From NCBI GenBank assembly GCA_045114455.1, contig JBGUKN010000072.1, positions 945 through 64,944 of the forward strand: a stretch of 64,000 bases of DNA. Reading direction: 5' to 3'. Of the stretch, positions 1 through 64,000 are shown piece by piece. Origin of the DNA: Victivallales bacterium. GTDB taxonomy: Bacteria > Verrucomicrobiota > Lentisphaeria > Victivallales > UBA1829. The notes beneath the pieces are model-generated. The model saw nothing but the letters and a program-made list of their open reading frames with translations, did no database searches and was not told the DNA's origin. Made by a program: the position numbers and the translations under genes. How positions within the stretch are numbered: the first letter of the stretch is position 1; each line of letters begins with the position of its first letter.

Positions 1-548
1 AGCTCATCCTGAACACCAACCTCGAAGCTGCGAAGGAGATCGCGCGCCAGATTCGCCTCCGCAACATCGGCGGACAGATCGTCATCGACTTCATCGATAT
101 GGCGAACAGCGCCGACCGCGAACAGGTCAACCGCACGATGAACAAGCTCGCCGACCTCGACCGCGCCCGCACGAAGATCCTCCCGATCAGCAAGTTCGGG
201 CTCATGGAAATGACGCGCCAGCGCGAGAGCGAGAGCGTGCAGGACTCCCTGTTCGACCCGTGCCCCTACTGCGGCGGCTCCGGCCATGTGAAATCCGCCA
301 TCAGCATGAGCGTGGAAATCCAGCGCCGCCTGCTCGAAATCCTCAAGCAGCGCACGAAGTCGAAGAAGGCCGCGACGGTCCGCGTCATCCTGAACCCGGC
401 CGTGCTCGCGCGCCTCAAAAACGACGATGCGAAGATCCTCTACGAAATGGAAAGCAAATACGGCCGCGACCTCGAGTTCCGCGCCGACCCCGCGATCCAC
501 GTCGAGGAATTCCGCCTCATCGACCCGAAGACGGGCGAACTTCTATAA
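1..548 (+). CDS. Ribonuclease E/G family protein, C-terminal part (5' end lies upstream of window)
   Basis: Reading frame is open to the window edge. Motifs IRLRNIGGQIVIDFIDM, ISKFGLMEMTRQR and CPYCGGSGHV are typical of the end of the RNase E/G catalytic domain. Confidence 0.85.
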   Translation, partial: LILNTNLEAAKEIARQIRLRNIGGQIVIDFIDMANSADREQVNRTMNKLADLDRARTKILPISKFGLMEMTRQRESESVQDSLFDPCPYCGGSGHVKSAISMSVEIQRRLLEILKQRTKSKKAATVRVILNPAVLARLKNDDAKILYEMESKYGRDLEFRADPAIHVEEFRLIDPKTGELL

Positions 549-1077
549 TCACCCGGACGGGCGGTTTCGCAGGCGGTTTCCCCGGATCCTCCGGCGGGCC
601 CGCGATCAGAGCCACGGTCACGGCCGCCAGACGCCACGGCAAGCCCATGATGCCGTCCGGCGCGGCGATCGGCGGATAGTAGACGCCCGTATCCGTCAGG
701 ACGCCGCCGTTCGCCAGGTGCCAGCATTCCTCCTCGTACACATAGTGCGTCTTCATGTCGGGACGCCAGTACACGCCGTCCCTGTGGTAATACCCGCCGT
801 CCGCGTAATAATAGCAGTCCCCGATCCACCCCGGATCGGGCATCCGTTCGGCGGGCTGTTCCTTCTCTTCCGGTTTCTTCTGCCGTCCGTCCGCCTCTTC
901 CGCGCTCAGGAGCGCGTACTCCTGTTCCCCCTGCCGGACGATCACGGCGTCGCGCCAGACCGGTTCCGTCTCCGCTTCATCCTCGGCTGCCGTGCACGCG
1001 AACGGCGCAAGCAGCGCCAGCAGCGCCAGCAGCGCCAGCATTTTCTGTATTTTTGAGGAGACCGGAAGCGTCTTCAT
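517..1077 (-). CDS. Secreted hypothetical protein (signal peptide, Tyr/Gly-rich)
   Basis: N-terminus MKTLPVSSKIQKMLALLALLALLAPFACTAA looks like a signal peptide. The opposite-strand ORFs are Arg-rich junk. The 3' end overlaps the RNase gene by 32 nt (convergent). No family recognised. Confidence 0.55.
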   Translation of the reverse strand: MKTLPVSSKIQKMLALLALLALLAPFACTAAEDEAETEPVWRDAVIVRQGEQEYALLSAEEADGRQKKPEEKEQPAERMPDPGWIGDCYYYADGGYYHRDGVYWRPDMKTHYVYEEECWHLANGGVLTDTGVYYPPIAAPDGIMGLPWRLAAVTVALIAGPPEDPGKPPAKPPVRVIIEVRPSSGR

Positions 1078-1105
1078 GTGATTATCTCCGGCGGGAAAAG
1101 CCTCA

Positions 1106-1471
1106 TTATCGATTCCGTGTCCACAATACCCGTTTGTTGAACTTCACGAAATCGACATGCGGAGGAATCCTGACCTCGTACTCGAATGCGCCCTGTCCTT
1201 CCACCACCAGAGTGCCGGTCAGAATGATCGCATTGCCGGTCGTTTCCTGTTCGATGCTCTTGATGCCCCAGGCGCTTTCGGCATAGTCTCCCTCTATTTT
1301 CAGGGTCAGCATGCCGTGATCCTCCTCATTCGGAATAACCGCCATGCTGGAAACGACAAGATAATCTTCGTTGATTTCTTTTGTCGTTTCGCATCCGGTG
1401 AACGATGCGACGCTCAGGAAGACCACGATGACCGCGCATAAAACGGTTCGAATGTTTTTCGTGTTCGACAT
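1106..1471 (-). CDS. Hypothetical lipoprotein
   Basis: The internal ATG at 1471 gives MSNTKNIRTVLCAVIVVFLSVASFTGC, a signal peptide plus lipobox Cys. The longer 151-aa start has no signal peptide. Confidence 0.6.
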   Translation of the reverse strand: MSNTKNIRTVLCAVIVVFLSVASFTGCETTKEINEDYLVVSSMAVIPNEEDHGMLTLKIEGDYAESAWGIKSIEQETTGNAIILTGTLVVEGQGAFEYEVRIPPHVDFVKFNKRVLWTRNR

Positions 1472-1517
1472 GCTTTCAGCCCTTTCATGGAGCTGCGAAT
1501 GGGGGGGTTGAGGTCCG

Positions 1518-2291
1518 TCAGTACAGCAGGCCTTTATCTTCCGCGTCCGTATAGGCCGCATAGAGGAAATATCCGAATCCGAAGGCGAACAGCATGATGC
1601 AGATGAAGCTCAGGTTGCCGGCGAAGGCATTCGTTTCTTTCACCTTGACGTCGCCGTCGGTAAAATAAGGGAACCCGACCGTTAAGAGCAAGGTATGGAG
1701 CAGCAGAACGATCTGTCCCAAAATGATCAGGATGAACGTGACGATCATGCCGGCTCTCCGGCTGAACAGCCGTGCGACCGGAAAAACCGCCAGAGGACAA
1801 TATCCCAGCAGAACAGCAATGCAGGACTGAATGATCGACCCGCCGAAGTCGTCATAGGGATGGCCAGTCCATGGATCATGGAAAATGATCGATCTGAGCA
1901 CGAGCACGATCAGGGGGAGCAGACACAGAAAACACACTTCCCACAGGAATGCCAGGCTTTTCCACGCGCCGGCGACGATCTCCTCGTCGGGACAGACGCC
2001 CCGGCATGCCGGGATCACGTCATTTTTGAATGCCCTGCACACGATGCAGCCCGGAATAAACGTGAGCGCGAGCAGGAGCAGAAGCACAATCGGCTGCAGC
2101 AGCGGGAGGACCTGCCACATATTGATCTTGAAAAGGAACAAAAGGACGATCTCCATCATGGCCGAAAGACAGATCAGCGCCGTAAGCGCCATTTTGTCCT
2201 GGCGGAAAACAGAGAACACATGACCCGCGCCGAGTGTGGCGCCGGCCGGCGATTCCGTCCGGGATTCCGTCATATCCATATTTTCGTTCAT
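1518..2291 (-). CDS. Polytopic membrane protein, unknown function
   Basis: 257-aa ORF with several long hydrophobic segments (e.g. LLQPIVLLLLLALTFIPGCIV, MIVTFILIILGQIVLLLHTLLL). No family recognised. Confidence 0.6.
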   Translation of the reverse strand: MNENMDMTESRTESPAGATLGAGHVFSVFRQDKMALTALICLSAMMEIVLLFLFKINMWQVLPLLQPIVLLLLLALTFIPGCIVCRAFKNDVIPACRGVCPDEEIVAGAWKSLAFLWEVCFLCLLPLIVLVLRSIIFHDPWTGHPYDDFGGSIIQSCIAVLLGYCPLAVFPVARLFSRRAGMIVTFILIILGQIVLLLHTLLLTVGFPYFTDGDVKVKETNAFAGNLSFICIMLFAFGFGYFLYAAYTDAEDKGLLY

Positions 2292-2343
2292 TGTTCAGCC
2301 CTTTCACGGTGTTGCTGATGGAGGGTTAAGACATCACAACTAT

Positions 2344-2372
2344 ATTTTATCATGTCTTTTGAGAAAAAGCAA
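2344..2372 (-). promoter_or_regulatory. Sigma-70-like promoter for the 1518-2291 gene
   Basis: Read on the minus strand: TTGCTT (2372-2367), 17-nt spacer, TAAAAT (2349-2344), about 55 nt upstream of the ATG at 2291. Confidence 0.4.
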
Positions 2373-2434
2373 GGGATAAATCATTATCTTTTGAAAAAAG
2401 CAAGGAAAAAACCGTTTGCGCCGTTCATGACGGC

Positions 2435-2875
2435 TCAGTGGATGCCGGTCGAACCGAATCCGCCGGCGTTCCGGTCGGTCTCGTTCAGCTCGGCGGCAGG
2501 CGTCAGGACGACATCCGGGAGCGCGGCGATCACCATCTGCGCGATGCGGTCGCCGCGGTGCACCGGAAACACATTTTCCCCGGCGTTGAACAGGATCACG
2601 CAGACTTCGCCGCGGTATCCGGCGTCGATGGTGCCGGGCGTGTTGAGCAGGGTCACGGCGTGCTTGAGCGCGAGGCCGCTGCGGGGGCGTATCTGCGCCT
2701 CGTATCCGACCGGAAGCTCCAGGAAAAGCCCGGTCGGGATGAGCGTGACTTTGCCGGGCTGCGCCTCGACGTCGACGCGGCTTTTCATGTCCCAGGCGGC
2801 ATCGTCTTCGTGGGCTTTTTTCGGGGCGAGGTCCTCCGCACCCTCCTGCATTTTGAAACGGACCGGGATCGGCAT
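2435..2875 (-). CDS. dut: dUTP diphosphatase (dUTPase)
   Basis: The internal ATG at 2875 gives a 146-aa protein with RPRSGLALKH, GTIDAGYRGEV, GDRIAQMV and GGFGSTG, the five classic trimeric dUTPase motifs. Confidence 0.9.
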   Translation of the reverse strand: MPIPVRFKMQEGAEDLAPKKAHEDDAAWDMKSRVDVEAQPGKVTLIPTGLFLELPVGYEAQIRPRSGLALKHAVTLLNTPGTIDAGYRGEVCVILFNAGENVFPVHRGDRIAQMVIAALPDVVLTPAAELNETDRNAGGFGSTGIH

Positions 2876-2901
2876 GGTGAAATCTCCTTCCGGGTTAAAG
2901 C

Positions 2902-4134
2902 TCAGCTCTTCAGGTCGATGGAACGGCGTATCCCGTCCGCAATAAAGTTGAACGCGGTCACGCACAGGAAAATGGCGAGGCCGGGCCACAGCATCAGGTT
3001 CCAGTAGTTCAGCGGGTCGGCGAACGCCTGCTTCAGCAGCTCGCCCCAGCTGGCGGACGGCGCCTGCACCCCGAATCCGAGGAAGCTCAGGCTATTTTCC
3101 GCCAGGATCGCGCCCGCGATGCTGAACGCGAACGAGACGAAAATCGGCCCGGAGACGTTCGGCAGGAGATGCCGGAACAGGATGCTGTGCAGGGGCACGC
3201 CGAGGCTTTCGCAGCTCTGGATGTACGCCATCTGGCGCGCCTTCAGCACCTCGCCGCGCACCAGGCGGGAGAGGCCGGGCCATCCGGTCATCCCCAGCAC
3301 GAAGATCACGAGCAGGATCGACTGGCGCGTCCCGTAGTCCAGCATGATCGCCATCAGGATCAGCAGCAGCAGAAACGTCGGGAAACAGATCACGATCTCC
3401 ACCAATCTCTGTACGATCAGGTCGATGCGGCCGCCACGGTACCCCGAGAACAATCCGATCATCGTCCCGAGCACAAGCTCGATCGCGGTCGCGAGGAACC
3501 CGACCGCAAGCGACACGCGCGCCCCGTACATCATGCGGGCGAAAACGTCGCGCCCCACGTTGTCGGTGCCGAACGGATGCTTCCGCGATGGCATCGCGTA
3601 GGTGTCCGGCGACGTTTCGAACGGCCCGTACGGCACGGCGGCGAAGTAATATTTCGACAACGTGTCTTCTTGCGCGGTCTTCCGCCAGTCGACCTGCGTC
3701 ATCTGCGGACGGGAAAGGCAGAACGGGACCGCAAGCAGGATCAGGACTGCCGCCAGCGCGGGCCAGAGGATCCTTTTCCGTTTCCGGAAACATCCGTACA
3801 GGATCAGCGACGCCGGGATCGCCAGGAACAGCCAGTTGAACATCTTTTCCACGAAGACCTCCTGCGCGTCCGGGGCGAAAAAGTCGCGCAGCGCCGGGCT
3901 CGAAAGCGTGCCGTCCGCGGATACGATCAGGAGCGGTTTGCCGTTCACGAACAGCGGCGCGGCGACGGCGGCAAGGATCAGCAGGACGACGAAAGCGAGG
4001 CCGCAGACCGCGGTCTTTTCGCGGAAGAACCTGCGGAGCATGAGCCGCCCGGGCGTCAGGTACGCTGCGGAATCCTCCCTTTCGGGCGGATTCTGCGTCT
4101 GTTCCATCCGTTCTGCCGTGCCGTCCTGTTCCAT
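2902..4134 (-). CDS. ABC transporter permease, OppC/DppC-like (atypical N-terminal half)
   Basis: GTDNVGRDVFARMMYGARVSL, and the C-terminal half matches binding-protein-dependent transport inner-membrane components (EAA-like region ARQMAYIQSCESLGVP). Start chosen at MEQDG, 20 nt after the clpC stop. Confidence 0.8.
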   Translation of the reverse strand: MEQDGTAERMEQTQNPPEREDSAAYLTPGRLMLRRFFREKTAVCGLAFVVLLILAAVAAPLFVNGKPLLIVSADGTLSSPALRDFFAPDAQEVFVEKMFNWLFLAIPASLILYGCFRKRKRILWPALAAVLILLAVPFCLSRPQMTQVDWRKTAQEDTLSKYYFAAVPYGPFETSPDTYAMPSRKHPFGTDNVGRDVFARMMYGARVSLAVGFLATAIELVLGTMIGLFSGYRGGRIDLIVQRLVEIVICFPTFLLLLILMAIMLDYGTRQSILLVIFVLGMTGWPGLSRLVRGEVLKARQMAYIQSCESLGVPLHSILFRHLLPNVSGPIFVSFAFSIAGAILAENSLSFLGFGVQAPSASWGELLKQAFADPLNYWNLMLWPGLAIFLCVTAFNFIADGIRRSIDLKS

Positions 4135-4153
4135 ATCGGGGCTCCGGTCCGGT

Positions 4154-6670
<2,517 letters not shown>

Positions 6671-6718
6671 GTCGTTTCTTTCCTGCGATGTCTTATTCCG
6701 TTCTTTATCAGAAAGTTC

Positions 6719-6738
6719 GGGACGCGTCGACGCGTCCC
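6719..6738. repeat. Perfect 20-bp palindrome GGGACGCGTCGACGCGTCCC between the upstream gene stop and the clpC start
   Basis: Read directly from the sequence. It lies 49 nt upstream of the clpC ATG on the minus strand. It could be a terminator of the 6895-7743 gene or an operator. Confidence 0.35.
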
Positions 6739-6894
6739 GGTCCGTCCCTCTTTCCCCGCCCGCCGGTTCAGCTCATACGGCCCGATACGCCGGGCCTGTT
6801 CATGCCATACGGCGGTCCGTCCGCTTCAGCCGGAGAGGGAATTGCCCCCTCCTGGCCCGCTGCGGACGAAATCCGGGGTACAGGCAAACTCAGC

Positions 6895-7743
6895 TCACTT
6901 TGTGATGAAGTAGTTCGGGTTCGCCTCGATGTAATCCGAAAGCGTATCCGCATTGATGAAGAAATAATGAAGGTCGAACGCTTCGGACAGGTCCTTCGGC
7001 GCCGAATTCTTCTGCATATCGAACGTGGTTCCGTCATCGCGGATGTAGTCGATGATGGCGCACACGCGGCTTTTCTTCAGCATGTCCTGTTCGACGTAGG
7101 GAAGTCCGACGTCGTTCATGAGCAGCATGTTGTTCTTGCCGGTGGAGGTGTTCTTCTTGGTGAGGAACGTGATTTTCTTAAGTTCGGAGACCGAATTGGG
7201 GAGACCGACGAAATTGACGACGATATCGACCTTGTCGTACACCTGATCCAGTTTTTTCTTCATGATGGCGGCATCCGTGGGGTCCTCAAGCCGTTCCTCT
7301 CCGGTCTTCTTGTCGACGCCCATTTCACCGACCGTCAGCACTTCCGACCAGGAAACGCCCTTTTCCTCAAGACGCTTCTGAAGCTCTTCCATCACGAAAC
7401 GGGTATCCGATTCGCTGTCGTTGTTGGAGGTTTCGTCGATCAGGAAAGCGACCGTGCCGCCGTTCTCCCGGAAGCGGTCCGCGATATAGGATGCGGCCTT
7501 CTCGGCCTTCGCCATATGGAAGATGCGGGCGTTTTTCTCCACGCGGGCGTCTTCGGATTTCTCGGGGGACACCAGGAATCTGCCGGCCACGCCGCCGACC
7601 ACCATCGCTGCGCCCAAAAACATGATGATGCGGGCATTGGACTTCGTGTTCTGGTTCTTGATGCCCCAGACCATAACGATAAATCCGACCGCCATCACGA
7701 TATAAACGGCCAGGACAGGAAGTTCGACGTTTGCTAAGATCAT
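6895..7743 (-). CDS. Membrane-anchored hypothetical protein (two N-terminal TM helices plus a soluble alpha/beta domain)
   Basis: The ATG at 7743 is preceded by AAGGAG. N-terminus MILANVELPVLAVYIVMAVGFIVMVWGI. The rest is hydrophilic and no family was recognised. Confidence 0.6.
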   Translation of the reverse strand: MILANVELPVLAVYIVMAVGFIVMVWGIKNQNTKSNARIIMFLGAAMVVGGVAGRFLVSPEKSEDARVEKNARIFHMAKAEKAASYIADRFRENGGTVAFLIDETSNNDSESDTRFVMEELQKRLEEKGVSWSEVLTVGEMGVDKKTGEERLEDPTDAAIMKKKLDQVYDKVDIVVNFVGLPNSVSELKKITFLTKKNTSTGKNNMLLMNDVGLPYVEQDMLKKSRVCAIIDYIRDDGTTFDMQKNSAPKDLSEAFDLHYFFINADTLSDYIEANPNYFITK

Positions 7744-7986
7744 TTGGACTGACTCCTTTGCAGCTGGTTCGGGCGCGCGGGCGAACGCACGCCGGATAAT
7801 TTGTGAAAAAAGACTGTACAAGAGCAATATATCATACTTTTGGCCGCTTTCAAACTCTTTTCCTCTTTTTCTCTATAAAAAAGCCGTTTCTTCCGCCGGA
7901 ATCATGGCGGTTCCCGTCTCGCCTGCATTCGAAAGCCGTTCCGGGTTCGGTTCGAAGAACACATCGCTTTGCGACGGAAAAGGATG

Positions 7987-9066
7987 TCAGCGGGCGAGCT
8001 TTTCGAGGGAACGGGCCAGGGCGATCTGGGTGCGCGCACGGTCGAGGTTGTGGCCGGGGCGCGCCGTCTTGAAATACCGGTCGCCGTCGAGATAGTCGGA
8101 CAGGAACCGCACGGCGAGCTCGAACGTGATGACGGCTCCGGCGACCGGCATGAGATTGATCTCCTGTTCGGTCAGGTAGCCGTCATATCCCGCCAGGAAT
8201 CCTTCGGCGCAGGCGTCGTACATGTCGCGGCGGGCTTCCAATTTTTCGAGCTTGCCGGCGTCCTCGCGTGCCGGATTCGCCGCCACGCGCACGAGGTCGC
8301 CGAAATCGTACAGCGCGAGTCCCGGCATGACCGTGTCGAGATCGATCACGCAGATCGCCTCGCCCGTCGCGTCGTCGAGCATCACATTGTTGATCTTCGT
8401 GTCGTTGTGCGTGATGCGCTCCGGGATCAGTCCGGCGGTGAACGCGTCCGTGATGAGGGGGGCAAGATGACGCATGGCGCCGATCTCGGCGAGCTCCCGC
8501 GCGGCGGACGCGGCGCGCCCGAGGCGGTCCTCCGTGGCGATTGCGTCCAGCGCACGCAGGCGCGCCGGGGTGTCGTGGAACGCGGGGATCGTCTCCTGAA
8601 GGCGGGGCGGCGGCAGGTCGGAGAGATCGCGGGCGAACCGGGCGAACGCGAACGACGCGGTCCGGGCCTGTGCGGGCTCGCGCACGGCGTCGACCGTGCC
8701 AGCATTCTCGATCATGCGGTAGCAGCGCCAGCACGCGCCGGAATCGTCGAACCGGCACGGGCGGGCGTCCTTCGCCGGGACCACGGTCAGCACGCGCCGG
8801 CCGGCATCCGGCAGGACCGCGTATTTCTCCTTCAGATGCCGCGTCACGCGCACGATGTTGTCCATCACGGCCAGCGGATTCGGGAAAACGTGCGGATTGA
8901 TGCGCTGAAGGACAAACCGCACATACGCGTCGGACGCGGGCTTTTCGACCGTCAGCGCGAACGTGTCGTTGATGTGCCCGCTGCCGAACGCCGCCGCGGA
9001 AACGGCCCTGCCGCCCAGCTCGAAGTGAGCGGCGGCTTCCAGTGCGGTCCGGTCGGAAACGGGCAT
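7987..9066 (-). CDS. N-acetylhexosamine 1-kinase-like (NahK/APH-fold anomeric sugar kinase)
   Basis: Collinear by eye with Bifidobacterium NahK as I recall it: GSGHINDTF, FHDTPARL, THNDTKINNVMLD, IDLDTVMPG, YDFGD, RFLSDYLDGDRYF, GHNLDRARTQI. Start at MPVSD (9066). Confidence 0.8.
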   Translation of the reverse strand: MPVSDRTALEAAAHFELGGRAVSAAAFGSGHINDTFALTVEKPASDAYVRFVLQRINPHVFPNPLAVMDNIVRVTRHLKEKYAVLPDAGRRVLTVVPAKDARPCRFDDSGACWRCYRMIENAGTVDAVREPAQARTASFAFARFARDLSDLPPPRLQETIPAFHDTPARLRALDAIATEDRLGRAASAARELAEIGAMRHLAPLITDAFTAGLIPERITHNDTKINNVMLDDATGEAICVIDLDTVMPGLALYDFGDLVRVAANPAREDAGKLEKLEARRDMYDACAEGFLAGYDGYLTEQEINLMPVAGAVITFELAVRFLSDYLDGDRYFKTARPGHNLDRARTQIALARSLEKLAR

Positions 9067-9091
9067 GTTTTTTTCTCCGCAGCCTTTGAAT

Positions 9092-10000
9092 TCAGGAGAG
9101 CAGCGGCGAAGGATATATGCCGGATTCGACCAACACGGCGATCCCCGCCTGCACGCGCGGCTTGTCTTCGCGGTAGGTAACGCCAAGCCAGGAATCCCGG
9201 CTTTCCAGGATGCCGACGGAGGCCTGTCCCGCGCCGATCATGGAGGCGACGGCGGCGGGAAGATAGAACTCGGATTTGAGCTCGCCGCCGTGTTCGCCCA
9301 GGAAATCTTCGAAGAGACCGCGGAGTCCGTCGAACAGCGAGGGCATGAAGCCCCAGAAGTTCATGGAGACGATCTCGCCGCCGGTGAACGCGAGCTTCGC
9401 GCCGGATTCGTCCACGGCGACCGCGCCGACCGCGCCATCCGGCTCGATCTTCGTGCGCTCGGTGACTTCCTTCAGCGTGCCGTCCGGGTTTGCAGTGCAG
9501 ACGCCGCGCGAGACGGAACCGAACTTGGAAAGCGTGTTGCGAAGCGGGTATCCGACCATGAAATGACGGCCGGGATCGGCATTTTCCGCGAGGGCTTTTC
9601 CGAGCTGCACAAATCCGCTGCGCCCGTAGAAATCGTCCGCGTTGATCGCGGCGAACGGGCCGGATATCTTATTTGCGGCGCAGAGCACGGCGTGGCCGGT
9701 GCCCCACGGTTTCTGGCGGCCTTCTGGGACGCCGTGTCCCGCGGGCAGGGCATCGAGCTCCTGAAACGCGTATTCCACGGCGACGCGTTTTTCCCACTTC
9801 GCGCCGACCGCCTCGCGGAACGCCTGCTCGATGTCGCGCCGGATCACGAACACGACCTTGTTGAACCCGCCCTGCATGGCGTCGTGGATGGAATAGTCGA
9901 GGATGATCTCGCCGTTCGGCCCGACCGGGTCGATCTGCTTGAGTCCGCCGTAGCGGCTTCCCATTCCGGCGGCGAGCACCATCAGCGTCATTTCTTTCAT
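9092..10000 (-). CDS. Sugar-1-phosphate nucleotidyltransferase (NTP_transferase fold)
   Basis: N-terminal LAAGMGSRYGGLKQ nucleotide-binding loop and PWGTGHAV. 302 aa. Sits directly between the NahK-like and ROK genes. Confidence 0.8.
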   Translation of the reverse strand: MKEMTLMVLAAGMGSRYGGLKQIDPVGPNGEIILDYSIHDAMQGGFNKVVFVIRRDIEQAFREAVGAKWEKRVAVEYAFQELDALPAGHGVPEGRQKPWGTGHAVLCAANKISGPFAAINADDFYGRSGFVQLGKALAENADPGRHFMVGYPLRNTLSKFGSVSRGVCTANPDGTLKEVTERTKIEPDGAVGAVAVDESGAKLAFTGGEIVSMNFWGFMPSLFDGLRGLFEDFLGEHGGELKSEFYLPAAVASMIGAGQASVGILESRDSWLGVTYREDKPRVQAGIAVLVESGIYPSPLLS

Positions 10001-10038
10001 GTTGAACTCCTGTTTATGTGAGGTTGGTTGATATGAAA

Positions 10039-11451
10039 TCAGGTTCGGATTTCCGCGAGCGTAGCCGCTGCGACGGCCTGCCCATGCCGCCGCAGGGAAT
10101 CGTCCGGCACATCGACGGTCGTTTTCAGTTCGGGGAAGACTTCCGCGAGGATGCGGTTCGCCTCGCGGCAGATGAGGTCGCCGCCGATGCCGCTCGTCAC
10201 GCGGCCCATGATGACGGCAGTCCCTATGACCGGATAGAATTCGCAGAACCCCGCGACCGTGTACCCGAATGCCGTTCCGATGCTGCGGAAGACGTTCAGT
10301 GCGCGTTCATCGCCCTGTTCCGCCAGCGCCTGGATATCCAGCAGTATCCGCGGCAGGGGCATTTCCGCAGGAAATTCCAGCCCCGCGGCAGCCGCAAGAC
10401 GCGCCGCGCCCTGCTGGGAGAAATAGTTCACGCCGCAACCATAGTCCCCGCTCCATTCGTCGCGCGGCGCCGACGCGGAGTAGTCCACTGGCACGAAGGC
10501 AAGCTCGTTCAGGCGGCTGGTGATATACCCCGCACCGTTCACATACCCGCCCGCCATGCTGCTGCCGAACGACGCGCCGAGGACACCGTTGCAGCCGAGC
10601 TGGATCGAAGCGGCGAGCGCGGCGGCCTCCCCGTCATTCACGACTGCGAACGGCACGCCGTTCCAGTCTTTCCTGACGAACTCGAAAACGGGTGCGGCTT
10701 CCTGTTCGAATCTCTCCGGCGGAACGCTGCGGAAAAGCGAGGCCATCCGCACTCGGTTGTTGATGTACACGCCTGCGGCGCTGCCGCCGATGGCGTCGAC
10801 GCGCGGCAGATGGGCGGCGGCACGCCGGATGGAATCGTTGATGCCCGCGCGGTGCCAGGCGGGGTCGGCCTGTTTCGACGGATCCCACACGACTTCCTCG
10901 GAAAAAATGACCTTGCCGTCCTGCATGGCGGCGCATTTGCGGTCGCTCGCGCCGAGGTCGAACCCCACGCGACAGCCCTCGAAATGCCGTCCGAAACCGT
11001 TCTGAGGTTCACAGGCAGACGGCGCATCTTCGTATGCGACGGACTCCACACCGAGCGGAGTTTCATATATCTTCGTCATGCTGGCGAAATCGAAAGCGCG
11101 TTCTCCATCCGGTGCATAGATTTTCGCAAGTCCCGTCGCCACGGCGTCCGGTCCGGCGACGATGATCCGGCTTCCTCCGGCGATCCACAGCAGGCTTTTC
11201 ACAAGGCGTTCCGCATGGCACACATTCGCCGCGGCTTCCGCCGCATCGGGACTGCCGTACACGACGGTCTCGACCGTCACGACCTGCCCGGAAGGATTCG
11301 CGACCGCGAGTTTCAGCGGTTCCGCGCGGCCCGACGCATGGACCGCATCGCGGAAGGAACGATGCTCCAGCACGGCCGGACGGAATCCGGGTTCGAGACA
11401 CGGGAGTGGAAATCCGCCTGTTCCGCCGTACGGCGTTTCCATGTTTGCCAT
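10039..11451 (-). CDS. ROK-family sugar kinase-like protein with an N-terminal extension of about 190 aa
   Basis: VGFDLGASD (ATPase phosphate-1 motif), VVNDGEAAALA, and a GSSMAGGYVNG-type ROK region. The ATG at 11451 is preceded by AAGAGG. Confidence 0.7.
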   Translation of the reverse strand: MANMETPYGGTGGFPLPCLEPGFRPAVLEHRSFRDAVHASGRAEPLKLAVANPSGQVVTVETVVYGSPDAAEAAANVCHAERLVKSLLWIAGGSRIIVAGPDAVATGLAKIYAPDGERAFDFASMTKIYETPLGVESVAYEDAPSACEPQNGFGRHFEGCRVGFDLGASDRKCAAMQDGKVIFSEEVVWDPSKQADPAWHRAGINDSIRRAAAHLPRVDAIGGSAAGVYINNRVRMASLFRSVPPERFEQEAAPVFEFVRKDWNGVPFAVVNDGEAAALAASIQLGCNGVLGASFGSSMAGGYVNGAGYITSRLNELAFVPVDYSASAPRDEWSGDYGCGVNYFSQQGAARLAAAAGLEFPAEMPLPRILLDIQALAEQGDERALNVFRSIGTAFGYTVAGFCEFYPVIGTAVIMGRVTSGIGGDLICREANRILAEVFPELKTTVDVPDDSLRRHGQAVAAATLAEIRT

Positions 11452-11566
11452 GATAACCTCTTTCGACCAAAACGATGCGGACGCCGACCCGCGGGCCGTT
11501 CCGCTTTTCTCATACCATTTATTATGATTACAATACACGCGCGCCCTGATTTTTTCAAGCATCGTT

Positions 11567-11594
11567 TTGAATTTCTCCGGGATGATGCTATATT
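11567..11594 (+). promoter_or_regulatory. Sigma-70-like promoter
   Basis: TTGAAT (11567-11572), 16-nt spacer, TATATT (11589-11594), upstream of the DUF362 gene. Confidence 0.45.
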
Positions 11595-11653
11595 AGATTT
11601 TCCCGAAAATGCACCCCAGACGAACTTATCGCCGACACCACGGAACACATCCA

Positions 11654-12892
11654 ATGGCTGAAGAACAAACAACACAGGGCTCCTCCCCGCAAACGCCCGC
11701 CGGTCAACACAAAAGGATCCGATTGGCTTTCGCTCCATGCGCGGATTATACGCCGCAGGCCCTGCGTCCGGCGCTGGAACACGTCCTGCAACCGCAAATC
11801 GAAGCGGCAGGCGGCGTTTCCGGCAAGTCCGTGATGCTGAAACCCAATCTGCTGGCCTGGCGCAGAGACAACGACCCGCAGGCCGTGCATCCGCGGTTCA
11901 TCGTCGAAACGGCGAAAGTCTTCCTGGACGCCGGAGCGTCGCGCGTCGCCATCCTGGAGAACCCTGCCGTGCAGACCGCGCCGCAGGTGCTGAAGGCCAT
12001 GGGAATTGCCGACGAGCTGAAGGCGCTCGGCGTCGCGTCCGCCAATTTCACGAACTACCGGAAACAGCCCCCCCTGGATTCCGTCTGCTTCCGAAATCTC
12101 GAAATCGCCGACGAATTCCGCGAATTCGATTTCGTCGCCGACCTGGCCAAGGCAAAAACGCACGGCATGATGACTCTGACCTTCTGCGTCAAAAACCTCT
12201 TCGGGCTCGTCAACGGCGGCGACCGCCTCGCCTGGCATCTCGCCGTCGGACGCGATTACGACAAATTCGCCGACATGCTGCTCGACCTCTATCTCGTTGT
12301 GCGTCCGGCATTCAACCTGCTCGACGCCGTCACCTGCATGGAAGGCAACGGCCCCGGCGCGGGGACTCCGGCGGACCGCTTTTTCGTCGCGGGCGGCACG
12401 GACGCGCTCGCGCTTGATGCCGTCGCGGCGCGGGTCCTCGGCGTCGATCCTGACGAATTACATATTATCAAACGTGCAAAAGCGCGCGGACTCTTCCCTG
12501 CGCCGGAAACGGTCGACAATCCGGATCCGCTGCCAGTCTGCGAACCGCTGGCGCTCCCGGACCGTCCCGTCATGGACATGGCGCAGATGCATCTCGGCGT
12601 CGGCATCCCGAAGTGGGCGCAGAAGCCGCTTTACAAACTGATGGTCGTGAACCCGAGACTCGACCCGGCAAAATGCGTCGGATGTGGCGTCTGCGTGAAA
12701 ATGTGCCCGCCGAAATCGCTGAAACTCGTCAATTCCCGGCCCGCCTTCGACCTCCCGCACTGCATCCGGTGTTTCTGCTGCCAGGAACACTGTCCGAAAG
12801 GCGCGATCACGCCGCGGATGACGCGGACGATGCGGTTCGTGAAAGCGGTCGACCGGATGCTCCGCGGGAGTCGGACGGCAGAAAGCAAATAG
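11654..12892 (+). CDS. DUF362-domain protein with a C-terminal 2x[4Fe-4S] ferredoxin domain
   Basis: KPNLL...RFIVE...AKTHGMMTLTFCVKNLFG...MEGNGP matches the DUF362 pattern. The C-terminus has CVGCGVCVKMCP and CIRCFCCQEHCP. An alternative start at 11609 adds 15 aa. Confidence 0.75.
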   Translation: MAEEQTTQGSSPQTPAGQHKRIRLAFAPCADYTPQALRPALEHVLQPQIEAAGGVSGKSVMLKPNLLAWRRDNDPQAVHPRFIVETAKVFLDAGASRVAILENPAVQTAPQVLKAMGIADELKALGVASANFTNYRKQPPLDSVCFRNLEIADEFREFDFVADLAKAKTHGMMTLTFCVKNLFGLVNGGDRLAWHLAVGRDYDKFADMLLDLYLVVRPAFNLLDAVTCMEGNGPGAGTPADRFFVAGGTDALALDAVAARVLGVDPDELHIIKRAKARGLFPAPETVDNPDPLPVCEPLALPDRPVMDMAQMHLGVGIPKWAQKPLYKLMVVNPRLDPAKCVGCGVCVKMCPPKSLKLVNSRPAFDLPHCIRCFCCQEHCPKGAITPRMTRTMRFVKAVDRMLRGSRTAESK

Positions 12893-12975
12893 CATGCAGA
12901 TATTGCATTTTCATCCTTTTTCCGACCCGGACCGAAAAAAATCGAAAAAAAAATGCGATTTTTTCGGAAACGCAC

Positions 12976-13004
12976 TGGAAAAAGAGGAAATGAGAAGGTA
13001 TATT
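12976..13004 (+). promoter_or_regulatory. Candidate promoter of the r-protein cluster, with an A/T-rich upstream element
   Basis: TGGAAA (12976-12981), 17-nt spacer, TATATT (12999-13004), preceded by A/T runs (AAAAAAATCGAAAAAAAAATGCGATTTTTT). This leaves a leader of about 230 nt before rplV. Confidence 0.4.
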
Positions 13005-13242
13005 ATTAACTCTGCTTGCCGCAGAAAGTGCGGCGGCAGTCCAATTCGCTGTTCTATGCGATCCTTGCCCGGGGACACTCAGCCCAGCTGAAAATGCCCG
13101 GTATCAGACGCGGCGGACGGCAGCTCCATTGGAAACCCGTTCCGGGTCTTGCGGTGCATTGTGCCGCGAGGTCCGGGATGCTCAAATACATACAATTCGC
13201 ACCATCTTCAACCCAAAACCATAGCAACAAAGCGAGAACAAC

Positions 13243-13572
13243 ATGGAAGTTCGGGCAGTAACAAGGTATGTCCGCATTGCTCCGTCCAAGGGTATGGATT
13301 TCTCCCGGGTCATCCAGGGAAAGCCCTACGCCGAGGCACTTGCGATCGCGGAACTTTCCCCGAGAAAGGCCGCCAAGCTGTTCGCCAAGACGCTCAAATG
13401 CGCCAAGGCGGCCGCAGCCGAAAGCGGAATGAACGAAGCGTCCCTGATGGTCAAAACCGCAGTCGCGGACCCCGGTCCGATGCTGAAGCGGTTCCGTCCG
13501 AAGGCACGCGGCATGGCGGGCAGAATCCGCAAACGCATGAGCCACTTCACGGTGGTTCTTACTGACGACTGA
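13243..13572 (+). CDS. rplV: 50S ribosomal protein L22
   Basis: MEVRAVTRYVRIAPSKGMDF...RFRPKARGMAGRIRKRMSHFTVVL. First gene of the cluster. Confidence 0.95.
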   Translation: MEVRAVTRYVRIAPSKGMDFSRVIQGKPYAEALAIAELSPRKAAKLFAKTLKCAKAAAAESGMNEASLMVKTAVADPGPMLKRFRPKARGMAGRIRKRMSHFTVVLTDD

Positions 13573-13589
13573 GATGAAAGGAAGTCACA

Positions 13590-14291
13590 GTGGGACAGAA
13601 AATTAATCCAATCGGGCTCAGACTTGCCCTGAACAAGAATTGGTGCTCCCGTTGGTTCGCCCGCAAGGACAACTTCGGGACGTGGCTTCACGAAGACCGC
13701 AAGGTCCGCACCTTCATCAAGAAGAACTACAATCAGGCCGCGATCTCCAACATCCTGATCGAACGCTACTTCAACCGCGTTCGCACCACCATCTTCGCCG
13801 CACGCCCGGGCGTCCTGCTCGGCAAAAAGGGCGGCAAGGATGCCGAGATCGACAGACTGCGCGACGAAGTGAGCAAGCTGCTCGACAAGGGCCAGGAGCT
13901 CATCGTCGACGTCATCGAGGTCAAGCAGCCTGAGACCAACGCCCAGCTGGTCGCCGAAAACGTCGCCGCCCAGCTCGAACGCCGCATCGGTTTCCGCCGT
14001 GCCATGAAGAAGGCCATCCAGACCGCCATGGAACTCGGCGCCGAAGGCGTCAAAATCCAGTGCTCCGGCCGCCTCGGCGCCGCTGAACTGGCCCGCACGG
14101 AAACCTACAAGGAAGGGCGCACGCCGCTTCAGACCCTGAAGGCTTTCATCGATTACGGATTCACCGAAGCCAACACGACCGCCGGCAAAATCGGCGTGAA
14201 GGTTTGGATCTGCCACAAGGAACTCACGGAGGAAATGCAAAATGCCGTTAATGCCAAAAAGAGTAAAGCACAGAAAGGTGCAGCGCGGTAA
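13590..14291 (+). CDS. rpsC: 30S ribosomal protein S3
   Basis: GTG start after [29 protein letters not shown] and S3-C domains. Confidence 0.95.
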
Positions 14292-14661
14292 TAACGCCGG
14301 GCTGTCCCAACGCTGCAACAAACTGGATTTCGGCGATTTCGGATTGCAGACGTTTGAGCGCGGCTTCCTGACCGCCGCCCAGATCGAAGCCGCCCGTGTC
14401 GCGATTACCCGCCATATGAAACGCCGCGGCCAGGTGTGGATCCGCCTGTTCCCGTACAAGCCCTGCACGAAGAAGCCCCTGGAAGTCCGTATGGGTAAGG
14501 GCAAAGGCAACGTCGAATACTGGGTCGCTCCGGTTCAGCCCGGCCGCATGCTTTTCGAGATCTCCGGCTGCTCCGAGACCCTCGCGAAGGAGGCCATGAG
14601 CCTCGCCGCTTCCAAGCTCCCGATCCGCTGCCGCTTCGTCTCCCGGATCCCGGCCGTCTAA
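14242..14661 (+). CDS. rplP: 50S ribosomal protein L16
   Basis: [16 protein letters not shown]...[19 protein letters not shown] lies 9 nt upstream. Overlaps the rpsC 3' end by 50 nt. Confidence 0.95.
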
Positions 14662-14679
14662 TGTGAGGAAGGACCTGTT

Positions 14680-14901
14680 ATGAAAAACAAAAAAACTGTC
14701 AATAAGGCCATGAAGCAGATCCGCGAACTTTCCCAGGATGAACTCGTCGCTCGCGACGGCGAACTCCGCAAGGAAAAGTTCCTCCTCCGCGCCCAGGCCA
14801 AATCCGGTCAGCTCGAAAGCCCGGCCAAGATCCGCACCGCCCGCCGCAACCTCGCACGGGTGATGACCGAACTCAACAAACGCGCTTCGGCCGGCAAATA
14901 A
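14680..14901 (+). CDS. rpmC: 50S ribosomal protein L29
   Basis: IRELSQDELVARDGELRKEKFLLRAQ. Conserved position between L16 and S17. Confidence 0.9.
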   Translation: MKNKKTVNKAMKQIRELSQDELVARDGELRKEKFLLRAQAKSGQLESPAKIRTARRNLARVMTELNKRASAGK

Positions 14902-14913
14902 GGAATACCTGAA

Positions 14914-15207
14914 ATGGACGAAACCATTAAGACTGATACCGCTGCCGCAGCCGTCGTGCGCGGCCACCGGAAAACGCGCGTCGGAAACGTCATCAGCGAC
15001 GCTCAGAACAAGACGATCGTCGTCGAGATCGTGACGCGTTCCGCGCATCCCCGGTACAAGAAGGTCGTCAAGAGCCACGTCCGCTATGCGGCTCATGACG
15101 AGAACAACGAAGCGAAGGTCGGCGATCAGGTCATGATCGCGGAGACCCGCCCCCTGAGCAAGACCAAGCACTGGCGCCTGGTCAAAATCATCAGCCGCAG
15201 CGAATAA
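14914..15207 (+). CDS. rpsQ: 30S ribosomal protein S17
   Basis: GNVISDAQNKTIVVEIVTRSAHPRYKKVVKSHVRYAAHD...PLSKTKHWRL. Confidence 0.92.
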   Translation: MDETIKTDTAAAAVVRGHRKTRVGNVISDAQNKTIVVEIVTRSAHPRYKKVVKSHVRYAAHDENNEAKVGDQVMIAETRPLSKTKHWRLVKIISRSE

Positions 15208-15222
15208 GAGGAGACTTGAACT

Positions 15223-15588
15223 ATGGTTCAGATGCAATCCAGTTTTGAAGTCGCCGACAATTCCGGCGCCAAGCGCATCGTGCTCATCACCGTCCTCGGA
15301 CAGCGCAAGACCATCGCCTCCATCGGCGATATCGTCACCGCCACCGTCAAGGAAGCCATCCCCGGCGGCACCGTGAAGAAAGGCGACGTCGTCAAGGCCG
15401 TCGTCGTCCGCACCGCCGCGCGCATCCGCCGTCCCGACGGATCCTATCTGCGCTTCGACAAGAACGCCGCCGTGATCATCGACGACCAGAAGAATCCGAA
15501 AGGCACCCGCATTTTCGGACCGGTCGCCCGTGAACTCCGCGACAAGAACTTCATGAAAATCATTTCCCTGGCGCCGGAGGTCCTCTGA
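15223..15588 (+). CDS. rplN: 50S ribosomal protein L14
   Basis: [17 protein letters not shown]...[24 protein letters not shown]. Confidence 0.95.
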
Positions 15589-15896
15589 TGAACAGCGAAT
15601 TGAACAAGTGCCAGAAGCACTACCACGTCAAGAAGAACGACAAGGTCCAGGTCATCAGCGGCGGCTGGAAGAACAAGACCGCCAAGGTCGTGGCCATCCT
15701 CAAGAAGAAAGACCGCGTCGTCCTCGAAATCGAGAATCCCACCGACCGCGACCGTGAACGCATCACGAAGAAGCGCACCGTCCGCAAGAGCGCCGCGAAT
15801 CCGAACGGCGGCCTTGTCGACCGCGCCGTCTCCGTGCACGTCTCCAACGTCAAAAAGCTCGCTTCCGCCGACGAAGGCGCGAAGAAGGCCGAGTGA
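15588..15896 (+). CDS. rplX: 50S ribosomal protein L24
   Basis: [23 protein letters not shown] (KOW motif). The ATG overlaps the rplN stop (TGATG). Confidence 0.9.
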
Positions 15897-15912
15897 GTGG
15901 AGGAACTGAACA

Positions 15913-16449
15913 ATGCCCGATATGAGAAAATACTACAATGAGCAGGTCCGCCCCGCTCTTCAGGAAAAGCTCGGCCTCAAGAACGTCATGGAGATTCCGA
16001 AGCTGAAGAAGATCGTCATCAGCACCGGCATCGGCACCAAGATGGAAAAGGACGCCTTCTCCGAAGCCCGCACCCACCTCTCCGCCATCGCAGGCCAGGC
16101 CCCCGTCGTCTGCAAGTCCCGCAAGAACATCGCGAACTTCAAGCTGCGCGCCGGCATGTCCGTCGGTCTCATGGTCACCCTCCGCGGCGACCGCATGTAC
16201 CAGTTCCTCGATCGTCTGGTCCACAACGCCTTCCCGCGCGTCCGCGACTTCCGCGGCGCCCCGAAGAAGGGCTTCGACCACGTCGGAAACTACAATCTCG
16301 GGATTCCTGATGTGTCGATCTTCACCGAAATCGACCTCGACAAGATCAAGTATCCGCTCGGAATGAACATCACGATCGTGACCAGCGCGAAGACCGACGC
16401 CGCGGCGAAGGAACTTCTCACCATGCTGGATTTCCCGTTCGCCAAGTAA
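15913..16449 (+). CDS. rplE: 50S ribosomal protein L5
   Basis: [18 protein letters not shown]...[28 protein letters not shown]. Confidence 0.95.
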
Positions 16450-16463
16450 GGAGACGTTAAGAA

Positions 16464-16649
16464 ATGGCTAAGAAAAGTCTGATTGCGAAACAGAAACGCG
16501 GCGGGAAGTTCAAAGTCCGTAGCTACACGCGTTGCGCCGCCTGCGGTCGTCCCCGCGCCGTCATCCGCAAATTTAAACTCTGCCGTATCTGCTTCCGCGA
16601 AATGGCCTCCACGGGCCAGATCCCGGGCGTGATTAAGGCCAGTTGGTAA
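16464..16649 (+). CDS. rpsN: 30S ribosomal protein S14, short zinc-binding (type Z) form
   Basis: 61 aa with [10 protein letters not shown]...CRICFRE, i.e. four Cys. Confidence 0.95.
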
Positions 16650-16667
16650 CAGAAAGGAATCCGTACA

Positions 16668-17060
16668 ATGAGTATGCAGGATCCGATTTCAGATATGCTG
16701 ACGCGCCTTCGCAACGGCTGCATGTCCATGCAGAAGGTCGTTTCCATGCCTTCTTCCATCATGAAGACCGCCATCGCGGAAGTCCTCAAGCAGGAAGGCT
16801 ACATCGCCGACTATGTCGTCGAAGGGGAAACGAAGAAGGTTCTGAAGATCACCATGAAATACTTCAAACGCCAGCCCGTCATCGAAAACCTCCAGCGTGT
16901 TTCCAAGCCGTCGTGCAGACTGTACTGCGGCAGCCAGAACATTCCGAAGGTCAAGGACGGTATGGGTATCGCCATCCTCTCCACGTCGAGAGGTGTACTG
17001 AGCGGCAAAGACGCCGAGAAACAAAACGTGGGCGGAGAGATCCTCTGCTACGTCTGGTAA
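16668..17060 (+). CDS. rpsH: 30S ribosomal protein S8
   Basis: MSMQDPISDMLTRLRNG...GGEILCYVW. Confidence 0.95.
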   Translation: MSMQDPISDMLTRLRNGCMSMQKVVSMPSSIMKTAIAEVLKQEGYIADYVVEGETKKVLKITMKYFKRQPVIENLQRVSKPSCRLYCGSQNIPKVKDGMGIAILSTSRGVLSGKDAEKQNVGGEILCYVW

Positions 17061-17075
17061 CTTCAAGGAGTCATC

Positions 17076-17612
17076 ATGTCTCGTATTGGTAAAAAACCGG
17101 TTGCCATCCCCGCAGGCGTCACCGCCAAAGTCGAAGACGGCGCGACCGTCATCACCGGCAAGCTCGGCACGCTCACCATCCCCACGCAGAAGCACATCAC
17201 CGTCAAGGTCGAAGGCGACCAGATCGTCCTGAGCCGTGACACCGACCTCGACAACGCGAAAGCGATGCACGGCCTGAACCGCGCCCTCATCAACAACGCC
17301 GTCATCGGCGTGTCCAAGGGCTACTCCAAGGGCCTCGAGATCGTCGGCGTCGGCTTCCGCGCCGACCTCGCCGGCAACAAGCTCACGCTCAAGCTCGGCT
17401 TCTCCCACGACATCAACTACATCGTGCCCGAAGGCATCAAGCTCACCGTCACCGACGGCTACAAGATCTCCATCGAGGGATACGACAAGCAGCTCGTCGG
17501 CGCCGTCGCCTCCACGATCCGCGCCTTCCGCAAGCCCGAACCCTACAAGGGCAAGGGCGTCCGCTACTCGGACGAACAGGTCACGATCAAGCCCGGCAAG
17601 AAGAACGCATAA
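17076..17612 (+). CDS. rplF: 50S ribosomal protein L6
   Basis: MSRIGKKPVAIPAGV...RKPEPYKGKGVRY. Confidence 0.95.
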   Translation: MSRIGKKPVAIPAGVTAKVEDGATVITGKLGTLTIPTQKHITVKVEGDQIVLSRDTDLDNAKAMHGLNRALINNAVIGVSKGYSKGLEIVGVGFRADLAGNKLTLKLGFSHDINYIVPEGIKLTVTDGYKISIEGYDKQLVGAVASTIRAFRKPEPYKGKGVRYSDEQVTIKPGKKNA

Positions 17613-17632
17613 CGGGTGAAAGGAATTAAAGA

Positions 17633-17992
17633 ATGACTCGCAATTCCCAAGTCAGAAGACAGCTTCGCCATGTGCGTCTCCGCAAAAAAGTCGCAGGGAC
17701 GGCCTCCGTCCCCCGCTTCTGCGTCAGTCTCACCGCGAACAACATGTACTGCCAGTTCATCGACGACGATGCCGGCGTCACGCTTGCCTCCAGCTCCACG
17801 CTCTCTCCCGAGTTCAAGGCCCTGAACCTCAAGCGCAACGTCGAAGCCGCCGCCGCTCTCGGCAAGCTCGCCGCCGAAAAGGCCATCGCCGCAGGCGTCT
17901 CCAAGGTCGTTTTCGACCGCAGCGGATTCCAGTATCACGGCAGGATCAAAGCGCTTGCCGACGCCGCCCGCAAGGCCGGCCTCCAATTCTAA
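17633..17992 (+). CDS. rplR: 50S ribosomal protein L18
   Basis: [34 protein letters not shown]...[26 protein letters not shown]. Confidence 0.95.
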
Positions 17993-18005
17993 GGGGTATC
18001 AACAC

Positions 18006-18518
18006 ATGAGTTTTGACAAATCCAGAAAAGACGCTCCGGCCAAAGAAGATCGCGAGCAGTCCGATACCGAAGAAGTCGTCATCAGCATCAACCGCTGCTC
18101 CAAGGTCGTCAAAGGCGGCCGCAACTTCTCCTTCGGCGCGCTCGTCGTCGTCGGCGACCACAAAGGCAAGGTCGGCTTCGGCTACGGCAAGGCCAACGAA
18201 GTCTCCGACGCCATCCGCAAGGGCGGCGAAGCTGCCCGCAAGAACATGATCGTCATGCCCCTCTCCGGGCACACGATCCCCCACACCGTGACCGCGAAAT
18301 TCCGCGGCTCCAAGGTCCTCCTGCGTCCGGCATCCCCCGGTACCGGTTTGATCGCCGGCGGCGCCATGCGCCCCGTCCTCAATCTCGGCGGCGTCGTCGA
18401 CGTCCTCGCGAAGTCCCTCGGCTCCAGCAACCCGGCCAACGTCGTCAAGGCGACGTTCCGCGCCATCGAGCTGCTGAAGACCAAGGAACAGGTCCTTGAG
18501 AAACTCGGCAAGATTTGA
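18006..18518 (+). CDS. rpsE: 30S ribosomal protein S5
   Basis: The internal ATG at 18006 (MSFDKSRKD) gives [36 protein letters not shown]. The longer ORF start overlaps rplR. Confidence 0.93.
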
Positions 18519-18534
18519 AGAGAAGGAGTTCATC

Positions 18535-18984
18535 ATGAATCTGCATAGTCTCGAAACGACTCCCGGCTCCCGCAAGAACAGACACAGAGTCGGTCGCGGC
18601 GACGGCTCCGGCTGGGGCGGAACCTGCGGCCGCGGCGAAAAAGGCCAGCGTTCCCGCAGCGGCGCCGCCGTCCGTCACCACTTTGAAGGCGGCCAGACCC
18701 CGAGCTTCCGCCGCATCCCGAAGCGCGGCTTCAAGATGCACGGCGTGAAGGAAATCTGCAACGTCGTCAACGTCGGCACGCTCAACGAAGTGTTCGAATC
18801 CGGCGCCGAAATCGACGAAGCGGTCCTCCTCAAGGCCGGTCTCGTCGCCAAGAACAAGGCCCCGCTCAAGGTCCTCGGCACCGGCGACGTCAGCAAGGCT
18901 CTCAAGGTCAAGGCGCAGAAGTTCTCCGCCTCCGCAAAAGCCAAGATCGAAGCAGCCGGCGGCTCCGTCGAAGTCATCGAATAA
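18535..18984 (+). CDS. rplO: 50S ribosomal protein L15
   Basis: MNLHSLETTPGSRKNRHRVGRGDGSGWGGTCGRGEKGQ. It follows rpsE directly, so there is no L30 gene. Confidence 0.93.
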   Translation: MNLHSLETTPGSRKNRHRVGRGDGSGWGGTCGRGEKGQRSRSGAAVRHHFEGGQTPSFRRIPKRGFKMHGVKEICNVVNVGTLNEVFESGAEIDEAVLLKAGLVAKNKAPLKVLGTGDVSKALKVKAQKFSASAKAKIEAAGGSVEVIE

Positions 18985-19017
18985 CCCTTGCGGCGTCCCG
19001 CCGGAAATTGAGGCAAC

Positions 19018-20385
19018 ATGTTCAAAGCATTCATCAACGCTTTCAAAATCAAGGATCTCCGCAACAAGATCCTTTTTTCCGCAGCGGTCATCATTGTCTG
19101 CCGGATCGCGGCCAACATCCCGTGCCCCGGAGTCAACACCCATAACCTCAAGGTTTATTTCGACAAGCTTTCCCAGGAGACGGCAGGCAACTTCCTGGGC
19201 ATGATCGACCTCTTCAGCGGCGGCGCTCTCCAGCAGTTCGCCGTCGGAGCGCTCGGCATCATGCCCTACATCTCCGCCTCCATCATCATGCAGCTCCTGG
19301 TCCCCGTCCTTCCCTCGCTCGAACGCCTCAAGCGTGAAGGCGAGGCCGGGATGAACAAGATCAATCAGTACACCCGCTACCTCACGATCGTCATCTGCAT
19401 CATTCAGGGTGCGATGACCGCGATCGCCATGACGCATCCGGAACGCCTCGGCCTGCCCGCGGCGCTCCCGGGCCAGCCGCTCGTCAGTGGCAACCTCACC
19501 GCGTTCGTGTTCTTCTCGGTCATCATCCTGACCTGCGGCACGATGATCCTGATGTGGCTCGGTGAAAAGATCACGGACAAAGGCATCGGAAACGGCGTTT
19601 CGATCATCATCACGATCGGCATCATCGACCGTCTCCCGAAGTCGATCGCCCAGCTGTACGATATGTACCAGAGCGGCGGCGCGGCCGGCGGCGGACATTT
19701 CCGTCTCCCGCACGTGCTCCTTCTGGTCATCATCTTCGCCGTGGTGACCGCCCTCACGATCATCCTCTGCCAGGGCGTCCGCAAAGTGCCGATCCAGATG
19801 GCGCGCAAGACCGTCGGAAACAAGGTCGCGGGCGGCAGCACCTACATGCCGCTCAAGGTCAACTTCCCCGGCGTCATGCCCATCATCTTCGCCGGCGCGA
19901 TCCTGATGTTCCCGCCGATGATCCTCAGGCTCATCCCGAACGCGTATATCGCGTCGCTCCAACAGTACTTCAACCACGGATCCTACTCCTACATGCTGAT
20001 GTACGGCGCGCTGATCATCGCGTTCTCCTACTTCTGGGTCTCGAACATGTTCAACCCGGTGCAGATCGCGGACAACCTGAAGAAGGAAGGCGCCTACGTC
20101 CCCGGCATCCGGCCCGGCAAGCCCACTTGCGATTACCTCGACGAGCTGATGACCCTCATCACATTCGCCGGCGCGATCTTCCTGTGCGCGCTCTCCGTCT
20201 TCCCGATGCTCCTCACGATGTGGCTGAAGATCCCGTACGCCGTGGCGTCGTTCTTCGGCGGCACCAGCCTGCTGATCATTGTCGGTGTGACCATTGACAC
20301 GCTCTCCCAAATGGAATCGCTCCTGGTGATGAAAAATTACGAGGGGTTCCTCCAGCGCGGACGGCTCCGTTCCCGCAGAGGCTGA
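19018..20385 (+). CDS. secY: Preprotein translocase subunit SecY
   Basis: 455 aa, 10 TM pattern, LFSGGALQQFAVGALGIMPYISASIIMQLL, GEKITDKGIGNGVSIII. Confidence 0.95.
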   Translation: MFKAFINAFKIKDLRNKILFSAAVIIVCRIAANIPCPGVNTHNLKVYFDKLSQETAGNFLGMIDLFSGGALQQFAVGALGIMPYISASIIMQLLVPVLPSLERLKREGEAGMNKINQYTRYLTIVICIIQGAMTAIAMTHPERLGLPAALPGQPLVSGNLTAFVFFSVIILTCGTMILMWLGEKITDKGIGNGVSIIITIGIIDRLPKSIAQLYDMYQSGGAAGGGHFRLPHVLLLVIIFAVVTALTIILCQGVRKVPIQMARKTVGNKVAGGSTYMPLKVNFPGVMPIIFAGAILMFPPMILRLIPNAYIASLQQYFNHGSYSYMLMYGALIIAFSYFWVSNMFNPVQIADNLKKEGAYVPGIRPGKPTCDYLDELMTLITFAGAIFLCALSVFPMLLTMWLKIPYAVASFFGGTSLLIIVGVTIDTLSQMESLLVMKNYEGFLQRGRLRSRRG

Positions 20386-20466
20386 CCCGATGCTGCGCGG
20401 CGGGCCTGGGCTCGGCTCCGGCCTTTCTCCGCATCATCACGGGCTCCACATCTGTACGATTCCGAA

Positions 20467-20509
20467 CCCGTCTTTTGGTTCCGGCCAAAAGACGGGCTAT
20501 TTGCTTTTT
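20467..20509 (+). terminator. Rho-independent terminator after secY
   Basis: Perfect 12-bp stem CCCGTCTTTTGG / CCAAAAGACGGG with a 6-nt loop, followed by CTATTTGCTTTTT. Confidence 0.65.
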
Positions 20510-20528
20510 CGGGAAGAGCGACTATATT
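20501..20528 (+). promoter_or_regulatory. Sigma-70-like promoter
   Basis: TTGCTT (20501-20506), 16-nt spacer, TATATT (20523-20528), about 100 nt upstream of the 20627 gene. Confidence 0.45.
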
Positions 20529-20626
20529 GATAGGTCCGTTTTTTCCGGAGCAAAAACCGGCTTAGCCTTCCACGGGAACATTTCACCCTGCCTCGTTGTC
20601 TAAAGAAACAGTTTGGAAAGACCATC

Positions 20627-21364
20627 ATGAACACATCTACCGCGCATCACTCCGTCCGACACGCGCTGTTCGCGGCCATTCTGGCCGGAATCGCGCTTTC
20701 TTGCCTTGCGTCCTGTTCCAAGCCCGCCCCGGAGACCCCGATGGAACGTTCCCGCGTCCTGCTGCGGCTTTTCGGCAACCTGGACCGTCAGGAGAACGAC
20801 GAAGCGCTCAAAAACATCGAGACATACCGCAACCTCGATTCGACGAATCTGTTCCTTTCCGATCTCGAACACATCGTCCGGTCGAACGGCGTGATCGCTT
20901 CGGCAAAGGCCAAACTCGAAGCCGGCGATCTCTCCGGCGCGGCGGCCGACCTTGATGCCTACTGCCTCAAATACGGCGACATCAACGAATCCGTCACGGA
21001 TGCGAAAGAAAAAGTCGATCTTCTGCTTGAGGCGCAGCGTCTGAACGACAAACTGCTTGCGGCGGAGTTCTCCGATGACATCCGCGCCGCCGCCGCCGAT
21101 CTGAACAGTTTTTCGAAAGCGAATCCCAAGCTCTTCCCGAATCTCTCCGCCTACGCGTCAGCAAAAGTCAAGGAAGCCGACAAGCTCGCCGTCGTGGAAA
21201 AAGCCGACGCCTGCGCCGCGCTCCTTCTTGACGCCATGGATGCGGCCGCCGCCGGACACAGGGCCGAAGCCGCCGCTTTGACTGCGCTTCTGGAACTGAA
21301 CTCGGATGCCGCACAGCTCGCCGGGTTCGAAGCCTGGCTGAGCCAACGGTCCGCGAAACCATAA
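20627..21364 (+). CDS. Hypothetical lipoprotein (helical, Ala-rich)
   Basis: Signal peptide with lipobox: AILAGIALSCLASCSKP. No family recognised. Confidence 0.6.
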   Translation: MNTSTAHHSVRHALFAAILAGIALSCLASCSKPAPETPMERSRVLLRLFGNLDRQENDEALKNIETYRNLDSTNLFLSDLEHIVRSNGVIASAKAKLEAGDLSGAAADLDAYCLKYGDINESVTDAKEKVDLLLEAQRLNDKLLAAEFSDDIRAAAADLNSFSKANPKLFPNLSAYASAKVKEADKLAVVEKADACAALLLDAMDAAAAGHRAEAAALTALLELNSDAAQLAGFEAWLSQRSAKP

Positions 21365-21391
21365 CCATTCAGCAATAGAAAGGTTCCCACG

Positions 21392-22633
21392 ATGAACTGC
21401 AAATCTCTTCTTGTCCTTTTTACGGCGTGTGCCATATCGTTTTCCGCTGCCGCACAAAGCAGCCCGTCGGCGCTTTCCCTGAAGGGCCTCCCCGCCGGAC
21501 TCGACGACGAAGCCGCGGAAGCCGCCATCCGCAGGGCGCTCCTTTCCCAGCCCGCCACCGAGGAAGAGGTGGAAAAGGCGCTTTCCTTTATGCCCGACGT
21601 AGTCGCTGAAGTCAACGGGACCAAGATCACGAAGAAGGAAATCGTGGATCTGCTCCTTTCGAAGAAAGTATCCCAGCAGGTGCTCACGCTGACGACCGAA
21701 TCCCTTCTGCGCACCTACATGCAGCAGTATGTCGACCAGAAGATCGACACCACGATCCTCAAGCAGAAAGCGAAAGAAGCCGGATTCGAGCCGTCCGAAG
21801 AGCTCGTGAAGACGCATTTCGACGCCTCCATCAAGAAGCTCCCGGCCGAGGTTTCGGAGGAGCTGAAAGACCAGCTGAAGGCGCGCGGCCTGACGCTCGA
21901 ACAGTATCGCGACGAGATCGCGAAGGAGACCGACATCCAGGAAAACGCTTCCATCGCCGCCTACGAAGAGAAAAACTTCATCGAAAAGACGGAAAAGGCC
22001 GTCAATGACGATGCCGTCGAAAAGTTCTACCGCGAAAACCAGCAGAAATTCGCCGTCCCGGAGAGCATCACCGTCGCGCACATCCTGATTCAGTGCGAAC
22101 CGGTTTCCGCCCTCGACTCCAAGGAGGAGAAGGAGATCAAGACGAAGGCCGACAAGCTGGCAAAGGAGCAGATCGATGATATCTACGCCGAACTCGTGAA
22201 AGATCCGGACAGTTTCGAAAAACTCGCCCGGGAAAAGAGCAACTGCCCCTCCGGCAAGCGCGACAACGGCAAACTGCCCGCGTTCGACAAGGACGGCATG
22301 CTGCTGGACCAGTCCGGTATGCTCGATCCCGACTTCGCCGCCGCCGCGTTCAAGATCGAAAAGGCCGGCGAATTCACCAAGCCCGTCCACACGCAGTTCG
22401 GTTACCACATCATCAAGCTCCTGAAACAGGACCCGAAGGGCTATCTCCCGCTTGAAAAGGTCAAGGGCGAAATCCACGATTTCCTCGTGGACAAAACCGT
22501 CTCCGAAGAGATCCAGGCCATGATCAAGGCCGAGCGCGCAAAAGGCGGCATCAAACTCTACGAATTCACGCCCGCCAAGGCCGATTCCGACTCGAAAAAG
22601 GACTCCGCCGCGGCCCCGGCCCCCATCCTCTGA
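21392..22633 (+). CDS. Peptidyl-prolyl cis-trans isomerase, parvulin type (SurA/PrsA-like chaperone)
   Basis: Signal peptide MNCKSLLVLFTACAISFSAAAQ. The rotamase domain runs ITVAHILI...CPSGKRDNGKL...FGYHIIKL. Confidence 0.85.
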   Translation: MNCKSLLVLFTACAISFSAAAQSSPSALSLKGLPAGLDDEAAEAAIRRALLSQPATEEEVEKALSFMPDVVAEVNGTKITKKEIVDLLLSKKVSQQVLTLTTESLLRTYMQQYVDQKIDTTILKQKAKEAGFEPSEELVKTHFDASIKKLPAEVSEELKDQLKARGLTLEQYRDEIAKETDIQENASIAAYEEKNFIEKTEKAVNDDAVEKFYRENQQKFAVPESITVAHILIQCEPVSALDSKEEKEIKTKADKLAKEQIDDIYAELVKDPDSFEKLAREKSNCPSGKRDNGKLPAFDKDGMLLDQSGMLDPDFAAAAFKIEKAGEFTKPVHTQFGYHIIKLLKQDPKGYLPLEKVKGEIHDFLVDKTVSEEIQAMIKAERAKGGIKLYEFTPAKADSDSKKDSAAAPAPIL

Positions 22634-22656
22634 CCGTACGGTCTGTTCTCAAACTC

Positions 22657-22696
22657 CATGCGACGCGTCCATGCTTTCGGGCGCGCCGTTTTTTTT
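22657..22696 (+). terminator. Candidate terminator after the PPIase gene
   Basis: GC-rich palindromic segments (GACGCGTC, GGCGCGCC) followed by a run of eight T (22689-22696). Confidence 0.4.
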
Positions 22697-22833
22697 CATC
22701 ATCGGAAGGCTCACTTTGGCACGAATATGGGACAGAATGTCGCAAGGCACAGGACAAATGACAGCCATATGGAATCGGATTCGAGGCAACGAGGCTCAAT
22801 GAACTTGATTTGGCATAAAGTATGCTTATCAAT

Positions 22834-22863
22834 CTTGAATAAAACGATCCATACAACCCCATT
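22834..22863 (+). promoter_or_regulatory. Sigma-32 (RpoH)-like heat-shock promoter
   Basis: CTTGAA (22834-22839), 17-nt spacer, CCCCATT (22857-22863). This matches the CTTGAA-N13-17-CCCCATNT consensus. It lies upstream of the zinc-ribbon gene, htpG and dnaJ. Confidence 0.5.
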
Positions 22864-22926
22864 GACGCGAACCGCGCGGCTCGAAAAAACGCGAAGGTGC
22901 GCCGCTGAAACGAAGGACAAGTCGAC

Positions 22927-23190
22927 ATGCCCACCTATGAATACGTCTGCAAACACTGCGGATACGAATTCGAAAAATTCCAGCAGATGACCGAAGACCA
23001 CCTGAAAACATGCCCGGAATGCGGCAAGGACACGCTGAAACGCAAAATTGGCGCGGGGTCCGGCGTGATCTTCGTCGGCTCCGGATTCTACTGCAACGAC
23101 TACAAGGGCGCCAACGCCAGCCTCGGCAACCCGACGTCGAAGAAACCCAAAACGGCGGCTCCCGCTGCAAAGAAAGCTTCGAAGCGGTAA
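22927..23190 (+). CDS. FmdB-family zinc-ribbon protein
   Basis: MPTYEYVCKHCGYEFEKFQQM...CPECG, the CxxC-N-CxxC zinc-ribbon signature of this family. Confidence 0.85.
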   Translation: MPTYEYVCKHCGYEFEKFQQMTEDHLKTCPECGKDTLKRKIGAGSGVIFVGSGFYCNDYKGANASLGNPTSKKPKTAAPAAKKASKR

Positions 23191-23244
23191 AACGCTTCCG
23201 TCCGTCGAACGCAAACAAAAACACACAACAAAGGAGACAGAGTT

Positions 23245-25146
23245 ATGTCCAGGCATATTCAATTCAAGGCTGAAGTCAAAGAACTGCTCAACATGATGAT
23301 CAACTCGATCTACTCGAACAAGGAGATCTTCCTGCGCGAGCTGATCGCAAACGCCGCCGACGCGCTCGACAAACGGCGTTTCCTGGCTCTAACCCATCCC
23401 GAGCTCGCCAGTGAGGGCGAGATCCGCATCACCGCCGACGAAGCCGCCTGCACGCTGGCGATCTCCGACAACGGCATCGGCATGACGAAGGACGAACTGG
23501 TCGAAAACCTCGGCACCATCGCGCATTCCGGTTCGCGCGGATTCCTGGCCGAACTGAAAAAGGCGCAGGAGGAGAACCCCGCGACCGCGCCCGAGCTCAT
23601 CGGACAGTTCGGCGTCGGCTTCTACGCCGCCTTCATGGCTGCCGACAAAGTGTCCGTGCTGACGAAGAAGGCGGGCGAGGAACAGGCGTACCTGTGGGAA
23701 TCCGAAGGCGTCGACACGTTCACCGTGAACGAGGCGGAAAAGGATGCCGTCGGCACGACCGTGACCCTGCATCTGAAAGACGATTTCAAGAACTATCTCG
23801 AATACTGGACCGTTTCGTCCGTGGTCCGCAAATACTCCGACTTCATCGAGTATCCGATCCGGATGGCGCATAAGACCAAGGACAAGGACGGCAAGGACGT
23901 CATCGAGGACGAAACGCTGAATACCATGAAGGCGATCTGGCTGCGCCCGGAATCCGAAGTCACCGAGGACGAATACAAGAGCTTCTACTCGCACCTGTCC
24001 GGCGACTATGAAGCGCCGCTGAAGCGCATCGTCTTTTCCGCCGAGGGCGCGTCCGAATTCAAGGCCCTGCTCTTCCTCGCCGCCAAGCTCCCGTTCCAGT
24101 ACCAGTTCGGCGTCCGCAACAAAAAGACGCTCAGCCTGTATGTGAAGCGCGTCTTCATCACCGACGAATGCCCCGGCCTGCTCCCGGACTACATGAACGG
24201 CTTCGTGTCCGGCGTGGTCGATTCGAGCGACCTGCCGCTGAACATCTCGCGCGAGACGCTTCAGGACAATCCGCAGATCAAGCGCATCTCCAAGGCCATC
24301 GTGAAGCGCGTCTTCTCCGAGCTCCAGACCATGATGGAGAAGGACCGCGCGACGTACGAAAAATTCTACGGCGAGTTCAGCCGCCTCATCAAGGAAGGCG
24401 CGTACAGCGACTGGGAAAACCGCGAGAAACTCCAGAACCTGCTGCTCTTCGAGACCATGAACGGCGAACCCGGCAAACTCGTGTCGCTGAAGGAATACTC
24501 CGACGCCATGCCGCCCACGCAGAAGGCCATCTACTTCATCACCGGCGAAAACCGCGCCGCCGTGGACCACTCCCCGCAGCTGGAGCTCTTCCGCCAGCAG
24601 AAGCTTGACGTGCTGTATCTGCTCGACCCGGTCGATGAGTTCGTCATCAACGGCATCGGCAAGTACGCGGAAAAGGACATCGTGTCCGTCTCCAAGAGCG
24701 ACCTGAAGCTCGACGAGCCCGTGCAGAAGGAGCTCGAGAAGAAGACGAAGGAAGCCGCCGAGCAGAACAAGTCCCTGCTCGAATTCCTGAAGAAGACGCT
24801 CGAAAACCAGGTGAAGGACGTCCGGTTCTCCGCCCGCCTCACCGAAAGCGTCTGCTGCCTCGTCGGCGACGAGGCCGATCCCTCCGTGAACATGCAGCGC
24901 CTGATGAAGGCGATGAAGCAGGAAGCCCCGGAAGTGAAGCGCATCCTGGAGCTCAATCCCGATGCTCCGCTGATCCAGGCGATGGCAAAGAAATATGAGG
25001 CGGAACCCGGCAGCCCCATGCTGACGGACTACGCCGCCATGCTGTACGACCAGGCCCTGCTCTGCGAAGGCTCCGAACTGCCCGATCCCGCGGCGTTCGC
25101 CCGCAGGACCGCGAAACTGATGACCGACGGCCTGAGCAAGAACTGA
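23245..25146 (+). CDS. htpG: Molecular chaperone HtpG (Hsp90)
   Basis: YSNKEIFLRELIANAADALDK, GQFGVGFYAAFMAADKV. 633 aa. Confidence 0.95.
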   Translation: MSRHIQFKAEVKELLNMMINSIYSNKEIFLRELIANAADALDKRRFLALTHPELASEGEIRITADEAACTLAISDNGIGMTKDELVENLGTIAHSGSRGFLAELKKAQEENPATAPELIGQFGVGFYAAFMAADKVSVLTKKAGEEQAYLWESEGVDTFTVNEAEKDAVGTTVTLHLKDDFKNYLEYWTVSSVVRKYSDFIEYPIRMAHKTKDKDGKDVIEDETLNTMKAIWLRPESEVTEDEYKSFYSHLSGDYEAPLKRIVFSAEGASEFKALLFLAAKLPFQYQFGVRNKKTLSLYVKRVFITDECPGLLPDYMNGFVSGVVDSSDLPLNISRETLQDNPQIKRISKAIVKRVFSELQTMMEKDRATYEKFYGEFSRLIKEGAYSDWENREKLQNLLLFETMNGEPGKLVSLKEYSDAMPPTQKAIYFITGENRAAVDHSPQLELFRQQKLDVLYLLDPVDEFVINGIGKYAEKDIVSVSKSDLKLDEPVQKELEKKTKEAAEQNKSLLEFLKKTLENQVKDVRFSARLTESVCCLVGDEADPSVNMQRLMKAMKQEAPEVKRILELNPDAPLIQAMAKKYEAEPGSPMLTDYAAMLYDQALLCEGSELPDPAAFARRTAKLMTDGLSKN

Positions 25147-25173
25147 TTGAACTGAGAACGGAAGGCAGCCCCC

Positions 25174-26355
25174 ATGCCCGCACGACACACCGAACTGTAT
25201 GAGCTACTAGAAATCTCCCCGGACGCCGACGAGGACGCCATCAAGAAGGCGTACCGGCGTCTGGCCGTGAAATACCACCCGGACAAGAACCCCGGCGACA
25301 AGGAAGCCGAGGAGAAGTTCAAGAAGATCTCCCACGCCTACGAAATCCTGGGCAACAGGGAAAAACGCCAGATCTACGACCAGTACGGCGAAGATGCCGC
25401 GAACGGAAACGGCGGGGGCGGCGGGTTCTCCGGCGATCCCTTCGACATCTTCAACCAGTTCTTCGGCGGCGGGGGCGGCGGATTCGAGTCGTTCTTCGGC
25501 GGCGGGCGCAGACGCGATCCGAACGGCCCGCAACCGGGCGCGGACCTGCGCTACAACCTCGGAATCACGCTGGACGAGGCGTTCAAGGGCGTCACGAAGA
25601 AGATTGAGTTCAACCGCCCCGGACTGTGCACCACATGCGGCGGCTCCGGATGCGCCGACGGCACGAAGCCGGAACGCTGCGACCGCTGCAAGGGCAGCGG
25701 ACAGGTCGGCGTTTCCCAGGGCTTCTTTACTATGATGCACGAATGTCCCGTGTGCCACGGCACCGGCCGGAAGATCGCCCACAAGTGCGCGAAATGCAAC
25801 GGCGCGGGCAAGGTCAGCGTCCACCGTGCGATCGAGGTCCACATCCCCGCCGGCATCGACACCGGCAACCGGATGCGCGTGACCGGCGAGGGCGAACCCG
25901 GGCTGCGCGGCGGCGCGGACGGCGACCTTTACATCATGATCCAGGTCCGCCCGGACAAGCGTTTCCAGCGCGAGGACGAGGACATCTACGCCGAATATCA
26001 CATCCCGTTCCCCGTGGCCGCGCTGGGCGGAACCGTTACGATCCCGACCGTGCACGGCGACGCGGAGCTGACAGTCCCTGCCGGGACGCAGAACGGCGAC
26101 GTGCTCACGCTGAAAGGAAAGGGCATGCCGGTGCGGCAGCGTCAGGGCGTCTTCGGCAACCACCATGTGAAACTCACGATCGACGTCCCGCGCAAGCTCA
26201 ACGATGCCCAGCGCGAGGCGCTGAAGGCCTATGCGGCGGCATTCCGGACGGACGGCGGCGGCACGAAGAACAACGGCGCCGAACCGAACTTCACCATCAA
26301 CGCCGACAACGATCCGAGTTTCTTCCAGAAGCTCAAAGACAAGGTCGGGCTGTGA
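25174..26355 (+). CDS. dnaJ: Molecular chaperone DnaJ
   Basis: J domain with KYHPDKNPGD, a G/F-rich linker, and four CxxCxGxG zinc-finger repeats (CTTCGGSG, CDRCKGSG, CPVCHGTG, CAKCNGAG). Confidence 0.95.
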   Translation: MPARHTELYELLEISPDADEDAIKKAYRRLAVKYHPDKNPGDKEAEEKFKKISHAYEILGNREKRQIYDQYGEDAANGNGGGGGFSGDPFDIFNQFFGGGGGGFESFFGGGRRRDPNGPQPGADLRYNLGITLDEAFKGVTKKIEFNRPGLCTTCGGSGCADGTKPERCDRCKGSGQVGVSQGFFTMMHECPVCHGTGRKIAHKCAKCNGAGKVSVHRAIEVHIPAGIDTGNRMRVTGEGEPGLRGGADGDLYIMIQVRPDKRFQREDEDIYAEYHIPFPVAALGGTVTIPTVHGDAELTVPAGTQNGDVLTLKGKGMPVRQRQGVFGNHHVKLTIDVPRKLNDAQREALKAYAAAFRTDGGGTKNNGAEPNFTINADNDPSFFQKLKDKVGL

Positions 26356-26358
26356 TCC

Positions 26359-27498
26359 ATGAGCGCGCGTACCCAGCAGATCTTATGCGGCTTCGAGGAT
26401 AAGACGCTCGCTCCATACGCCGTTCACGCCGGCGCGCTCCACGGACGCCGCTACCCCGAAACGCCCCACCCGTACCGGACCGAGTTCCAGCGCGACCGCG
26501 ACCGCATCCTGCACAGCCAGGCGTTCCGGCGGCTGGAATACAAAACGCAGGTATTCCTGAGCACGACCGGCGACCATCTGCGGAACCGTCTCACGCACAC
26601 GATCGAGGTGGCGGGCATCGCGCGCACGATCGCCCGGAGCCTCGGACTGAACGAAGACCTCACGGAGGCCATCGCGCTCGCGCACGACCTCGGGCACACG
26701 CCGTTCGGGCACGCAGGGGAACGCGCCCTGCACAGCCTGATGGAGGGACACGGCGGATTCGACCACAATTTTCAGGCGATCCGCGTGGTCGACCTGCTGG
26801 AGAAGAAATACCCTGCCTACGACGGGATCAACCTCACCTGGGAGACCCGTGCAGGCCTCATCAAACACCGTTCGCCGCTGCATCCAACCCTGCTCGACGG
26901 CGTGGAGCTCGCCCCGGCCCCATGCCTGGAAGCGCAGGCCGCCGACCTCGCCGATGACCTCACCTACTACGGGCACGACGTCGACGACGGACTGGACGCC
27001 GGGATCATCACGGAGGACATGCTGGAAGGCATCGCGATCTGGCGCATGGCCGCCGAAGAAACGAAATCGCTCGGACTGAAGCGCGGCGACGGAAAATTCC
27101 TGACCTACACCGTGCGCGCGCTCATCAACCGCATGGTCGGCGACGCCATCGAAACATCCGCGAAGCTGATCGAGGCGTCCGGCGTGAAAACGCCCGGCGA
27201 CGCCCCGGCGAAGGGCATGACGCTGATCGCGTGGAGCCAGGAATTCCAGGTGCTGACCAGCGAACTGAGGACGTTCCTGTACGAAAACCTGTATTTCTCG
27301 CAGGAGCTCAAAAAGCTCAACCAGCTCTCGAAGGAGCGCATGTCATTCCTGTTCGACACCTTCGTGAAACACCCCGAACTCGCGGGCAGCCAGGTCCGCC
27401 GCCGCATGGAAGAGGACGGCATCCACAGGGCCGTCACGGATTACATCGCGGGCATGACTGACGTTTTCGCCATCTGCGAATACCACAGACTGAAATGA
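26359..27498 (+). CDS. dgt: dGTPase-like HD-domain triphosphohydrolase
   Basis: FQRDRDRILHSQAFRRLEYKTQVF, RLTHTIEVAGIAR, AHDLGHTPFGHAGE. Confidence 0.88.
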   Translation: MSARTQQILCGFEDKTLAPYAVHAGALHGRRYPETPHPYRTEFQRDRDRILHSQAFRRLEYKTQVFLSTTGDHLRNRLTHTIEVAGIARTIARSLGLNEDLTEAIALAHDLGHTPFGHAGERALHSLMEGHGGFDHNFQAIRVVDLLEKKYPAYDGINLTWETRAGLIKHRSPLHPTLLDGVELAPAPCLEAQAADLADDLTYYGHDVDDGLDAGIITEDMLEGIAIWRMAAEETKSLGLKRGDGKFLTYTVRALINRMVGDAIETSAKLIEASGVKTPGDAPAKGMTLIAWSQEFQVLTSELRTFLYENLYFSQELKKLNQLSKERMSFLFDTFVKHPELAGSQVRRRMEEDGIHRAVTDYIAGMTDVFAICEYHRLK

Positions 27499-28825
27499 CC
27501 GCGCCCGCCAGCGCGCAGGCGAACGGCAGCGACGGAATCTGATACCGCGGCATCAGGACCGGGCCGGGGACCGCCAGATAGTACAGCACAAACGCCGCAA
27601 ACAGCGCCAGGACGGTCCATCTGCGCCGCCGGGCATAAATCCATGCCCCAGCCGCCGTCAGCGCCCAGAGCGCCCCGGAAACGATTAAAAACGGCATCGC
27701 AAGAAACACCGCCGCATAGCTCCCGTCCATGTAGTGCCGGAACGCCGCAACGACGCCATCCTTCCGAAGGACCGCCAGCGTGCCGCGTTCACCCGTCCGC
27801 AGTCCGAGGTTCTGCAGAAAATCCGGCAGGTCGGGCAGCAGGATCCACACCTGGAACAGATGTGTGGCGGCTGTCGCGCCCGGATGTTTGAAGATCGCCT
27901 TCCTGTATTGCGCCAGGTACCATCTGTCCTGCTCCATCTCCTTTTCGAATGCGTTGAATGCGTCGGTTTCCGGTCTGACGGAAAACGCCGCTTCCGCCTC
28001 GGCTTCCAGCGCGGCGCGTTCCGTGTCGATGTCCGTACCGTTCACGCGGGCAAGGATCGCAGCGGTGTTGTGCCGTGCGGTAAGGCCGGAATTCCGGTCG
28101 AGCACGAATCCTGCGCCGACGGATTGATTGCGGATCATCCACGGCATAAGCAGAGCACAGAAGACGAGCGCGGTCAGCAGGACAGCGGCTGCTGTTCTTT
28201 TCCACGCATGGAAAATGACCGGGGCCAGGACCAGCGGGATCAGGACGAGGAAGACAGGGAGATTGACCGGTTTCGTCAGAGCCGCCAGCGCGGCGAAAAC
28301 CGCACCGAAAAGGAAATCGGAAAGGCGTTTCGTGCGCCATGCCCGGACAAGGAAGAACACCTGCCACGCGCAGAAAAACCCAAGCAGGGAGTCCGCCAGG
28401 ACCAATGGCGCGTTCGCCAGCGCAGTCAGGTTCAGCGCATACAGTACCGCCGCCCAGAACCCCGCCCGGCGTCCGGCGAGGCTTCGTCCGGCAAATGCCA
28501 CGGGAAACACGGTCAGCGCGTCGATCAGGCATCCGGCGATCGCGATATGAATGAGAGTCCGCCCGACCAGCACCAGAAAGAAGATGTACCCCGGCGGACG
28601 CTGCACCGCGGGGAAACTGGAGTCGGGTGCAATGGTCATCTTCTTCCCGTAGTTTTCCTCGATCGCTCTTGCCGGCAGGCGATACGACGCGGAATCCAGC
28701 CGCGTGAGGAGTTCCGGCGACTGCAGCGCGGGCCACGCGCACAGCACACGGATCACGAACGCGACCAGAAAGACCGGGATGATCCGGCGAAGAAAACGGT
28801 GTGTGGCGGATTGCTTGGAAAACAT
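27434..28825 (-). CDS. ArnT/PMT-like (GT39/GT83-type) polytopic glycosyltransferase
   Basis: 463 aa with more than 10 hydrophobic helices, an N-terminal loop layout like lipid-linked-sugar transferases, and a C-terminal soluble segment. The family call is by overall pattern only. The 3' end overlaps dgt by 65 nt. Confidence 0.5.
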   Translation of the reverse strand: MFSKQSATHRFLRRIIPVFLVAFVIRVLCAWPALQSPELLTRLDSASYRLPARAIEENYGKKMTIAPDSSFPAVQRPPGYIFFLVLVGRTLIHIAIAGCLIDALTVFPVAFAGRSLAGRRAGFWAAVLYALNLTALANAPLVLADSLLGFFCAWQVFFLVRAWRTKRLSDFLFGAVFAALAALTKPVNLPVFLVLIPLVLAPVIFHAWKRTAAAVLLTALVFCALLMPWMIRNQSVGAGFVLDRNSGLTARHNTAAILARVNGTDIDTERAALEAEAEAAFSVRPETDAFNAFEKEMEQDRWYLAQYRKAIFKHPGATAATHLFQVWILLPDLPDFLQNLGLRTGERGTLAVLRKDGVVAAFRHYMDGSYAAVFLAMPFLIVSGALWALTAAGAWIYARRRRWTVLALFAAFVLYYLAVPGPVLMPRYQIPSLPFACALAGAVISVCGIRRWRKRQSCPRCNP

Positions 28826-28897
28826 GGAAAAGTCTTAAAGTTGAGGAAGGACGGCTTCTTTATAAAAGAAAAATGGTCAGGATTCTCCGAAAAGAAG

Positions 28898-28925
28898 TTG
28901 CATTTTCCGCATGACGGTGTATATT
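28898..28925 (+). promoter_or_regulatory. Sigma-70-like promoter for rpmE
   Basis: TTGCAT (28898-28903), 16-nt spacer, TATATT (28920-28925). Confidence 0.45.
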
Positions 28926-29002
28926 ATAAATTGCTGTGTTGCTTTAAAGTAGCGCGGTTTTCTCAGAAATCAAATACAATTCCAACATATATGAGGTTAA
29001 AA

Positions 29003-29209
29003 ATGAAAGATTCCATCCATCCCGCGTATGGTCCGGCGAAGGTCATCTGCGCCTGCGGCAAAGTCTGGGACATCTACTCCACCCGTAAAGAGCAGAAAGT
29101 CGGCATCTGCGCCGAATGCCACCCGTTCATCACCGGCAAGCAGAAACTCGTCGACGTTGCAGGCCGCGTCGAAAAGTTCCGCCGCCGCTATCAGAAACCC
29201 GCCAAGTAA
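29003..29209 (+). CDS. rpmE: 50S ribosomal protein L31
   Basis: MKDSIHPAYGPAKVICACGKVWDIYSTRKEQKVGICAECHPFITGKQKLVDVAGRVEKF. This is the tail of a long spurious ORF. GAGG lies upstream of the ATG at 29003. Confidence 0.93.
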   Translation: MKDSIHPAYGPAKVICACGKVWDIYSTRKEQKVGICAECHPFITGKQKLVDVAGRVEKFRRRYQKPAK

Positions 29210-29268
29210 TTCGGTTTTCCCGATCGGACGGAACGGCGGTTTCCGCACAGGATGCCGCCGGATCAGCC

Positions 29269-29314
29269 AGCCCGGACCCCGCTTTTTCACGAACGGAGAC
29301 CGGGCTTGTTTTTT
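29269..29314 (+). terminator. Candidate terminator after rpmE
   Basis: AGCCCGG ... CCGGGCT stem (24-nt loop) followed by TGTTTTTTGG. Confidence 0.35.
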
Positions 29315-29342
29315 GGATTGACGAATCACAGATAACAACCCC

Positions 29343-30452
29343 ATGCGCCCGGAAGATTTCACACGGCAGATCGAACAGTTCAAAGCCAGGTTCGACAAGC
29401 TCGAAACGGAGTTGTCCGATCCCGGCGTCTACGCCGTGCCCGCCCGCGCGTCCATGCTCGCCCGGGAGCGTCAGCGTCTGGAGGGCATTTTCGCCGCGTA
29501 CGACCGCTGGACCGGGGCATTGAAATCCGCGCAGGAAAACCGCGGCCTGCTGGAGACCGAGCACGATCCCGAATTCCGTGCGCTCATCGAAAGCGATCTC
29601 GCCGAACAGGAAAAGACCGCAGTCGAGGCGGAACAGGACCTGATGGTGCGGCTGGTCCCGCCGGACAAAGCGGACTCCCGCGACGCCATCGTGGAGATCA
29701 AGCCTGCGGCGGGCGGCGAGGAGGCGGCGCTCTTTGCGGGCGACCTCTTCCGCATGTACCTGCACTACGCGGAAAAACGCGGCTGGAAGTGCGAGGTGAT
29801 GGAGCAGTCGGACTCCGAGCTCGGCGGCCTCAAGAACGTGATGTTCTCCCTCTCCGGCGAGGACATCTTCTCCCGCATGAAATACGAAAGCGGCGTCCAC
29901 CGCGTCCAGCGAATCCCCGTCACGGAGTCCGGCGGCCGCATCCACACCTCGACCGTGACCGTCTCCGTGCTGCCGGAAGCGAGCGAGATCGACGACATCG
30001 CGATCCGCCCGGAAGACCTCGAAATTTCCACGTTCCGTTCCTCCGGACCCGGCGGCCAGAACGTGAACCGGACCGATTCCGCCGTCCGCATCCGGCACAT
30101 CCCGAGCGGGCTGGTCGTGGCGAGCCAGCAGGAACGCTCCCAGATCCGCAACCGCGAGATCGCCCTGCGCATCCTGAAAAGCCGTCTGCTGGAGATCCAG
30201 CGCAGCGAGGAGGCGGCGAAACAGGCCGCCAGCAAGCGCCTGCAAGTCGGGACAGGCGACCGCAGCGAACGCATCCGCACCTACAATTTCCCGCAGAACC
30301 GCGTCACGGACCACCGGTTCGGCGTTGTCTCCATCTTCAACCTCCCAGCGCTCATGGAGGGCGACCTGGACCTGCTGCTCGATCCCCTGTTTCTGGCACA
30401 CAGCAAGCTCGTGGTGGAGGATTTCCTGAAAAATCCGGGGGAGGAATCCTGA
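29343..30452 (+). CDS. prfA: Peptide chain release factor 1
   Basis: PVTESGGRIHTS (the PxT anticodon motif of RF1) and SGPGGQNVNRTDSAVRIRHIPSG (GGQ). Confidence 0.93.
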   Translation: MRPEDFTRQIEQFKARFDKLETELSDPGVYAVPARASMLARERQRLEGIFAAYDRWTGALKSAQENRGLLETEHDPEFRALIESDLAEQEKTAVEAEQDLMVRLVPPDKADSRDAIVEIKPAAGGEEAALFAGDLFRMYLHYAEKRGWKCEVMEQSDSELGGLKNVMFSLSGEDIFSRMKYESGVHRVQRIPVTESGGRIHTSTVTVSVLPEASEIDDIAIRPEDLEISTFRSSGPGGQNVNRTDSAVRIRHIPSGLVVASQQERSQIRNREIALRILKSRLLEIQRSEEAAKQAASKRLQVGTGDRSERIRTYNFPQNRVTDHRFGVVSIFNLPALMEGDLDLLLDPLFLAHSKLVVEDFLKNPGEES

Positions 30453-30459
30453 CCGCCGC

Positions 30460-30488
30460 TTGATTTTCTTCGCCGGTCATGGCATATT
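30460..30488 (+). promoter_or_regulatory. Sigma-70-like promoter
   Basis: TTGATT (30460-30465), 17-nt spacer, CATATT (30483-30488). Confidence 0.35.
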
Positions 30489-30541
30489 ATAAGCGAAAAG
30501 GGAAACCGGAGGGGAACCGGTCCGAAAACAAGGAGGGGATC

Positions 30542-30997
30542 ATGTATTACACGCACCTAGGGCGCAATATCGCCCCGCGGGAAATCCGGGATTACGCCCG
30601 CATCTTCCGTGAGATCGACGAGGAACGCCGCGAACTGGCGGCATTCGCCGTACAGCAGGCTGCCGGATTCGGAGCCGAAATCGTCCGCCACAAGGACCGT
30701 CTGCACGACCTGGCCGAACAGGAGGAGCTGATGATGATCCGCACCCGGTACGTCGACTTCGAACCGCACTGGCGGGCGCACCGGAGATTTCAACGCTTTC
30801 TGCGCACGGCGGACTCCCGCGAGGAACTGCTGTTCTGTTCCGACTGGCTGCGCCAGCACGAAGCCGCCGAAGACACGGAGTTCCGCCAATGGCTGAGGCA
30901 CGGCTGCAGGCCGAATGCGAATGCGGAATGTTTCGACTGTCTGTACGGCACGGACCCGGAACGAATCCTGCTGTCGGTGAAAATGCAGCTGGGGTAG
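30542..30997 (+). CDS. Hypothetical protein
   Basis: The ATG at 30542 is preceded by AGGAGGGG. The 151-aa protein is charged and helical. No family recognised. Confidence 0.55.
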   Translation: MYYTHLGRNIAPREIRDYARIFREIDEERRELAAFAVQQAAGFGAEIVRHKDRLHDLAEQEELMMIRTRYVDFEPHWRAHRRFQRFLRTADSREELLFCSDWLRQHEAAEDTEFRQWLRHGCRPNANAECFDCLYGTDPERILLSVKMQLG

Positions 30998-31040
30998 GAC
31001 ATCCGGCGAAACTAAAACTCCAGCGAAAAGAATGTCGTAA

Positions 31041-31183
31041 GTTTCAGTTAAAAACGAGGAGACGCCCCCATAGTTTCAGGAAAACGAGGAGACGCGCTTT
31101 CCCCATAGTTTCAGGAAAACGAGGAGACGCGCCTTTCCCAAAAGTTCCAGGAAAAACGAATGAGGTGACGTTCCTTTCTTCAA
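31041..31183 (+). repeat. Four abutting direct repeats of 32-40 bp (GTTTCAGGAAAACGAGGAGACGCG core)
   Basis: Units start at 31041, 31073, 31108 and 31144. Units 2 and 3 are nearly identical; units 1 and 4 are degenerate. Confidence 0.8.
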
Positions 31184-31217
31184 GTTTCAGTTAAATGGTA
31201 CTTGATTTAACTGAAAC
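31184..31217. repeat. Perfect hairpin/inverted repeat at the centre of the repeat array
   Basis: GTTTCAGTTAAAT (31184-31196), 8-nt spacer, ATTTAACTGAAAC (31205-31217). The arms reuse the GTTTCAG repeat head. Confidence 0.85.
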
Positions 31218-31350
31218 TTGCGCGTATGCGCGAAAAACTGCAATTTCTCTGCCAACTCGTTTCCATTGGCAAACCTGAGCGTATGCGCGGGAGAGTGCGT
31301 TTTCTCCGCCGTTTCGTTTTTTTCATTGGAAAACTTGAGCGTATGCGCGG
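31214..31350 (+). repeat. Three direct repeats with 57-60 bp period (AAAC[C/T]TG[A/C]GCGTATGCGCG core), opposite polarity to the left array
   Basis: Cores at 31214-31232, 31271-31289 and 31331-31349. On the minus strand each unit starts GTTT(C/G/T)CCAATG...AAACGA, like a degenerate copy of the left unit. Confidence 0.75.
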
Positions 31351-31499
31351 AAATGTACGGGAAAAGCAAAGGGAATATACGGGAAATATGGATGAAAAGG
31401 AACGTTTTCCAAAAGGAAACTGCTTGAAAAACATGTCTGCCGGATGTATTTTATAGAACAAATAGCAACCCCGGACCGCCGGACGGAACAGGACCCCCC

Positions 31500-32300
31500 A
31501 TGAGAAAACCCGACATCTTCGACGAGATCATCCAGTGCCTGAAAACAGGCGCGCAGACCGGAGCCGACGTCTCCATGGACGAAGCGGTCCTGCACGACCT
31601 CTACGCCCGCCCCGCCGTCCGCAAGACCGCGAACGAGGCGCAGGCATCCTCCGCATCCGCACCGGTTCCCCGCGCACAGACGCAGCCTCCGGCAAGGGGC
31701 ATGGACGGGGTTCCGCCCGCCTATGCGCCCGACATCCCCGAATGGGAATCCCTCCGCACGGAATGCGCCGCCTGCATGAAATGCGGCCTCGGCCGCACCC
31801 GCACCAACATGGTGTTCGCCGACGGCAATCCGCACGCCGAACTGATGTTCATCGGCGAGGGGCCCGGCGCGGACGAGGACGCCACCGGCGTGCCGTTCGT
31901 GGGCCGCGCGGGCGAACTGCTGTCCCGCATGATCGCCGCCATGACGTTCGACCGCAGGACCGAGACCTGCATTGCAAACATCGTGAAGTGCCGCCCCCCG
32001 GGAAACCGCAATCCGGCCGACGACGAGGCGGCGGCGTGCATGCCGTACCTGAAACGCCAGATCGCCATGGTGAATCCGAAGGTGATCGTGCTGCTCGGCG
32101 CCGTGCCGCTTCTGTATCTCTTCAACCTCAAGGGCATCATGAAGCTCCGCGGACGCTGGCTGGATTACGGCGGCATCCCCGTCATGCCGACCTACCACCC
32201 GGCGTTTCTCCTGCGCAATCCGCCGGCGAAGAAAGACGCCTGGGCCGACCTGCAGGCGGTCATGGCGGTCTTCGGACGCAAACCGGCGCCCCGGCGCTGA
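31500..32300 (+). CDS. Uracil-DNA glycosylase, family 4 (Fe-S type)
   Basis: CMKCGL...[26 protein letters not shown]...[13 protein letters not shown]...HPAFLLRNP. Confidence 0.88.
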
Positions 32301-32321
32301 ACCCGGACGGAGGCAGTCCGA

Positions 32322-33638
32322 ATGGGCCGGTACATCGTCAAGCGCATTCTTTACTCCGTCTGGATCCTGCTCGGGATCATGGTCGTAACATTCGTGCTGT
32401 TCCGTGTCTCCGCGGGCGACCCGACCGCTGTTCTGCTCGGCAAGAACCCGACCGCCGCTGATGTGGAGGCCATGCGCGACTCCATGGGCTGCGACAAACC
32501 GCTTTTCTTCGGCCTCTGGCGCGTCACCGAGCTGTACCCGTCCGCGGATTTCACCGGCGGGCGCACCGAGATACCCGGAATCGAGCTGAACGGCATCCAG
32601 CCTGAAGCGGCCGGACAGGACGGCTTGCGCCTGGGCCTCGGCAACATTGCCTTCAAACGACAGTTCACCAACAAGGAGGCGAAAAACCGCATCGTCCTCT
32701 CCGGTTCGGGACGGTTCCGCGTGGCCGGACAGGAAATCGAAATCTCCGCCGGCGGGACCGCCGTTGAACTGAAGGACGCGCCCGATGAACTCACGGTCGC
32801 CGGACTTGATGAAAACTGCGTGCTGGTACGCGCCGGATTCGAGCGTCCGAACCGCGCCTGGTACGATTCGCAGGCGCTGGACTCAATCAGGGAACTCGTC
32901 ACGTTCTCGGCGCATTTCCCCTACGTCTCGTTTTTCAACTTCGGCAATACGCTCCTCACGCACGAATCCATCCGCGGCAAGCTCTGGCGCGGCATGGGGC
33001 CGTCCCTGATGATCATGCTCCCGATCTTCTTCGGCGAGCTCGTGCTCGGGATCGTGCTGGCGATGATCTCCTGCGCGTTTCAGGACCGCATCCTGGACCG
33101 TGCGATCGTGGTGCTGTCCGTCGCAGGGATGAGCATCAGCTATCTCGTGCTCATCATCCTCGGCCAGTGGTTTCTGGCATACTACCTGAACCTCTTCCCC
33201 GTGTGGGGCTGGGACAGCCCGAAATGCGTGATCCTGCCCGTCATCATCGGCATCGTGTCCGGCACGGGCAGCGGCGTGCGGTTCTACCGGACAGTCTTCC
33301 TCGACGAGATCCGGCGAGAATACATCAGGACCGCCGCGGCGAAGGGCGCGCGCCCGATGCGCGTGTACGGTATCCATCTCCTGCGGAACGCCCTGGTTCC
33401 GATCATCACGCGCGCCTCGACCGAACTGCCGTTCCTGTTCACCGGCAGTCTGCTGCTGGAAAGCTTCTTCGGGATTCCCGGACTGGGCTATGAAGGCGTG
33501 AACGCGCTGAACAGCTCCGACCTCTCCATGCTGAAGGCGCTCGTCCTGCTCGGCGCGATCCTCTTCATTGTCATCAACCTGATTACCGATGTGGCGTATG
33601 CGTGGGTCGATCCGCGCGTTCGCGTCGACCGCGACTGA
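32322..33638 (+). CDS. ABC transporter permease, OppB/DppB-like, with a large extracytoplasmic insertion
   Basis: MGRYIVKRILYSVWILLGIMVVTFVLF, then an insert of about 190 aa, then the typical core with EYIRTAAAKGARPMRVYGIHLLRNALVPI. Confidence 0.85.
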   Translation: MGRYIVKRILYSVWILLGIMVVTFVLFRVSAGDPTAVLLGKNPTAADVEAMRDSMGCDKPLFFGLWRVTELYPSADFTGGRTEIPGIELNGIQPEAAGQDGLRLGLGNIAFKRQFTNKEAKNRIVLSGSGRFRVAGQEIEISAGGTAVELKDAPDELTVAGLDENCVLVRAGFERPNRAWYDSQALDSIRELVTFSAHFPYVSFFNFGNTLLTHESIRGKLWRGMGPSLMIMLPIFFGELVLGIVLAMISCAFQDRILDRAIVVLSVAGMSISYLVLIILGQWFLAYYLNLFPVWGWDSPKCVILPVIIGIVSGTGSGVRFYRTVFLDEIRREYIRTAAAKGARPMRVYGIHLLRNALVPIITRASTELPFLFTGSLLLESFFGIPGLGYEGVNALNSSDLSMLKALVLLGAILFIVINLITDVAYAWVDPRVRVDRD

Positions 33639-33721
33639 GCCTCCTTCCGCCGCTTAACGTTACCTCTCCTTTTTTTCCGTCTCCCACGCGCCGGAAATCC
33701 GCCGAAAAGTGAATTCCGCGC

Positions 33722-33750
33722 TTGAAAATTCAGGCGGCGCGTGATACTGT
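33722..33750 (+). promoter_or_regulatory. Candidate galK promoter
   Basis: TTGAAA (33722-33727), 17-nt spacer, TACTGT (33745-33750). Confidence 0.35.
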
Positions 33751-33755
33751 ATCAC
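33741..33755. promoter_or_regulatory. Operator-like perfect palindrome overlapping the -10 region
   Basis: GTGATAC-T-GTATCAC, a 7+1+7 perfect dyad. Confidence 0.4.
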
Positions 33756-33801
33756 CGAACCGCACAACAATCATACATACTCGCAAGAAAGGAATCCCCC
33801 C

Positions 33802-34950
33802 ATGAGCGCCAGTGTCCGCGAACAATTCATCGCCCGCTACGGAAAGGAACCCGCTGTCTGCTCCTTCGCTCCCGGCCGCCTCGAAATCCTCGGCAACCAC
33901 ACCGACTACAACGAAGGTTTTGTCCTGAGCTGCGCCGTCGGCCAGCATACCTGTTTCGCCATGAGCCCGGCAGACGGCACGAAGTGCAACATCTGCGAGC
34001 ACGGCAAGGACCAGGAACTCGACCTGAACGACATCGACACTCCGGTGAAAGGCGACTGGCGCAACTACATCAAGGGATTGCTCGTCGACCTCAAGCGCCG
34101 CGGCATCAAGTTCGGCGCGTTCGACGCCGTCCTGGACAGCCAGGTCCCGCTCTCCGCCGGCATGAGCAGTTCCGCCGCCCTCGAAATGTCCTTCGCGTTC
34201 GCGCTGAAGACCATCTACGGCATCGAACTCCCGCTCGCGGACTGGGCGCGCGTCGGCCAGGCGGTCGAAAACAAGTTCCTCGGCCTGAACAGCGGCCTGC
34301 TCGACCAGTTCAGTTCGCTGTTCGGCAAGAAGGATTCCTTCATCCTCTGCGATTTCCGCACGGTCGAGGTGCTGAAGAACGTCGGCATGCCCTCGGGCTA
34401 CGTCTTCGTCGTGGCGAACTCCATGGTGAAGCACAACCTCGTCGACTCCGCCTACAACCAGCGCCGCGTGAGCTGCGAGAACGCCACCGCCGCCATTCAG
34501 AAGACCCATCCCGAGATCAAGACGCTCCGCGACGTCTCCGGCGAGCTCCTCGAAGCCTGCAAGGGCGACATGGACCGCATCGACTACCTCCGAGCCAAGC
34601 ACGTCGTCGGCGAGGACGAACGCGTCTTCCGCGCCGTGGACTGCCTCGGCAAGGACGACATCGCCGGTTTCGGCAAGCTCCTCTATGAAAGCCACGAGAG
34701 CTCCCGCGTGAACTTTGAAAACAGCTGCCCCGAGCTCGACATCCTCGTCGAACTTTCCAAGTCCATCCCCGGCTGCCTCGGCGCGCGCCTCTCCGGCGGC
34801 GGATTCGGCGGCATCTCCATCCACCTCGTCGAGACCGCGCAGGCCGAGACCTATGCCGAACGCCTCAAAACCGCCTACAAGTCCCAGACCGGGATCGACG
34901 CCGCCACGTTCATCTGCTCCATCGGCGACGGCGCGGGCGTAGAAGCCTGA
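33802..34950 (+). CDS. galK: Galactokinase (GHMP kinase)
   Basis: APGRLEILGNHTDYNEGFVL (galactokinase signature) and PLSAGMSSSAALE (GHMP ATP motif). Confidence 0.9.
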   Translation: MSASVREQFIARYGKEPAVCSFAPGRLEILGNHTDYNEGFVLSCAVGQHTCFAMSPADGTKCNICEHGKDQELDLNDIDTPVKGDWRNYIKGLLVDLKRRGIKFGAFDAVLDSQVPLSAGMSSSAALEMSFAFALKTIYGIELPLADWARVGQAVENKFLGLNSGLLDQFSSLFGKKDSFILCDFRTVEVLKNVGMPSGYVFVVANSMVKHNLVDSAYNQRRVSCENATAAIQKTHPEIKTLRDVSGELLEACKGDMDRIDYLRAKHVVGEDERVFRAVDCLGKDDIAGFGKLLYESHESSRVNFENSCPELDILVELSKSIPGCLGARLSGGGFGGISIHLVETAQAETYAERLKTAYKSQTGIDAATFICSIGDGAGVEA

Positions 34951-34973
34951 AACAGCCTCATCCTTCGCTCAAC

Positions 34974-36695
34974 ATGAACCCGAAAGTCCGTCGCCTGATT
35001 CTTCTTCTCGCAGGAGGCGTTCTCCTGCTCGGAATCTCGTATGCCGCCGATTTTGACGGATACTCCAATCCGAACACGGTCCTGATCCAGCGCGGCTACA
35101 GGGACCGTCATCCCGACGTGCCCGTCAATCCGAAAAGCGTGCTGGAGGAACAGACGCCGAAGACGACGCGTGCGTTCGACGGCGGCGTTTCCGTGCTGGA
35201 TTTCGGGAAGGACGCCTACTGCCACCTCGTCCTGACCTTGAAGGCGGAACAGGAAGGCAAACTGGAAGTCCTCGTCGGCGAGGTCCTGAAACCGGACGGA
35301 CGGATCGAGGAGAATCCCGGCGGTTCGCGCATCTGCTACAAAGAGGCGATGAACGTGAAACCCGGCGAAGCCGGCTACCTGATGAAGTTCCCGCCGCACC
35401 GAAACCCGTACGGCGGGATGTCGAGTCCGCAGACGCCCGAGATCGCGCCGTTCCGCTATGTGGAAATCCGCAATCCGGACGGCGTTGAGGTTGTGAAAGT
35501 CGTCCGCATGGCGCATTTCCCGGAATTCGATGATACCGCCTCGGCATTCGAGTGCGACGATCCGGATCTTGTGAAAGTCTGGGATTTCTGCAAATACTCG
35601 GTGAAGGCGTGCATCCCGTACGGGCTGTACATCGACGGCAACCGCGAACGCCTGCCCTACGAGGCGGACAGCTACATCACCGCGCTGAGCCATTTCGCCG
35701 TGGACGCGAACTACGCCGCCTGCCGCATGTCGATCATATGGTCGCTGGACCATCCCACCTGGCCGACCGAATGGCGTCTGCTGATGCCGGAGCTCATGAA
35801 AGTCTATCTGCTGTACAGCGGCGACCTCAAGTCCGTGCGCAGCTGGTACGAGCGCCAGAAACCGCTCCTGCTGTCCGCCTGCCTCGACGAACGCGGTTTG
35901 CTGAACTCGAAACGCTACCCGGACGGCATTCGCGACATCGTGGACTGGCCGGAGAAGGAACGCGACGGCTACGAGATGAAGGAAGTGAACTTCGTGCCGA
36001 ACGCGTTCCGGCATCTCGCGCTGCTGGACATGGCATATCTGGCGGAACAGACCGGACACGCGGACGAGGCGGCGCGATACCGCGCGGAAGCAGAGGCGCT
36101 GAACGCGCGTCTGCACGAAATCATGTTCGACGGCACATTGTTTGTTGACTCGCCCGGCTCGAAACACCATTCGGTTCACGCCCAGATGGCCGCCGTCTGC
36201 ACCGGAGTCGTCCGCGAGGAGGAAAAAGCGGCGATCGCGGAGTTCCTGAAGGGAAAAGGCATGGACTGCAGCGTGTACGGCGCGCAATATCTGCTCGACG
36301 CGTGTTTCGAGCTCGGACTCGGCGAACACGCCGTGGAGCTTATGACCTCGGACGGCCTCCGCAGCTGGCGCAATATGCTCCGCGCGGGCGCCACCGTGAC
36401 CATGGAGGCGTGGGACAACGCCGTAAAGCCGAACCAGGACTGGAATCACTCCTGGGCCACAGCCCCGGCAAACGTTGTCGCGCGGAGGCTCTTCGGCATC
36501 CGTCCGCTGGCCCGGGGATTCACGCAATTCTGCGTGGAACCGGACCTGAGCGTGCTGAAAAACGGATTCTACCGCCAGCCGACGCCGGTCGGTCCGATCG
36601 AGGTGACGGTAAAGGACGGTAAAGTCGCTTCCATAAAATACCCGTTTGGAACCAGGCTGGTCGCATCCGACCCTTCGAAGGCATTCTTCTTTTAA
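34974..36695 (+). CDS. Secreted GH78-like (alpha-L-rhamnosidase family) six-hairpin glycosidase
   Basis: Signal peptide MNPKVRRLILLLAGGVLLLGISYA. The C-terminal half resembles the GH78 catalytic domain (LYIDGNRERLPYEADSY, TMEAWD...DWNHSWATAP). Confidence 0.6.
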   Translation: MNPKVRRLILLLAGGVLLLGISYAADFDGYSNPNTVLIQRGYRDRHPDVPVNPKSVLEEQTPKTTRAFDGGVSVLDFGKDAYCHLVLTLKAEQEGKLEVLVGEVLKPDGRIEENPGGSRICYKEAMNVKPGEAGYLMKFPPHRNPYGGMSSPQTPEIAPFRYVEIRNPDGVEVVKVVRMAHFPEFDDTASAFECDDPDLVKVWDFCKYSVKACIPYGLYIDGNRERLPYEADSYITALSHFAVDANYAACRMSIIWSLDHPTWPTEWRLLMPELMKVYLLYSGDLKSVRSWYERQKPLLLSACLDERGLLNSKRYPDGIRDIVDWPEKERDGYEMKEVNFVPNAFRHLALLDMAYLAEQTGHADEAARYRAEAEALNARLHEIMFDGTLFVDSPGSKHHSVHAQMAAVCTGVVREEEKAAIAEFLKGKGMDCSVYGAQYLLDACFELGLGEHAVELMTSDGLRSWRNMLRAGATVTMEAWDNAVKPNQDWNHSWATAPANVVARRLFGIRPLARGFTQFCVEPDLSVLKNGFYRQPTPVGPIEVTVKDGKVASIKYPFGTRLVASDPSKAFFF

Positions 36696-36793
36696 CGCCA
36701 CCTGCCGTCACGCCGACAGCCGGACGCATAGACGAAAAGCGTCCGGCCCACAGGGAGCCGGACGCGAGTATTTCAGCTTATGTCAGGACTGGA

Positions 36794-37423
36794 TCAGTCG
36801 TTCCAGATCCAGAGCCAGTGAAGCTCGCCCGGATTGTCGTCGCCGATCGGAAGCCTGTGCGTCTTGAACGGGAAGAAGCAGATGACCCAGTTGTTGAAGG
36901 AGGATTCCGCCTTCGCACCGTCGACGATCTGGACCGGTTCGTTGGTCTTGGCATCGACGATGTTGAAGAAGAAGCGGCCCCAGGCGGTACGGTGGAGACG
37001 CATCAGGATCGGGATCTCGGGGATCACGATGGAGAGGTTCGCCCACGGGATCGGGATCGGGAGGGACGGGATGCCGAGGAGGAACTTGTCCATGTCGGTG
37101 GCGAGCACGCTGCTGGTGGCCTTGAAGATATAATCGGCGTCGCCGGCTTCCTTCACCACGACGATGCCGTAGCGGGCGAGGTGCAGCTCAATGTAGGCCA
37201 TAAGGAACTCCTTGTCGACCTGTGGAGCGAGGTTCGAGTAGTCCATGTTGACCTTTTTACCTGCATAGGCATCGAAGTCGATGGAGGAAATGCCGCGTTC
37301 GATAACCGCGCTGAGGAGCATTTCTTCCACGGAATTGCGCGCGGTGTTCGTGGTGGCTGGGGTGGAACAGGCCGTGCAGACGAGTGCCGCGGCCGCCGCA
37401 AAAAGAAGGAACAAGTGTTTCAT
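36794..37423 (-). CDS. Hypothetical lipoprotein
   Basis: The ATG at 37423 gives MKHLFLLFAAAAALVCTACS (lipobox). No family recognised. Confidence 0.6.
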   Translation of the reverse strand: MKHLFLLFAAAAALVCTACSTPATTNTARNSVEEMLLSAVIERGISSIDFDAYAGKKVNMDYSNLAPQVDKEFLMAYIELHLARYGIVVVKEAGDADYIFKATSSVLATDMDKFLLGIPSLPIPIPWANLSIVIPEIPILMRLHRTAWGRFFFNIVDAKTNEPVQIVDGAKAESSFNNWVICFFPFKTHRLPIGDDNPGELHWLWIWND

Positions 37424-37640
37424 ACCTGGTCTCTCCGGAATGTCTGCCGACATTCCCGTGTTTTTTTGTTTTATGGACAAATATTTGTGTGTGCGTAGAG
37501 CAGACCTGCGGCGGGGAGATGGTACGATTCCTCCGACAGTTCCGAAGAGATACTATAGCATATTTTTTCTCTAAAACAATCCGCAACGGATAAAAAAAGA
37601 CAAGAAAATGGAAAAAAAGGCAAAAAAGCAGGTATCCGGT

Positions 37641-37669
37641 TTGAAATGACGCCGGATGTATGCTATATT
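37641..37669 (+). promoter_or_regulatory. Sigma-70-like promoter for rpmH, bracketed by an inverted repeat
   Basis: TTGAAA (37641-37646), 17-nt spacer, TATATT (37664-37669). ATCCGG (37634-37639) and CCGGAT (37652-37657) flank the -35. Confidence 0.5.
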
Positions 37670-37776
37670 AGATGGATTACACCATATACAAAACGAACGA
37701 AAAACAACTATCCGCAACCCCCTGAGAGGAACAGCCGGAGCACACTTTTTCGCGGCTCCGGGAACAAGGTGAAACT

Positions 37777-37914
37777 ATGAAAAGAACGTATCAGCCTTCC
37801 GTCATTAAACGCGCCCGCAAATATGGATTCCGTGCCAGAATGGCCACCAAAGGCGGTCGCCAGGTCCTTGCCAGAAGAAGAGCGAAAGGCCGCAAACGCC
37901 TGACCGTCATCTGA
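37777..37914 (+). CDS. rpmH: 50S ribosomal protein L34
   Basis: Not in the ORF track because it is under 60 aa. Hand translation gives [45 protein letters not shown] followed by a stop. Confidence 0.95.
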
Positions 37915-37928
37915 GAAAGGATCGCGCC

Positions 37929-38333
37929 GTGGAAAATGAGCGCAGGGGCCTGAGGAAGCAGGAAAAACTGCGCACCCGAAAGGATTTCGATGCGCTCAAG
38001 GAACACGGGAAAGCCTGCCGGGATCCGTTCTTTACGGTCCTGGTCCGGGCAACGGAGCCGGACGATCCGGTTCAGAACACACGGTACGGCGTCATATGCA
38101 GCCGAAAACTGCATCATTCGGCCGTCGTCAGGAACCGGGCAAGGCGTCTGATTACCGAAACGTTCCGGCTGAGCAAGGAGGTCATCCTGCCATGCAGCAT
38201 CCTGATCATCCCGCGCCGGGCCATCTTCGGCGCAAAACAGCAGGAAGTGCAGGCGCATCTGCTCCGGACGCTGAAAAAAGCCGGGCTGATCCGGGAAACA
38301 CGGATCGCCGCCACGCCGTCCGCGAATTCGTGA
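37929..38333 (+). CDS. rnpA: Ribonuclease P protein component
   Basis: GTG start. [21 protein letters not shown]...[25 protein letters not shown] (RNR motif). Directly after rpmH. Confidence 0.9.
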
Positions 38334-38557
38334 TTCTTCCCATCCGCGCATACCGCCGCTGGATCACCCCTCTGTTTCCCCCGTGCTGCCGTTTCACGCC
38401 GACCTGCTCCCAGTACGCGATCGACGCCATCCGGATTCATGGACTCCTGCGAGGTTTCGCGTTGAGTTCATGGCGGATTCTCCGATGCAATCCCTGGTCC
38501 CCGGGCGGATATGACCCAGTTCCCCCGAAACGCCGTCCAGGAAGGAATAACGAGTGA
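38330..38557 (+). CDS. yidD: Membrane protein insertion efficiency factor YidD
   Basis: The GTG at 38330 overlaps the rnpA stop (GTGA). [34 protein letters not shown]...[17 protein letters not shown]. Confidence 0.9.
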
Positions 38558-40389
38558 ACTTCAAATACGACAAAGACACTGTCATCATCGTGGTGGTCGG
38601 CTGCCTGCTCATGGGCGGCTGGCTGCTCTATATGCCGAAATATCAGGCGAAGCGCACCGCGGAATATCAGAAAATGCTGCAGACCACGCAGCAGAATGTT
38701 CCCGCGCAGCAGACGGAAGCGGGCGCAAGTTCAACCTCTGCTCAACAGGCGGTCATCCCGGATGCCAATGCCGGACAGACGCTTCAGCCCGCTTCGGAAA
38801 CTGCCGCCGAAAGCATCCATGCACTGAAAGAAACGAAGACCGTCGTCCTTGAAAACAGCCTTTTCAGCGTGACGGTCGACGGCCTGACCGGTTCGATCTC
38901 CAGCGCCAGGCTGCTGGATCCCCGGTACAAACTGAAAGACTCCGGCGACGCCATCGAACTTTTCCGAGAGGGCGCGTATCGCACGTTCGAACTGAAGGCA
39001 AACCCGGCGCTCATCCCCATTTCGCTGGACGTCCGTGAAAACGGCCCGCTCTCCGCGGAAGTCGTCCGCACGTTCTCCAACGGCCTGAAGCTCGTCCAGA
39101 CATTCACCCTGCCGGAAGACGATTATCTCGTCTCCTGCAAATTTGCCTGGTCCAATCCGGCTTCCGCCGCGATCACGGTCGACGGTCTCGGCGTCCGCCT
39201 CGCCGGTCTGCCGCAGGTCAAGGACCTCACCGGAGACAAGGTCTACAGCGAACGCCTGAATGTCGACTACTGCAAGGTCGGGAGCAGCATGTGCGACTCC
39301 GCCGATCCGCAGGTCAAATCCCAGGAGAAATTCGACAAAAAGACCACCTGCGAATCACCGGTCGCCTGGATCGGCTCCTCCAACAAGTATTTCGCCTCGC
39401 TCCTCTTCGCCGACGAGGCAAGACCCTTTGCGTCCGTGAACGGCGAACGCATCTGGAGGTTCCCGGCCGGCAGCAACAACGAAAAAGACCTTTACGCCGT
39501 TCCCTCCATGACAGGCAATTTCGGAACCGTCTCGTTCGCGCCCGGCACGGAATCCGTGAGTTTCGCATTGAAGACCTACTGCGGACCGAAGGAAATGTCC
39601 CGCATCCGCGCGCTCGGCTCCTCCGTCATGGGCATGATGCACATTTCATATTACTCGTGGTTCGAATTCATCGCCCGTCCCATGGTCCTGCTCCTGAACT
39701 GGCTGAAGGGCCTTTGCGGCTCCTACGGAATCGCGATCATTCTGCTCACGCTCATCGTCCGCATCCTCTTCTGGCCGGTCACGCAAAAAGCCAACAGCTC
39801 CATGCGCCGCATGCAGAAGCTCCAGCCGAAGATCAAGGAGCTCCAGGAGAAGTACAAGGAAACTCCGATGGACACCCCGGACGACACAGCCCGCAAAAAA
39901 GCCGAGCTCAACCAGAAGATGATGGAGCTCTACCGCGTCGAAAAGGTCAATCCCGTCGGCGGTTGTCTCCCCATCCTTCTGCAGATCCCCGTCTTCATCG
40001 CGCTGTATTCCGCGCTGGATTCCGCCGTCGAACTCCGCAATGTGCCGTTCCTGTGGTGTACGGACCTCTCCAGGCCCGACCTCGTCGGCCCGACGCTCCC
40101 GTTCGCCCTGCCCTTCATCGGCCAGGTCGGTTTCCATCCGCTCGTGATCGCGATGACCGCGCTCATGGTCCTGCAGCAGAAGATGACGCCCTCCGCGGCC
40201 GACTCCACGCAGCAGAAAATGATGATGATCATGCCGATCGTCATGCTTTTCATGTTCTACAACCTTCCGTCCGGCCTGACGCTTTACTGGACGGTCAGTC
40301 AAATATTCAGCATCCTTCAAATGAAATACGGGCAAATCGCCGCGAAGCGGGATGAAGCGCGTCAGACAAGTAAACCGCAAAAGGCATAA
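38554..40389 (+). CDS. yidC: Membrane protein insertase YidC
   Basis: The GTG at 38554 overlaps the yidD stop. A large periplasmic domain is followed by [29 protein letters not shown]...[20 protein letters not shown]. Confidence 0.93.
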
Positions 40390-40415
40390 AAACGCCCGAA
40401 ACCCCGGAGAACACA

Positions 40416-41255
40416 ATGGAACTTGAAGAAACCGCCGCGGCCGGCAACCAGGCCATGGAAAATGCAGATGCGGCAGCAGAAACCGCAAAAGAAACAGTAA
40501 CGACCGATGAGATCAAGGCCGTCCCGATGGAAGACGGCGCCGCCGAAACCAACAACGGCGGATTTGACAGAATCGACAAGGAAGAAGCAGCTCCGCAGCC
40601 GCGCGGCGAACGTCCGCGCAGAACGCCCCCGCCGGTCAAGCCCGCCTCGGCGGAGTCCATGGAGGAAGCGAAGAGCGTCCTCGCCCATATGTTCGATTTC
40701 CTCGGTATCGACGCCAACGTCCGCGTGGAAAATAAACCGCGCTCCGTCAACCTCTACGTCTCCACCGACGACCCAGGCCGCGTGATCGGACATCACGGCA
40801 AGACGCTTGAAAACCTTCAGCTCATCGTGAACCGCATCATGCAGAAGACCGATTCGGAATTCCCGAAACTCTATATCGACATGGACGGCTCCCGCGAACG
40901 CCGTGCAGAACGCCGCGCGGAACGCGCCGAACGTCCTGAACACGGCGGCGAACGCCGCATGGAACGCGGCGAACGCTCCGGCCGCAGAGAATTCCGCGGC
41001 GAACGCAGAGACCGTTTCGACGGCGGCCGCAGATCGTCATTCTCCCATGACGACGTCCTGCGCCAGCAGGCTCTTGACGCAGCGAAGGAAGTCCACCAGT
41101 GGGGCGCCCCGAAGACACTTCCTCCGATGAATTCGCATGACCGCCGGATCGTCCACATCACGCTGGAAAGCGATCCCGCTCTGACGACCAACAGCATCGG
41201 CGACGGGGAAAACCGTTCCGTCGTGATCGCGCTGAAGGAAGAAGTCAACGCCTGA
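40416..41255 (+). CDS. jag: Jag/KhpB-like RNA-binding protein (KH plus R3H domains)
   Basis: GRVIGHHGKTLENLQLIVNRI (KH) and MNSHDRRIVHITL (R3H), with an Arg/Glu-rich linker. In the conserved position after yidC. Confidence 0.85.
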   Translation: MELEETAAAGNQAMENADAAAETAKETVTTDEIKAVPMEDGAAETNNGGFDRIDKEEAAPQPRGERPRRTPPPVKPASAESMEEAKSVLAHMFDFLGIDANVRVENKPRSVNLYVSTDDPGRVIGHHGKTLENLQLIVNRIMQKTDSEFPKLYIDMDGSRERRAERRAERAERPEHGGERRMERGERSGRREFRGERRDRFDGGRRSSFSHDDVLRQQALDAAKEVHQWGAPKTLPPMNSHDRRIVHITLESDPALTTNSIGDGENRSVVIALKEEVNA

Positions 41256-41300
41256 ATTCGATTCGCTTCTTTTTCGAAGCGATCAAACTGATTCAGGTTA

Positions 41301-41332
41301 AACCGCCGTATCGGAAAACGGCGGTTTTTTTG
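41301..41332 (+). terminator. Rho-independent terminator after jag
   Basis: AACCGCCGT / ACGGCGGTT 9-bp stem, 8-nt loop, then TTTTTTTG. Confidence 0.75.
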
Positions 41333-41399
41333 TATTCCGGAATACTTTTTTCTTCAAGTTGAAACACGGGATGAAAGCTTTGCAATAGTAATCCTGAAA

Positions 41400-41582
41400 G
41401 AAGCCAAATCCTGAAAAAACAAGCGTCTTAACACGTTCATATATATAGCATTAAGAAATCTCAGGAAAGAAAAACAAAAATAGAAAAAACTCAATTCAAA
41501 AAAACTTCCGAGAAAAAAAGCCGCTTCGTTATCCGAAAAAACAAAAAAATCAAAAAAAAAACATGCCAACGCAAAAAAAAAG
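41400..41582 (+). other. A-tract-rich, low-GC spacer at the left edge of the polysaccharide island
   Basis: Many A5-A10 runs on the plus strand (e.g. GAAAAAAC, CAAAAAAAT, CAAAAAAAAAAC, GCAAAAAAAAAG). Only a spurious 71-aa minus-strand ORF (41354-41569) overlaps it. Confidence 0.7.
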
Positions 41583-41610
41583 TTGATTTTTCCCTGTTGG
41601 GGGCTATATT
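41583..41610 (+). promoter_or_regulatory. Sigma-70-like promoter of the STAS/polysaccharide operon
   Basis: TTGATT (41583-41588), 16-nt spacer, TATATT (41605-41610), followed by the 5'-UTR hairpin GTCTCC-ACACGG-GGAGAC. Confidence 0.5.
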
Positions 41611-41669
41611 ATACTAAATATTGTCTCCACACGGGGAGACGGAAACTGCTAATCAGGAAGAAAACATCC

Positions 41670-42008
41670 ATGGAAATTTCCAACTTTGAAAACGACGGGA
41701 TAGAAATCATCCAGATCAAAGGGCATCTTTCTGCAGAAAATGCGGAAACTCTCCGGTCCAAATTTCTCGAACTGTTCGCCACCCAGCGGAAATTCGTGTT
41801 TGATCTTTCCGAGATGGAAAATCTGGACAGCACGGGGCTTGGAGCTCTGGTCTTCTGTCTGAAAAGCTGTACGGAATTCAACGGAACATTGATTCTGGCG
41901 AATTTAACGCAGCGTGCAAGAATGATTTTTGAGATCACGAAGGCGTACCGCATTTTTGATATTTACGACGAGCTTGACGAGGCGATCAAGGCAGCCCGCG
42001 AAGCATAA
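41670..42008 (+). CDS. STAS-domain anti-sigma-factor antagonist (SpoIIAA/RsbV-like)
   Basis: The ATG at 41670 gives a 112-aa protein. FDLSEMENLDSTGLGALV carries the conserved DS(T)G phospho-serine motif. ARMIFEITKAYRIFDIY. Confidence 0.85.
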   Translation: MEISNFENDGIEIIQIKGHLSAENAETLRSKFLELFATQRKFVFDLSEMENLDSTGLGALVFCLKSCTEFNGTLILANLTQRARMIFEITKAYRIFDIYDELDEAIKAAREA

Positions 42009-42014
42009 CCCCCG

Positions 42015-42028
42015 GCGGACGCGTCCGC
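42015..42028. repeat. Perfect 14-bp palindrome GCGGACGCGTCCGC just after the STAS stop
   Basis: Read directly. It is followed by an A-run, not a T-run, so it is not a classic terminator on the plus strand. Confidence 0.4.
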
Positions 42029-42081
42029 ACAAAAAGAAACCGCATAGGAGATGTGGGGATTTTGAACTTGGAGGCTGAACA

Positions 42082-42879
42082 ATGAGGCAGAACCGCCCGG
42101 AATCAGCAAGACAGGCACCCCAGGCCATGAAGCGGGATGAACAAACATCCGGCTTCGGTGCGTCTTTCCTGCAAGGCGACATTCCGTTTCTTGCCGGAAC
42201 GAAGTCTCCCTGTGCCAAACGATATGCGCTTATTCGCACGCGCAGCAAAAAGCTTTTCAAATTTCTTTCCATCGGTTGCAATCGCGTTTTCAAGCGCTGG
42301 ATGGATATCTGCGGCAGTTTGACGGCAATAACCCTGTTGTCCCCTGTTTTCGTCTTCGTCGCAATCTGGCTCAAACTCGATTCGCCCGGTCCGCTCATCT
42401 ACCGCCAGATCAGAGTCGGCCAATACGGACGCCCGTTCTATTTCTACAAGTTCCGCTCCATGTACATTGACTCCGACGCCCGTCGACTCGCGCTGGAAAA
42501 GGAGAACGAGTCCAAAGACGGCGTGATTTTCAAGATGAAAAACGATCCCCGGATCACAAGATGCGGTCGCTTTATCCGCAAATACAGCATCGACGAAACG
42601 CCGCAATTCTTCAATGTCCTTCTTGGTGACATGAGTCTGGTCGGCCCCCGGCCGCCGCTCCCCTCGGAAGTGGCACAATACACCCTTGACGATCGGAAAC
42701 GCCTGGATATTCTGCCGGGAATCACCTGTATTTGGCAGATTTCCGGGCGCAGCGACATCCCGTTCCGGGAACAGGTCGTCCTTGACAGGGAATACATCCG
42801 CGGGCAGGGCTTCTGGAAAGACGTCCTGATCCTGTTCAAGACGATTCCCGCGGTGATATCGGGAAAAGGAGCGTACTGA
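42082..42879 (+). CDS. Undecaprenyl-phosphate sugar-phosphate transferase (small bacterial sugar transferase, priming enzyme)
   Basis: KRWMDICGSLTAITLLSPVFVFVAIWLKLDSPGPLIYRQIRVGQYGRPFYFYKFRSM, DETPQFFNVLLGDMSLVGPRPP, PGITCIWQISGRSD. Confidence 0.9.
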   Translation: MRQNRPESARQAPQAMKRDEQTSGFGASFLQGDIPFLAGTKSPCAKRYALIRTRSKKLFKFLSIGCNRVFKRWMDICGSLTAITLLSPVFVFVAIWLKLDSPGPLIYRQIRVGQYGRPFYFYKFRSMYIDSDARRLALEKENESKDGVIFKMKNDPRITRCGRFIRKYSIDETPQFFNVLLGDMSLVGPRPPLPSEVAQYTLDDRKRLDILPGITCIWQISGRSDIPFREQVVLDREYIRGQGFWKDVLILFKTIPAVISGKGAY

Positions 42880-42880
42880 C

Positions 42881-44305
42881 ATGACAAAAGCGATCCTTTT
42901 CTGCTCAACACACGAAAACGCATGGCTGAAAGAGTATTTCCCGAATCACCCGGTTTATTTGCTTCCGTTCGCAAACAAACCAGCCATTGAGTATATTCTG
43001 GACTATTGTTTCCTTTGCGGGATCCATGATGTTAGAATCGTATCCGACGAAGAATCCGAAGCTCTGCGCGCCCAATACCGCAACGGCGAAATGCTGAGCA
43101 TGAACATCTCCTTCGGAAGCGTGAACTCCGCGTGTTCGGTCAGACGCGTCATCCTGCAAAACAAAGCTTTCTGCAGGGGCAGCGACATCCTGTTTTTCTC
43201 CGGCCTTTTCCTGCCCGAATATGACAAACGGATGCCGAACGAGCCGGGCATCGGCGCGGATGAACTGAAGGGATGCGTCTATGAAAACGGAAGCGCAGCC
43301 TGGTATCTGATCGGGCGGAACAGACTGGACAGCCTCCCGGACAAATGGGACGGTTTTCACGACGAAACTCCCGTCAGCGGCCAACCGGTCACGGATATTC
43401 TCGGCTATTACCGCCACAACATGCGTCTGGCCGGTCCCGACATCGAAAAATACAATTTGCCCGGTTTTCGTGAAGGTAAGAACAGTTACGTGGGGTATGA
43501 CGTTCAAATCCCGGGATCGGCCAGGATCCGACCGCCCGTAATTCTCGGAAACGGGATACAGTTTGGACGCAAAGCGCATGCCGGACCGAATGTGATTATC
43601 GGGGACAACTGCATCATCGACAACGGTACGACGATCCGGGACTCCATTGTTTTCGGCAACACCTACATCGGACGTGACCTGGAGATCAACGGGAAGATCT
43701 GTTGCGCAAATTGCATCATCGACCCGCAAACCGGAACCAGCATCAACCTTGCCAATCCGTCTGTCATCTCCGAAATGGAACCGGACGAATATGAAAAAAA
43801 ATCTTTTCTTCAACGTTTTCTGGCAGTTGTGCTGCTGCTGTTCCAGACGCCCCTCTATCTCCTGCTGAGGCCCTTTGTGGAGTTTCATTTTTCCCTGACG
43901 GAGTGTCTGACCGGCAGAGGAAACACTCGCACACTGGCATTGGACGGATATGCACTGCCGCGGGAAAGCATTGCCGGAAGTCTGTTCCACAGGTTCACAC
44001 TGAACAAATACCATCTTCTGCCGTATGCGGCAGCCGGGAAAATGCGGCTGGTCGGAAGCCATCTGCTGGAAGCGACCGAACACAACGAGCAGTTCATCCG
44101 GGATCTTCCAGGGTATGCACCCGGCATTTTTTCCTACAGCGAATACCTCGGCCATGAAAATGAGCCTTATCAATTTGAACTTGACGAGCAGTATTATGCA
44201 TATGCTATGAACTGCTGGTTTAACATCAAGATTTTGGCGGGAATCCTGCGGCGCAATCTGAGACGGGAAAACCGCAGCCTGCAACAGAGAGGAGCTATCG
44301 AATAA
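42881..44305 (+). CDS. Fusion protein: degenerate nucleotidyltransferase-like N-domain, hexapeptide-repeat (LbH) domain, TM segment, and degenerate sugar-transferase-like C-domain
   Basis: LLPFANKPAIEYILDYCFLCGIHDVRIV resembles sugar-1-P nucleotidyltransferases, but the GxGTRL loop is replaced by CSTHENAWL. The LbH run is ILGNGIQFG...IIGDNCIIDNGTTIRDSIVFGNTYIG. The C-terminus parallels the neighbouring transferase: MRLVGSHLL versus MSLVGPRPP, PGIFSYSE versus PGITCIWQ, and NKYHLLPY in place of DETPQFF. Confidence 0.6.
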   Translation: MTKAILFCSTHENAWLKEYFPNHPVYLLPFANKPAIEYILDYCFLCGIHDVRIVSDEESEALRAQYRNGEMLSMNISFGSVNSACSVRRVILQNKAFCRGSDILFFSGLFLPEYDKRMPNEPGIGADELKGCVYENGSAAWYLIGRNRLDSLPDKWDGFHDETPVSGQPVTDILGYYRHNMRLAGPDIEKYNLPGFREGKNSYVGYDVQIPGSARIRPPVILGNGIQFGRKAHAGPNVIIGDNCIIDNGTTIRDSIVFGNTYIGRDLEINGKICCANCIIDPQTGTSINLANPSVISEMEPDEYEKKSFLQRFLAVVLLLFQTPLYLLLRPFVEFHFSLTECLTGRGNTRTLALDGYALPRESIAGSLFHRFTLNKYHLLPYAAAGKMRLVGSHLLEATEHNEQFIRDLPGYAPGIFSYSEYLGHENEPYQFELDEQYYAYAMNCWFNIKILAGILRRNLRRENRSLQQRGAIE

Positions 44306-46395
44306 TGATTTTAACCGACCATGAAGATCCCGCCATCGAAGCAACCGCCGACAATTCCACTCCCACGGCAGAACAAAGATCTCTTCCCGTTTTCGTACAG
44401 ATTATTTATCTCTTCAAACGGGATATCTGGTGCTGGATCAATGCAGTCCAGAAAATGTGGTGGCTTTTCATCCTTGCTCCGCTGCTGTTCGCCTGTGCCA
44501 CTTTCTTTTTCAGAACCATGACGACCACCAACGTGTATGTGGCAAACTGCGGATTGATCCGCCAGGCCGTCGACACGCGGGACGGCGTTCTTCCTCCGGG
44601 ATATACGAATGTTCAGAGATCGATCATTATGAATCTTTTCAAGACCCGTGCAGTTTTGGAGGAGACCATCAAGCGGCTCAGCCTGCCGTATTCGTCCGAA
44701 CAGCTCTACAACAGCATTACCATCAAGGTGGAAAAGAATTCCGATTACTACGTTATCTCGGCTTCTTCAAAAGACCCGACGATTTCCGCCGCTTTGGCCA
44801 ATACCCTGGCCGACGTTTTCATTGAAGAATACAAAAAACTGATCCGGCGAAATCTGGAAGATCTGAACGACAGCTATGTGAGAACTCAGAATGAAATGGA
44901 AAAATTGCTGGCCGAGCAGGATGAGAAATTGAAAAAAATCAACGCCGAAAACAATCTGACAACCATTGAGAACGATATCGCCTTCAACAATCAGAGACTG
45001 CTTCAGATTGAAGACCAGCTGACTCGCAAATCGTCCTCGCTCGATTCCGCGAAACAGGCTCTGTTCGAGCTTCAGGGAGAACTGGTCAACACCCCGGAAG
45101 AAGTCGTGTCAAAAAGAGTAACAAGCACAGCAGTGGAAGACGAACTTTTGCGTGCGGAGAATCTGTTGCTTGAATACGAACAGGTCTATGCAAAAAACAA
45201 TCCCCTTTTGATCCAGCAGCGGGAAATCGTCAAAAAACTTAAGGCTGAAAAAGATCGGCTGAAAGAAGAAGAAGAAGAAGGCTCGAACGAAATCAATAAA
45301 CATGTCGAGGTCACCCGCAATCCGGCATATACACAAATTCAGGTGGCCATAGCCGCAAAAAAAGCCGAAATCTCCTCCCTTACCAACGATATCAAGCTCA
45401 ATAATGACAATGCGATTCAGCTGCGTGCGCGCCGCGAACTTCTGGCCGCGCTTCAGCCGACTCTCCGTCAGCTCGAAACCGATATCCAGCAAACGAAGAC
45501 CCAGCTCAACAACACGAAAGTCCAGATCACCACGATCAACAGCTTTTTGAGCCGCTCTTTCTCCGACATCTCCATTCAGGAACTTGCGAAAACACCCAAA
45601 GTCCCCCTCGGACGCAAACGCGGCATCTGGACTGTCGTCGGATTCATACTCGGAACCTTTTTGGCCTTTTCCATTACTTTCGTGTGCGAAATGTTCAACC
45701 TGACAGTTCGCTCCAACGTTGATATTGAACAGGCCCTCGGGATCAGAATGCTCGGAATGATCCCGCTTCTGGATCAGAAGCATCGCGCGGACTACTACAG
45801 TGCGCTGCAGACAATGACCAGTAATGGAAAGCTTTTCTTCACCCATGCATCGCCCGAGCATCCGGGTCTGATTGTATTCGCTCCGGACAAACGAACCGAT
45901 CAGGATGAAAAGATTCTGGAAGAATTCTGCGAAACGCTGAAAGTCCGCACGGGAAACAACTACGTCGTCATTTCTCCGATCAAAGAGGAGGACTTCTCCA
46001 TGAAACAGATGCCTCTTCTTATCAACGACTATTTATATCAGTTCACGGACACGGCGCCAAAACCTGGAAAAGACCATAAGGTTTTCTTCAGGCTGGACGA
46101 CCTTTCCTTTGTTTCGCCTCTTTCGGACGAACAGGTCCAGCGGATAAGAAATGCATATCAGTCCAAATCCATTTCGCTTATCATATGGGATCTTTTCGAG
46201 TTTGAACAGCATAGACAGCTTTTTGCGGAAATTGCCCGCAACGCCGATCTTACGGTCATTCCGATGAAATATGCACAGACTTCGAAAGTGAATATTTTCC
46301 GAATACTCCAGTTCCTGAGGTCTTTCCAGGTCAAAAATATTTTCGGATTCCTCCATAACGTCAATAACAAGCATTACAGCAAGGTGACATTATGA
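44305..46395 (+). CDS. Polysaccharide co-polymerase (Wzc/GumC-like, PCP-2a architecture) with a degenerate C-terminal kinase-like domain
   Basis: TM1, Wzz-like region, long coiled coil, TM2 (IWTVVGFILGTFLAFSITFV), then a P-loop-fold-like domain. That domain has VFAPDKRTDQDEK where Walker A GxxGxGK[ST] is expected, and there is no C-terminal Tyr cluster. The ATG overlaps the upstream stop. Confidence 0.75.
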   Translation: MILTDHEDPAIEATADNSTPTAEQRSLPVFVQIIYLFKRDIWCWINAVQKMWWLFILAPLLFACATFFFRTMTTTNVYVANCGLIRQAVDTRDGVLPPGYTNVQRSIIMNLFKTRAVLEETIKRLSLPYSSEQLYNSITIKVEKNSDYYVISASSKDPTISAALANTLADVFIEEYKKLIRRNLEDLNDSYVRTQNEMEKLLAEQDEKLKKINAENNLTTIENDIAFNNQRLLQIEDQLTRKSSSLDSAKQALFELQGELVNTPEEVVSKRVTSTAVEDELLRAENLLLEYEQVYAKNNPLLIQQREIVKKLKAEKDRLKEEEEEGSNEINKHVEVTRNPAYTQIQVAIAAKKAEISSLTNDIKLNNDNAIQLRARRELLAALQPTLRQLETDIQQTKTQLNNTKVQITTINSFLSRSFSDISIQELAKTPKVPLGRKRGIWTVVGFILGTFLAFSITFVCEMFNLTVRSNVDIEQALGIRMLGMIPLLDQKHRADYYSALQTMTSNGKLFFTHASPEHPGLIVFAPDKRTDQDEKILEEFCETLKVRTGNNYVVISPIKEEDFSMKQMPLLINDYLYQFTDTAPKPGKDHKVFFRLDDLSFVSPLSDEQVQRIRNAYQSKSISLIIWDLFEFEQHRQLFAEIARNADLTVIPMKYAQTSKVNIFRILQFLRSFQVKNIFGFLHNVNNKHYSKVTL

Positions 46396-47447
46396 TTTTC
46401 AAAGCCTCTCGTTTTCTGCGTTTTTTCCTGCCTGCCGTCTCCTTTGTCATAACTGCATGCAATACTACTCCGTTCGGAGGAATCGCCGTTCCCAGCATGA
46501 CATCCGTTGAACCCAAACAGGACGGGGATGCTTATGCCATTCAGGAGGAATTGAAAGCGCTGCATACCGTAAATACCACCCCTTATATCATTCGTCCCGG
46601 AGATACGTTCCAAATGTCCGTCTATAATCAGCCGACTCTCACCACAAGTGTGCTGATTGCACCGGACGGAACGACCAGTCTTCCTCTGATCGGCATTTTG
46701 AAACTCAGCGGAATGAACATGGAAGACGCCATGAATTTGATAGAAAAGAAGTTTTCCGCCTATTTGAAGTCTCCATATGTCACTTTGGCTCCTTTGTCGG
46801 TAAGCGGTTACTATTTCACGATTGCGGGCCGAGTCGTGAGACCCGGCAACTACACGGTGTCCCTCGGACAAACCAAGATGCTTGATGCAATCGCTCTTTC
46901 CGGCGGTTTTCAAACGGGGTCACTTAACGGCGACACGGTCGAGCTCGCCGATCTGGACAACGCCTATATCAAGCGCGACGGGAAAAAACTGCCTGTAGAC
47001 TTCAGAAAACTTGTTTATGAAGGAGACGATCTGCAAAACATTCCTGTTTTGAACGGGGATTATATCTATGTGCCGTCGACGATCAATGGGTCCATTATTT
47101 TCCTCGGGGAAGTCGGACGGAACACATATGTCGGGTTCTCGGAAGGAATGACGCTGTTGCAGGGACTTTCCTACACGAACGGCTTGAATACAGCCTCATA
47201 CAGTTCCATCATTCGCATTATCCGCGGCGGCCTGAATAACACTGTCGTTTATACCGTTGATGTCGACCTGATTCTGAAAGGAAAGATGAGGGATTTCAAG
47301 CTGAATGCGAACGACATCGTTTATGTACCGCAAGACGGGCTCACAAAATGGAACCTGATGATCAAGAAACTCCTGCCGACACTTCAGTTCTTCAATCTGC
47401 TGGCCGGTCCGTTCGGATCCAATATACGCGGGTTTTTCGATCTTTGA
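46392..47447 (+). CDS. Polysaccharide export outer-membrane lipoprotein (Wza-like: Poly_export plus SLBB domains)
   Basis: Lipobox AVSFVITAC. YIIRPGDTFQMSVYNQP...IAPDGTTSLPLIGILKLSGMNMED. The ATGA overlap with the upstream gene suggests translational coupling. Confidence 0.85.
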   Translation: MIFKASRFLRFFLPAVSFVITACNTTPFGGIAVPSMTSVEPKQDGDAYAIQEELKALHTVNTTPYIIRPGDTFQMSVYNQPTLTTSVLIAPDGTTSLPLIGILKLSGMNMEDAMNLIEKKFSAYLKSPYVTLAPLSVSGYYFTIAGRVVRPGNYTVSLGQTKMLDAIALSGGFQTGSLNGDTVELADLDNAYIKRDGKKLPVDFRKLVYEGDDLQNIPVLNGDYIYVPSTINGSIIFLGEVGRNTYVGFSEGMTLLQGLSYTNGLNTASYSSIIRIIRGGLNNTVVYTVDVDLILKGKMRDFKLNANDIVYVPQDGLTKWNLMIKKLLPTLQFFNLLAGPFGSNIRGFFDL

Positions 47448-47482
47448 TATGAATCACGGGGGCATTGCAGGGGAAAAGCCAT

Positions 47483-49072
47483 ATGCTTAAAACCGTTGAA
47501 GTTTTGTTCTTTTTCCTGTTCTTTCTGCCTTTCCTGACAGCATTGGCCTGGATATTTCCGTTTCTCCGGCACGTTTACTTTACAGGAATGTTTTTTTTCA
47601 CCTGCAAAGAGATTTCCTTCGGCATCATGACGATTATGTGGAAAGGGACGGCACGCGCCTATACGTTCACGGCCGTATTCCTTTTTGCTGTTCCGCTGTT
47701 TTTCAGTATGGTCTTGGACTGGAAGACGAAGGTACGGTTTTTTCCTCCCGGTTCCATATTTTACTTTCTTTACTTCCTGTCCGTTCTGATTTCCGGAGTA
47801 AACGCCGTCCACATGCATCAATGGGGATTTGAAGTCTACAAAATGCTTTGGATGTACTTCGTCTTCATAGCGGCATTCAACTATCTGAACCATTGCAAGG
47901 ACCTCATTTTTCCCATTTATATGGTATGCATTATCCTGATTTATCTTTTTCTGGTTGGCTTCGACCAGAAATACAGGCTGGGAAGCATTCAAGTCCATTC
48001 GACATTTCCGCATCAGAACTCCCTGGCGCTGTATCTGGAGCTCCTGGGGCTTCTTTCGTTTGGCGTTCTGCTGAACGAGCATATGAGCAAATTGCTGTTC
48101 TGTCTCTGTCTGTTTGCTTTCGGCAGCTCCGTCCTCCTGATCCTTTTTACCTATTCCAGAGGAGCCCTGGTCACTTATTTCGGAGGTATTGCCATTGTTT
48201 GCGCGGCTTCCATATTGTTCAATGGCTTCTCCATTAGGCGGCTGACTCTTCTTCTGATCGGAATGATTGTCCTGCTGTGTGTGGTCGGTTATGCCTTGCC
48301 GAACATCATCAAACGGTTCACCGGTGCGTCGCCGGCTTCCAAAAACACAAGAATCGCGCTTGCCATCGCATCCAAAAAAATGGCAAATGATTATCCTTTA
48401 GGAGTTGGAGCCAACAATTACAGCGAGTATTCCGGATACAACTACGATTATGCCATTCAGGAGAACTATTCTCCACGGAAGGAACGTGGCGGAATCGTGG
48501 AAACCATCTACCTGCTTGTCGCGGCGGAATGCGGATGGTACGGCCTCGGCCTTCTGCTTCTCTGGTTTTTTTATTATTACTTTTCTCTCATCGTAAGCAT
48601 GTTTGTCCTTCGGAAAAAGCCATGTTCCGGCATCGTGATCGGACTCTTCGGCGGCCTTACCTGCATTTACTGGCATTCCACGCTTGAATGGAGCATGAAA
48701 CAGCCTAACAACTTCTCGGAACAAATGGTCATTTATGGGCTGATAGCCGCCATTGCAGTCAACCGCAAAAAGATCAAAGCCGCTTATCAACGACAGCTTG
48801 CCCGGGAAGCGGAACAGGAAAAAAAGAAAAAAAAGAAGGACGAAAAATCAATGGCAAGCCAATATTCGCTGCCGCTTCTGCCGGGAAGACAGTTCATGCT
48901 TTCTGTGGACACTGATAGTCTGCACTCTCAGATTCCTCCGACCATGAAGCCTGTCGACACGGCGCCCGAATCGTCCGGTGCTCAGGATGGACAGGAGCAG
49001 GTTCCTTCCATAAATCCCGCCGACGTGGATCTCGAATCGTCCGATGCTCGGGATGGACAGGGGCAGGAATAG
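47483..49072 (+). CDS. O-antigen ligase/polymerase-family (Wzy_C) membrane protein with a charged repeat-containing C-terminal tail
   Basis: More than 10 TM helices and FTYSRGALVTYFGG, typical of the Wzy_C loop. The tail has K-rich QEKKKKKKDEK and two ESS(G/D)A(Q/R)DGQ repeats. A TTG at 47465 is an alternative start. Confidence 0.75.
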   Translation: MLKTVEVLFFFLFFLPFLTALAWIFPFLRHVYFTGMFFFTCKEISFGIMTIMWKGTARAYTFTAVFLFAVPLFFSMVLDWKTKVRFFPPGSIFYFLYFLSVLISGVNAVHMHQWGFEVYKMLWMYFVFIAAFNYLNHCKDLIFPIYMVCIILIYLFLVGFDQKYRLGSIQVHSTFPHQNSLALYLELLGLLSFGVLLNEHMSKLLFCLCLFAFGSSVLLILFTYSRGALVTYFGGIAIVCAASILFNGFSIRRLTLLLIGMIVLLCVVGYALPNIIKRFTGASPASKNTRIALAIASKKMANDYPLGVGANNYSEYSGYNYDYAIQENYSPRKERGGIVETIYLLVAAECGWYGLGLLLLWFFYYYFSLIVSMFVLRKKPCSGIVIGLFGGLTCIYWHSTLEWSMKQPNNFSEQMVIYGLIAAIAVNRKKIKAAYQRQLAREAEQEKKKKKKDEKSMASQYSLPLLPGRQFMLSVDTDSLHSQIPPTMKPVDTAPESSGAQDGQEQVPSINPADVDLESSDARDGQGQE

Positions 49073-49101
49073 TATTTGAAAAACGTATCCGAGGAAGCCA
49101 G

Positions 49102-50256
49102 ATGAAGATCGCCGATAGAATGCACTGTACCGGATGCGGAGCCTGTGCGGATGCATGTCCGGCCGCCTGCATTTCCATGAAAGCATCGGAGGAAGGCTTC
49201 TGGTTTCCGGTCGTCGAGGAATCGCGATGCAGGGATTGCGGAATCTGCGGGACTGTCTGCCATGTTTTGAATCCTCCCGGAAAAAAAAGTCCGGAAAAAG
49301 CATTTGCCGCCTGGTCTTTGGATGAATCCGTACGAACGTCCAGTTCCTCCGGCGGCGTCTATTCCGTTCTTGGGGAATATATCCTTGAAAACGGCGGCGC
49401 AATCAGCGGTTGCCGTTTTGACGGGGACATGGTTCTGAAGCACGAACTGTGCGACCGGCCGGGCGGCACGGTTCACTTCCGCGGATCGAAATACGTTCAG
49501 TGTTTTACGGACGGAATCTACCGGATAATCCGTGACGAGCTTGCAAAAGGCAGAACGGTTCTTTTCACCGGTACGCCGTGTCAGGCCGCCGGATTGCGGG
49601 CCTATTTGGGGCGACCGTATGAGAATCTGATCGTCTGCGATCTGGTCTGTCACGGCGTCCCAAGCCAGAAGATATTCAGAAGCTACCTGAAACGGCATGA
49701 TCTGTCTCCTGATCCAGATCGTTCGGTCATCGCGTTCCGCGACCTGAACGGCTGGGGCGACTTTTATATTCGGATCATGGACCGGGGCAATCTTCAATGG
49801 CACTCCGACGATGCGACGAACGAATACATCCGTGCATTTCTGTCCGGATACGATTATAATGAAGCCTGCTACGAATGCCCCTATGCCTGCATGGAGAGGA
49901 CAGGAGATCTGACGCTTGCGGATTTCTGGGGGCTCGGAAAAAGCATCCCCTTTGACGGAGACCCGTCGCACGGCTGTTCCCTGATTCTTGTCAATACGGA
50001 AAAAGGCGGAGACCTGCTTCAAAACGTGCGGGACAGGCTGTTCCTGGAAGAACGGACATTGGAGGAAGCCCGGCAGGGAAACGGCCAGTTGAGGGCGCCA
50101 GTGCCAAGACAGCCGATGCGCGATACGTTTTACCGGATGGACTGGGCAGGAATTGCACGCAAGATCAACTATGGAAATCCCTCCCCTCTCCGCAGGCTGC
50201 TCCGTGTCTGCAAACGGACCGTTCTGAATATACTTCCGTGCGGAAGCAGAAAATGA
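49102..50256 (+). CDS. FrhB/FdhB-like Fe-S protein (coenzyme F420 hydrogenase beta-subunit family, polysaccharide-locus type)
   Basis: N-terminal CTGCGACADACP and CRDCGICGTVC ferredoxin motifs, followed by SSSGGVYSVL and GTPCQAAGLR, characteristic of the FrhB_FdhB C-domain. Confidence 0.7.
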   Translation: MKIADRMHCTGCGACADACPAACISMKASEEGFWFPVVEESRCRDCGICGTVCHVLNPPGKKSPEKAFAAWSLDESVRTSSSSGGVYSVLGEYILENGGAISGCRFDGDMVLKHELCDRPGGTVHFRGSKYVQCFTDGIYRIIRDELAKGRTVLFTGTPCQAAGLRAYLGRPYENLIVCDLVCHGVPSQKIFRSYLKRHDLSPDPDRSVIAFRDLNGWGDFYIRIMDRGNLQWHSDDATNEYIRAFLSGYDYNEACYECPYACMERTGDLTLADFWGLGKSIPFDGDPSHGCSLILVNTEKGGDLLQNVRDRLFLEERTLEEARQGNGQLRAPVPRQPMRDTFYRMDWAGIARKINYGNPSPLRRLLRVCKRTVLNILPCGSRK

Positions 50257-50310
50257 AAGCGGCAGCGGTCCATAATCAAAAAAGGCCGGCTTAAATTAAG
50301 GAGTTCCGTT

Positions 50311-51525
50311 ATGAAAATACTCTTAGGCGGCGTGCCGTTCGGCTGCGACAATATCGGCGACGAGGCAATCCTTGCCTCCGTAATCGGTCTCCTGCGCGAG
50401 ATATACCCGGATGCAGAACTCATCGTAAGTACCGGTGACCGCACCGGGACGGAACGCAAATTCGGGGTGAAGACCGTCCCTCTGTACGGATTTGACCCTG
50501 CGGCGCCCGCGGCGCGTCTGACCGAGGCGCTGGACGGCATCAATTTCTATATCTGGGCGGGTGCTACCGGACTGTCCGATTATCCGGAAATGGCCTGCAC
50601 ACTGCTTGAAACCGCTCAGGAAAAGGGCGTCCGGACGATCGTCTGGAATGTCGGGATGAACGATGTTTTCAATCCGGCTTTCTTCTCGCTTCACGGAAAA
50701 AAGAAAACGCTGGCGAACGCGGTAAAAACATGTTTCGGATTCGACTGGGAAAAACGCTGGATCGAACGGCGTGTCCACGCTATCCGGCAGAGATTGGCAC
50801 GCACCCTCGGACGCTGCGATCTGATCGTCCTCCGCGACCGGAAATCTCTGGAAGTGCTCCGCTTGTGCGCGCCGTTCCCGGACGCCGTCGCCGGAGCCGA
50901 CACCGCCATCCTGCAGAAACAGTGTCCGGCGGACGCTCTCCCCTGGAACGCATCTGAACAAGAAGTTTTCCGGTCTGCCTCCGCACGGATGGCCGTCTGC
51001 GTGTCGGAGCAGAACCGGATCCGTGAATTCGACCGGTTTACAGGCTGGCTCGACGGCATCCTGGAAACGCATCCCGGACTGCTTGTCGTGACGATCCCGA
51101 TGAACCCGAAAACGGATTTCCGGGTCATGGAGGAGATGAAGCGGCGCTCGAACTATCCCGACCGCATCCTGTCGACCCGCTTCCTTGAGCCGGAGGAAGT
51201 CCAGGCCGTCGCGGCGGACTGCTCCGTCATCGTCAGCAGCCGTCTGCATCTGCTAATCCTGGGGCTGAACAACCTGGTGCCCGGCGTCGGCATCGCACGC
51301 GGAAGCAAAATCGAGTATTTCCTTTCCCGGTTCGGCCTTACGACCGCGGGGACCACCGACGATCTCGACCTTCCCCGCCTGACCGAATCCGTGGATTGGG
51401 CGCTGACGCATCAGGACGAATTCAAACAAAGCGCCGCATCCGTCCGTGCCGGTTTGCTGGAAGACCTGAAACGGGCGGAAACACTTTTGAAACAGACATT
51501 GGAAAGCCCGCGTCCGCCCCGGTAG
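50311..51525 (+). CDS. Polysaccharide pyruvyl transferase (CsaB/WcaK family)
   Basis: NIGDEAILASVIGLL at the N-terminus and VSSRLHLLILGLNNLVPGVGI near the C-terminus. AAGGAG SD. Confidence 0.8.
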   Translation: MKILLGGVPFGCDNIGDEAILASVIGLLREIYPDAELIVSTGDRTGTERKFGVKTVPLYGFDPAAPAARLTEALDGINFYIWAGATGLSDYPEMACTLLETAQEKGVRTIVWNVGMNDVFNPAFFSLHGKKKTLANAVKTCFGFDWEKRWIERRVHAIRQRLARTLGRCDLIVLRDRKSLEVLRLCAPFPDAVAGADTAILQKQCPADALPWNASEQEVFRSASARMAVCVSEQNRIREFDRFTGWLDGILETHPGLLVVTIPMNPKTDFRVMEEMKRRSNYPDRILSTRFLEPEEVQAVAADCSVIVSSRLHLLILGLNNLVPGVGIARGSKIEYFLSRFGLTTAGTTDDLDLPRLTESVDWALTHQDEFKQSAASVRAGLLEDLKRAETLLKQTLESPRPPR

Positions 51526-51569
51526 ACGCACCTCGTTCTTCCCCGCATTCCAATCCCGGATGCATCAAC

Positions 51570-52937
51570 ATGGCACTCTTCGGAAAAATCATTGCCTGGA
51601 TCCTGCGGAACATCCTCACCATCGCCGCGATCACCGTGATCCTGTGTCTGCTTTCGCCCGGGATCCGCGTCGCTAAGGACAACGCCGCGAAACTGACGGA
51701 ACAGCGTGACGCGCTTCTCGACGGCATCCGGTCGGTCGAGGACGAGATCGCGAAAACGAAGGAATCGCTCGAAAGCCGCCTCTCCATGCTGGACCACTGG
51801 CGCGAACAAAGACGGGAATGTCTGGAAAAGATCGATGCCCTGCCCAACGCCTGGCTGCATCCGATCGACCACTGGTCCGAATACACCCGGCTCACAACGG
51901 AACAGAAACGTCTGGAACTTCAGATCGACACGCTGGAATCCACGATCGCGCGGTACAGGGATTCCCTCGCCCAGCTCGACAAAAACCGCCGGATGATGAT
52001 CTTTCAGCTCGACAGCGTGACGCAGTCCATTACGGAATCCGTCTCGCGGGAGTGGAACAGAAACGGCCTCAGGATCCTGCTGTTCACGATCTGCTTCGTG
52101 CTGCTCACGCCGCCTCTCTGGCTCGTGTTCATGTATTACTGCGTCGCCGCGCTCGTCGAGAAATTCCCGCCGATCCGCATCAGGCTCAAAGGCGACGACG
52201 GCGGGCACGAGCCCGTATTCCACCGCTCCGCGCGCAGCATCACGTTTTCGATCCCGGAAGGCCGCACGTTCTATCTGCGGGCGCAGGGCGGCGACTGGGG
52301 CAAAGAACGCCGCGATGTCGTCTGCCGGACCAAATTCATGTGGCGCTGGGGAGCGCCGCTCGTTTCGATCGCGTCGGACCTCGTGGAGCTCCTCGCATAC
52401 CGCAGCGAACCGGGCGCGAAGACCCCCGGCCAGATCAAGATGACCTCGCCGAAGGACGACGAGGTGTACATTCAGCAGATCGAGCTCAACGGCGGTCCCG
52501 GACTCGTCCTGACGCCGCGCCATGTGATCGGCCTGACCGATGACGTGGAGGTCCGCACGGTCTGGAGCTTCAAGCTCCACAACCTCATTTCCATGCGCCT
52601 GCGCCACATCGTTTTTTTCGGCACGGGCACGATCTTCATCATCGGTGGACGCGGCATCGACGTCCAGCGGATCGAGCCGGGTTCCAGCGCGGTCCACAAG
52701 ATCGAGGACGGCGTGCTCGTCGGCTATGTGCCCGGCGCGGCGTATTCTCTCTGCCGCACGCAGACCTTCTGGGCGTATTTCCGCGGGATGACCTCGCTGC
52801 TGGACTACAAGCTCTGCGGCGGCACCTTCCTCACGCAGAACCTGGTCGGACGAAGCGAAAAGGAAGTCCTCGGAAGCGGCCTCGACCGGTTCCTCTCCGT
52901 CCTGCTGAACGGCATCGGGAAACTCCTCGGATTCTGA
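51570..52937 (+). CDS. Membrane protein: N-terminal TM, coiled coil of about 140 aa, TM hairpin, beta-rich C-terminal domain (AIM24-like?)
   Basis: MALFGKIIAWILRNILTIAAITVILCLL, heptad-like LTEQRDALLDGIRSVEDEIAKTKESLESRL, and LRILLFTICFVLLTPPLWLVFMYYCVAALV. The C-terminal FFGTGTIFIIGGRGIDVQRIEPGSSAVHKIEDGVLVGY resembles the AIM24/DUF124 pattern. No SD was seen. Confidence 0.5.
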   Translation: MALFGKIIAWILRNILTIAAITVILCLLSPGIRVAKDNAAKLTEQRDALLDGIRSVEDEIAKTKESLESRLSMLDHWREQRRECLEKIDALPNAWLHPIDHWSEYTRLTTEQKRLELQIDTLESTIARYRDSLAQLDKNRRMMIFQLDSVTQSITESVSREWNRNGLRILLFTICFVLLTPPLWLVFMYYCVAALVEKFPPIRIRLKGDDGGHEPVFHRSARSITFSIPEGRTFYLRAQGGDWGKERRDVVCRTKFMWRWGAPLVSIASDLVELLAYRSEPGAKTPGQIKMTSPKDDEVYIQQIELNGGPGLVLTPRHVIGLTDDVEVRTVWSFKLHNLISMRLRHIVFFGTGTIFIIGGRGIDVQRIEPGSSAVHKIEDGVLVGYVPGAAYSLCRTQTFWAYFRGMTSLLDYKLCGGTFLTQNLVGRSEKEVLGSGLDRFLSVLLNGIGKLLGF

Positions 52938-52969
52938 ACCGCCGCGTGTCTTTCCGGCTCTCTGTTCGG

Positions 52970-53003
52970 CGCACCCTGTTTTTTTGAAAAAAACAGACGT
53001 GCG
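52970..53003. terminator. Inverted repeat, possible bidirectional terminator
   Basis: CGCAC-CCTGTTTTTTT-G-AAAAAAACAG-AC-GTGCG. The T and A runs are inside the stem. Confidence 0.3.
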
Positions 53004-53007
53004 GATA

Positions 53008-53035
53008 TTGAAAAACAACCCGAAAAACGTATATT
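53008..53035 (+). promoter_or_regulatory. Sigma-70-like promoter for glmM
   Basis: TTGAAA (53008-53013), 16-nt spacer, TATATT (53030-53035). Confidence 0.45.
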
Positions 53036-53149
53036 AACAGTATGGTTTTGTTCGAAAAGAAAAAAGCGGGCTGAATCATAGTCAATTCTAAAAAATGAAA
53101 CCACATTTGTCCGGCACGCTGAATATTGGCTGGACCGAAGGAGAAGTGT

Positions 53150-54529
53150 ATGGGGCGGTTATTCGGGACGGACGGCATCCGCGGCAAAGCAAATGAGTAT
53201 CCTATCACGCCGGAGCTCGCCCTGCTGGCGGGAAAAGCCGTCGCGCGGCATTTCTGCCGGAACACGTCCCGGAACGACGCCTTCGGCCAGCGCGGCAATC
53301 CGCGCGCCATCATCGGCAAGGACACGCGCATCTCCGGCTACATGCTCGAAACCGCGCTCGTGAGCGGCCTGGTGAGCATGGGCATGGACGCCTATGAAAT
53401 CGGGCCGATGCCGACGCCCGCCGTCGCCAGCCTCACGAAATCCATGTGCGCCGACTGCGGCGTCATGATCACCGCCTCCCACAACCCCGCCTCCGACAAC
53501 GGCATCAAGCTGTTCAGCGCCGACGGGTTCAAGCTCCCGGACGAGGTCGAGGACGACATCGAGCGCGCCATCTTCGCCATGATGGAGCATCCCGCCGACG
53601 GCACGCCGGATCTCGGCAAGGCGTTCCGTGTGGACGACGCTCGCGGCCGCTACATCCATCAGGCGAAACGCGCCATCGGCTACACCTCGCTGAAGGGCAT
53701 GAAGGTGGTGCTGGACTGCGCGAACGGCGCGTCCTACTATGTGGCACCGATCGTGCTGCGCGAACTGGGCGCCGAGGTCATTGCCACAGGCGTAAAGCCG
53801 GACGGCCTCAACATCAACAACGGCTGCGGCGCGCTCCACCCGGAAAACATGTGCCGTCTGGTGAAAGAGCACGGCGCGGACATCGGCGTGTCGTTCGACG
53901 GCGATGCCGACCGCGTGCAGTTCTGCGACCACACCGGGGCCGTCATCAACTGCGACCGCATCATCGGCCTGTGCGCGCTGGACTACAAATCGCGCGGCCA
54001 GCTCTGCAACGACACGGTCGCCGTCACGTCCATCAGCAACCTCGGACTGCACGACGCCATGCGTCAGGCGGGCATCAAAGTCGAAGTCACCAACGTCGGC
54101 GACCGTTACGTGATCGAGCGCATGCGCGAAAAAGGGCTGAACCTGGGCGGCGAGCAGACCGGACACCTGATCTTCCTGGAGCATTCTCCGACCGGTGACG
54201 GCCTCATCTCCGCCCTGCATGTGATGCGCATCATGAAGGAGACCGGAAAATCCATCGCCGGGCTCGCCGCGTTCATGCGGGAGTATCCGCAGATCCAGAG
54301 TTCGCTCCGCATCGCCGAACGCGTCCCGTTCGACGACCTGCCGGAGCTCTCCAAGTGCATCCGCGAGGCAAAACAGGACCTCGGGGACGCCGGACGCGTG
54401 ATCGTGCGCTATTCCGGCACCGAAAACAAACTTCGTATTCTCGCCGAAGCCAAAACGGAATCCGCCGCACGGCTCTGGCATGACAAAATAGCGGGCGTAG
54501 CGGCCCGCGAACTGGAGGTAATCCCATAA
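53150..54529 (+). CDS. glmM: Phosphoglucosamine mutase
   Basis: MGRLFGTDGIRGKAN, ITASHNPASDNGIKLF (active-site Ser), GVSFDGDADR, GGEQTGH. AAGGAG SD before the ATG at 53150. Confidence 0.93.
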   Translation: MGRLFGTDGIRGKANEYPITPELALLAGKAVARHFCRNTSRNDAFGQRGNPRAIIGKDTRISGYMLETALVSGLVSMGMDAYEIGPMPTPAVASLTKSMCADCGVMITASHNPASDNGIKLFSADGFKLPDEVEDDIERAIFAMMEHPADGTPDLGKAFRVDDARGRYIHQAKRAIGYTSLKGMKVVLDCANGASYYVAPIVLRELGAEVIATGVKPDGLNINNGCGALHPENMCRLVKEHGADIGVSFDGDADRVQFCDHTGAVINCDRIIGLCALDYKSRGQLCNDTVAVTSISNLGLHDAMRQAGIKVEVTNVGDRYVIERMREKGLNLGGEQTGHLIFLEHSPTGDGLISALHVMRIMKETGKSIAGLAAFMREYPQIQSSLRIAERVPFDDLPELSKCIREAKQDLGDAGRVIVRYSGTENKLRILAEAKTESAARLWHDKIAGVAARELEVIP

Positions 54530-55431
54530 TGGCATCGTTCGCATTCGAAATCTTCGAGCATGGCAATCCCGTCCTGCTGGAACCCCTGACCTGCAAAAAG
54601 CCCGCGCTGGAGCTGGAACTCGCCGCCGGCACGCTGGAATCCACCCTGCTGAGCCGCTGGTCCTCGATCCAGGATTCCGCCGCCCCCGGCACCCGTCTCC
54701 GCCTCGCCTCCGACTTCTGGCCCTCCAAGGCCCTGCTGGAAAAAGCAGCAGCCGCGCTCATCACAGGGCAGGCATTCTCCGTGACCGACGCCGACGGCGT
54801 GGCCGCCGAATGCACCGGATGCGGCGCAAACACCGTGTCCATCCCCGCCGACGAAGCATCCTTCCGCATCCGCTATCCGTGGGATCTGCTGAAGGTCAAC
54901 GAGGAGTACCTCGCGGGCTACACCGAGAACGTGATCAACGGCACCGTGCGCGAACGCGTCACGCTCGACGGCGTGGTGATCCTGGGCGAAGGCTCCGTGC
55001 TGCTCCCGGGCGTCTACATCGAGGGCGTCGCCGTGATCGGCAAGAACTGCAAGATCGGCCCGAACTGCTACCTGCGCGGCTACAACTTCATCTCCGACAA
55101 ATGCCACATCGGACAGGCCGTCGAGATCAAGAACTCCATCCTCATGACGCACGTCGCCGCAGGACACCTCTCCTACATCGGCGACTCCATCGTCTGCCAG
55201 AACGTGAACTTCGGCGCCGGCACCATCACCTCGAATTTCCGCCACGACGGCAAGAACCACCGTTCCATGGTCCAGGGCAGCCTCATCGACACCGGCCGCC
55301 GCAAATTCGGCTCCATCATCGGCGAGAACGTCCACACCGGCATCCACACCGCCATCTACCCGGGACGCAAGATCTGGGCCGACGTCCAGACCCGCCCCGG
55401 CGACGTGGTTCAGCTCGACCTGATGAGATAA
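54529..55431 (+). CDS. GlmU-C-terminal-like hexapeptide-repeat acetyltransferase (no recognisable uridylyltransferase domain)
   Basis: A long LbH run ends in NFGAGTITSNFRHDGKNH...IGENVHTGIHTAIYPG, like the GlcN-1-P acetyltransferase half of GlmU. The N-terminal 115 aa or so lack a GxGTR(K) loop. The ATG overlaps the glmM stop (TAATG). Confidence 0.65.
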   Translation: MASFAFEIFEHGNPVLLEPLTCKKPALELELAAGTLESTLLSRWSSIQDSAAPGTRLRLASDFWPSKALLEKAAAALITGQAFSVTDADGVAAECTGCGANTVSIPADEASFRIRYPWDLLKVNEEYLAGYTENVINGTVRERVTLDGVVILGEGSVLLPGVYIEGVAVIGKNCKIGPNCYLRGYNFISDKCHIGQAVEIKNSILMTHVAAGHLSYIGDSIVCQNVNFGAGTITSNFRHDGKNHRSMVQGSLIDTGRRKFGSIIGENVHTGIHTAIYPGRKIWADVQTRPGDVVQLDLMR

Positions 55432-55516
55432 CCGCACCTCGACCGCAATCCCGTCCGCCGGACGCAGCTCCATCCGTACGTCCGGCGGCTTTTTCAACTT
55501 TCAACAGGAAACAGCC

Positions 55517-56413
55517 ATGCCCCGATCCCTGCAAATCCTCTACGCCGCGCTCCGCTTCGGCACGCGCTTCCGCGGTCCCGTGAAGCCCGACGAGCCCGCG
55601 CTGTACTCCCGCGCCCTGATGCTCCAGCCGTTCGCCGGACTTCTGATCGGGGCGGCCGCCGCGGTCCCGACGCTGTTCGTCAGCTCGAGTTTCCGCGGCC
55701 TGCAGGGGCTGATCCTGTTCGCCTCCGGCATCTACCTCTTCCTGATGGAATGGCTCACGCGATTCGACAATCTCCTCGCGTTCGACGCCGCCTGCCGGAT
55801 GCTCGCCGGGGCAAATGTCTCCCCGGAGGAACGCCTCGCCCGCGCCGCACGGCCCGGCTCCTCCCCGTGCACGGCCATTCTGATCGGACTGAAGATGCTG
55901 GTGGTCTACCTGATCTTCATGCGGACCGCGCTCTTTGGCGACAACCTGATGCTCGCGCTCATGTTCCTGTCCGTGCCATTCTTCGGACGGATCGCGATGC
56001 TGTTCGCCTATCCGTCGGGTTCCGGCAGGGAACGCCCCGAGGTCTACGAAGTGATCCGTCTGGGCTGGGTCCTGCTGGCGATGCTGCTTTTGGCGCTCGC
56101 GCTCGGCATGATCCGCACATACGGCGGCGAGTTCTTCTCCTTCCGATCCATGAAGCTCACGATGTCCGGGTTCCGCGCACGGGGAAGCGGCGCCACGGGC
56201 TTTTCCCCGTTCCTCACGATCGTCAGCCTCGGTATTCAGGACGCCGTCACGTTCCTGGCGACCGGATTCCTGTCCGTGCTGTACTGGAACACCGAGGCGG
56301 GAAAAAAGCTGAAGACCGCACCGCCGCCCGAATTCGCCGGGGCCGTCTGCGAGACCGCCGAACTCGGCGCGATGATCGTCTTCCTGATCCTCGCCGACGA
56401 CGTGATCTTCTGA
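55517..56413 (+). CDS. CobS-like (adenosylcobinamide-GDP ribazoletransferase family) membrane protein, divergent
   Basis: LQILYAALRFGTRFRGP, FAGLLIGAAAAV and the C-terminal AGAVCETAELGAMIVFLIL align by eye with CobS. The HxDGLADxxDG motif is replaced by RFDNLLAFDAA. Confidence 0.45.
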   Translation: MPRSLQILYAALRFGTRFRGPVKPDEPALYSRALMLQPFAGLLIGAAAAVPTLFVSSSFRGLQGLILFASGIYLFLMEWLTRFDNLLAFDAACRMLAGANVSPEERLARAARPGSSPCTAILIGLKMLVVYLIFMRTALFGDNLMLALMFLSVPFFGRIAMLFAYPSGSGRERPEVYEVIRLGWVLLAMLLLALALGMIRTYGGEFFSFRSMKLTMSGFRARGSGATGFSPFLTIVSLGIQDAVTFLATGFLSVLYWNTEAGKKLKTAPPPEFAGAVCETAELGAMIVFLILADDVIF

Positions 56414-56447
56414 GCGCAATAACAACCTGAACTTTGGAGGTTGAGCC

Positions 56448-57245
56448 ATGAAAAAGAGACTGTTCTTTGTCTTTTTGGGATTGGTCGTGCTGCTCACAGG
56501 CTGCGGACGCATCAAAAGGAAACTGAGCGGCGGCAGTTCGTCGAAGCCGCCGCCAAAAGACCCGTTTTACACGGATACGGGCTTCCGGGATACGTACCGC
56601 TTTCCCCTGAAATATCCATACGAGGTCTTTATGATCGATAACTTGGATGACGGGTATCTGTCGGCATCGAAATATGTCAAGGACCCGGATTCGAATTCCG
56701 GAGACGGCGCGCTCTCCGGCCTCCTGGACCTGAAGGGGAAGATCACCGATCTTCATCTGCACGAGGACTATGCGTTTTTCCGGAGAGAGGACTGGACGTA
56801 CGGATATCTGCAATACAGTACCGGGGAAGTGCGCCTGTTCGAGACGGAAGAGGAACTGAAGAGGGTGTGTCTTCTGGACCCCGAGGATTTCAAGCCGCTG
56901 GAATACTACTACAAGCTGTTCGAAAAGGGCACGGTCATGTATCCGCCGCCGGATCCCGCGAAGAAGAAAGAGATCCGTTTCCATGTGATTTCGCATTTCC
57001 ACGGCCTGGCGGTCAAAATGGTTCCCGAGGCGGCGTATTCGAACGGGGAGCGCGGACCGGCCATCATCCAGGTGGTTTCCGGCGAAACCGGCGGAGAGAT
57101 CGAGATCGAGACCGGAAAGCTTATCCGGGGGAATCTGTCTCAGGAAGCGCAGGACTGGATCGGCAAGTGGCTGCCGCTGCACCGGGACGAACTGATGGAG
57201 ATATGGGAAACGCGGAAGCTGAAGGAGATCCCTCCGCTGGAATGA
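56448..57245 (+). CDS. Lipoprotein with a C-terminal DUF4160-like domain
   Basis: Lipobox VVLLTGC. The C-terminal 90 aa or so (IRFHVISHFHGLAVKM...IEIETGKLIRGNLSQEAQDWIGKWLPLHRDELMEIWETRKLKEIPPLE) follow the DUF4160 pattern. Confidence 0.6.
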   Translation: MKKRLFFVFLGLVVLLTGCGRIKRKLSGGSSSKPPPKDPFYTDTGFRDTYRFPLKYPYEVFMIDNLDDGYLSASKYVKDPDSNSGDGALSGLLDLKGKITDLHLHEDYAFFRREDWTYGYLQYSTGEVRLFETEEELKRVCLLDPEDFKPLEYYYKLFEKGTVMYPPPDPAKKKEIRFHVISHFHGLAVKMVPEAAYSNGERGPAIIQVVSGETGGEIEIETGKLIRGNLSQEAQDWIGKWLPLHRDELMEIWETRKLKEIPPLE

Positions 57246-57269
57246 GACGGCCGCCCGTTCGGTCCGGCT

Positions 57270-58307
57270 TCAGGCGTGGTGCATCACCAGGTACGCGGTG
57301 TACGCGATGTACGCCGTCAGCAGCAGCGCGCCCTGAACGCGGTTGAGGCGCTTCCCGAACATTCCGAACAGGAACAGCGCGCCGGACGTGCCGAGCATGA
57401 CCGCGAAATCCATTCCGCGGATGCTTTCTCCCACGAGCGGCGAGATCACGGGCACGATGCCGAGGATGCAGAAGACGTTGAAGATGTTCGAGCCCACGAT
57501 GTTCCCGATGGCGATGTCGTTTTCGCCCTTCAGCGCCGCCACGAACGACGTGGCGAGCTCCGGCAGGCTGGTCCCGACCGCCACGATCGTGAGCCCGGTC
57601 ACGGCTTTGCTGATGCCGAACGCGTTCGCGAACGCCACGGCGGAAATCAGGAACGACTTCGCGCCGAGCACGAGCATGGCAACACCCCCCGCGACCGCAA
57701 GCACGGCCAGCGGCACGCCGAGCGGTTTTTCCATGCTCTCCGCGACTTCGGGATCGACGCCCGACTCCGCCTCGCCCTCCGCCGCGCCGTCAGCCGCCTT
57801 CTTCGCCTCCTGTTTCTTCGAAATGATCACGTTCAGCGTAGTGTAGGTCAGGATGCACAGGAAGAAGAACGCGCCTTCCCAGCGGTTGATGCCGTGGCTC
57901 AGGAAATAGAATCCGGCAAGCGCGAGCATGGCGAACATCATCACCGGCAGGTCGAACCGCTTCAGGTTCGCGTGGAACGGTATCGGGCGGAGCACGGCGC
58001 ACAATCCGAGGATCAGCGCCACGTTGCAGATGTTCGACCCGATCACGTTGCCGAGGCTGATATCCGCCGATCCGCGCAGCGCCGAGTCGATGCTCACGAC
58101 CAGTTCCGGCGCGCTGGTGGCGAACGCCGCGAGCGTGAGGCCGATCACAAGGCGGGAGACGCGCGCCTTCAGCGCCAGCGAAACGCCGCCGCGTACCAGG
58201 AACTCCGCCCCGTAGTACAGCAGAGCCACTCCAAGGACGGCAAGCCCGAGATTGCGGAAAATGTCAAGCGTCGGCATCGTGAATTCGATCTCCCTGAAAC
58301 GATCCAT
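57270..58307 (-). CDS. CaCA-family cation/Ca2+ antiporter (YrbG-like)
   Basis: Two alpha-repeats, GLTLAAFATSAPELVVS...GNVIGSNICNV and GLTIVAVGTSLPELATS...GNIVGSNIFNV. Confidence 0.88.
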   Translation of the reverse strand: MDRFREIEFTMPTLDIFRNLGLAVLGVALLYYGAEFLVRGGVSLALKARVSRLVIGLTLAAFATSAPELVVSIDSALRGSADISLGNVIGSNICNVALILGLCAVLRPIPFHANLKRFDLPVMMFAMLALAGFYFLSHGINRWEGAFFFLCILTYTTLNVIISKKQEAKKAADGAAEGEAESGVDPEVAESMEKPLGVPLAVLAVAGGVAMLVLGAKSFLISAVAFANAFGISKAVTGLTIVAVGTSLPELATSFVAALKGENDIAIGNIVGSNIFNVFCILGIVPVISPLVGESIRGMDFAVMLGTSGALFLFGMFGKRLNRVQGALLLTAYIAYTAYLVMHHA

Positions 58308-58408
58308 AAAACCCGTTCTCCGCCCGCCCCTTCCGGCGGCTGCGGGAAACTTCGACCTCTTAATCTACACGTTTTTTACCGGATTTCAAGTTTTTTCGGG
58401 AAATCGGC

Positions 58409-58436
58409 TTGCTTTTCCGCGTTCGCGTGATACTTT
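58409..58436 (+). promoter_or_regulatory. Candidate promoter
   Basis: TTGCTT (58409-58414), 16-nt spacer, TACTTT (58431-58436). About 180 nt of structured leader precede the 58620 gene. Confidence 0.3.
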
Positions 58437-58619
58437 TATAGTTATGAACAATGAACGAGATCGGCACAATCCTGCCCGCTCGCCATTTCAACACGAACAC
58501 TGCCGAAGTGGAGGCCCCGCCTCCGGAGCACAAACCAAACACTACGACTACCCCGTGCCGGAGCATAGCCCGGCACAACAATAGTGGAGGGCTTGCCCTC
58601 CCCGGAAAGGAACGGCCCC

Positions 58620-59318
58620 ATGAGGATTCGCATCGCACTTACGGCTTTCTTCTGCATGCTGGCATGCTGCGCCCTCGTCGCCCAGACCCGGACCGGACAG
58701 AACAATGCGTCCGGCAACGGCAATTCGCGGGGCGGCCTGCTGTCGTCTCCGACCTCGTCGAACTCCGGCAAATCCGCCTCGAAATCATCCGATACGGCCA
58801 GAAGAGGCATCTTCGACATCGCCACGTCATCCGACGCCGGGAAGAAAACGGGTTCCGCCGCGCCCGCCGCGGGCCGGTCGACCGCCACGGCTTCCCCGTT
58901 CGGCACCGCCTCGAACCGCACGCGTTCCTCCTCGGCGCGCCGCTGGAAGACGAACAGCAAGATCGCCGACTGCATCCGGGCGAAAGCCATCCCGTCCAAC
59001 ACCAATCTTTCGTTCTCCGGCACCATCACCAACATCGTCACCGACGGCCGTTACGTCATCCTCACGTTGTTCGATTCCGTGGAGACGGTCACGGAAAACG
59101 GCGCGAAAGGCGACGTCCCGGTCACATACACCGTCGTACTGGACGCCGAATCCGTCGCGGGAAACAACTCCCTCAAAGTCGATGCCAAAAAGAGTTTCAC
59201 TGTGGACAGCAACTACGCCTACCTCGTGTGGGACGATTCCGGCTGCACGGTCCGCGCGGTCGACAATTCCCTGACAGAGCCCGACCAGACCACGACCAAC
59301 AGTTCCTCCAGACGCTGA
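58620..59318 (+). CDS. Secreted hypothetical protein (Ser/Thr-rich linker plus beta-rich C-terminal domain)
   Basis: The ATG at 58620 gives MRIRIALTAFFCMLACCALVAQ (signal peptide). The next 110 aa or so are low-complexity and S/T/G-rich. Confidence 0.55.
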   Translation: MRIRIALTAFFCMLACCALVAQTRTGQNNASGNGNSRGGLLSSPTSSNSGKSASKSSDTARRGIFDIATSSDAGKKTGSAAPAAGRSTATASPFGTASNRTRSSSARRWKTNSKIADCIRAKAIPSNTNLSFSGTITNIVTDGRYVILTLFDSVETVTENGAKGDVPVTYTVVLDAESVAGNNSLKVDAKKSFTVDSNYAYLVWDDSGCTVRAVDNSLTEPDQTTTNSSSRR

Positions 59319-59607
59319 CGCGTTCCCGTCACCGCCCCCTCCTCAAACATTCACACTGTTTCCATGTGTCCGCCCGTATCCCGCCGGGCCCCGGGAGCAG
59401 TTTTTTTTCCATTACATTTTCTGTTTCGTCCTGATTCCGCCGCTTTTTCTCATCTGAGGCAAAACAAACGGCTTGCGAACAGGACGTTTTTGTTTCGGCA
59501 AATTCGCCCCCTGTTTTTCATGGGATGTCCATGCCCTTTCACTGTTTTACGTTTTGTGAAAACGGATTCGGGGGCATACGATCCTTTTTCAGCCTGAAAA
59601 AAACACT

Positions 59608-59623
59608 TGGCACGGGACTTGCT
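59608..59623 (+). promoter_or_regulatory. Sigma-54 (RpoN) promoter for glnK-amtB
   Basis: TGGCACGGGACTTGCT matches the TGGCACG-N4-TTGCW consensus exactly at the -24 GG and -12 GC positions. It lies 45 nt upstream of the glnK ATG. Confidence 0.8.
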
Positions 59624-59667
59624 TCCACAAGGCAACTAACCAGCGAACGCAAGATAGGAGGTTCGTT

Positions 59668-60009
59668 ATGAAACTGGTGATTGCATATATTCAGCCGGAT
59701 CGGCTGAATCCGGTCAAGCAGGCGTTGTACGCCCGCAGCGTATTCAAGATCTCCGTGACCAATGCCCTGGGATGCGGACAGCAGCGCGGCTATGCGCAGA
59801 TGTGGCGCGGCGCGCTGAAGGAAGTCAACCTTCTGAAGAAAGTCCGTCTGGCCATCGCGGTCAACGATGAATTCGTCGAAACCACGATCGAAGGCATTTG
59901 CGAAGGTGCGAGGACAGGCCATATCGGCGATGGAAAGATCTTTGTTCTGCCGATGGACGAATGCATCCGCATTCGTACGGGAGAACGCGGTTCCGAGGCG
60001 ATCGGATAA
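59668..60009 (+). CDS. glnK: P-II family nitrogen regulatory protein (GlnK-like)
   Basis: Collinear with GlnB/GlnK, including TGHIGDGKIFVLPMDECIRIRTGERG. AGGAGG SD. Immediately upstream of amt. Confidence 0.9.
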   Translation: MKLVIAYIQPDRLNPVKQALYARSVFKISVTNALGCGQQRGYAQMWRGALKEVNLLKKVRLAIAVNDEFVETTIEGICEGARTGHIGDGKIFVLPMDECIRIRTGERGSEAIG

Positions 60010-60028
60010 GAAAGTCTGAGGTAAAAAA

Positions 60029-61420
60029 ATGAAAAGAATTCTGACACTCATTGCCGTATGCGGCGCCGTATGCGCCGCAGCGGCCGCGGAAAACAGCGCA
60101 CCCGCCGCGATGGAAACGGCGGAAGCCGTCCAGGTCAATTTGAACGTTACGCCCGCCACGGCGGAAGCTGTGGAAGCCGTTCAGGTCAATCTGAACGTCG
60201 TCTGGACGCTGATCGCAGGCATCCTGGTATTCGTGATGCAGGCCGGGTTCGCTCTGGTGGAAGCCGGTCTGACGCGTGCCAAGAACACGAGCAACATCAT
60301 GATGAAAAACGTGATGGACTTCGTGATCGGCTCCGTCTGCTTCTGGCTGATCGGCTCTGCGTTCATGTTCGGCGCGACCAGGATGGGCTTCATCGGCACG
60401 GACGGCTTCCTCATGGACATTTTCAACACGGGCGACGACTGGAACTGGACCTACATGTTCTTCCAGACGATGTTCTGCGCGACGGCCGCGACGATCGTTT
60501 CCGGCGCCATGGCGGAACGGACGCAGTTCCGCTCCTACCTGATCTACTCCGCGCTCATCTCCCTCTTCATCTACCCGATCGCGGGCAAATGGGCATGGGG
60601 CGGCGGCTGGCTGGCGGACCTGAACTTCCATGACTTCGCCGGATCCACCGTGGTGCACAGCGTCGGCGGCTGGCTCGCCCTTACCGGCGCGATCGTCCTC
60701 GGACCCAGAATCGGCAAATACGGCCCGGACGGAAAGCCGCGCGCCATCCCCGGACACAACATCGCGTTCGCCGCGATCGGCGTGCTGGTCCTCTGGATCG
60801 GCTGGTTCGGATTCAACCCGGGCTCGACCGTCGCCGGAAACGGCGATATCGGCCGGGTGGCCCTGATCACGAACTTCGGCGCAGTCGCCGGCACCCTCAC
60901 GGCGATGCTTACCGCCTGGGCGATCCTGAAGAAGCCGGATGCCTCGATGACGCTGAACGGCGCGCTCGCCGGACTCGTGGCGATCACCGCCCCCTGCGAC
61001 ATCGTGACGCCCGTCGGCGCGCTCATCATCGGCGCAATCGCCGGCGTGCTCGTGGTCCTGAGCGTGCTTGCCATCGACCGCCTGAAAGTCGACGATCCGG
61101 TCGGCGCGGTCAGCGTCCACCTGGTCAACGGCGTCTGGGGCACGCTCGCCTGCGGTCTCTTCGGCGCGGAAGGCGTCCTGAAGATCGCCGATGCGAACAC
61201 CGGCCTGTTCTACGGCGGCGGATTCCACTCCACCGGAATCCAGCTCCTCGGGATCGCCGCGTACGGCGCCTGGGCGTTCATTCTGGGCATGATCACGTTC
61301 GTGACGCTCAAGAAGACGGTCGGCCTGCGCGTCAGCGCGGAGGAAGAACTCAAGGGCCTGGATATCACCGAGCACGGAAACGATGCTTATGCCGGATTCC
61401 AGATCTTCACGAATGAATAA
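60029..61420 (+). CDS. amtB: Ammonium transporter (Amt family)
   Basis: VFVMQAGFALVEAG, DFAGSTVVHSVGGW, VHLVNGVWGTL. A signal peptide precedes a duplicated 17-aa segment before TM1. Confidence 0.93.
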   Translation: MKRILTLIAVCGAVCAAAAAENSAPAAMETAEAVQVNLNVTPATAEAVEAVQVNLNVVWTLIAGILVFVMQAGFALVEAGLTRAKNTSNIMMKNVMDFVIGSVCFWLIGSAFMFGATRMGFIGTDGFLMDIFNTGDDWNWTYMFFQTMFCATAATIVSGAMAERTQFRSYLIYSALISLFIYPIAGKWAWGGGWLADLNFHDFAGSTVVHSVGGWLALTGAIVLGPRIGKYGPDGKPRAIPGHNIAFAAIGVLVLWIGWFGFNPGSTVAGNGDIGRVALITNFGAVAGTLTAMLTAWAILKKPDASMTLNGALAGLVAITAPCDIVTPVGALIIGAIAGVLVVLSVLAIDRLKVDDPVGAVSVHLVNGVWGTLACGLFGAEGVLKIADANTGLFYGGGFHSTGIQLLGIAAYGAWAFILGMITFVTLKKTVGLRVSAEEELKGLDITEHGNDAYAGFQIFTNE

Positions 61421-61437
61421 GTAAATGTTGCAACCCG

Positions 61438-61491
61438 GACGGGATTTCGGGCGGTGTCGATGATCAGTCCGCCGGAAATCCCGTCTTTTTT
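61438..61491 (+). terminator. Rho-independent terminator after amtB
   Basis: GACGGGATTTCGGGCGG ... CCGCCGGAAATCCCGTC (stem of about 17 bp with one mismatch) followed by TTTTTT. Confidence 0.8.
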
Positions 61492-61754
61492 GCTGTCCGA
61501 CGGCAACACTCTCCAAAAAGGAATAGGCCGAAAGGTGACGTTTTATCCGTCACACGCAATTCGCACAAAGTCAAGCACATGACGGAGTGACGGACGGATT
61601 TGACAATCGTTCCGTCATTTCTTTTTTCTATCGGATCATCCCTTTTTCATGTCAAATATTTTATAAGATAATGATCTAAATAGCATCAATCCGCTCTCCG
61701 AAAAACCACCGCCGCGCCGGAACGCTTTTCTGACGGAAAAAGCGAAAAACCGGC

Positions 61755-61783
61755 TTTAAAAACCGCCGGAAGACGGCTATATT
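61755..61783 (+). promoter_or_regulatory. Sigma-70-like promoter
   Basis: TTTAAA (61755-61760), 17-nt spacer, TATATT (61778-61783), upstream of the flavodoxin-like gene. Confidence 0.4.
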
Positions 61784-61915
61784 AACCGTGATTTCTTTCA
61801 CGACGGTCTGATCCGCATTGCATTTCGCCGCCCCCGTCGCCGGGTCGTGGCGGGCGGGTCTGCACTGCGGCCGTCACATTTACCGGCGGAACGGACAGAG
61901 AATGGAACGGAACGC

Positions 61916-62608
61916 ATGAAAACGGTCATCATACACGGACAGAACCACAAGGGCTCCACCTACCATATCGCGCATGAGCTTGCGGAGAAGATCGGGGGAG
62001 AGACCACGGAGTTTTTCCTGCCGGAGGACTTCGGCGAATTCTGCACGGGCTGCAACGTCTGTTTTGCAAAAGGCGAATCGCACTGTCCCCATTCCGGCAG
62101 GCTCGCCCCGATCACGAAGGCGCTGGACGCCGCAGATGTCATCATTCTGGCCAGTCCCGTTTATGTGTATCACGCCACGGGCGCGATGAAAGCGTTTCTG
62201 GATCACTGCGGATACCGTTGGATGGTCCACAGGCCGGAAGGATCCATGTTCCGGAAACAGGGCGTCTGTATCTGCACCGCCGCCGGCGCGGGGATGAAAT
62301 CCACGCTGAAGGACATGGCGGACAGCCTCTTTTTCTGGGGCGTCGCCAAAACATACCGATACGGCGCCGCCGTCACCGCCGTGAACTGGGAAGGCGTGCG
62401 GGAATCGAAGAAGAAGAATCTTGACCGCGCGACCTCGCGGCTTGCGGAAAAGATCGTCCGTCGGAACGGGAAAGTCAGGCCCGGGCTGAAGACCAGGATC
62501 TTTTTCCATGTGATGCGCCTGATCCACAGAAAAAAAGCATTCGGCCCGAAAGACGCCGGATACTGGGAGGAAAAAGGCTGGACCGGAAGCAAACGCCCGT
62601 GGGAATGA
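61916..62608 (+). CDS. Flavodoxin-like fold NAD(P)H-dependent FMN reductase family protein
   Basis: The ATG at 61916 gives MKTVIIHGQNHKGSTYHIA...ADVIILASPVYVYHATGAMKAFLDH. Confidence 0.7.
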   Translation: MKTVIIHGQNHKGSTYHIAHELAEKIGGETTEFFLPEDFGEFCTGCNVCFAKGESHCPHSGRLAPITKALDAADVIILASPVYVYHATGAMKAFLDHCGYRWMVHRPEGSMFRKQGVCICTAAGAGMKSTLKDMADSLFFWGVAKTYRYGAAVTAVNWEGVRESKKKNLDRATSRLAEKIVRRNGKVRPGLKTRIFFHVMRLIHRKKAFGPKDAGYWEEKGWTGSKRPWE

Positions 62609-62632
62609 GCACGGCGGCATCCGCGGCGTTTC

Positions 62633-63673
62633 TCAAACCTTCGAGTCGGCGGGGGCTTCTTTGACCTTCGGGAACCGCAGGCGGCAGTACAGATGGACCG
62701 TCCGCAGCGCGTTCCGGGAGATCAGGCGCTTTTTGAACCTGAATCCCTTCGACATGCCGGGCGTCGCGGTCCGCCGTATCGTTTCCAGAAGTTCGCCGTC
62801 TGTTTCGCGTTCGATCCTGGCCCGGAAATCCGTAAAACCGTCCGCGAGGCGTCCGCATGAAATATACTTGTCCCAGAGATAAGTGACCGCGAAATGAACG
62901 GCCTGAACGATCCGGTTGCCGTTTCCGTCCGCCAGCTTCAGCAGTTCCCGCAGCGCCGAATAGCCGTTGCGGATGTCGCCGTCTTTGTATTTGTGTATGG
63001 CGGAACCGGGAGTCTCGAAGTAGTTGTAGCCGATGTAGTTCGAAACATAGATGCTGCGGCTTTCATGCAGGGCGTGCAGGACGAACAGCATGTCTTCTCC
63101 CAGACGGATCCCGCCAGGTACTTTTTCGATGCAGCGGATGAAAAGTTCCCTCCTGACCGCCTTGTTCCACATGGCATACGCCATCGCGCCGTCGTTTTCC
63201 GTCCCGGGCCTGCCGTCGAACAGGAAATTCGCCCGGATGAGTTCAGCCTGATCTCCGCGGTACATGCCTTCGTCGAAACGGTCCGCGACCTCCGCTTTTC
63301 CTGCGGCCCCCTGCTGACAATAGCCGAAGCAGACCATGTCCGCGTCTTCATTTTCGCGCAGAATGCGGTCCAGTGTTTCCAGCAGGCCGGAGCTGACCGT
63401 GTCGTCGGAATCGATGCAGAGGACATATTCGCCTTTGCAGACGGCGCCTCCGCTTTTCCTGGCGAGGATCGCGCCCCGATTCGGCTGGTGCAGCACAGTG
63501 ATCCGGAGATCCCGTTTCGCCCATTCGTCGCACAAAACGGGGGTGCGGTCCGCGGATCCGTCGTCGACGAGGACGCACTCCCAGTCGCGGAACGTCTGGG
63601 CCAGGACGGAGTCGAGGCACCGCTCCAGGTCTTTTTCCGCGTTGTAGGCGGGGATGATGATGCTGAATCTCAT
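62633..63673 (-). CDS. Glycosyltransferase family 2
   Basis: MRFSIIIPAYNAEKDLERCLDSVLAQTF...VDDGSAD...IDSDD, the GT-A DxD pattern. Confidence 0.88.
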   Translation of the reverse strand: MRFSIIIPAYNAEKDLERCLDSVLAQTFRDWECVLVDDGSADRTPVLCDEWAKRDLRITVLHQPNRGAILARKSGGAVCKGEYVLCIDSDDTVSSGLLETLDRILRENEDADMVCFGYCQQGAAGKAEVADRFDEGMYRGDQAELIRANFLFDGRPGTENDGAMAYAMWNKAVRRELFIRCIEKVPGGIRLGEDMLFVLHALHESRSIYVSNYIGYNYFETPGSAIHKYKDGDIRNGYSALRELLKLADGNGNRIVQAVHFAVTYLWDKYISCGRLADGFTDFRARIERETDGELLETIRRTATPGMSKGFRFKKRLISRNALRTVHLYCRLRFPKVKEAPADSKV

Positions 63674-63710
63674 ACTGTCGATCGGAGTTGTTTTTTGTGA
63701 AAACCGGCGG

Positions 63711-64000
63711 TTACGATTGCGCCCTCAGCTTTCTGTAATACTGCTTCGCAAAATCCAGCAGATACCAGAAGTTGCTGTTCCGGAACAAAATGCTGAACGC
63801 ACAGAAAACGGCCGCGCCCGTCAGGACCTGAAGGCACAGCAGAAGGATACGGGGAACGGGGATCATGTTCATGAAGGACACCACCACGCACATGATCGCC
63901 GCGGGAAACAGATTTTCCACGATGTCGATGACCTGATTCTTGACTCCATAGCCGATCAGCGACTGGTTCGCGTATGCGTTGATGACGAATGCGATCGTAT
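63711..64000 (-). CDS. Polysaccharide flippase (MOP/Wzx-like), C-terminal fragment (5' end beyond window)
   Basis: The frame is open to the window end. The product is hydrophobic (...IAFVINAYANQSLIGYGVKNQVIDIVENLFPAAIMCVVVSFMNMIPVPRILLLCLQVLTGAAVFCAF...), and the gene sits beside a GT2 gene. Confidence 0.5.
   Translation of the reverse strand, partial: TIAFVINAYANQSLIGYGVKNQVIDIVENLFPAAIMCVVVSFMNMIPVPRILLLCLQVLTGAAVFCAFSILFRNSNFWYLLDFAKQYYRKLRAQS

Follow-up and report, generated by a model that had tools for sequence, protein, structure and literature searches.

STAS-led polysaccharide loci, BY-pseudokinases, and phospho-switched phosphoglycosyl transferases (PGTs) are already known, as exemplified by SypA, by EcpK and HfsB, and by EpsW and All4160, respectively. 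In Vibrio, the syp polysaccharide locus begins with the gene for SypA. In V. fischeri, the unphosphorylated form of SypA is active and works posttranscriptionally; it has been proposed to bind an unknown partner and is reported as unlikely to act as an anti-anti-sigma factor.

Phosphorylation also reaches priming enzymes. The cyanobacterial protein All4160, which carries a STAS domain at the N terminus of a Bac_transf enzyme, loses activity when its Ser is phosphorylated, and XssP and All2285 resemble it. In the All4160/XssP system, the kinase is of the RsbW type and a REC-SpoIIE phosphatase (HenR) counteracts it; the enzyme is regulated directly, with no sigma factor involved. In Myxococcus xanthus, EpsW~P binds directly to EpsZ, the PGT that initiates a Wzx/Wzy pathway, and thereby activates it. 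EcpK and HfsB have a BY-kinase fold devoid of catalytic residues and of a Tyr-rich tail, and they have been proposed to be phosphorylation-independent co-polymerase scaffolds. A dead domain fused within noncanonical PCP-2a proteins has also been noted in the literature, from sequence. The locus described here shares features with each of these systems and adds a protein, FUS, for which we know of no counterpart in syp.

A STAS-led polysaccharide operon

The window, meaning the whole ~64-kb stretch of Victivallales DNA that was analyzed, contains a single plus-strand operon with six products: a STAS protein, a PGT, the fusion protein FUS, a co-polymerase, Wza, and Wzy (Table 1). It is a genuine operon for a capsule or exopolysaccharide, conserved among Lentisphaeria from the gut and the rumen. 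The hairpin that closes the upstream rnpA-yidD-yidC-jag unit is its 5' boundary, and a putative sigma-70-like promoter, with an A-rich tract upstream of it, precedes the first gene. ORF calling placed the STAS start at TTG 41583; this candidate was rejected, as the TTG is the -35 hexamer of the promoter-like site, and the true start is ATG 41670.

STAS and PGT are separate ORFs with a 73-nt spacer between them, and the PGT start has its own GGAGG. A single base (C) separates the TGA stop of the PGT gene from the FUS ATG (42877-42883), while the next two junctions are overlaps, TAATG between FUS and the co-polymerase (44303-44307) and ATGA between the co-polymerase and Wza (46392-46395). Wzy probably starts at the pipeline call listed in Table 1, rather than at the TTG given by ORF calling (47465). 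The unit runs on past Wzy to 51525, through an FrhB-like gene and a pyruvyl transferase gene. Of 23 related loci, 13 have the pyruvyl transferase gene after Wzy, either directly or with the FrhB-like gene in between; the FrhB-like gene, its companion, is confined to the closest relatives. For an identical contig, gene calling by an independent pipeline yielded the same proteins.

Table 1. Features of the locus and its flanks (positions counted from the first base of the window)
Feature	Position	Strand	Evidence or description
Intrinsic terminator-like hairpin	41300..41327	+	10-bp stem, T-run after it
Sigma-70-like promoter (putative)	41583..41610	+	TTGATT, 16-nt spacer, TATATT; consensus match only
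STAS protein, SpoIIAA/RsbV/SypA type, 112 aa	41670..42008	+	PF01740, TIGR00377
Small monotopic PGT, priming enzyme, 265 aa	42082..42879	+	Bac_transf, TIGR03025
FUS, fusion protein, 474 aa	42881..44305	+	AF2 model, Foldseek, hhalign
PCP-2a-like co-polymerase, 696 aa	44305..46395	+	TIGR03007, Foldseek
C-terminal BY-pseudokinase domain of co-polymerase (residues ~470-696)	45712..46392	+	Foldseek
Wza-type outer-membrane polysaccharide export lipoprotein	46392..47447	+	Poly_export, SLBB, lipobox ITAC
Wzy-like polymerase (O-antigen ligase family), 529 aa	47483..49072	+	Wzy_C
FrhB/FdhB-like 4Fe-4S protein	49102..50256	+	Profile search, synteny
Polysaccharide pyruvyl transferase	50311..51525	+	PS_pyruv_trans, E = 7e-22

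The STAS protein matches PF01740 (E = 1.6e-18, 66.8 bits, cutoff 22.6) and TIGR00377 (58 bits, cutoff 53.45), and its best solved relatives in the PDB are the anti-sigma antagonists TM1442, SpoIIAA, and RsbV. Its phosphorylatable residue, Ser53, sits in LDSTGLG, which aligns with MDSAGLG of TM1442 with the Ser matched. This residue is invariant in 22 orthologues and also in the divergent contigs L029, L036, and L037; within the clade, the Ser and its DSTG context do not vary, the protein is under very strong purifying selection, and the C-terminal motif MIFEITKAYRIFDIYD is conserved. The PGT matches Bac_transf (E = 3e-63, 213 bits, cutoff 27), and its KFRSM, D171-E172, and GPRP motifs are invariant in 15 orthologues, by which signature it is catalytically intact. 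Wzy matches Wzy_C (E = 1e-10, 42.1 bits, cutoff 31.7), and its charged C-terminal tail is not conserved; the Wza_C match of Wza is weak (E = 0.006). The first-pass annotation had described a packed operon led by a STAS protein with a DSTG phospho-serine motif and encoding a canonical priming transferase, Wza, and a Wzy-like protein. Rereading of the ORFs and junctions, the profile matches, and the invariance of the Ser all agree with that description.

Gene order gives further information about the STAS protein. STAS-PGT-FUS-PCP-Wza-Wzy, with STAS first, is kept in 20 of the 21 related loci that include upstream DNA, and so the STAS gene belongs to the locus, a co-occurrence that the first-pass annotation had put up for checking. 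STAS and PGT are the best-conserved proteins across related loci, and STAS is the most conserved of all (94-99% identity, versus 65-75% for FUS). STAS, PGT, and FUS travel together in all lineages found, and in the divergent lineages these three form the invariant unit, where STAS lies beside PGT and/or FUS (STAS-PGT-FUS or PGT-STAS-FUS). Thus, we found STAS-PGT in L025, STAS-PGT-FUS in L027, and PGT-STAS-FUS-...-PCP-Wza-Wzy in L029-31. L036 has [SypE-like]-PGT-STAS-FUS, linked through overlapping stop and start codons, with no export genes. L037 has [SypE-like]-PGT-FUS-...-PCP-Wza-Wzy, with STAS heading a divergent glycosyltransferase operon, and L019 has STAS-[SypE-like]-GTs-PGT-FUS. The STAS gene is embedded in a polysaccharide locus in L025, L027, L029-31, L036, and L037 as well as in the 20 loci above. 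The likeness to SypA, made by description, is that of a single-domain STAS protein with a conserved phosphorylatable Ser in a Wzy-type polysaccharide locus.

Dead domains in FUS and the co-polymerase

FUS is a membrane-anchored PGT paralogue fused to a dead nucleotidyltransferase fold. From the N terminus, residues 1-190 form the nucleotidyltransferase fold and ~200-290 a left-handed beta-helix; a membrane helix at 308-332 then leads into the PGT-like domain (~333-462). Profile searches returned only LbH/hexapeptide matches (LbH_EIF2B and GMPPB_C) and a weak match to rmlA_long, with the NCBIfam match confined to residues 23-106. The AF2 model (pLDDT 78 overall and 80-94 over residues 1-190) was more informative, as a Foldseek search with it identified the N terminus as a sugar-1-phosphate nucleotidyltransferase fold, matching tlr0611, RmlA, GalU, eIF2B, and GMPPA/B (E = 1e-6 to 7e-11). 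When residues were matched by eye, the G-x-G-T-R(L) loop and the catalytic Lys that follows it were absent; FUS has ILFCSTHENAWL...VYLLPFANKP at the position of the nucleotide-binding loop, and the Gly-rich loop is also absent from the family consensus.

For the C-terminal domain of FUS, hhalign gave an alignment to the PGT profile with E = 4.5e-5, and the PDB returned matches to PglC/WbaP only; in addition, eight distant FUS members match PF02397. The catalytic Asp-Glu dyad is Asn-Lys in FUS and DK, DR, DL, or RI in other members, and KFRSM and GPRP are absent; by these substitutions the domain is a pseudo-PGT. Residues 1-290 share with GMPPA and eIF2B gamma/epsilon a nucleotidyltransferase-plus-LbH architecture without a nucleotide-binding signature. 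GMPPA itself has no activity and, as a GDP-mannose sensor, regulates its paralogue GMPPB. Unlike these proteins, FUS has a membrane anchor and a dead PGT domain in the same chain; we found no description of such an architecture.

The co-polymerase has two transmembrane helices around a coiled-coil periplasmic domain (hydrophobic stretches at ~52-70 and 440-465). TIGR03007, TIGR01006, and TIGR03017 match it with E values of 1e-16 to 1e-23, below the equivalog cutoffs; the TIGR03007 match (E = 1.5e-23) covers residues 132-494, and residues 495-696 gave no profile match. For the C-terminal domain, the AF2 model is of moderate confidence (pLDDT 65, pTM 0.69), and ~45 of its best 50 Foldseek matches are BY-kinases with probability 1.0, including Wzc, Etk, CapAB, and BceF (E = 6e-5, TM 0.5-0.63). 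Homology to Wzc at the sequence level is not significant. None of 23 family members has GK[ST] at the P-loop position, where APDKRTDQDEK stands opposite GVSPSIGKT of Wzc, and a Walker-B-like WD/WE is the only Walker remnant. Likewise, all 23 lack a Tyr cluster at the C terminus: 22 have one or two Tyr residues among the last 25, versus seven in the last 17 of E. coli Wzc. By alignment and modeled fold, then, the kinase-like domain is dead. The domain resembles EcpK, HfsB, and noncanonical PCP-2a proteins in combining a dead BY-kinase fold with the lack of a Tyr-rich tail. However, EcpK and HfsB exist as separate proteins that partner co-polymerases without a kinase, whereas the present dead domain is part of the co-polymerase itself, as in PCP-2a. 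The claims of the first-pass annotation that the co-polymerase lacks Walker A and a Tyr tail and that both FUS domains have lost their catalytic signatures were therefore upheld.

Candidate control of priming

Kinases and phosphatases that might act on the STAS protein were sought in its surroundings. Pfam analysis of 49 ORFs and tblastn with SypE-like queries detected neither an RsbW-type kinase nor a PP2C phosphatase in the window, as the first-pass annotation had noted, and both are also missing within 10 kb in the 22 loci that belong to the same clade as the window. A SypE-like REC-PP2C-RsbW-type fusion adjoins the locus unit or its STAS relatives in four divergent contigs (L019; L028, where the contig is cut and the receiver end unseen; L036, where the SypE-like gene was called by homology only; and L037). 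HATPase_c_2 domains adjoin STAS relatives too. Like SypE, this counterpart is one protein with receiver, Ser-kinase, and Ser-phosphatase domains; its domain order is REC-PP2C-kinase, versus kinase-REC-PP2C in SypE. Because close STAS relatives lie beside such enzymes, a phospho-switch input is plausible here. Nevertheless, unlike SypA/SypE, the window's clade has no linked kinase or phosphatase, and for that reason phospho-control may have been lost in this lineage.

We lean slightly toward a reading in which this conserved core operon of Lentisphaeria (Victivallales) directs a Wzy-dependent pathway, for capsule or exopolysaccharide, and is controlled at the first committed step. The unphosphorylated STAS protein would bind the PGT, or a PGT-FUS complex, at the cytoplasmic membrane face and turn priming on, and Ser phosphorylation would turn it off. 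The kinase and phosphatase would be of the REC-PP2C-RsbW type, presumably encoded elsewhere in the genome. FUS would be a noncatalytic regulatory or scaffolding subunit, possibly one that senses a nucleotide sugar through its GMPPA/eIF2B-like domain. Small monoPGTs have been reported as functional monomers, which leaves a PGT-FUS heterocomplex conjectural. The co-polymerase pseudokinase domain would serve, separately from STAS, as a phosphorylation-independent scaffold in the manner of EcpK and HfsB.

Considered alongside the STAS-PGT fusions in the literature, the conserved STAS/PGT/FUS unit suggests that STAS acts on initiation rather than on the pseudokinase. STAS and PGT would be a counterpart in trans of the All4160/XssP relationship in cis, in which STAS is likewise associated with a monotopic PGT. 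The resemblance to the fusion would be functional, but the locus is not a member of that system: STAS and PGT are encoded by separate genes as two polypeptides, and FUS is a third conserved partner. Since no STAS-PGT fusion is obvious among the best 150 STAS relatives, as judged by protein lengths only, the link to All4160 rests on architecture and not on close homology. EpsW offers a similar pairing of a small, phospho-switchable, single-domain protein with the PGT of a Wzx/Wzy pathway. However, EpsW is a receiver domain, is active when phosphorylated, and acts on a large dimeric monoPGT, in contrast to the STAS protein and small PGT found here.

The first-pass annotation had suggested instead that partner switching replaced BY-kinase cycling: STAS would bind the dead kinase domain, and the STAS phosphorylation cycle, rather than Wzc autophosphorylation, would gate polymerization and export. 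The lost P-loop and missing Tyr tail of that domain are real, neither a Wzb-type phosphatase nor a separate BY-kinase is found in the window, most loci have STAS and the co-polymerase in one operon, and STAS proteins in general can bind nucleotide-binding partners (e.g., SpoIIAB and MlaF). Yet the STAS gene never adjoins the co-polymerase gene in the loci compared, and L019 and L036 have STAS, PGT, and FUS with no co-polymerase, Wza, or Wzy nearby. Moreover, the P-loop position of the L029 co-polymerase still reads GKS with the same STAS present, and so STAS recruitment is not tied to P-loop loss. Known BY-pseudokinases work without STAS, and the published fusions join STAS to PGTs, while no STAS-PCP fusion appeared among the best STAS matches (by lengths only). 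We consider this replacement quite improbable and do not retain the claim, although gene adjacency is compatible with a second STAS contact, with the co-polymerase.

It is also unlikely that the STAS protein works by classical partner switching, antagonizing an unlinked RsbW-type anti-sigma kinase and thereby freeing an alternative sigma factor to transcribe the operon, with no biosynthetic contact at all. Its neighbors in divergent contigs are SypE-like fusions and not small RsbW-sigma pairs, none of the loci examined showed a sigma factor or anti-sigma gene, and the view taken of SypA argues against such a role. The tight but permuted linkage to PGT and FUS suggests a protein complex, and the operon has a sigma-70-like promoter, a consensus match only. 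What speaks for sigma control is the genuine anti-sigma antagonist function of the closest solved relatives, the TIGR00377 match, and the HATPase_c_2 neighbors. A similarly low probability attaches to STAS being, in this lineage, a constitutive, nonphosphorylated structural subunit of the priming complex that has lost its ancestral kinase and phosphatase and no longer switches. The distribution of the SypE-like gene, adjacent in four divergent lineages and absent from the window and 22 same-clade loci, is as this would predict, and V. parahaemolyticus and V. vulnificus likewise lack sypE. Against it, the Ser and its DSTG context are invariant in the clade, with purifying selection very strong, the kinase and phosphatase genes of Anabaena are unlinked from their STAS target, and the present genome was examined over ~64 kb only.

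Control at priming could extend further, a possibility that we hold only tentatively. STAS, the small PGT, and FUS might constitute an unrecognized three-component checkpoint, where the dead PGT domain pairs with the live PGT at the membrane, the dead GMPPA-like domain reports nucleotide-sugar supply, and STAS, set by a SypE-like enzyme, licenses the complex. If true, this would name the kind of partner proposed for SypA-type STAS proteins since 2013 and would extend PGT regulation by a class of pseudoenzymes. Given the published precedents of SypA, EcpK/HfsB, and EpsW, the "new regulatory architecture" first ascribed to the locus was an overstatement; the FUS pseudoenzyme family and the STAS/PGT/FUS three-gene core do appear to be undescribed so far.

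Layout of the locus

The locus is a single tightly packed gene set on the plus strand (41.3-51.5 kb), and its STAS-through-Wzy portion (window 41670-49072) has a G+C content of 46-55%, versus 58-64% in the flanks. Both the ORF listing and the first-pass annotation began the STAS gene at TTG 41583. That start was rejected, since this TTG is the -35 hexamer of a promoter-like site; the start is instead ATG 41670, with AGGAAG just ahead of it, and the product is 112 aa long. The gene junctions read in the same annotation are exact (TGA-C-ATG, 42877-42883; TAATG, 44303-44307; ATGA, 46392-46395), and independent pipeline gene calls on the identical contig give the same products of 265, 474, 696, 351, 529, 384, and 404 aa. 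By profile matches, the Wza, Wzy, FrhB-like Fe-S, and pyruvyl transferase products are unremarkable members of their families. Rfam gave nothing credible for the leader or the STAS-PGT spacer, and thus no riboswitch is assigned there. The window locus encodes neither a Wzx flippase nor any glycosyltransferase besides the phosphoglycosyl transferase (PGT), and the repeat-unit enzymes must lie elsewhere, unlike in related loci L019, L029, and L037, where GT2/GT4 genes lie inside the operon.

Coordinates of features in the window and in related loci
Sequence	Coordinates	Strand	Feature	Remark
Window	41300-41327	+	Strong terminator-like hairpin	Closes upstream rnpA-yidD-yidC-jag unit
Window	41583-41610	+	Sigma-70-like site, TTGATT-16-TATATT	Downstream of an A-rich tract, itself after the hairpin
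Window	42009-42081		STAS-PGT spacer, 73 nt	GC-rich palindrome
Window	51570-52937 (ORF listing, 51396-52937)		Coiled-coil membrane protein, 455-513 aa	No credible family match
Window	53126-55431		Phosphoglucomutase/phosphomannomutase gene, then 300-aa LbH_EIF2B/hexapeptide protein	Downstream of locus
Window	3662-6913		ORF, 1083 aa	High third-position G+C
Window	10039-11562	-	ORF, 507 aa	High third-position G+C
Window	13326-14510	-	ORF, 394 aa	High third-position G+C
L019	1740-3377		SypE-like	Full Response_reg + SpoIIE (PP2C) + HATPase_c_2
L037	6561-8258		SypE-like	Full Response_reg + SpoIIE (PP2C) + HATPase_c_2
L036	1-1485		SypE-like	By tblastn similarity alone
L028	1-681		SypE-like	SpoIIE + HATPase_c_2; N-terminus off contig end
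L012	3955-8673		PAS-HisKA-HATPase_c-Response_reg hybrid histidine kinase, 1573 aa	Directly upstream of STAS
L013	3902-8632		ORF matching the L012 kinase gene in size and position	Covered by pooled scan only
L019; L029; L031	11392-12021; 9007-9615; 4714-5322		Uridine-kinase/phosphoribulokinase family	Directly after FUS
L019; L029; L031	7830-9161; 5224-6522; 931-2229		WecG/TagA-family glycosyltransferase	Carries N-terminal piece
L015; L020	4282-6930; 5141-7858	-; -	GH family 9 with CelD_N	Beside locus
L037	15945-18509		GH family 9 with CelD_N	Beside locus

The conserved unit and two pseudoenzymes

The STAS protein matches PF01740 (E = 1.6e-18) and TIGR00377. Its closest solved relatives are the anti-sigma antagonists TM1442, SpoIIAA, and RsbV, on whose phospho-Ser loop its LDSTGLG aligns. 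Neither this Ser nor a C-terminal FEIT-A-RIFDIYD motif varies among the related loci, and STAS is the best-conserved locus product, with 94-99% identity where the third gene's product, FUS, has 65-75%, and 57-72% where FUS has 35-41%. Outside the clade, an exhaustive search returns generic STAS proteins of ~110 aa. Gene contexts turn generic beyond about 45% STAS identity, and those of relatives P0256, P0257, and P0259 are unrelated or uninformative. As judged from protein length, the top 150 STAS relatives include no obvious STAS-PGT fusion. The PGT itself is an intact small monotopic enzyme by its motifs (Bac_transf E = 3e-63), and 15 orthologues all keep its KFRSM, Asp171-Glu172, and GPRP unchanged.

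Databases contain 114 relatives of FUS, a 474-aa fusion protein. Every one comes from a Lentisphaeria/Victivallaceae metagenome, and almost all are unnamed or carry the label "hypothetical" (one is called "NDP-sugar synthase"). In the AlphaFold2 model of FUS (pLDDT 78), the N-terminal domain is confidently predicted and resembles sugar-1-phosphate nucleotidyltransferases as well as eIF2B and GMPPA/B, which are inactive relatives of these enzymes; a beta-helix, a long hydrophobic helix, and a PGT-like domain follow. With residue correspondence set by eye, CSTHENAW replaces the Gly-rich GxGTR loop, which is absent from every family member. The C-terminal domain profile aligns with that of the locus's own PGT (hhalign E = 4.5e-5), its PDB sequence matches are PglC and WbaP only, and Pfam Bac_transf still scores on eight distant members. 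The catalytic Asp-Glu position nevertheless reads Asn-Lys in the window and Asp-Lys, Asp-Arg, Asp-Leu, or Arg-Ile in relatives, never an intact dyad, and the alignment also lacks KFRSM and GPRP. The reading of FUS as an active bifunctional enzyme was rejected.

The 696-aa Wzc-like co-polymerase (PCP) matches chain-length-determinant models across residues 132-494 and none beyond. None of 23 orthologues has a GK[ST] at the P-loop position or a Tyr cluster. A PDB-sequence search with the C-terminal domain profile gave spurious repeat matches only, and hhalign found no significant similarity to the kinase domain of E. coli Wzc (E = 0.47), aligning the Walker B region alone. For the AlphaFold2 model of this domain, of moderate confidence (pLDDT 65, pTM 0.69), the PDB matches are nearly all BY-kinase domains, including those of Wzc, Etk, CapAB, and BceF (lowest E 6e-5, TM 0.5-0.63). 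In a multiple alignment with E. coli Wzc and the divergent L029 sequence, the window's APDKRTDQDEK lies opposite GVSPSIGKT and GSVNPETGKS, respectively. The alignment behind the structure is shallow because a search with the domain alone gave 15 fragments and full-length homologues, among the matches listed, were at least 66% identical. As the Wzc comparison was not significant, the BY-kinase assignment of this domain rests on fold and the bridging L029 sequence. The first-pass annotation had called both proteins dead enzymes, and alignment uncovered no cryptic Walker A or Asp-Glu dyad in either.

Related loci were collected from one genome per species. A divergent FUS alignment (A1) offered no conserved stretch usable for the search, and a narrower one (A2) was used, which biases the 23 loci found, all in Lentisphaeria, towards that class. 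Of the 21 loci with upstream sequence, 20 share the order STAS-PGT-FUS-PCP-Wza-Wzy; a failure of STAS to co-occur with the locus, which the first-pass annotation had named as refuting its reading, is therefore not seen. Divergent loci are more varied. The STAS gene of L019 runs into the SypE-like gene, its stop overlapping that gene's start; five glycosyltransferase genes come next, then PGT and FUS, and co-polymerase, Wza, and Wzy are all missing within 10 kb. L025 has STAS-PGT and L027 STAS-PGT-FUS. L028 has a contig-cut SypE-like gene ahead of STAS, and L036 has SypE-like, PGT, STAS, and FUS genes and no export genes. L029-31 have PGT-STAS-FUS, with co-polymerase, Wza, and Wzy three genes later. 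In L037, one strand carries SypE-like-PGT-FUS-...-PCP-Wza-Wzy, while on the other STAS leads a divergent glycosyltransferase operon. Across these cases, STAS, PGT, and FUS make up the invariant unit; STAS never adjoins the co-polymerase gene in the loci compared.

Proposed switching and target of the STAS protein

Pfam scans of 49 window ORFs found just the HtpG GHKL domain and an APH-family phosphotransferase, with no HATPase_c_2 or SpoIIE/PP2C, and tblastn with SypE-like queries was also empty; the window thus lacks a partner kinase or phosphatase, as noted at first reading. For the window's clade, 125 flank ORFs were pooled for a Pfam scan and tblastn was run as well, and no kinase or phosphatase was seen to recur; these searches turned up only the L012 hybrid histidine kinase (with a similar L013 ORF) and TPR proteins in L011 and L016. 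By analogy with the scheme proposed for HenR, the L012 kinase could be a sensor feeding a receiver-containing phosphatase. SypE-like proteins adjoin STAS/PGT/FUS genes in four divergent contigs, and are linked in four lineages, at 22-33% mutual identity; they have the domain content of Vibrio SypE in an apparently different order.

Each element has a published counterpart. Vibrio fischeri SypA, a STAS protein encoded by the first syp gene, is active in its unphosphorylated form. Its state is set by SypE, which couples a receiver to kinase and phosphatase outputs, and a binding partner, as yet unidentified, has been proposed for SypA; in V. parahaemolyticus and V. vulnificus, sypA occurs without sypE (PMC4517449). 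A 2024 review still calls SypA's level of action unknown (PMC11112999). In Anabaena All4160, an N-terminal STAS domain is fused to Bac_transf and is turned off by Ser phosphorylation and back on via the REC-SpoIIE phosphatase HenR; XssP and All2285 are similar (bioRxiv 10.64898/2026.04.08.717354; Mol Microbiol 2026). The PGT EpsZ is activated when EpsW~P binds it directly, and the same paper states that monoPGTs are monomeric if small and dimeric if large (PMC12802240). The scaffold proteins EcpK and HfsB are BY-pseudokinases, and non-canonical PCP-2a proteins that lack the catalytic residues have been pointed out on the basis of sequence (PMC12004946).

We propose, at slightly better than even confidence, that STAS acts on the priming step. 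In its unphosphorylated form STAS would engage either the PGT or a complex of PGT and FUS, and the switching would fall to a SypE-like enzyme with its gene elsewhere; FUS would take part without catalysis, its GMPPA-like domain perhaps sensing a nucleotide sugar, and the pseudokinase domain would independently scaffold the co-polymerase. The first-pass annotation had suggested that STAS partner switching may have replaced BY-kinase cycling at the co-polymerase. We regard this model as quite improbable: it has no positive evidence, and it is contradicted by the gene order and by L019, L036, and L029. Partner switching at the level of transcription is unlikely, and we give a similarly low probability to STAS being a constitutive subunit whose kinase has been lost.

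The first step of capsule or exopolysaccharide synthesis uses scarce undecaprenyl phosphate, and how bacteria throttle it is only now emerging (EpsW, 2025; All4160, 2026). The conserved set of STAS, small PGT, and double pseudoenzyme offers a specific, testable prediction on SypA's target, and it brings STAS-based polysaccharide control into the PVC superphylum, where it reaches the abundant Lentisphaeria of rumen and gut. The new regulatory architecture proposed at first is overstated: every element has its counterpart, and the kind of regulation is therefore not new. Apparently new are the FUS family (in literature compared without the O'Toole et al. 2021 PGT-fusion survey), which defines about 114 unannotated proteins as a nucleotidyltransferase-like/PGT-like pseudoenzyme; the obligate link that ties this family to STAS and a small PGT; the trans (split) form of a STAS-PGT relationship that All4160 has in one chain; and the presence throughout Lentisphaeria, with a co-polymerase whose BY-pseudokinase is fused, which gives the recently defined phosphorylation-independent co-polymerase class a fused example.

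Neighboring genes

In the STAS-PGT spacer, the palindrome GCGGACGCGTCCGC has no T-run and no Rfam match, and it may set a higher STAS:PGT expression ratio. The phosphomutase and LbH_EIF2B genes downstream may supply the pathway's sugar nucleotide. The coiled-coil protein has 80-89% identity in seven close relatives, above most polysaccharide genes, and is absent from distant loci. The three long ORFs, for which Pfam gives nothing at E <= 1e-4, may encode proteins particular to the lineage or be frames called in error.

Among related loci, a ~375-aa protein without a Pfam match follows the uridine-kinase-family gene in L019, L029, and L031, and L037 has a 350-aa gene, also without a Pfam match, in the corresponding place. 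The window locus lacks both the uridine-kinase-family gene and the one that follows it. The N-terminal piece of the WecG/TagA-family protein weakly matches solely the C-terminal half of Bac_transf and is a second PGT-derived module in these loci, probably a non-catalytic one. The GH family 9 enzymes may be glycanases that trim the polysaccharide.

Follow-up and report, generated by a model that had tools for sequence, protein, structure and literature searches.

A fusion protein with degenerate nucleotidyltransferase-like and PglC-like ends, encoded beside an initiating phosphoglycosyl transferase, is a candidate regulator of exopolysaccharide synthesis

Through initiating phosphoglycosyl transferases (PGTs), scarce undecaprenyl phosphate and NDP-sugars become committed to a single glycan pathway, and the post-translational control of these enzymes is only now emerging, with the EpsW–EpsZ pair in 2025 and the All4160–HenR system in 2026. 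All4160 of Anabaena sp. PCC 7120 joins STAS and Bac_transf PGT domains in one polypeptide, which is switched by the phosphatase HenR, a receiver–SpoIIE protein, and by the kinase Alr3423; All2285 and Synechocystis XssP are fusion PGTs of the same kind, which is rare outside cyanobacteria (PMC13555669). In M. xanthus, contact between the proteins EpsW~P and EpsZ activates the latter, a PGT (PMC12802240). Partner-switching systems that invite comparison are V. fischeri SypE/SypA, P. aeruginosa HptB–HsbR–HsbA and N. punctiforme HmpU/V/W, and the targets of the STAS-only proteins SypA and HmpV, which are encoded in polysaccharide loci, are unknown (PMC8256260). They have been so for more than a decade, whereas the output of HsbA is FlgM or a diguanylate cyclase. 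A different precedent is offered by GMPPA, eIF2B-gamma/epsilon, plant KONJAC (KJC), GalF and GlgD, which are silent paralogues of NDP-sugar pyrophosphorylases and regulate a partner (structures 7d72, 8yre, 5b04 and 6i3m).

The locus described here is from a Victivallales bacterium. It lies in a window of 64,000 nucleotides, the whole stretch of DNA analysed, and consists of the following genes.

41670..42008, + strand: STAS single-domain protein, anti-sigma-antagonist-like (Pfam STAS, E 1.6e-18)
42082..42879, + strand: intact small monotopic PGT, Bac_transf/PglC type (Pfam Bac_transf, E 3e-63, profile positions 1-178 of 179)
42881..44305, + strand: the target gene, a putative three-module pseudo-enzyme fusion (ATG start, 474 aa)
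44305..46395, + strand: chain-length-determinant (PCP)-like protein, 696 aa (NCBIfam TIGR03007, 1.5e-23, residues 132-494)
46392..47447, + strand: Wza-type polysaccharide export protein (Pfam Poly_export, 3.7e-16; SLBB)
47465..49072, + strand: Wzy/O-antigen-ligase-like polymerase (Pfam Wzy_C, 9.8e-11)
49102..50256, + strand: FrhB-like Fe-S protein
50311..51525, + strand: polysaccharide pyruvyl transferase

With All4160/HenR the target system shares a STAS domain with a phosphorylatable serine, tied to a Bac_transf PGT that starts exopolysaccharide (EPS) synthesis. Cassettes from other phyla add a receiver–PP2C phosphatase and an RsbW-type kinase, and regulation at the initiating enzyme would likewise be post-translational, as we propose below. 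In All4160, however, the STAS domain is fused to the active PGT and there is no third protein, whereas here the STAS protein is separate, the small PGT is bare, and an additional 474-aa protein carries PGT-like and nucleotidyltransferase-like/beta-helix modules that both appear catalytically dead. The STAS open reading frame is listed from 41583, and its homologues begin at MEISNFENDG; the conserved phosphorylatable serine lies in LDSTGLG, and D-S-x-G-L-G is invariant in an alignment of 24 STAS neighbours. The PGT (NCBIfam EPS_sugtrans, 3.3e-84) is complete, with KFRSM, DETPQFF, MSLVGPRPP and PGITCIWQ all present, and its TGA stop (42877-42879) is separated from the target ATG by 1 nt. Downstream, the start of the PCP-like gene overlaps the target stop. 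The PCP-like protein has a C-terminal extension of about 200 aa, in which a PDB sequence search for a degenerate BY-kinase returned only chance matches to the estrogen receptor (E>0.02). Neighbouring WecG glycosyltransferases carry truncated PGT-like modules, an observation that would fit the idea of non-catalytic docking through a PglC fold.

An antisense shadow open reading frame of 479 aa (42905..44344) overlaps the target. Greedy longest-ORF calling, which at the high GC content of this window chooses shadow ORFs on the wrong strand, was not used, and both homology and dN/dS support coding on the + strand. An earlier note on this DNA, made from the letters alone, had proposed a three-part fusion, and the translation places every string that it quoted where the note had put it: CSTHENAWL at residues 8-16 (42902-42928), LLPFANKPAIEYILD..GIHDVRIV at 27-53, the hydrophobic segment FLAVVLLLFQTPLYLLL at 313-329, NKYHLLPY at 375-382, MRLVGSHLL at 388-396 and PGIFSYSE at 414-421. 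The three-part architecture is borne out as nucleotidyltransferase-like, beta-helix and PGT-like modules with a single disordered linker.

42881..43465, + strand: module 1, sugar-1-P nucleotidyltransferase-like Rossmann domain without the catalytic signature (residues 1-195)
43466..43756, + strand: module 2, left-handed beta-helix (LbH) of hexapeptide repeats (residues 196-292)
43757..43801, + strand: flexible, poorly conserved linker (residues 293-307)
43802..44269, + strand: module 3, PglC-like monotopic PGT fold (residues 308-463)
43805-43876, + strand: hydrophobic helix of module 3 (residues 309-332)
44003-44008, + strand: dyad position of module 3, which reads N-K (residues 375-376)

A single-sequence search with the target gives weak N-terminal matches alone (E about 0.01) and no Bac_transf match, so that profiles were needed. 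The full-length AF2 model is confident (pLDDT 88.7, pTM 0.79), and only nucleotidyltransferase/LbH proteins are listed among its Foldseek matches, so that a separate C-terminal model was needed for the match to PglC. The HMM searches and profile alignments that the earlier note had called for reveal significant homology at both ends and catalytic signatures missing from both; neither intact catalytic residues at either end nor a chance-level similarity to Bac_transf was found.

Module 1 has the nucleotidyltransferase fold by profile. NCBIfam rmlA_long matches residues 23-106 (E 7e-8), and a PDB search with the family profile recovers 8x7s_B (1e-20), RmlA chains (about 1e-8), eIF2B epsilon/gamma and GlmU. 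Foldseek with the full target model gives 8x7s (E 9e-13) and also eIF2B, GMPPA/GMPPB, VTC1-KJC2 and AGPase. A PF00483 (NTP_transferase) search of the target itself gave no match; two relatives, P0109 and P0102, exceed the 21.2-bit cut-off at 28.7 and 28.5 bits. In nucleotidyltransferases, the GxG[TS]R signature loop and the lysine of the following P-K bind the NTP phosphates. The suggestion that GxGTRL is replaced by CSTHENAWL holds in the profile alignment, where FCSTHENAWL...HPVYLLP of the target aligns to AAGKGTRVRP...PKPMIP of 8x7s_B. Residue counts were made over 227 relatives, and the GxGTR loop occurs in 0/227 of them, the consensus there being C-P-V-R-G-N-A-W; the P-K lysine is absent from the family alignment. 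A metal-binding Asp follows Gly in the G-D motif (LGDNIF in RmlA, for example). At the corresponding position, equated by sequence alignment rather than superposition, G108 is kept in 204/227 and the residue after it is L, F, P or Y, with the Asp in essentially no member of the 227. Conserved non-catalytic pocket residues comprise W15 (178/227), N32-K33-P34 and E37.

The hexapeptide-repeat beta-helix expected after this module is confirmed by profile matches to LbH_EIF2B (E 6.5e-11, residues 200-283) and Hexapep (4.6e-5), the latter found in 25/25 relatives tested, and its nearest counterparts by both Pfam and Foldseek are the LbH domains of eIF2B-epsilon, GMPP and AGPase, which are non-catalytic. 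LbH acyltransferases of the GlmU C-terminus, PglD and LpxA type carry, where their subunits meet, a conserved catalytic His. Within residues 196-292 no alignment column reaches 25 % His among the 227 sequences, and an active acetyltransferase was rejected for want of this conserved residue. The linker has pLDDT <50 at residues 293-301, and its mean column conservation (0.39) is below that of every other segment. Modules 1 and 2 thus share with GMPPA, eIF2B, KJC, GalF and GlgD, which are among the best matches, a nucleotidyltransferase domain followed by a C-terminal left-handed beta-helix and degenerate catalytic loops. Those proteins are soluble and have as partner an active paralogue that shares their fold or, for eIF2B, other subunits, whereas the target has a predicted membrane-embedded PGT-like module and is neighboured by a PGT, with no active pyrophosphorylase encoded beside it.

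Module 3 had been described as collinear with the adjacent priming transferase. BLASTP between the two is marginal (23 % over 97 aa, E 0.001) and falls in the same register as that alignment; aligned with hhalign to the neighbouring PGTs, the family C-terminus gives a significant match (Prob 97.8 %, E 8.1e-13) over 156 columns that cover the whole PGT core (query 9-164 against PGT 72-262), so the similarity to Bac_transf stands at the profile level. With PF02397 (Bac_transf) the target gives no match even at E<=1 and remains below the 27-bit gathering cut-off, which four relatives pass (30.2, 31.8, 32.3 and 34.9 bits) with matches spanning profile positions about 75-176 only. When the C-terminus is modelled by itself with AF2 (pLDDT 87.5), its sole significant match in the PDB is C. 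concisus PglC (8g1n/8e37; 8g1n_A, E 2.4e-5, TM 0.55, full length), the next match being at E = 2. A proline at alignment position 325 occurs in 85 % of the family, one residue C-terminal to the target's own Pro324, and the modelled helix 309-332, with its proline, is of the PglC hydrophobic-helix type and may be re-entrant. The C-terminal 155 residues therefore resemble PglC/WbaP (PF02397) in having a proline-bearing hydrophobic helix, a beta-hairpin and a helical core, collinear throughout the core. Unlike described small, large and bifunctional PGTs, the target has a 300-residue cytosolic module ahead of this PGT-like one.

In PglC, Asp93-Glu94 form the centre of the active site (PMC10186338). 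As had been noted, this dyad is gone from the target, where Asn375-Lys376 (NKYHLLPY) stands against DETPQFF. Across the 227 sequences the family has D150/N46/E12 at position 375 and K154/R53/L15 at 376, with Glu at the second dyad position in 0/227. The dyad Asp is kept in 120/138 distant relatives, with a basic or hydrophobic residue after it in every case; its loss is thus specific to the target's subclade, and an Asp retained beside Lys or Arg leaves room for residual or altered chemistry. The KFR(S/T)M, DPR and G-P-R-P motifs of PGTs serve in phosphate and substrate binding. KFRSM, already thought to be missing, aligns to a gap with a beta-hairpin in its place, and DPRIT aligns to LPRES, in which the Pro alone is conserved. 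GPRP becomes GSHL in the target and GN.. in the family, with Asn in 152 sequences at position 393 and Arg in 53/227 at 394. Compared with PglC/WbaP, the target consequently lacks the Asp-Glu dyad, the KFRSM Lys, the DPR Arg and the PRP Arg, and falls under the Pfam cut-off.

The family comprises about 130 clusters at 50 % identity (E<=1e-30), nearly all of 460-480 aa, and about 600 proteins at E<=1e-10. It spans at least five phyla, with members in Lentisphaerota, Kiritimatiella glycovorans, Spirochaetota, Desulfobulbaceae and Marinimicrobia. A genome scan with the family alignment A1 reached Lentisphaeria only. Selection is purifying, with dN/dS about 0.15 overall, 0.09-0.24 across the three modules and 0.18-0.24 in module 3. 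The domain combination, which the earlier note did not recognise as a described family, corresponds to no curated one (NCBIfam and Pfam give partial, sub-threshold matches only), and the label 'NDP-sugar synthase' that public records give the relatives is probably a systematic annotation error. Our literature searches found no paper on such a fusion, none joining 'phosphoglycosyl transferase' with 'pseudoenzyme' and nothing on tlr0611; a 2024 PNAS survey of monoPGTs mentions no fusions, STAS or inactive members.

Gene order is conserved along with the protein. An intact small PGT lies directly upstream of the target in 27/27 loci with upstream sequence (Lentisphaeria and the window), and a STAS gene adjoins in 25/27. 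In the other phyla the STAS gene stands between the target and the PGT, which is found one or two genes upstream (6/6 PGT-bearing loci examined). Gaps to the target are 1-12 nt, and STAS and PGT are separate genes at all loci, none being a STAS–PGT fusion. A gene for an RR–SpoIIE–HATPase_c_2 protein, sometimes with Hpt, stands beside the PGT–STAS–target trio at L026, L027, L029, L030 and L031, while L028 has the kinase only (HATPase_c_2 with a second STAS). These cassettes from other phyla share with HsbR/SypE the (Hpt-)receiver–PP2C–HATPase_c_2 architecture, a STAS-only protein and a polysaccharide context. To our knowledge, no member of the target family has been reported for SypE/SypA, HptB–HsbR–HsbA or HmpU/V/W. 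The partners are not absolutely fixed, since L020 and L021 lack STAS and have a uridine-kinase-family gene overlapping the target 3' end, and at L031 no Bac_transf PGT was called, a 780-aa GT1-type protein occupying the PGT position. Tblastn with HsbR-like, Hpt, HATPase_c_2 and L026 422-aa queries found no PP2C or HATPase_c_2 in the 64-kb window, so that for this genome we infer the switch components.

A position beside a real PGT and a phospho-switch protein would probably make the target a regulator of the first exopolysaccharide step, and the guess that it might be a scaffold or regulator gains strength from the adjacency of PGT and STAS partner-switching genes across phyla. At this locus the link between target and PGT consists of translational coupling and synteny. 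We consider it somewhat probable, judging from the sequence, that the target is a non-catalytic pseudo-enzyme subunit or adaptor of EPS initiation that couples partner switching to the PGT, both of its ends being predicted to be catalytically dead. In such a mechanism, the PglC-like module would enter the cytoplasmic leaflet via its hydrophobic helix and pair there with the intact small PGT whose gene ends 1 nt ahead of the target gene. The flexible linker would tether the cytosolic nucleotidyltransferase-like and beta-helix module, which may serve as a docking or sensing platform and resembles the silent regulatory paralogues GMPPA and eIF2B-gamma/epsilon in build. The phospho-state of the STAS protein would be set by a receiver–PP2C–kinase protein, encoded within the cassette in other phyla and presumably elsewhere in this genome; in one phospho-state STAS would bind the platform and switch PGT activity on or off. 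EPS synthesis would in this way be controlled post-translationally at its committed step. This would be akin to EpsW–EpsZ, where direct contact with a small signalling protein turns on an initiating monoPGT post-translationally, although EpsW is a receiver-domain protein that acts on a large PGT by promoting its homodimer, with no pseudo-enzyme adaptor. More tentatively, as something possible rather than probable, the family may be an unrecognised class of adaptor in at least five phyla, a pseudo-PGT joined to a pseudo-pyrophosphorylase, that is the direct target of STAS-only proteins and gates a small PGT by heterodimerising with it.

An unlikely alternative, compatible with an adaptor and not mutually exclusive with it, is a GMPPA-like metabolite sensor independent of STAS, whose silent pocket binds an NDP-sugar, UMP or another nucleotide and which allosterically inhibits or activates the attached or neighbouring PGT as substrate or product feedback. 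The closest structures do include GDP-mannose-bound GMPPA/GMPPB and the VTC1-KJC2 regulatory complex, the pocket residues W15, N32-K33-P34 and E37 are conserved, and L020 and L021 have a uridine-kinase-family gene and no STAS. The DUF domain of WbaP, with its reported nucleotide-linked regulatory role, is a further point in favour (PMC10942596). However, with the phosphate-binding glycine-rich loop and the P-K lysine lost, nucleotide binding is not obviously preserved, and the near-universal adjacency of STAS points instead to protein-based signalling.

The position of the target between the PGT and the chain-length, export and polymerase genes, with stop/start overlaps, in the window, L001, L002 and L029, at all of which a PCP-like gene directly follows, could suggest a passive membrane scaffold that organises the Wzx/Wzy machinery (PGT, chain-length determinant, Wza and Wzy) without signalling. 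LbH domains commonly mediate oligomerisation, and AGPase, GMPP and eIF2B are among the Foldseek matches. We nevertheless regard such a scaffold as quite unlikely, given that in Kiritimatiella, Spirochaetota and Marinimicrobia the cassette of RR–PP2C–kinase, PGT, STAS and target stands alone, with no PCP, Wza or Wzy gene nearby; the constant partners are the PGT and signalling proteins, not the export machinery.

That the target is an active but highly divergent enzyme, either a metal-independent PGT-like transferase using Asp with Lys/Arg or a nucleotidyltransferase with an atypical loop, is very improbable. The dyad Asp of distant relatives (120/138), the Arg at the PRP position in 53/227 and the 'NDP-sugar synthase' of public records would be in keeping with it. 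Against this, the target's subclade has Asn, Glu or Thr at the Asp site and yet is under purifying selection (0.18-0.24), the substrate-phosphate-binding segments KFRSM and DPR are deleted or replaced, there is no GxGTR loop or P-K Lys, with the G-D Asp in essentially no member, and an intact PGT is encoded alongside (27/27). Finally, a decaying, functionless relic of a once bifunctional gene, as the loss of catalytic motifs at both ends might suggest, is rejected on dN/dS (about 0.15) and distribution, the family being conserved at full length in about 130 clusters and at least five phyla. AF2 also models all three domains with confidence, and the locus shows translational coupling and a conserved gene order.

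The cassette of PGT, STAS protein and double pseudo-enzyme, often with an HsbR-like phosphatase–kinase, is a candidate link from partner switching to PGTs, and it is found in Kiritimatiella glycovorans (complete genome CP010904; target protein AKJ64493.1) and in rumen and gut Lentisphaeria. The target would also be a pseudo-enzyme whose fold stems from monotopic PGTs, and we found no earlier report of one in the literature. If the proposal is true, it would provide a first molecular answer to the question of what STAS proteins in polysaccharide loci act upon, and the PglC fold would have been co-opted, in a non-catalytic role, for docking at the membrane.

The earlier note described a three-part fusion protein at 42881-44305, and that observation is confirmed, with every peptide string it quoted lying at its stated place in the protein. 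The fusion gene directly follows that of a small monotopic phosphoglycosyl transferase (PGT) and is shadowed by an antisense ORF:

42082..42879, small complete Bac_transf PGT directly upstream (Pfam E 3e-63; NCBIfam EPS_sugtrans 3.3e-84)
42881..44305, + strand, fusion protein, ATG start, 474 aa
42905-44344, - strand, antisense shadow ORF, 479 aa, longer than the fusion ORF

The PGT covers positions 1-178 of the 179 in the Pfam Bac_transf profile; a single nucleotide separates its TGA stop, ending at 42879, from the ATG of the fusion gene at 42881, which has AAGGAG 10 nt upstream. On the + strand, the protein shares its domains with over 100 homologues and has a dN/dS of about 0.15, so this is the coding strand. 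A longest-ORF gene caller would choose the wrong strand here, and comparable wrong-strand ORFs occur in the window at 50323-51249 and 51411-53018.

The protein divides as follows:

residues 1-195, nucleotidyltransferase-like domain
residues 196-292, left-handed β-helix
residues 293-307, linker
residues 308-463, PglC-like module

With the window protein alone, Pfam recognises only the central β-helix (LbH_EIF2B, E 6.5e-11, residues 200-283), to which NCBIfam adds a weak N-terminal long RmlA match (E 7e-8, residues 23-106). A 25-relative profile finds nucleotidyltransferases in the PDB (8x7s_B, 1e-20; eIF2B epsilon/gamma; RmlA, about 1e-8; GlmU). The AF2 model of the full-length protein, for which 82 sequences were used, has high confidence (pLDDT 88.7, pTM 0.79), with disorder limited to residues 293-301 and the C-terminal tail. 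Its best fold matches (8x7s, eIF2B gamma/epsilon, GMPPA/GMPPB, VTC1-KJC2 and AGPase) are all nucleotidyltransferase-plus-LbH proteins, several of them catalytically silent regulators. At the other end, Bac_transf is matched by 14 of 25 relatives, four of them above the Pfam 27-bit cut-off, and hhalign aligns the family C terminus (residues 300-474) to the neighbouring-PGT alignment with 97.8 % probability (E 8.1e-13) over PGT residues 72-262, the entire catalytic core including the membrane helix. The C terminus modelled alone (pLDDT 87.5, pTM 0.82) matches only Campylobacter concisus PglC in the PDB (8g1n, 8e37; E 2-7e-5, TM 0.55, full length), the next match being at E = 2. The module has one hydrophobic helix (residues 309-332), with a proline conserved at alignment position 325.

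A homologue search returned 114 relatives, the named ones from Lentisphaeria and Victivallaceae, and an exhaustive phmmer search of 1.84 billion representatives returned 130 clusters with E<=1e-30, of which almost all are 460-480 aa long and matched end to end. Named members include Kiritimatiella glycovorans (WP_052881823.1), a Spirochaetota genome, Desulfobulbaceae and Marinimicrobia, publicly annotated as ‘hypothetical’ or ‘NDP-sugar synthase/pyrophosphorylase’; another 22 Lentisphaeria/Victivallales loci came from a genome scan. The earlier note did not recognise the domain combination as a described family; Pfam and NCBIfam searches gave no curated family, and we found no description of the protein in the literature.

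Gene neighbourhoods were surveyed with phmmer on six-frame ORFs from 29 loci and the window. All 27 Lentisphaeria and window loci whose upstream sequence is available encode a small intact PGT just before the fusion gene, at gaps of 1-12 nt, and in 25 of them a single-domain STAS protein adjoins. All STAS neighbours keep a D-S-x-G-L-G motif with a phosphorylatable Ser. Outside Lentisphaeria the order is PGT-STAS-fusion, usually with a receiver-SpoIIE(PP2C)-HATPase_c_2 gene of the same architecture as P. aeruginosa HsbR and V. fischeri SypE (L026, Kiritimatiella; L027, Spirochaetota; L029; L030, Marinimicrobia; L031), and additionally an Hpt gene or domain in L026 and L030. Locus L028 instead carries an RsbW-like kinase and a second STAS. 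In L031 (2407-8422) a 780-aa protein with two GT1-type domains occupies the PGT position, between RR-SpoIIE-HATPase_c_2 and the STAS and fusion genes.

In the two related loci without STAS, the fusion gene overlaps at its 3′ end with a P-loop gene of the phosphoribulokinase/uridine-kinase family (L020:7392-8024, L021:7385-8029; Pfam PRK, E 2e-26 and 2e-35), which hints at a link to uridine nucleotides because UMP is the PGT by-product. This replacement of the STAS gene, together with the fold neighbours, favours a GMPPA-like metabolite sensor acting independently of STAS, a reading we nevertheless consider unlikely. That the protein is a passive scaffold for Wzx/Wzy machinery is doubtful, and is weakened by L026, L027 and L030, whose cassettes stand by themselves with no genes for export or polymerisation; it is thus with the PGT and the partner-switching proteins that the fusion protein is constantly associated. 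The Kiritimatiella glycovorans cassette (L026:3585-10808, CP010904) comprises Hpt, RR-SpoIIE-HATPase_c_2, the small PGT, a 422-aa protein without domain match, STAS and the fusion gene, followed by a radical-SAM/SPASM protein that ends in a SEC-C motif; the organism has a complete genome sequence and could serve for experiments.

In the window, the PGT/STAS/fusion trio heads an EPS locus continuing with PCP-like, Wza-like, Wzy-like and FrhB-like genes and then a pyruvyl transferase; tblastn found no PP2C or HATPase_c_2 kinase gene within the 64 kb. The STAS ORF called at 41583-42008 begins at TTG, 29 codons upstream of the homologues' start, and the real protein probably starts MEISNFENDG (ATG at 41670; 112 aa). 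The PCP-like protein (44305-46395) has a C-terminal extension of ~200 aa (residues ~497-696, 45790-46392) with no Pfam or NCBIfam match; a degenerate BY-kinase was suspected, and a PDB sequence search gave chance matches only. The FrhB/FdhB-like 4Fe-4S protein lies directly upstream of the polysaccharide pyruvyl transferase (49102-51525); L001 and L002 have no such Fe-S gene between the Wzy-like gene and the transferase. Immediately upstream of the locus are YidC insertase (611 aa) and a Jag/KhpB-like KH+R3H protein (38554-41255), a position taken in L002, L013 and L014 by a ~1500-aa PAS-HisKA-HATPase_c-receiver hybrid kinase. Along the EPS locus (~40000-50000) the GC content drops from about 0.60 to 0.46-0.53, with its minimum at 46-48 kb, as would fit a polysaccharide cluster that was exchanged horizontally or differs in composition.

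The suspicion that both enzyme-like ends are dead is supported by an alignment of 227 full-length relatives. None has the GxGTR loop, where the consensus is C-P-V-R-G-N-A-W (Trp15 in 178/227); the P-K lysine is absent, and the G-D motif keeps its Gly in 204 with a hydrophobic residue next. The β-helix has no conserved His. At the dyad, the Asp-Glu catalytic pair of PGTs, the Glu position is K154/R53/L15 and never Glu, and the Asp position is D150/N46/E12, with Asn in the window and its subclade. A β-hairpin replaces the KFRSM segment, and in place of GPRP the family reads G-N-x-(L/P), in which G392 is invariant. The PglC active site is centred on Asp93-Glu94 (PMC10186338), and with these signatures missing the alignment supports loss of both canonical chemistries, most strongly in the window's subclade. 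The dyad Asp is retained in 120 of 138 distant relatives (<45 % identity), and a divergent active enzyme using this Asp beside Lys/Arg is improbable: every other motif is lost, and the window subclade has Asn there yet keeps its PGT-like module under purifying selection (dN/dS 0.18-0.24). Conservation refutes a relic. Having the folds without the defining catalytic features, the protein should not be filed under the NTP_transferase, Bac_transf or LbH acyltransferase enzyme families.

A second kind of PGT-like module, dead as judged by its motifs, is carried by apparently active WecG/TagA-family glycosyltransferases directly upstream of the small PGT (L029:5172-6908, L032:4533-5789, L028:5534-6940, L020:3830-5164, L021:2866-5235). 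It is N-terminal and truncated (Bac_transf profile positions about 91-178, up to E 8.5e-11 in Pfam), retaining the hydrophobic helix and the PGIF..W / EY..D..L motifs with the KFRSM-DPR-DE segment deleted.

The best-supported reading, which we modestly favour, is that the fusion protein is a non-catalytic subunit of the PGT step; the conserved PGT and STAS neighbours support and extend the earlier idea of a regulator or scaffold. In its working it may be likened most to GMPPA and eIF2B gamma/epsilon, which are silent paralogues of pyrophosphorylases, and to partner-switching control of a PGT in All4160, although it differs from them as a separate, presumably membrane-anchored double pseudo-enzyme to which the STAS protein is unfused. 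We rate pseudo-enzyme regulators and partner-switching PGT control as known kinds and the pseudo-PGT module as previously unreported.

The data show the folds, the loss of catalytic residues, purifying selection, the distribution and the synteny; in the mechanism that we tentatively propose, insertion into the membrane, assembly into a heteromer, binding of STAS and the direction of regulation are inferred. The PglC-like module would lie in the inner leaflet next to the real PGT, and the tethered cytosolic pseudo-pyrophosphorylase/LbH module could be a docking or sensing platform for the STAS protein, whose phospho-state, set by PP2C and kinase, would gate initiation. Such a mechanism is made plausible by three precedents. 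In Anabaena, the STAS-Bac_transf fusion All4160, of a kind rare outside cyanobacteria, is inactivated when Alr3423 phosphorylates Ser74 and reactivated by HenR (PMC13555669); in Myxococcus xanthus, EpsW~P switches on the PGT EpsZ by touching it directly (PMC12802240); and the large PGT WbaP dimerises and has, in cis, a cytosolic DUF with a regulatory role (PMC10942596). For SypA and HmpV, which are STAS-only proteins, no target is known (PMC8256260). Small PGTs lack a WbaP-type cytosolic domain, and the fusion protein could provide one in trans.
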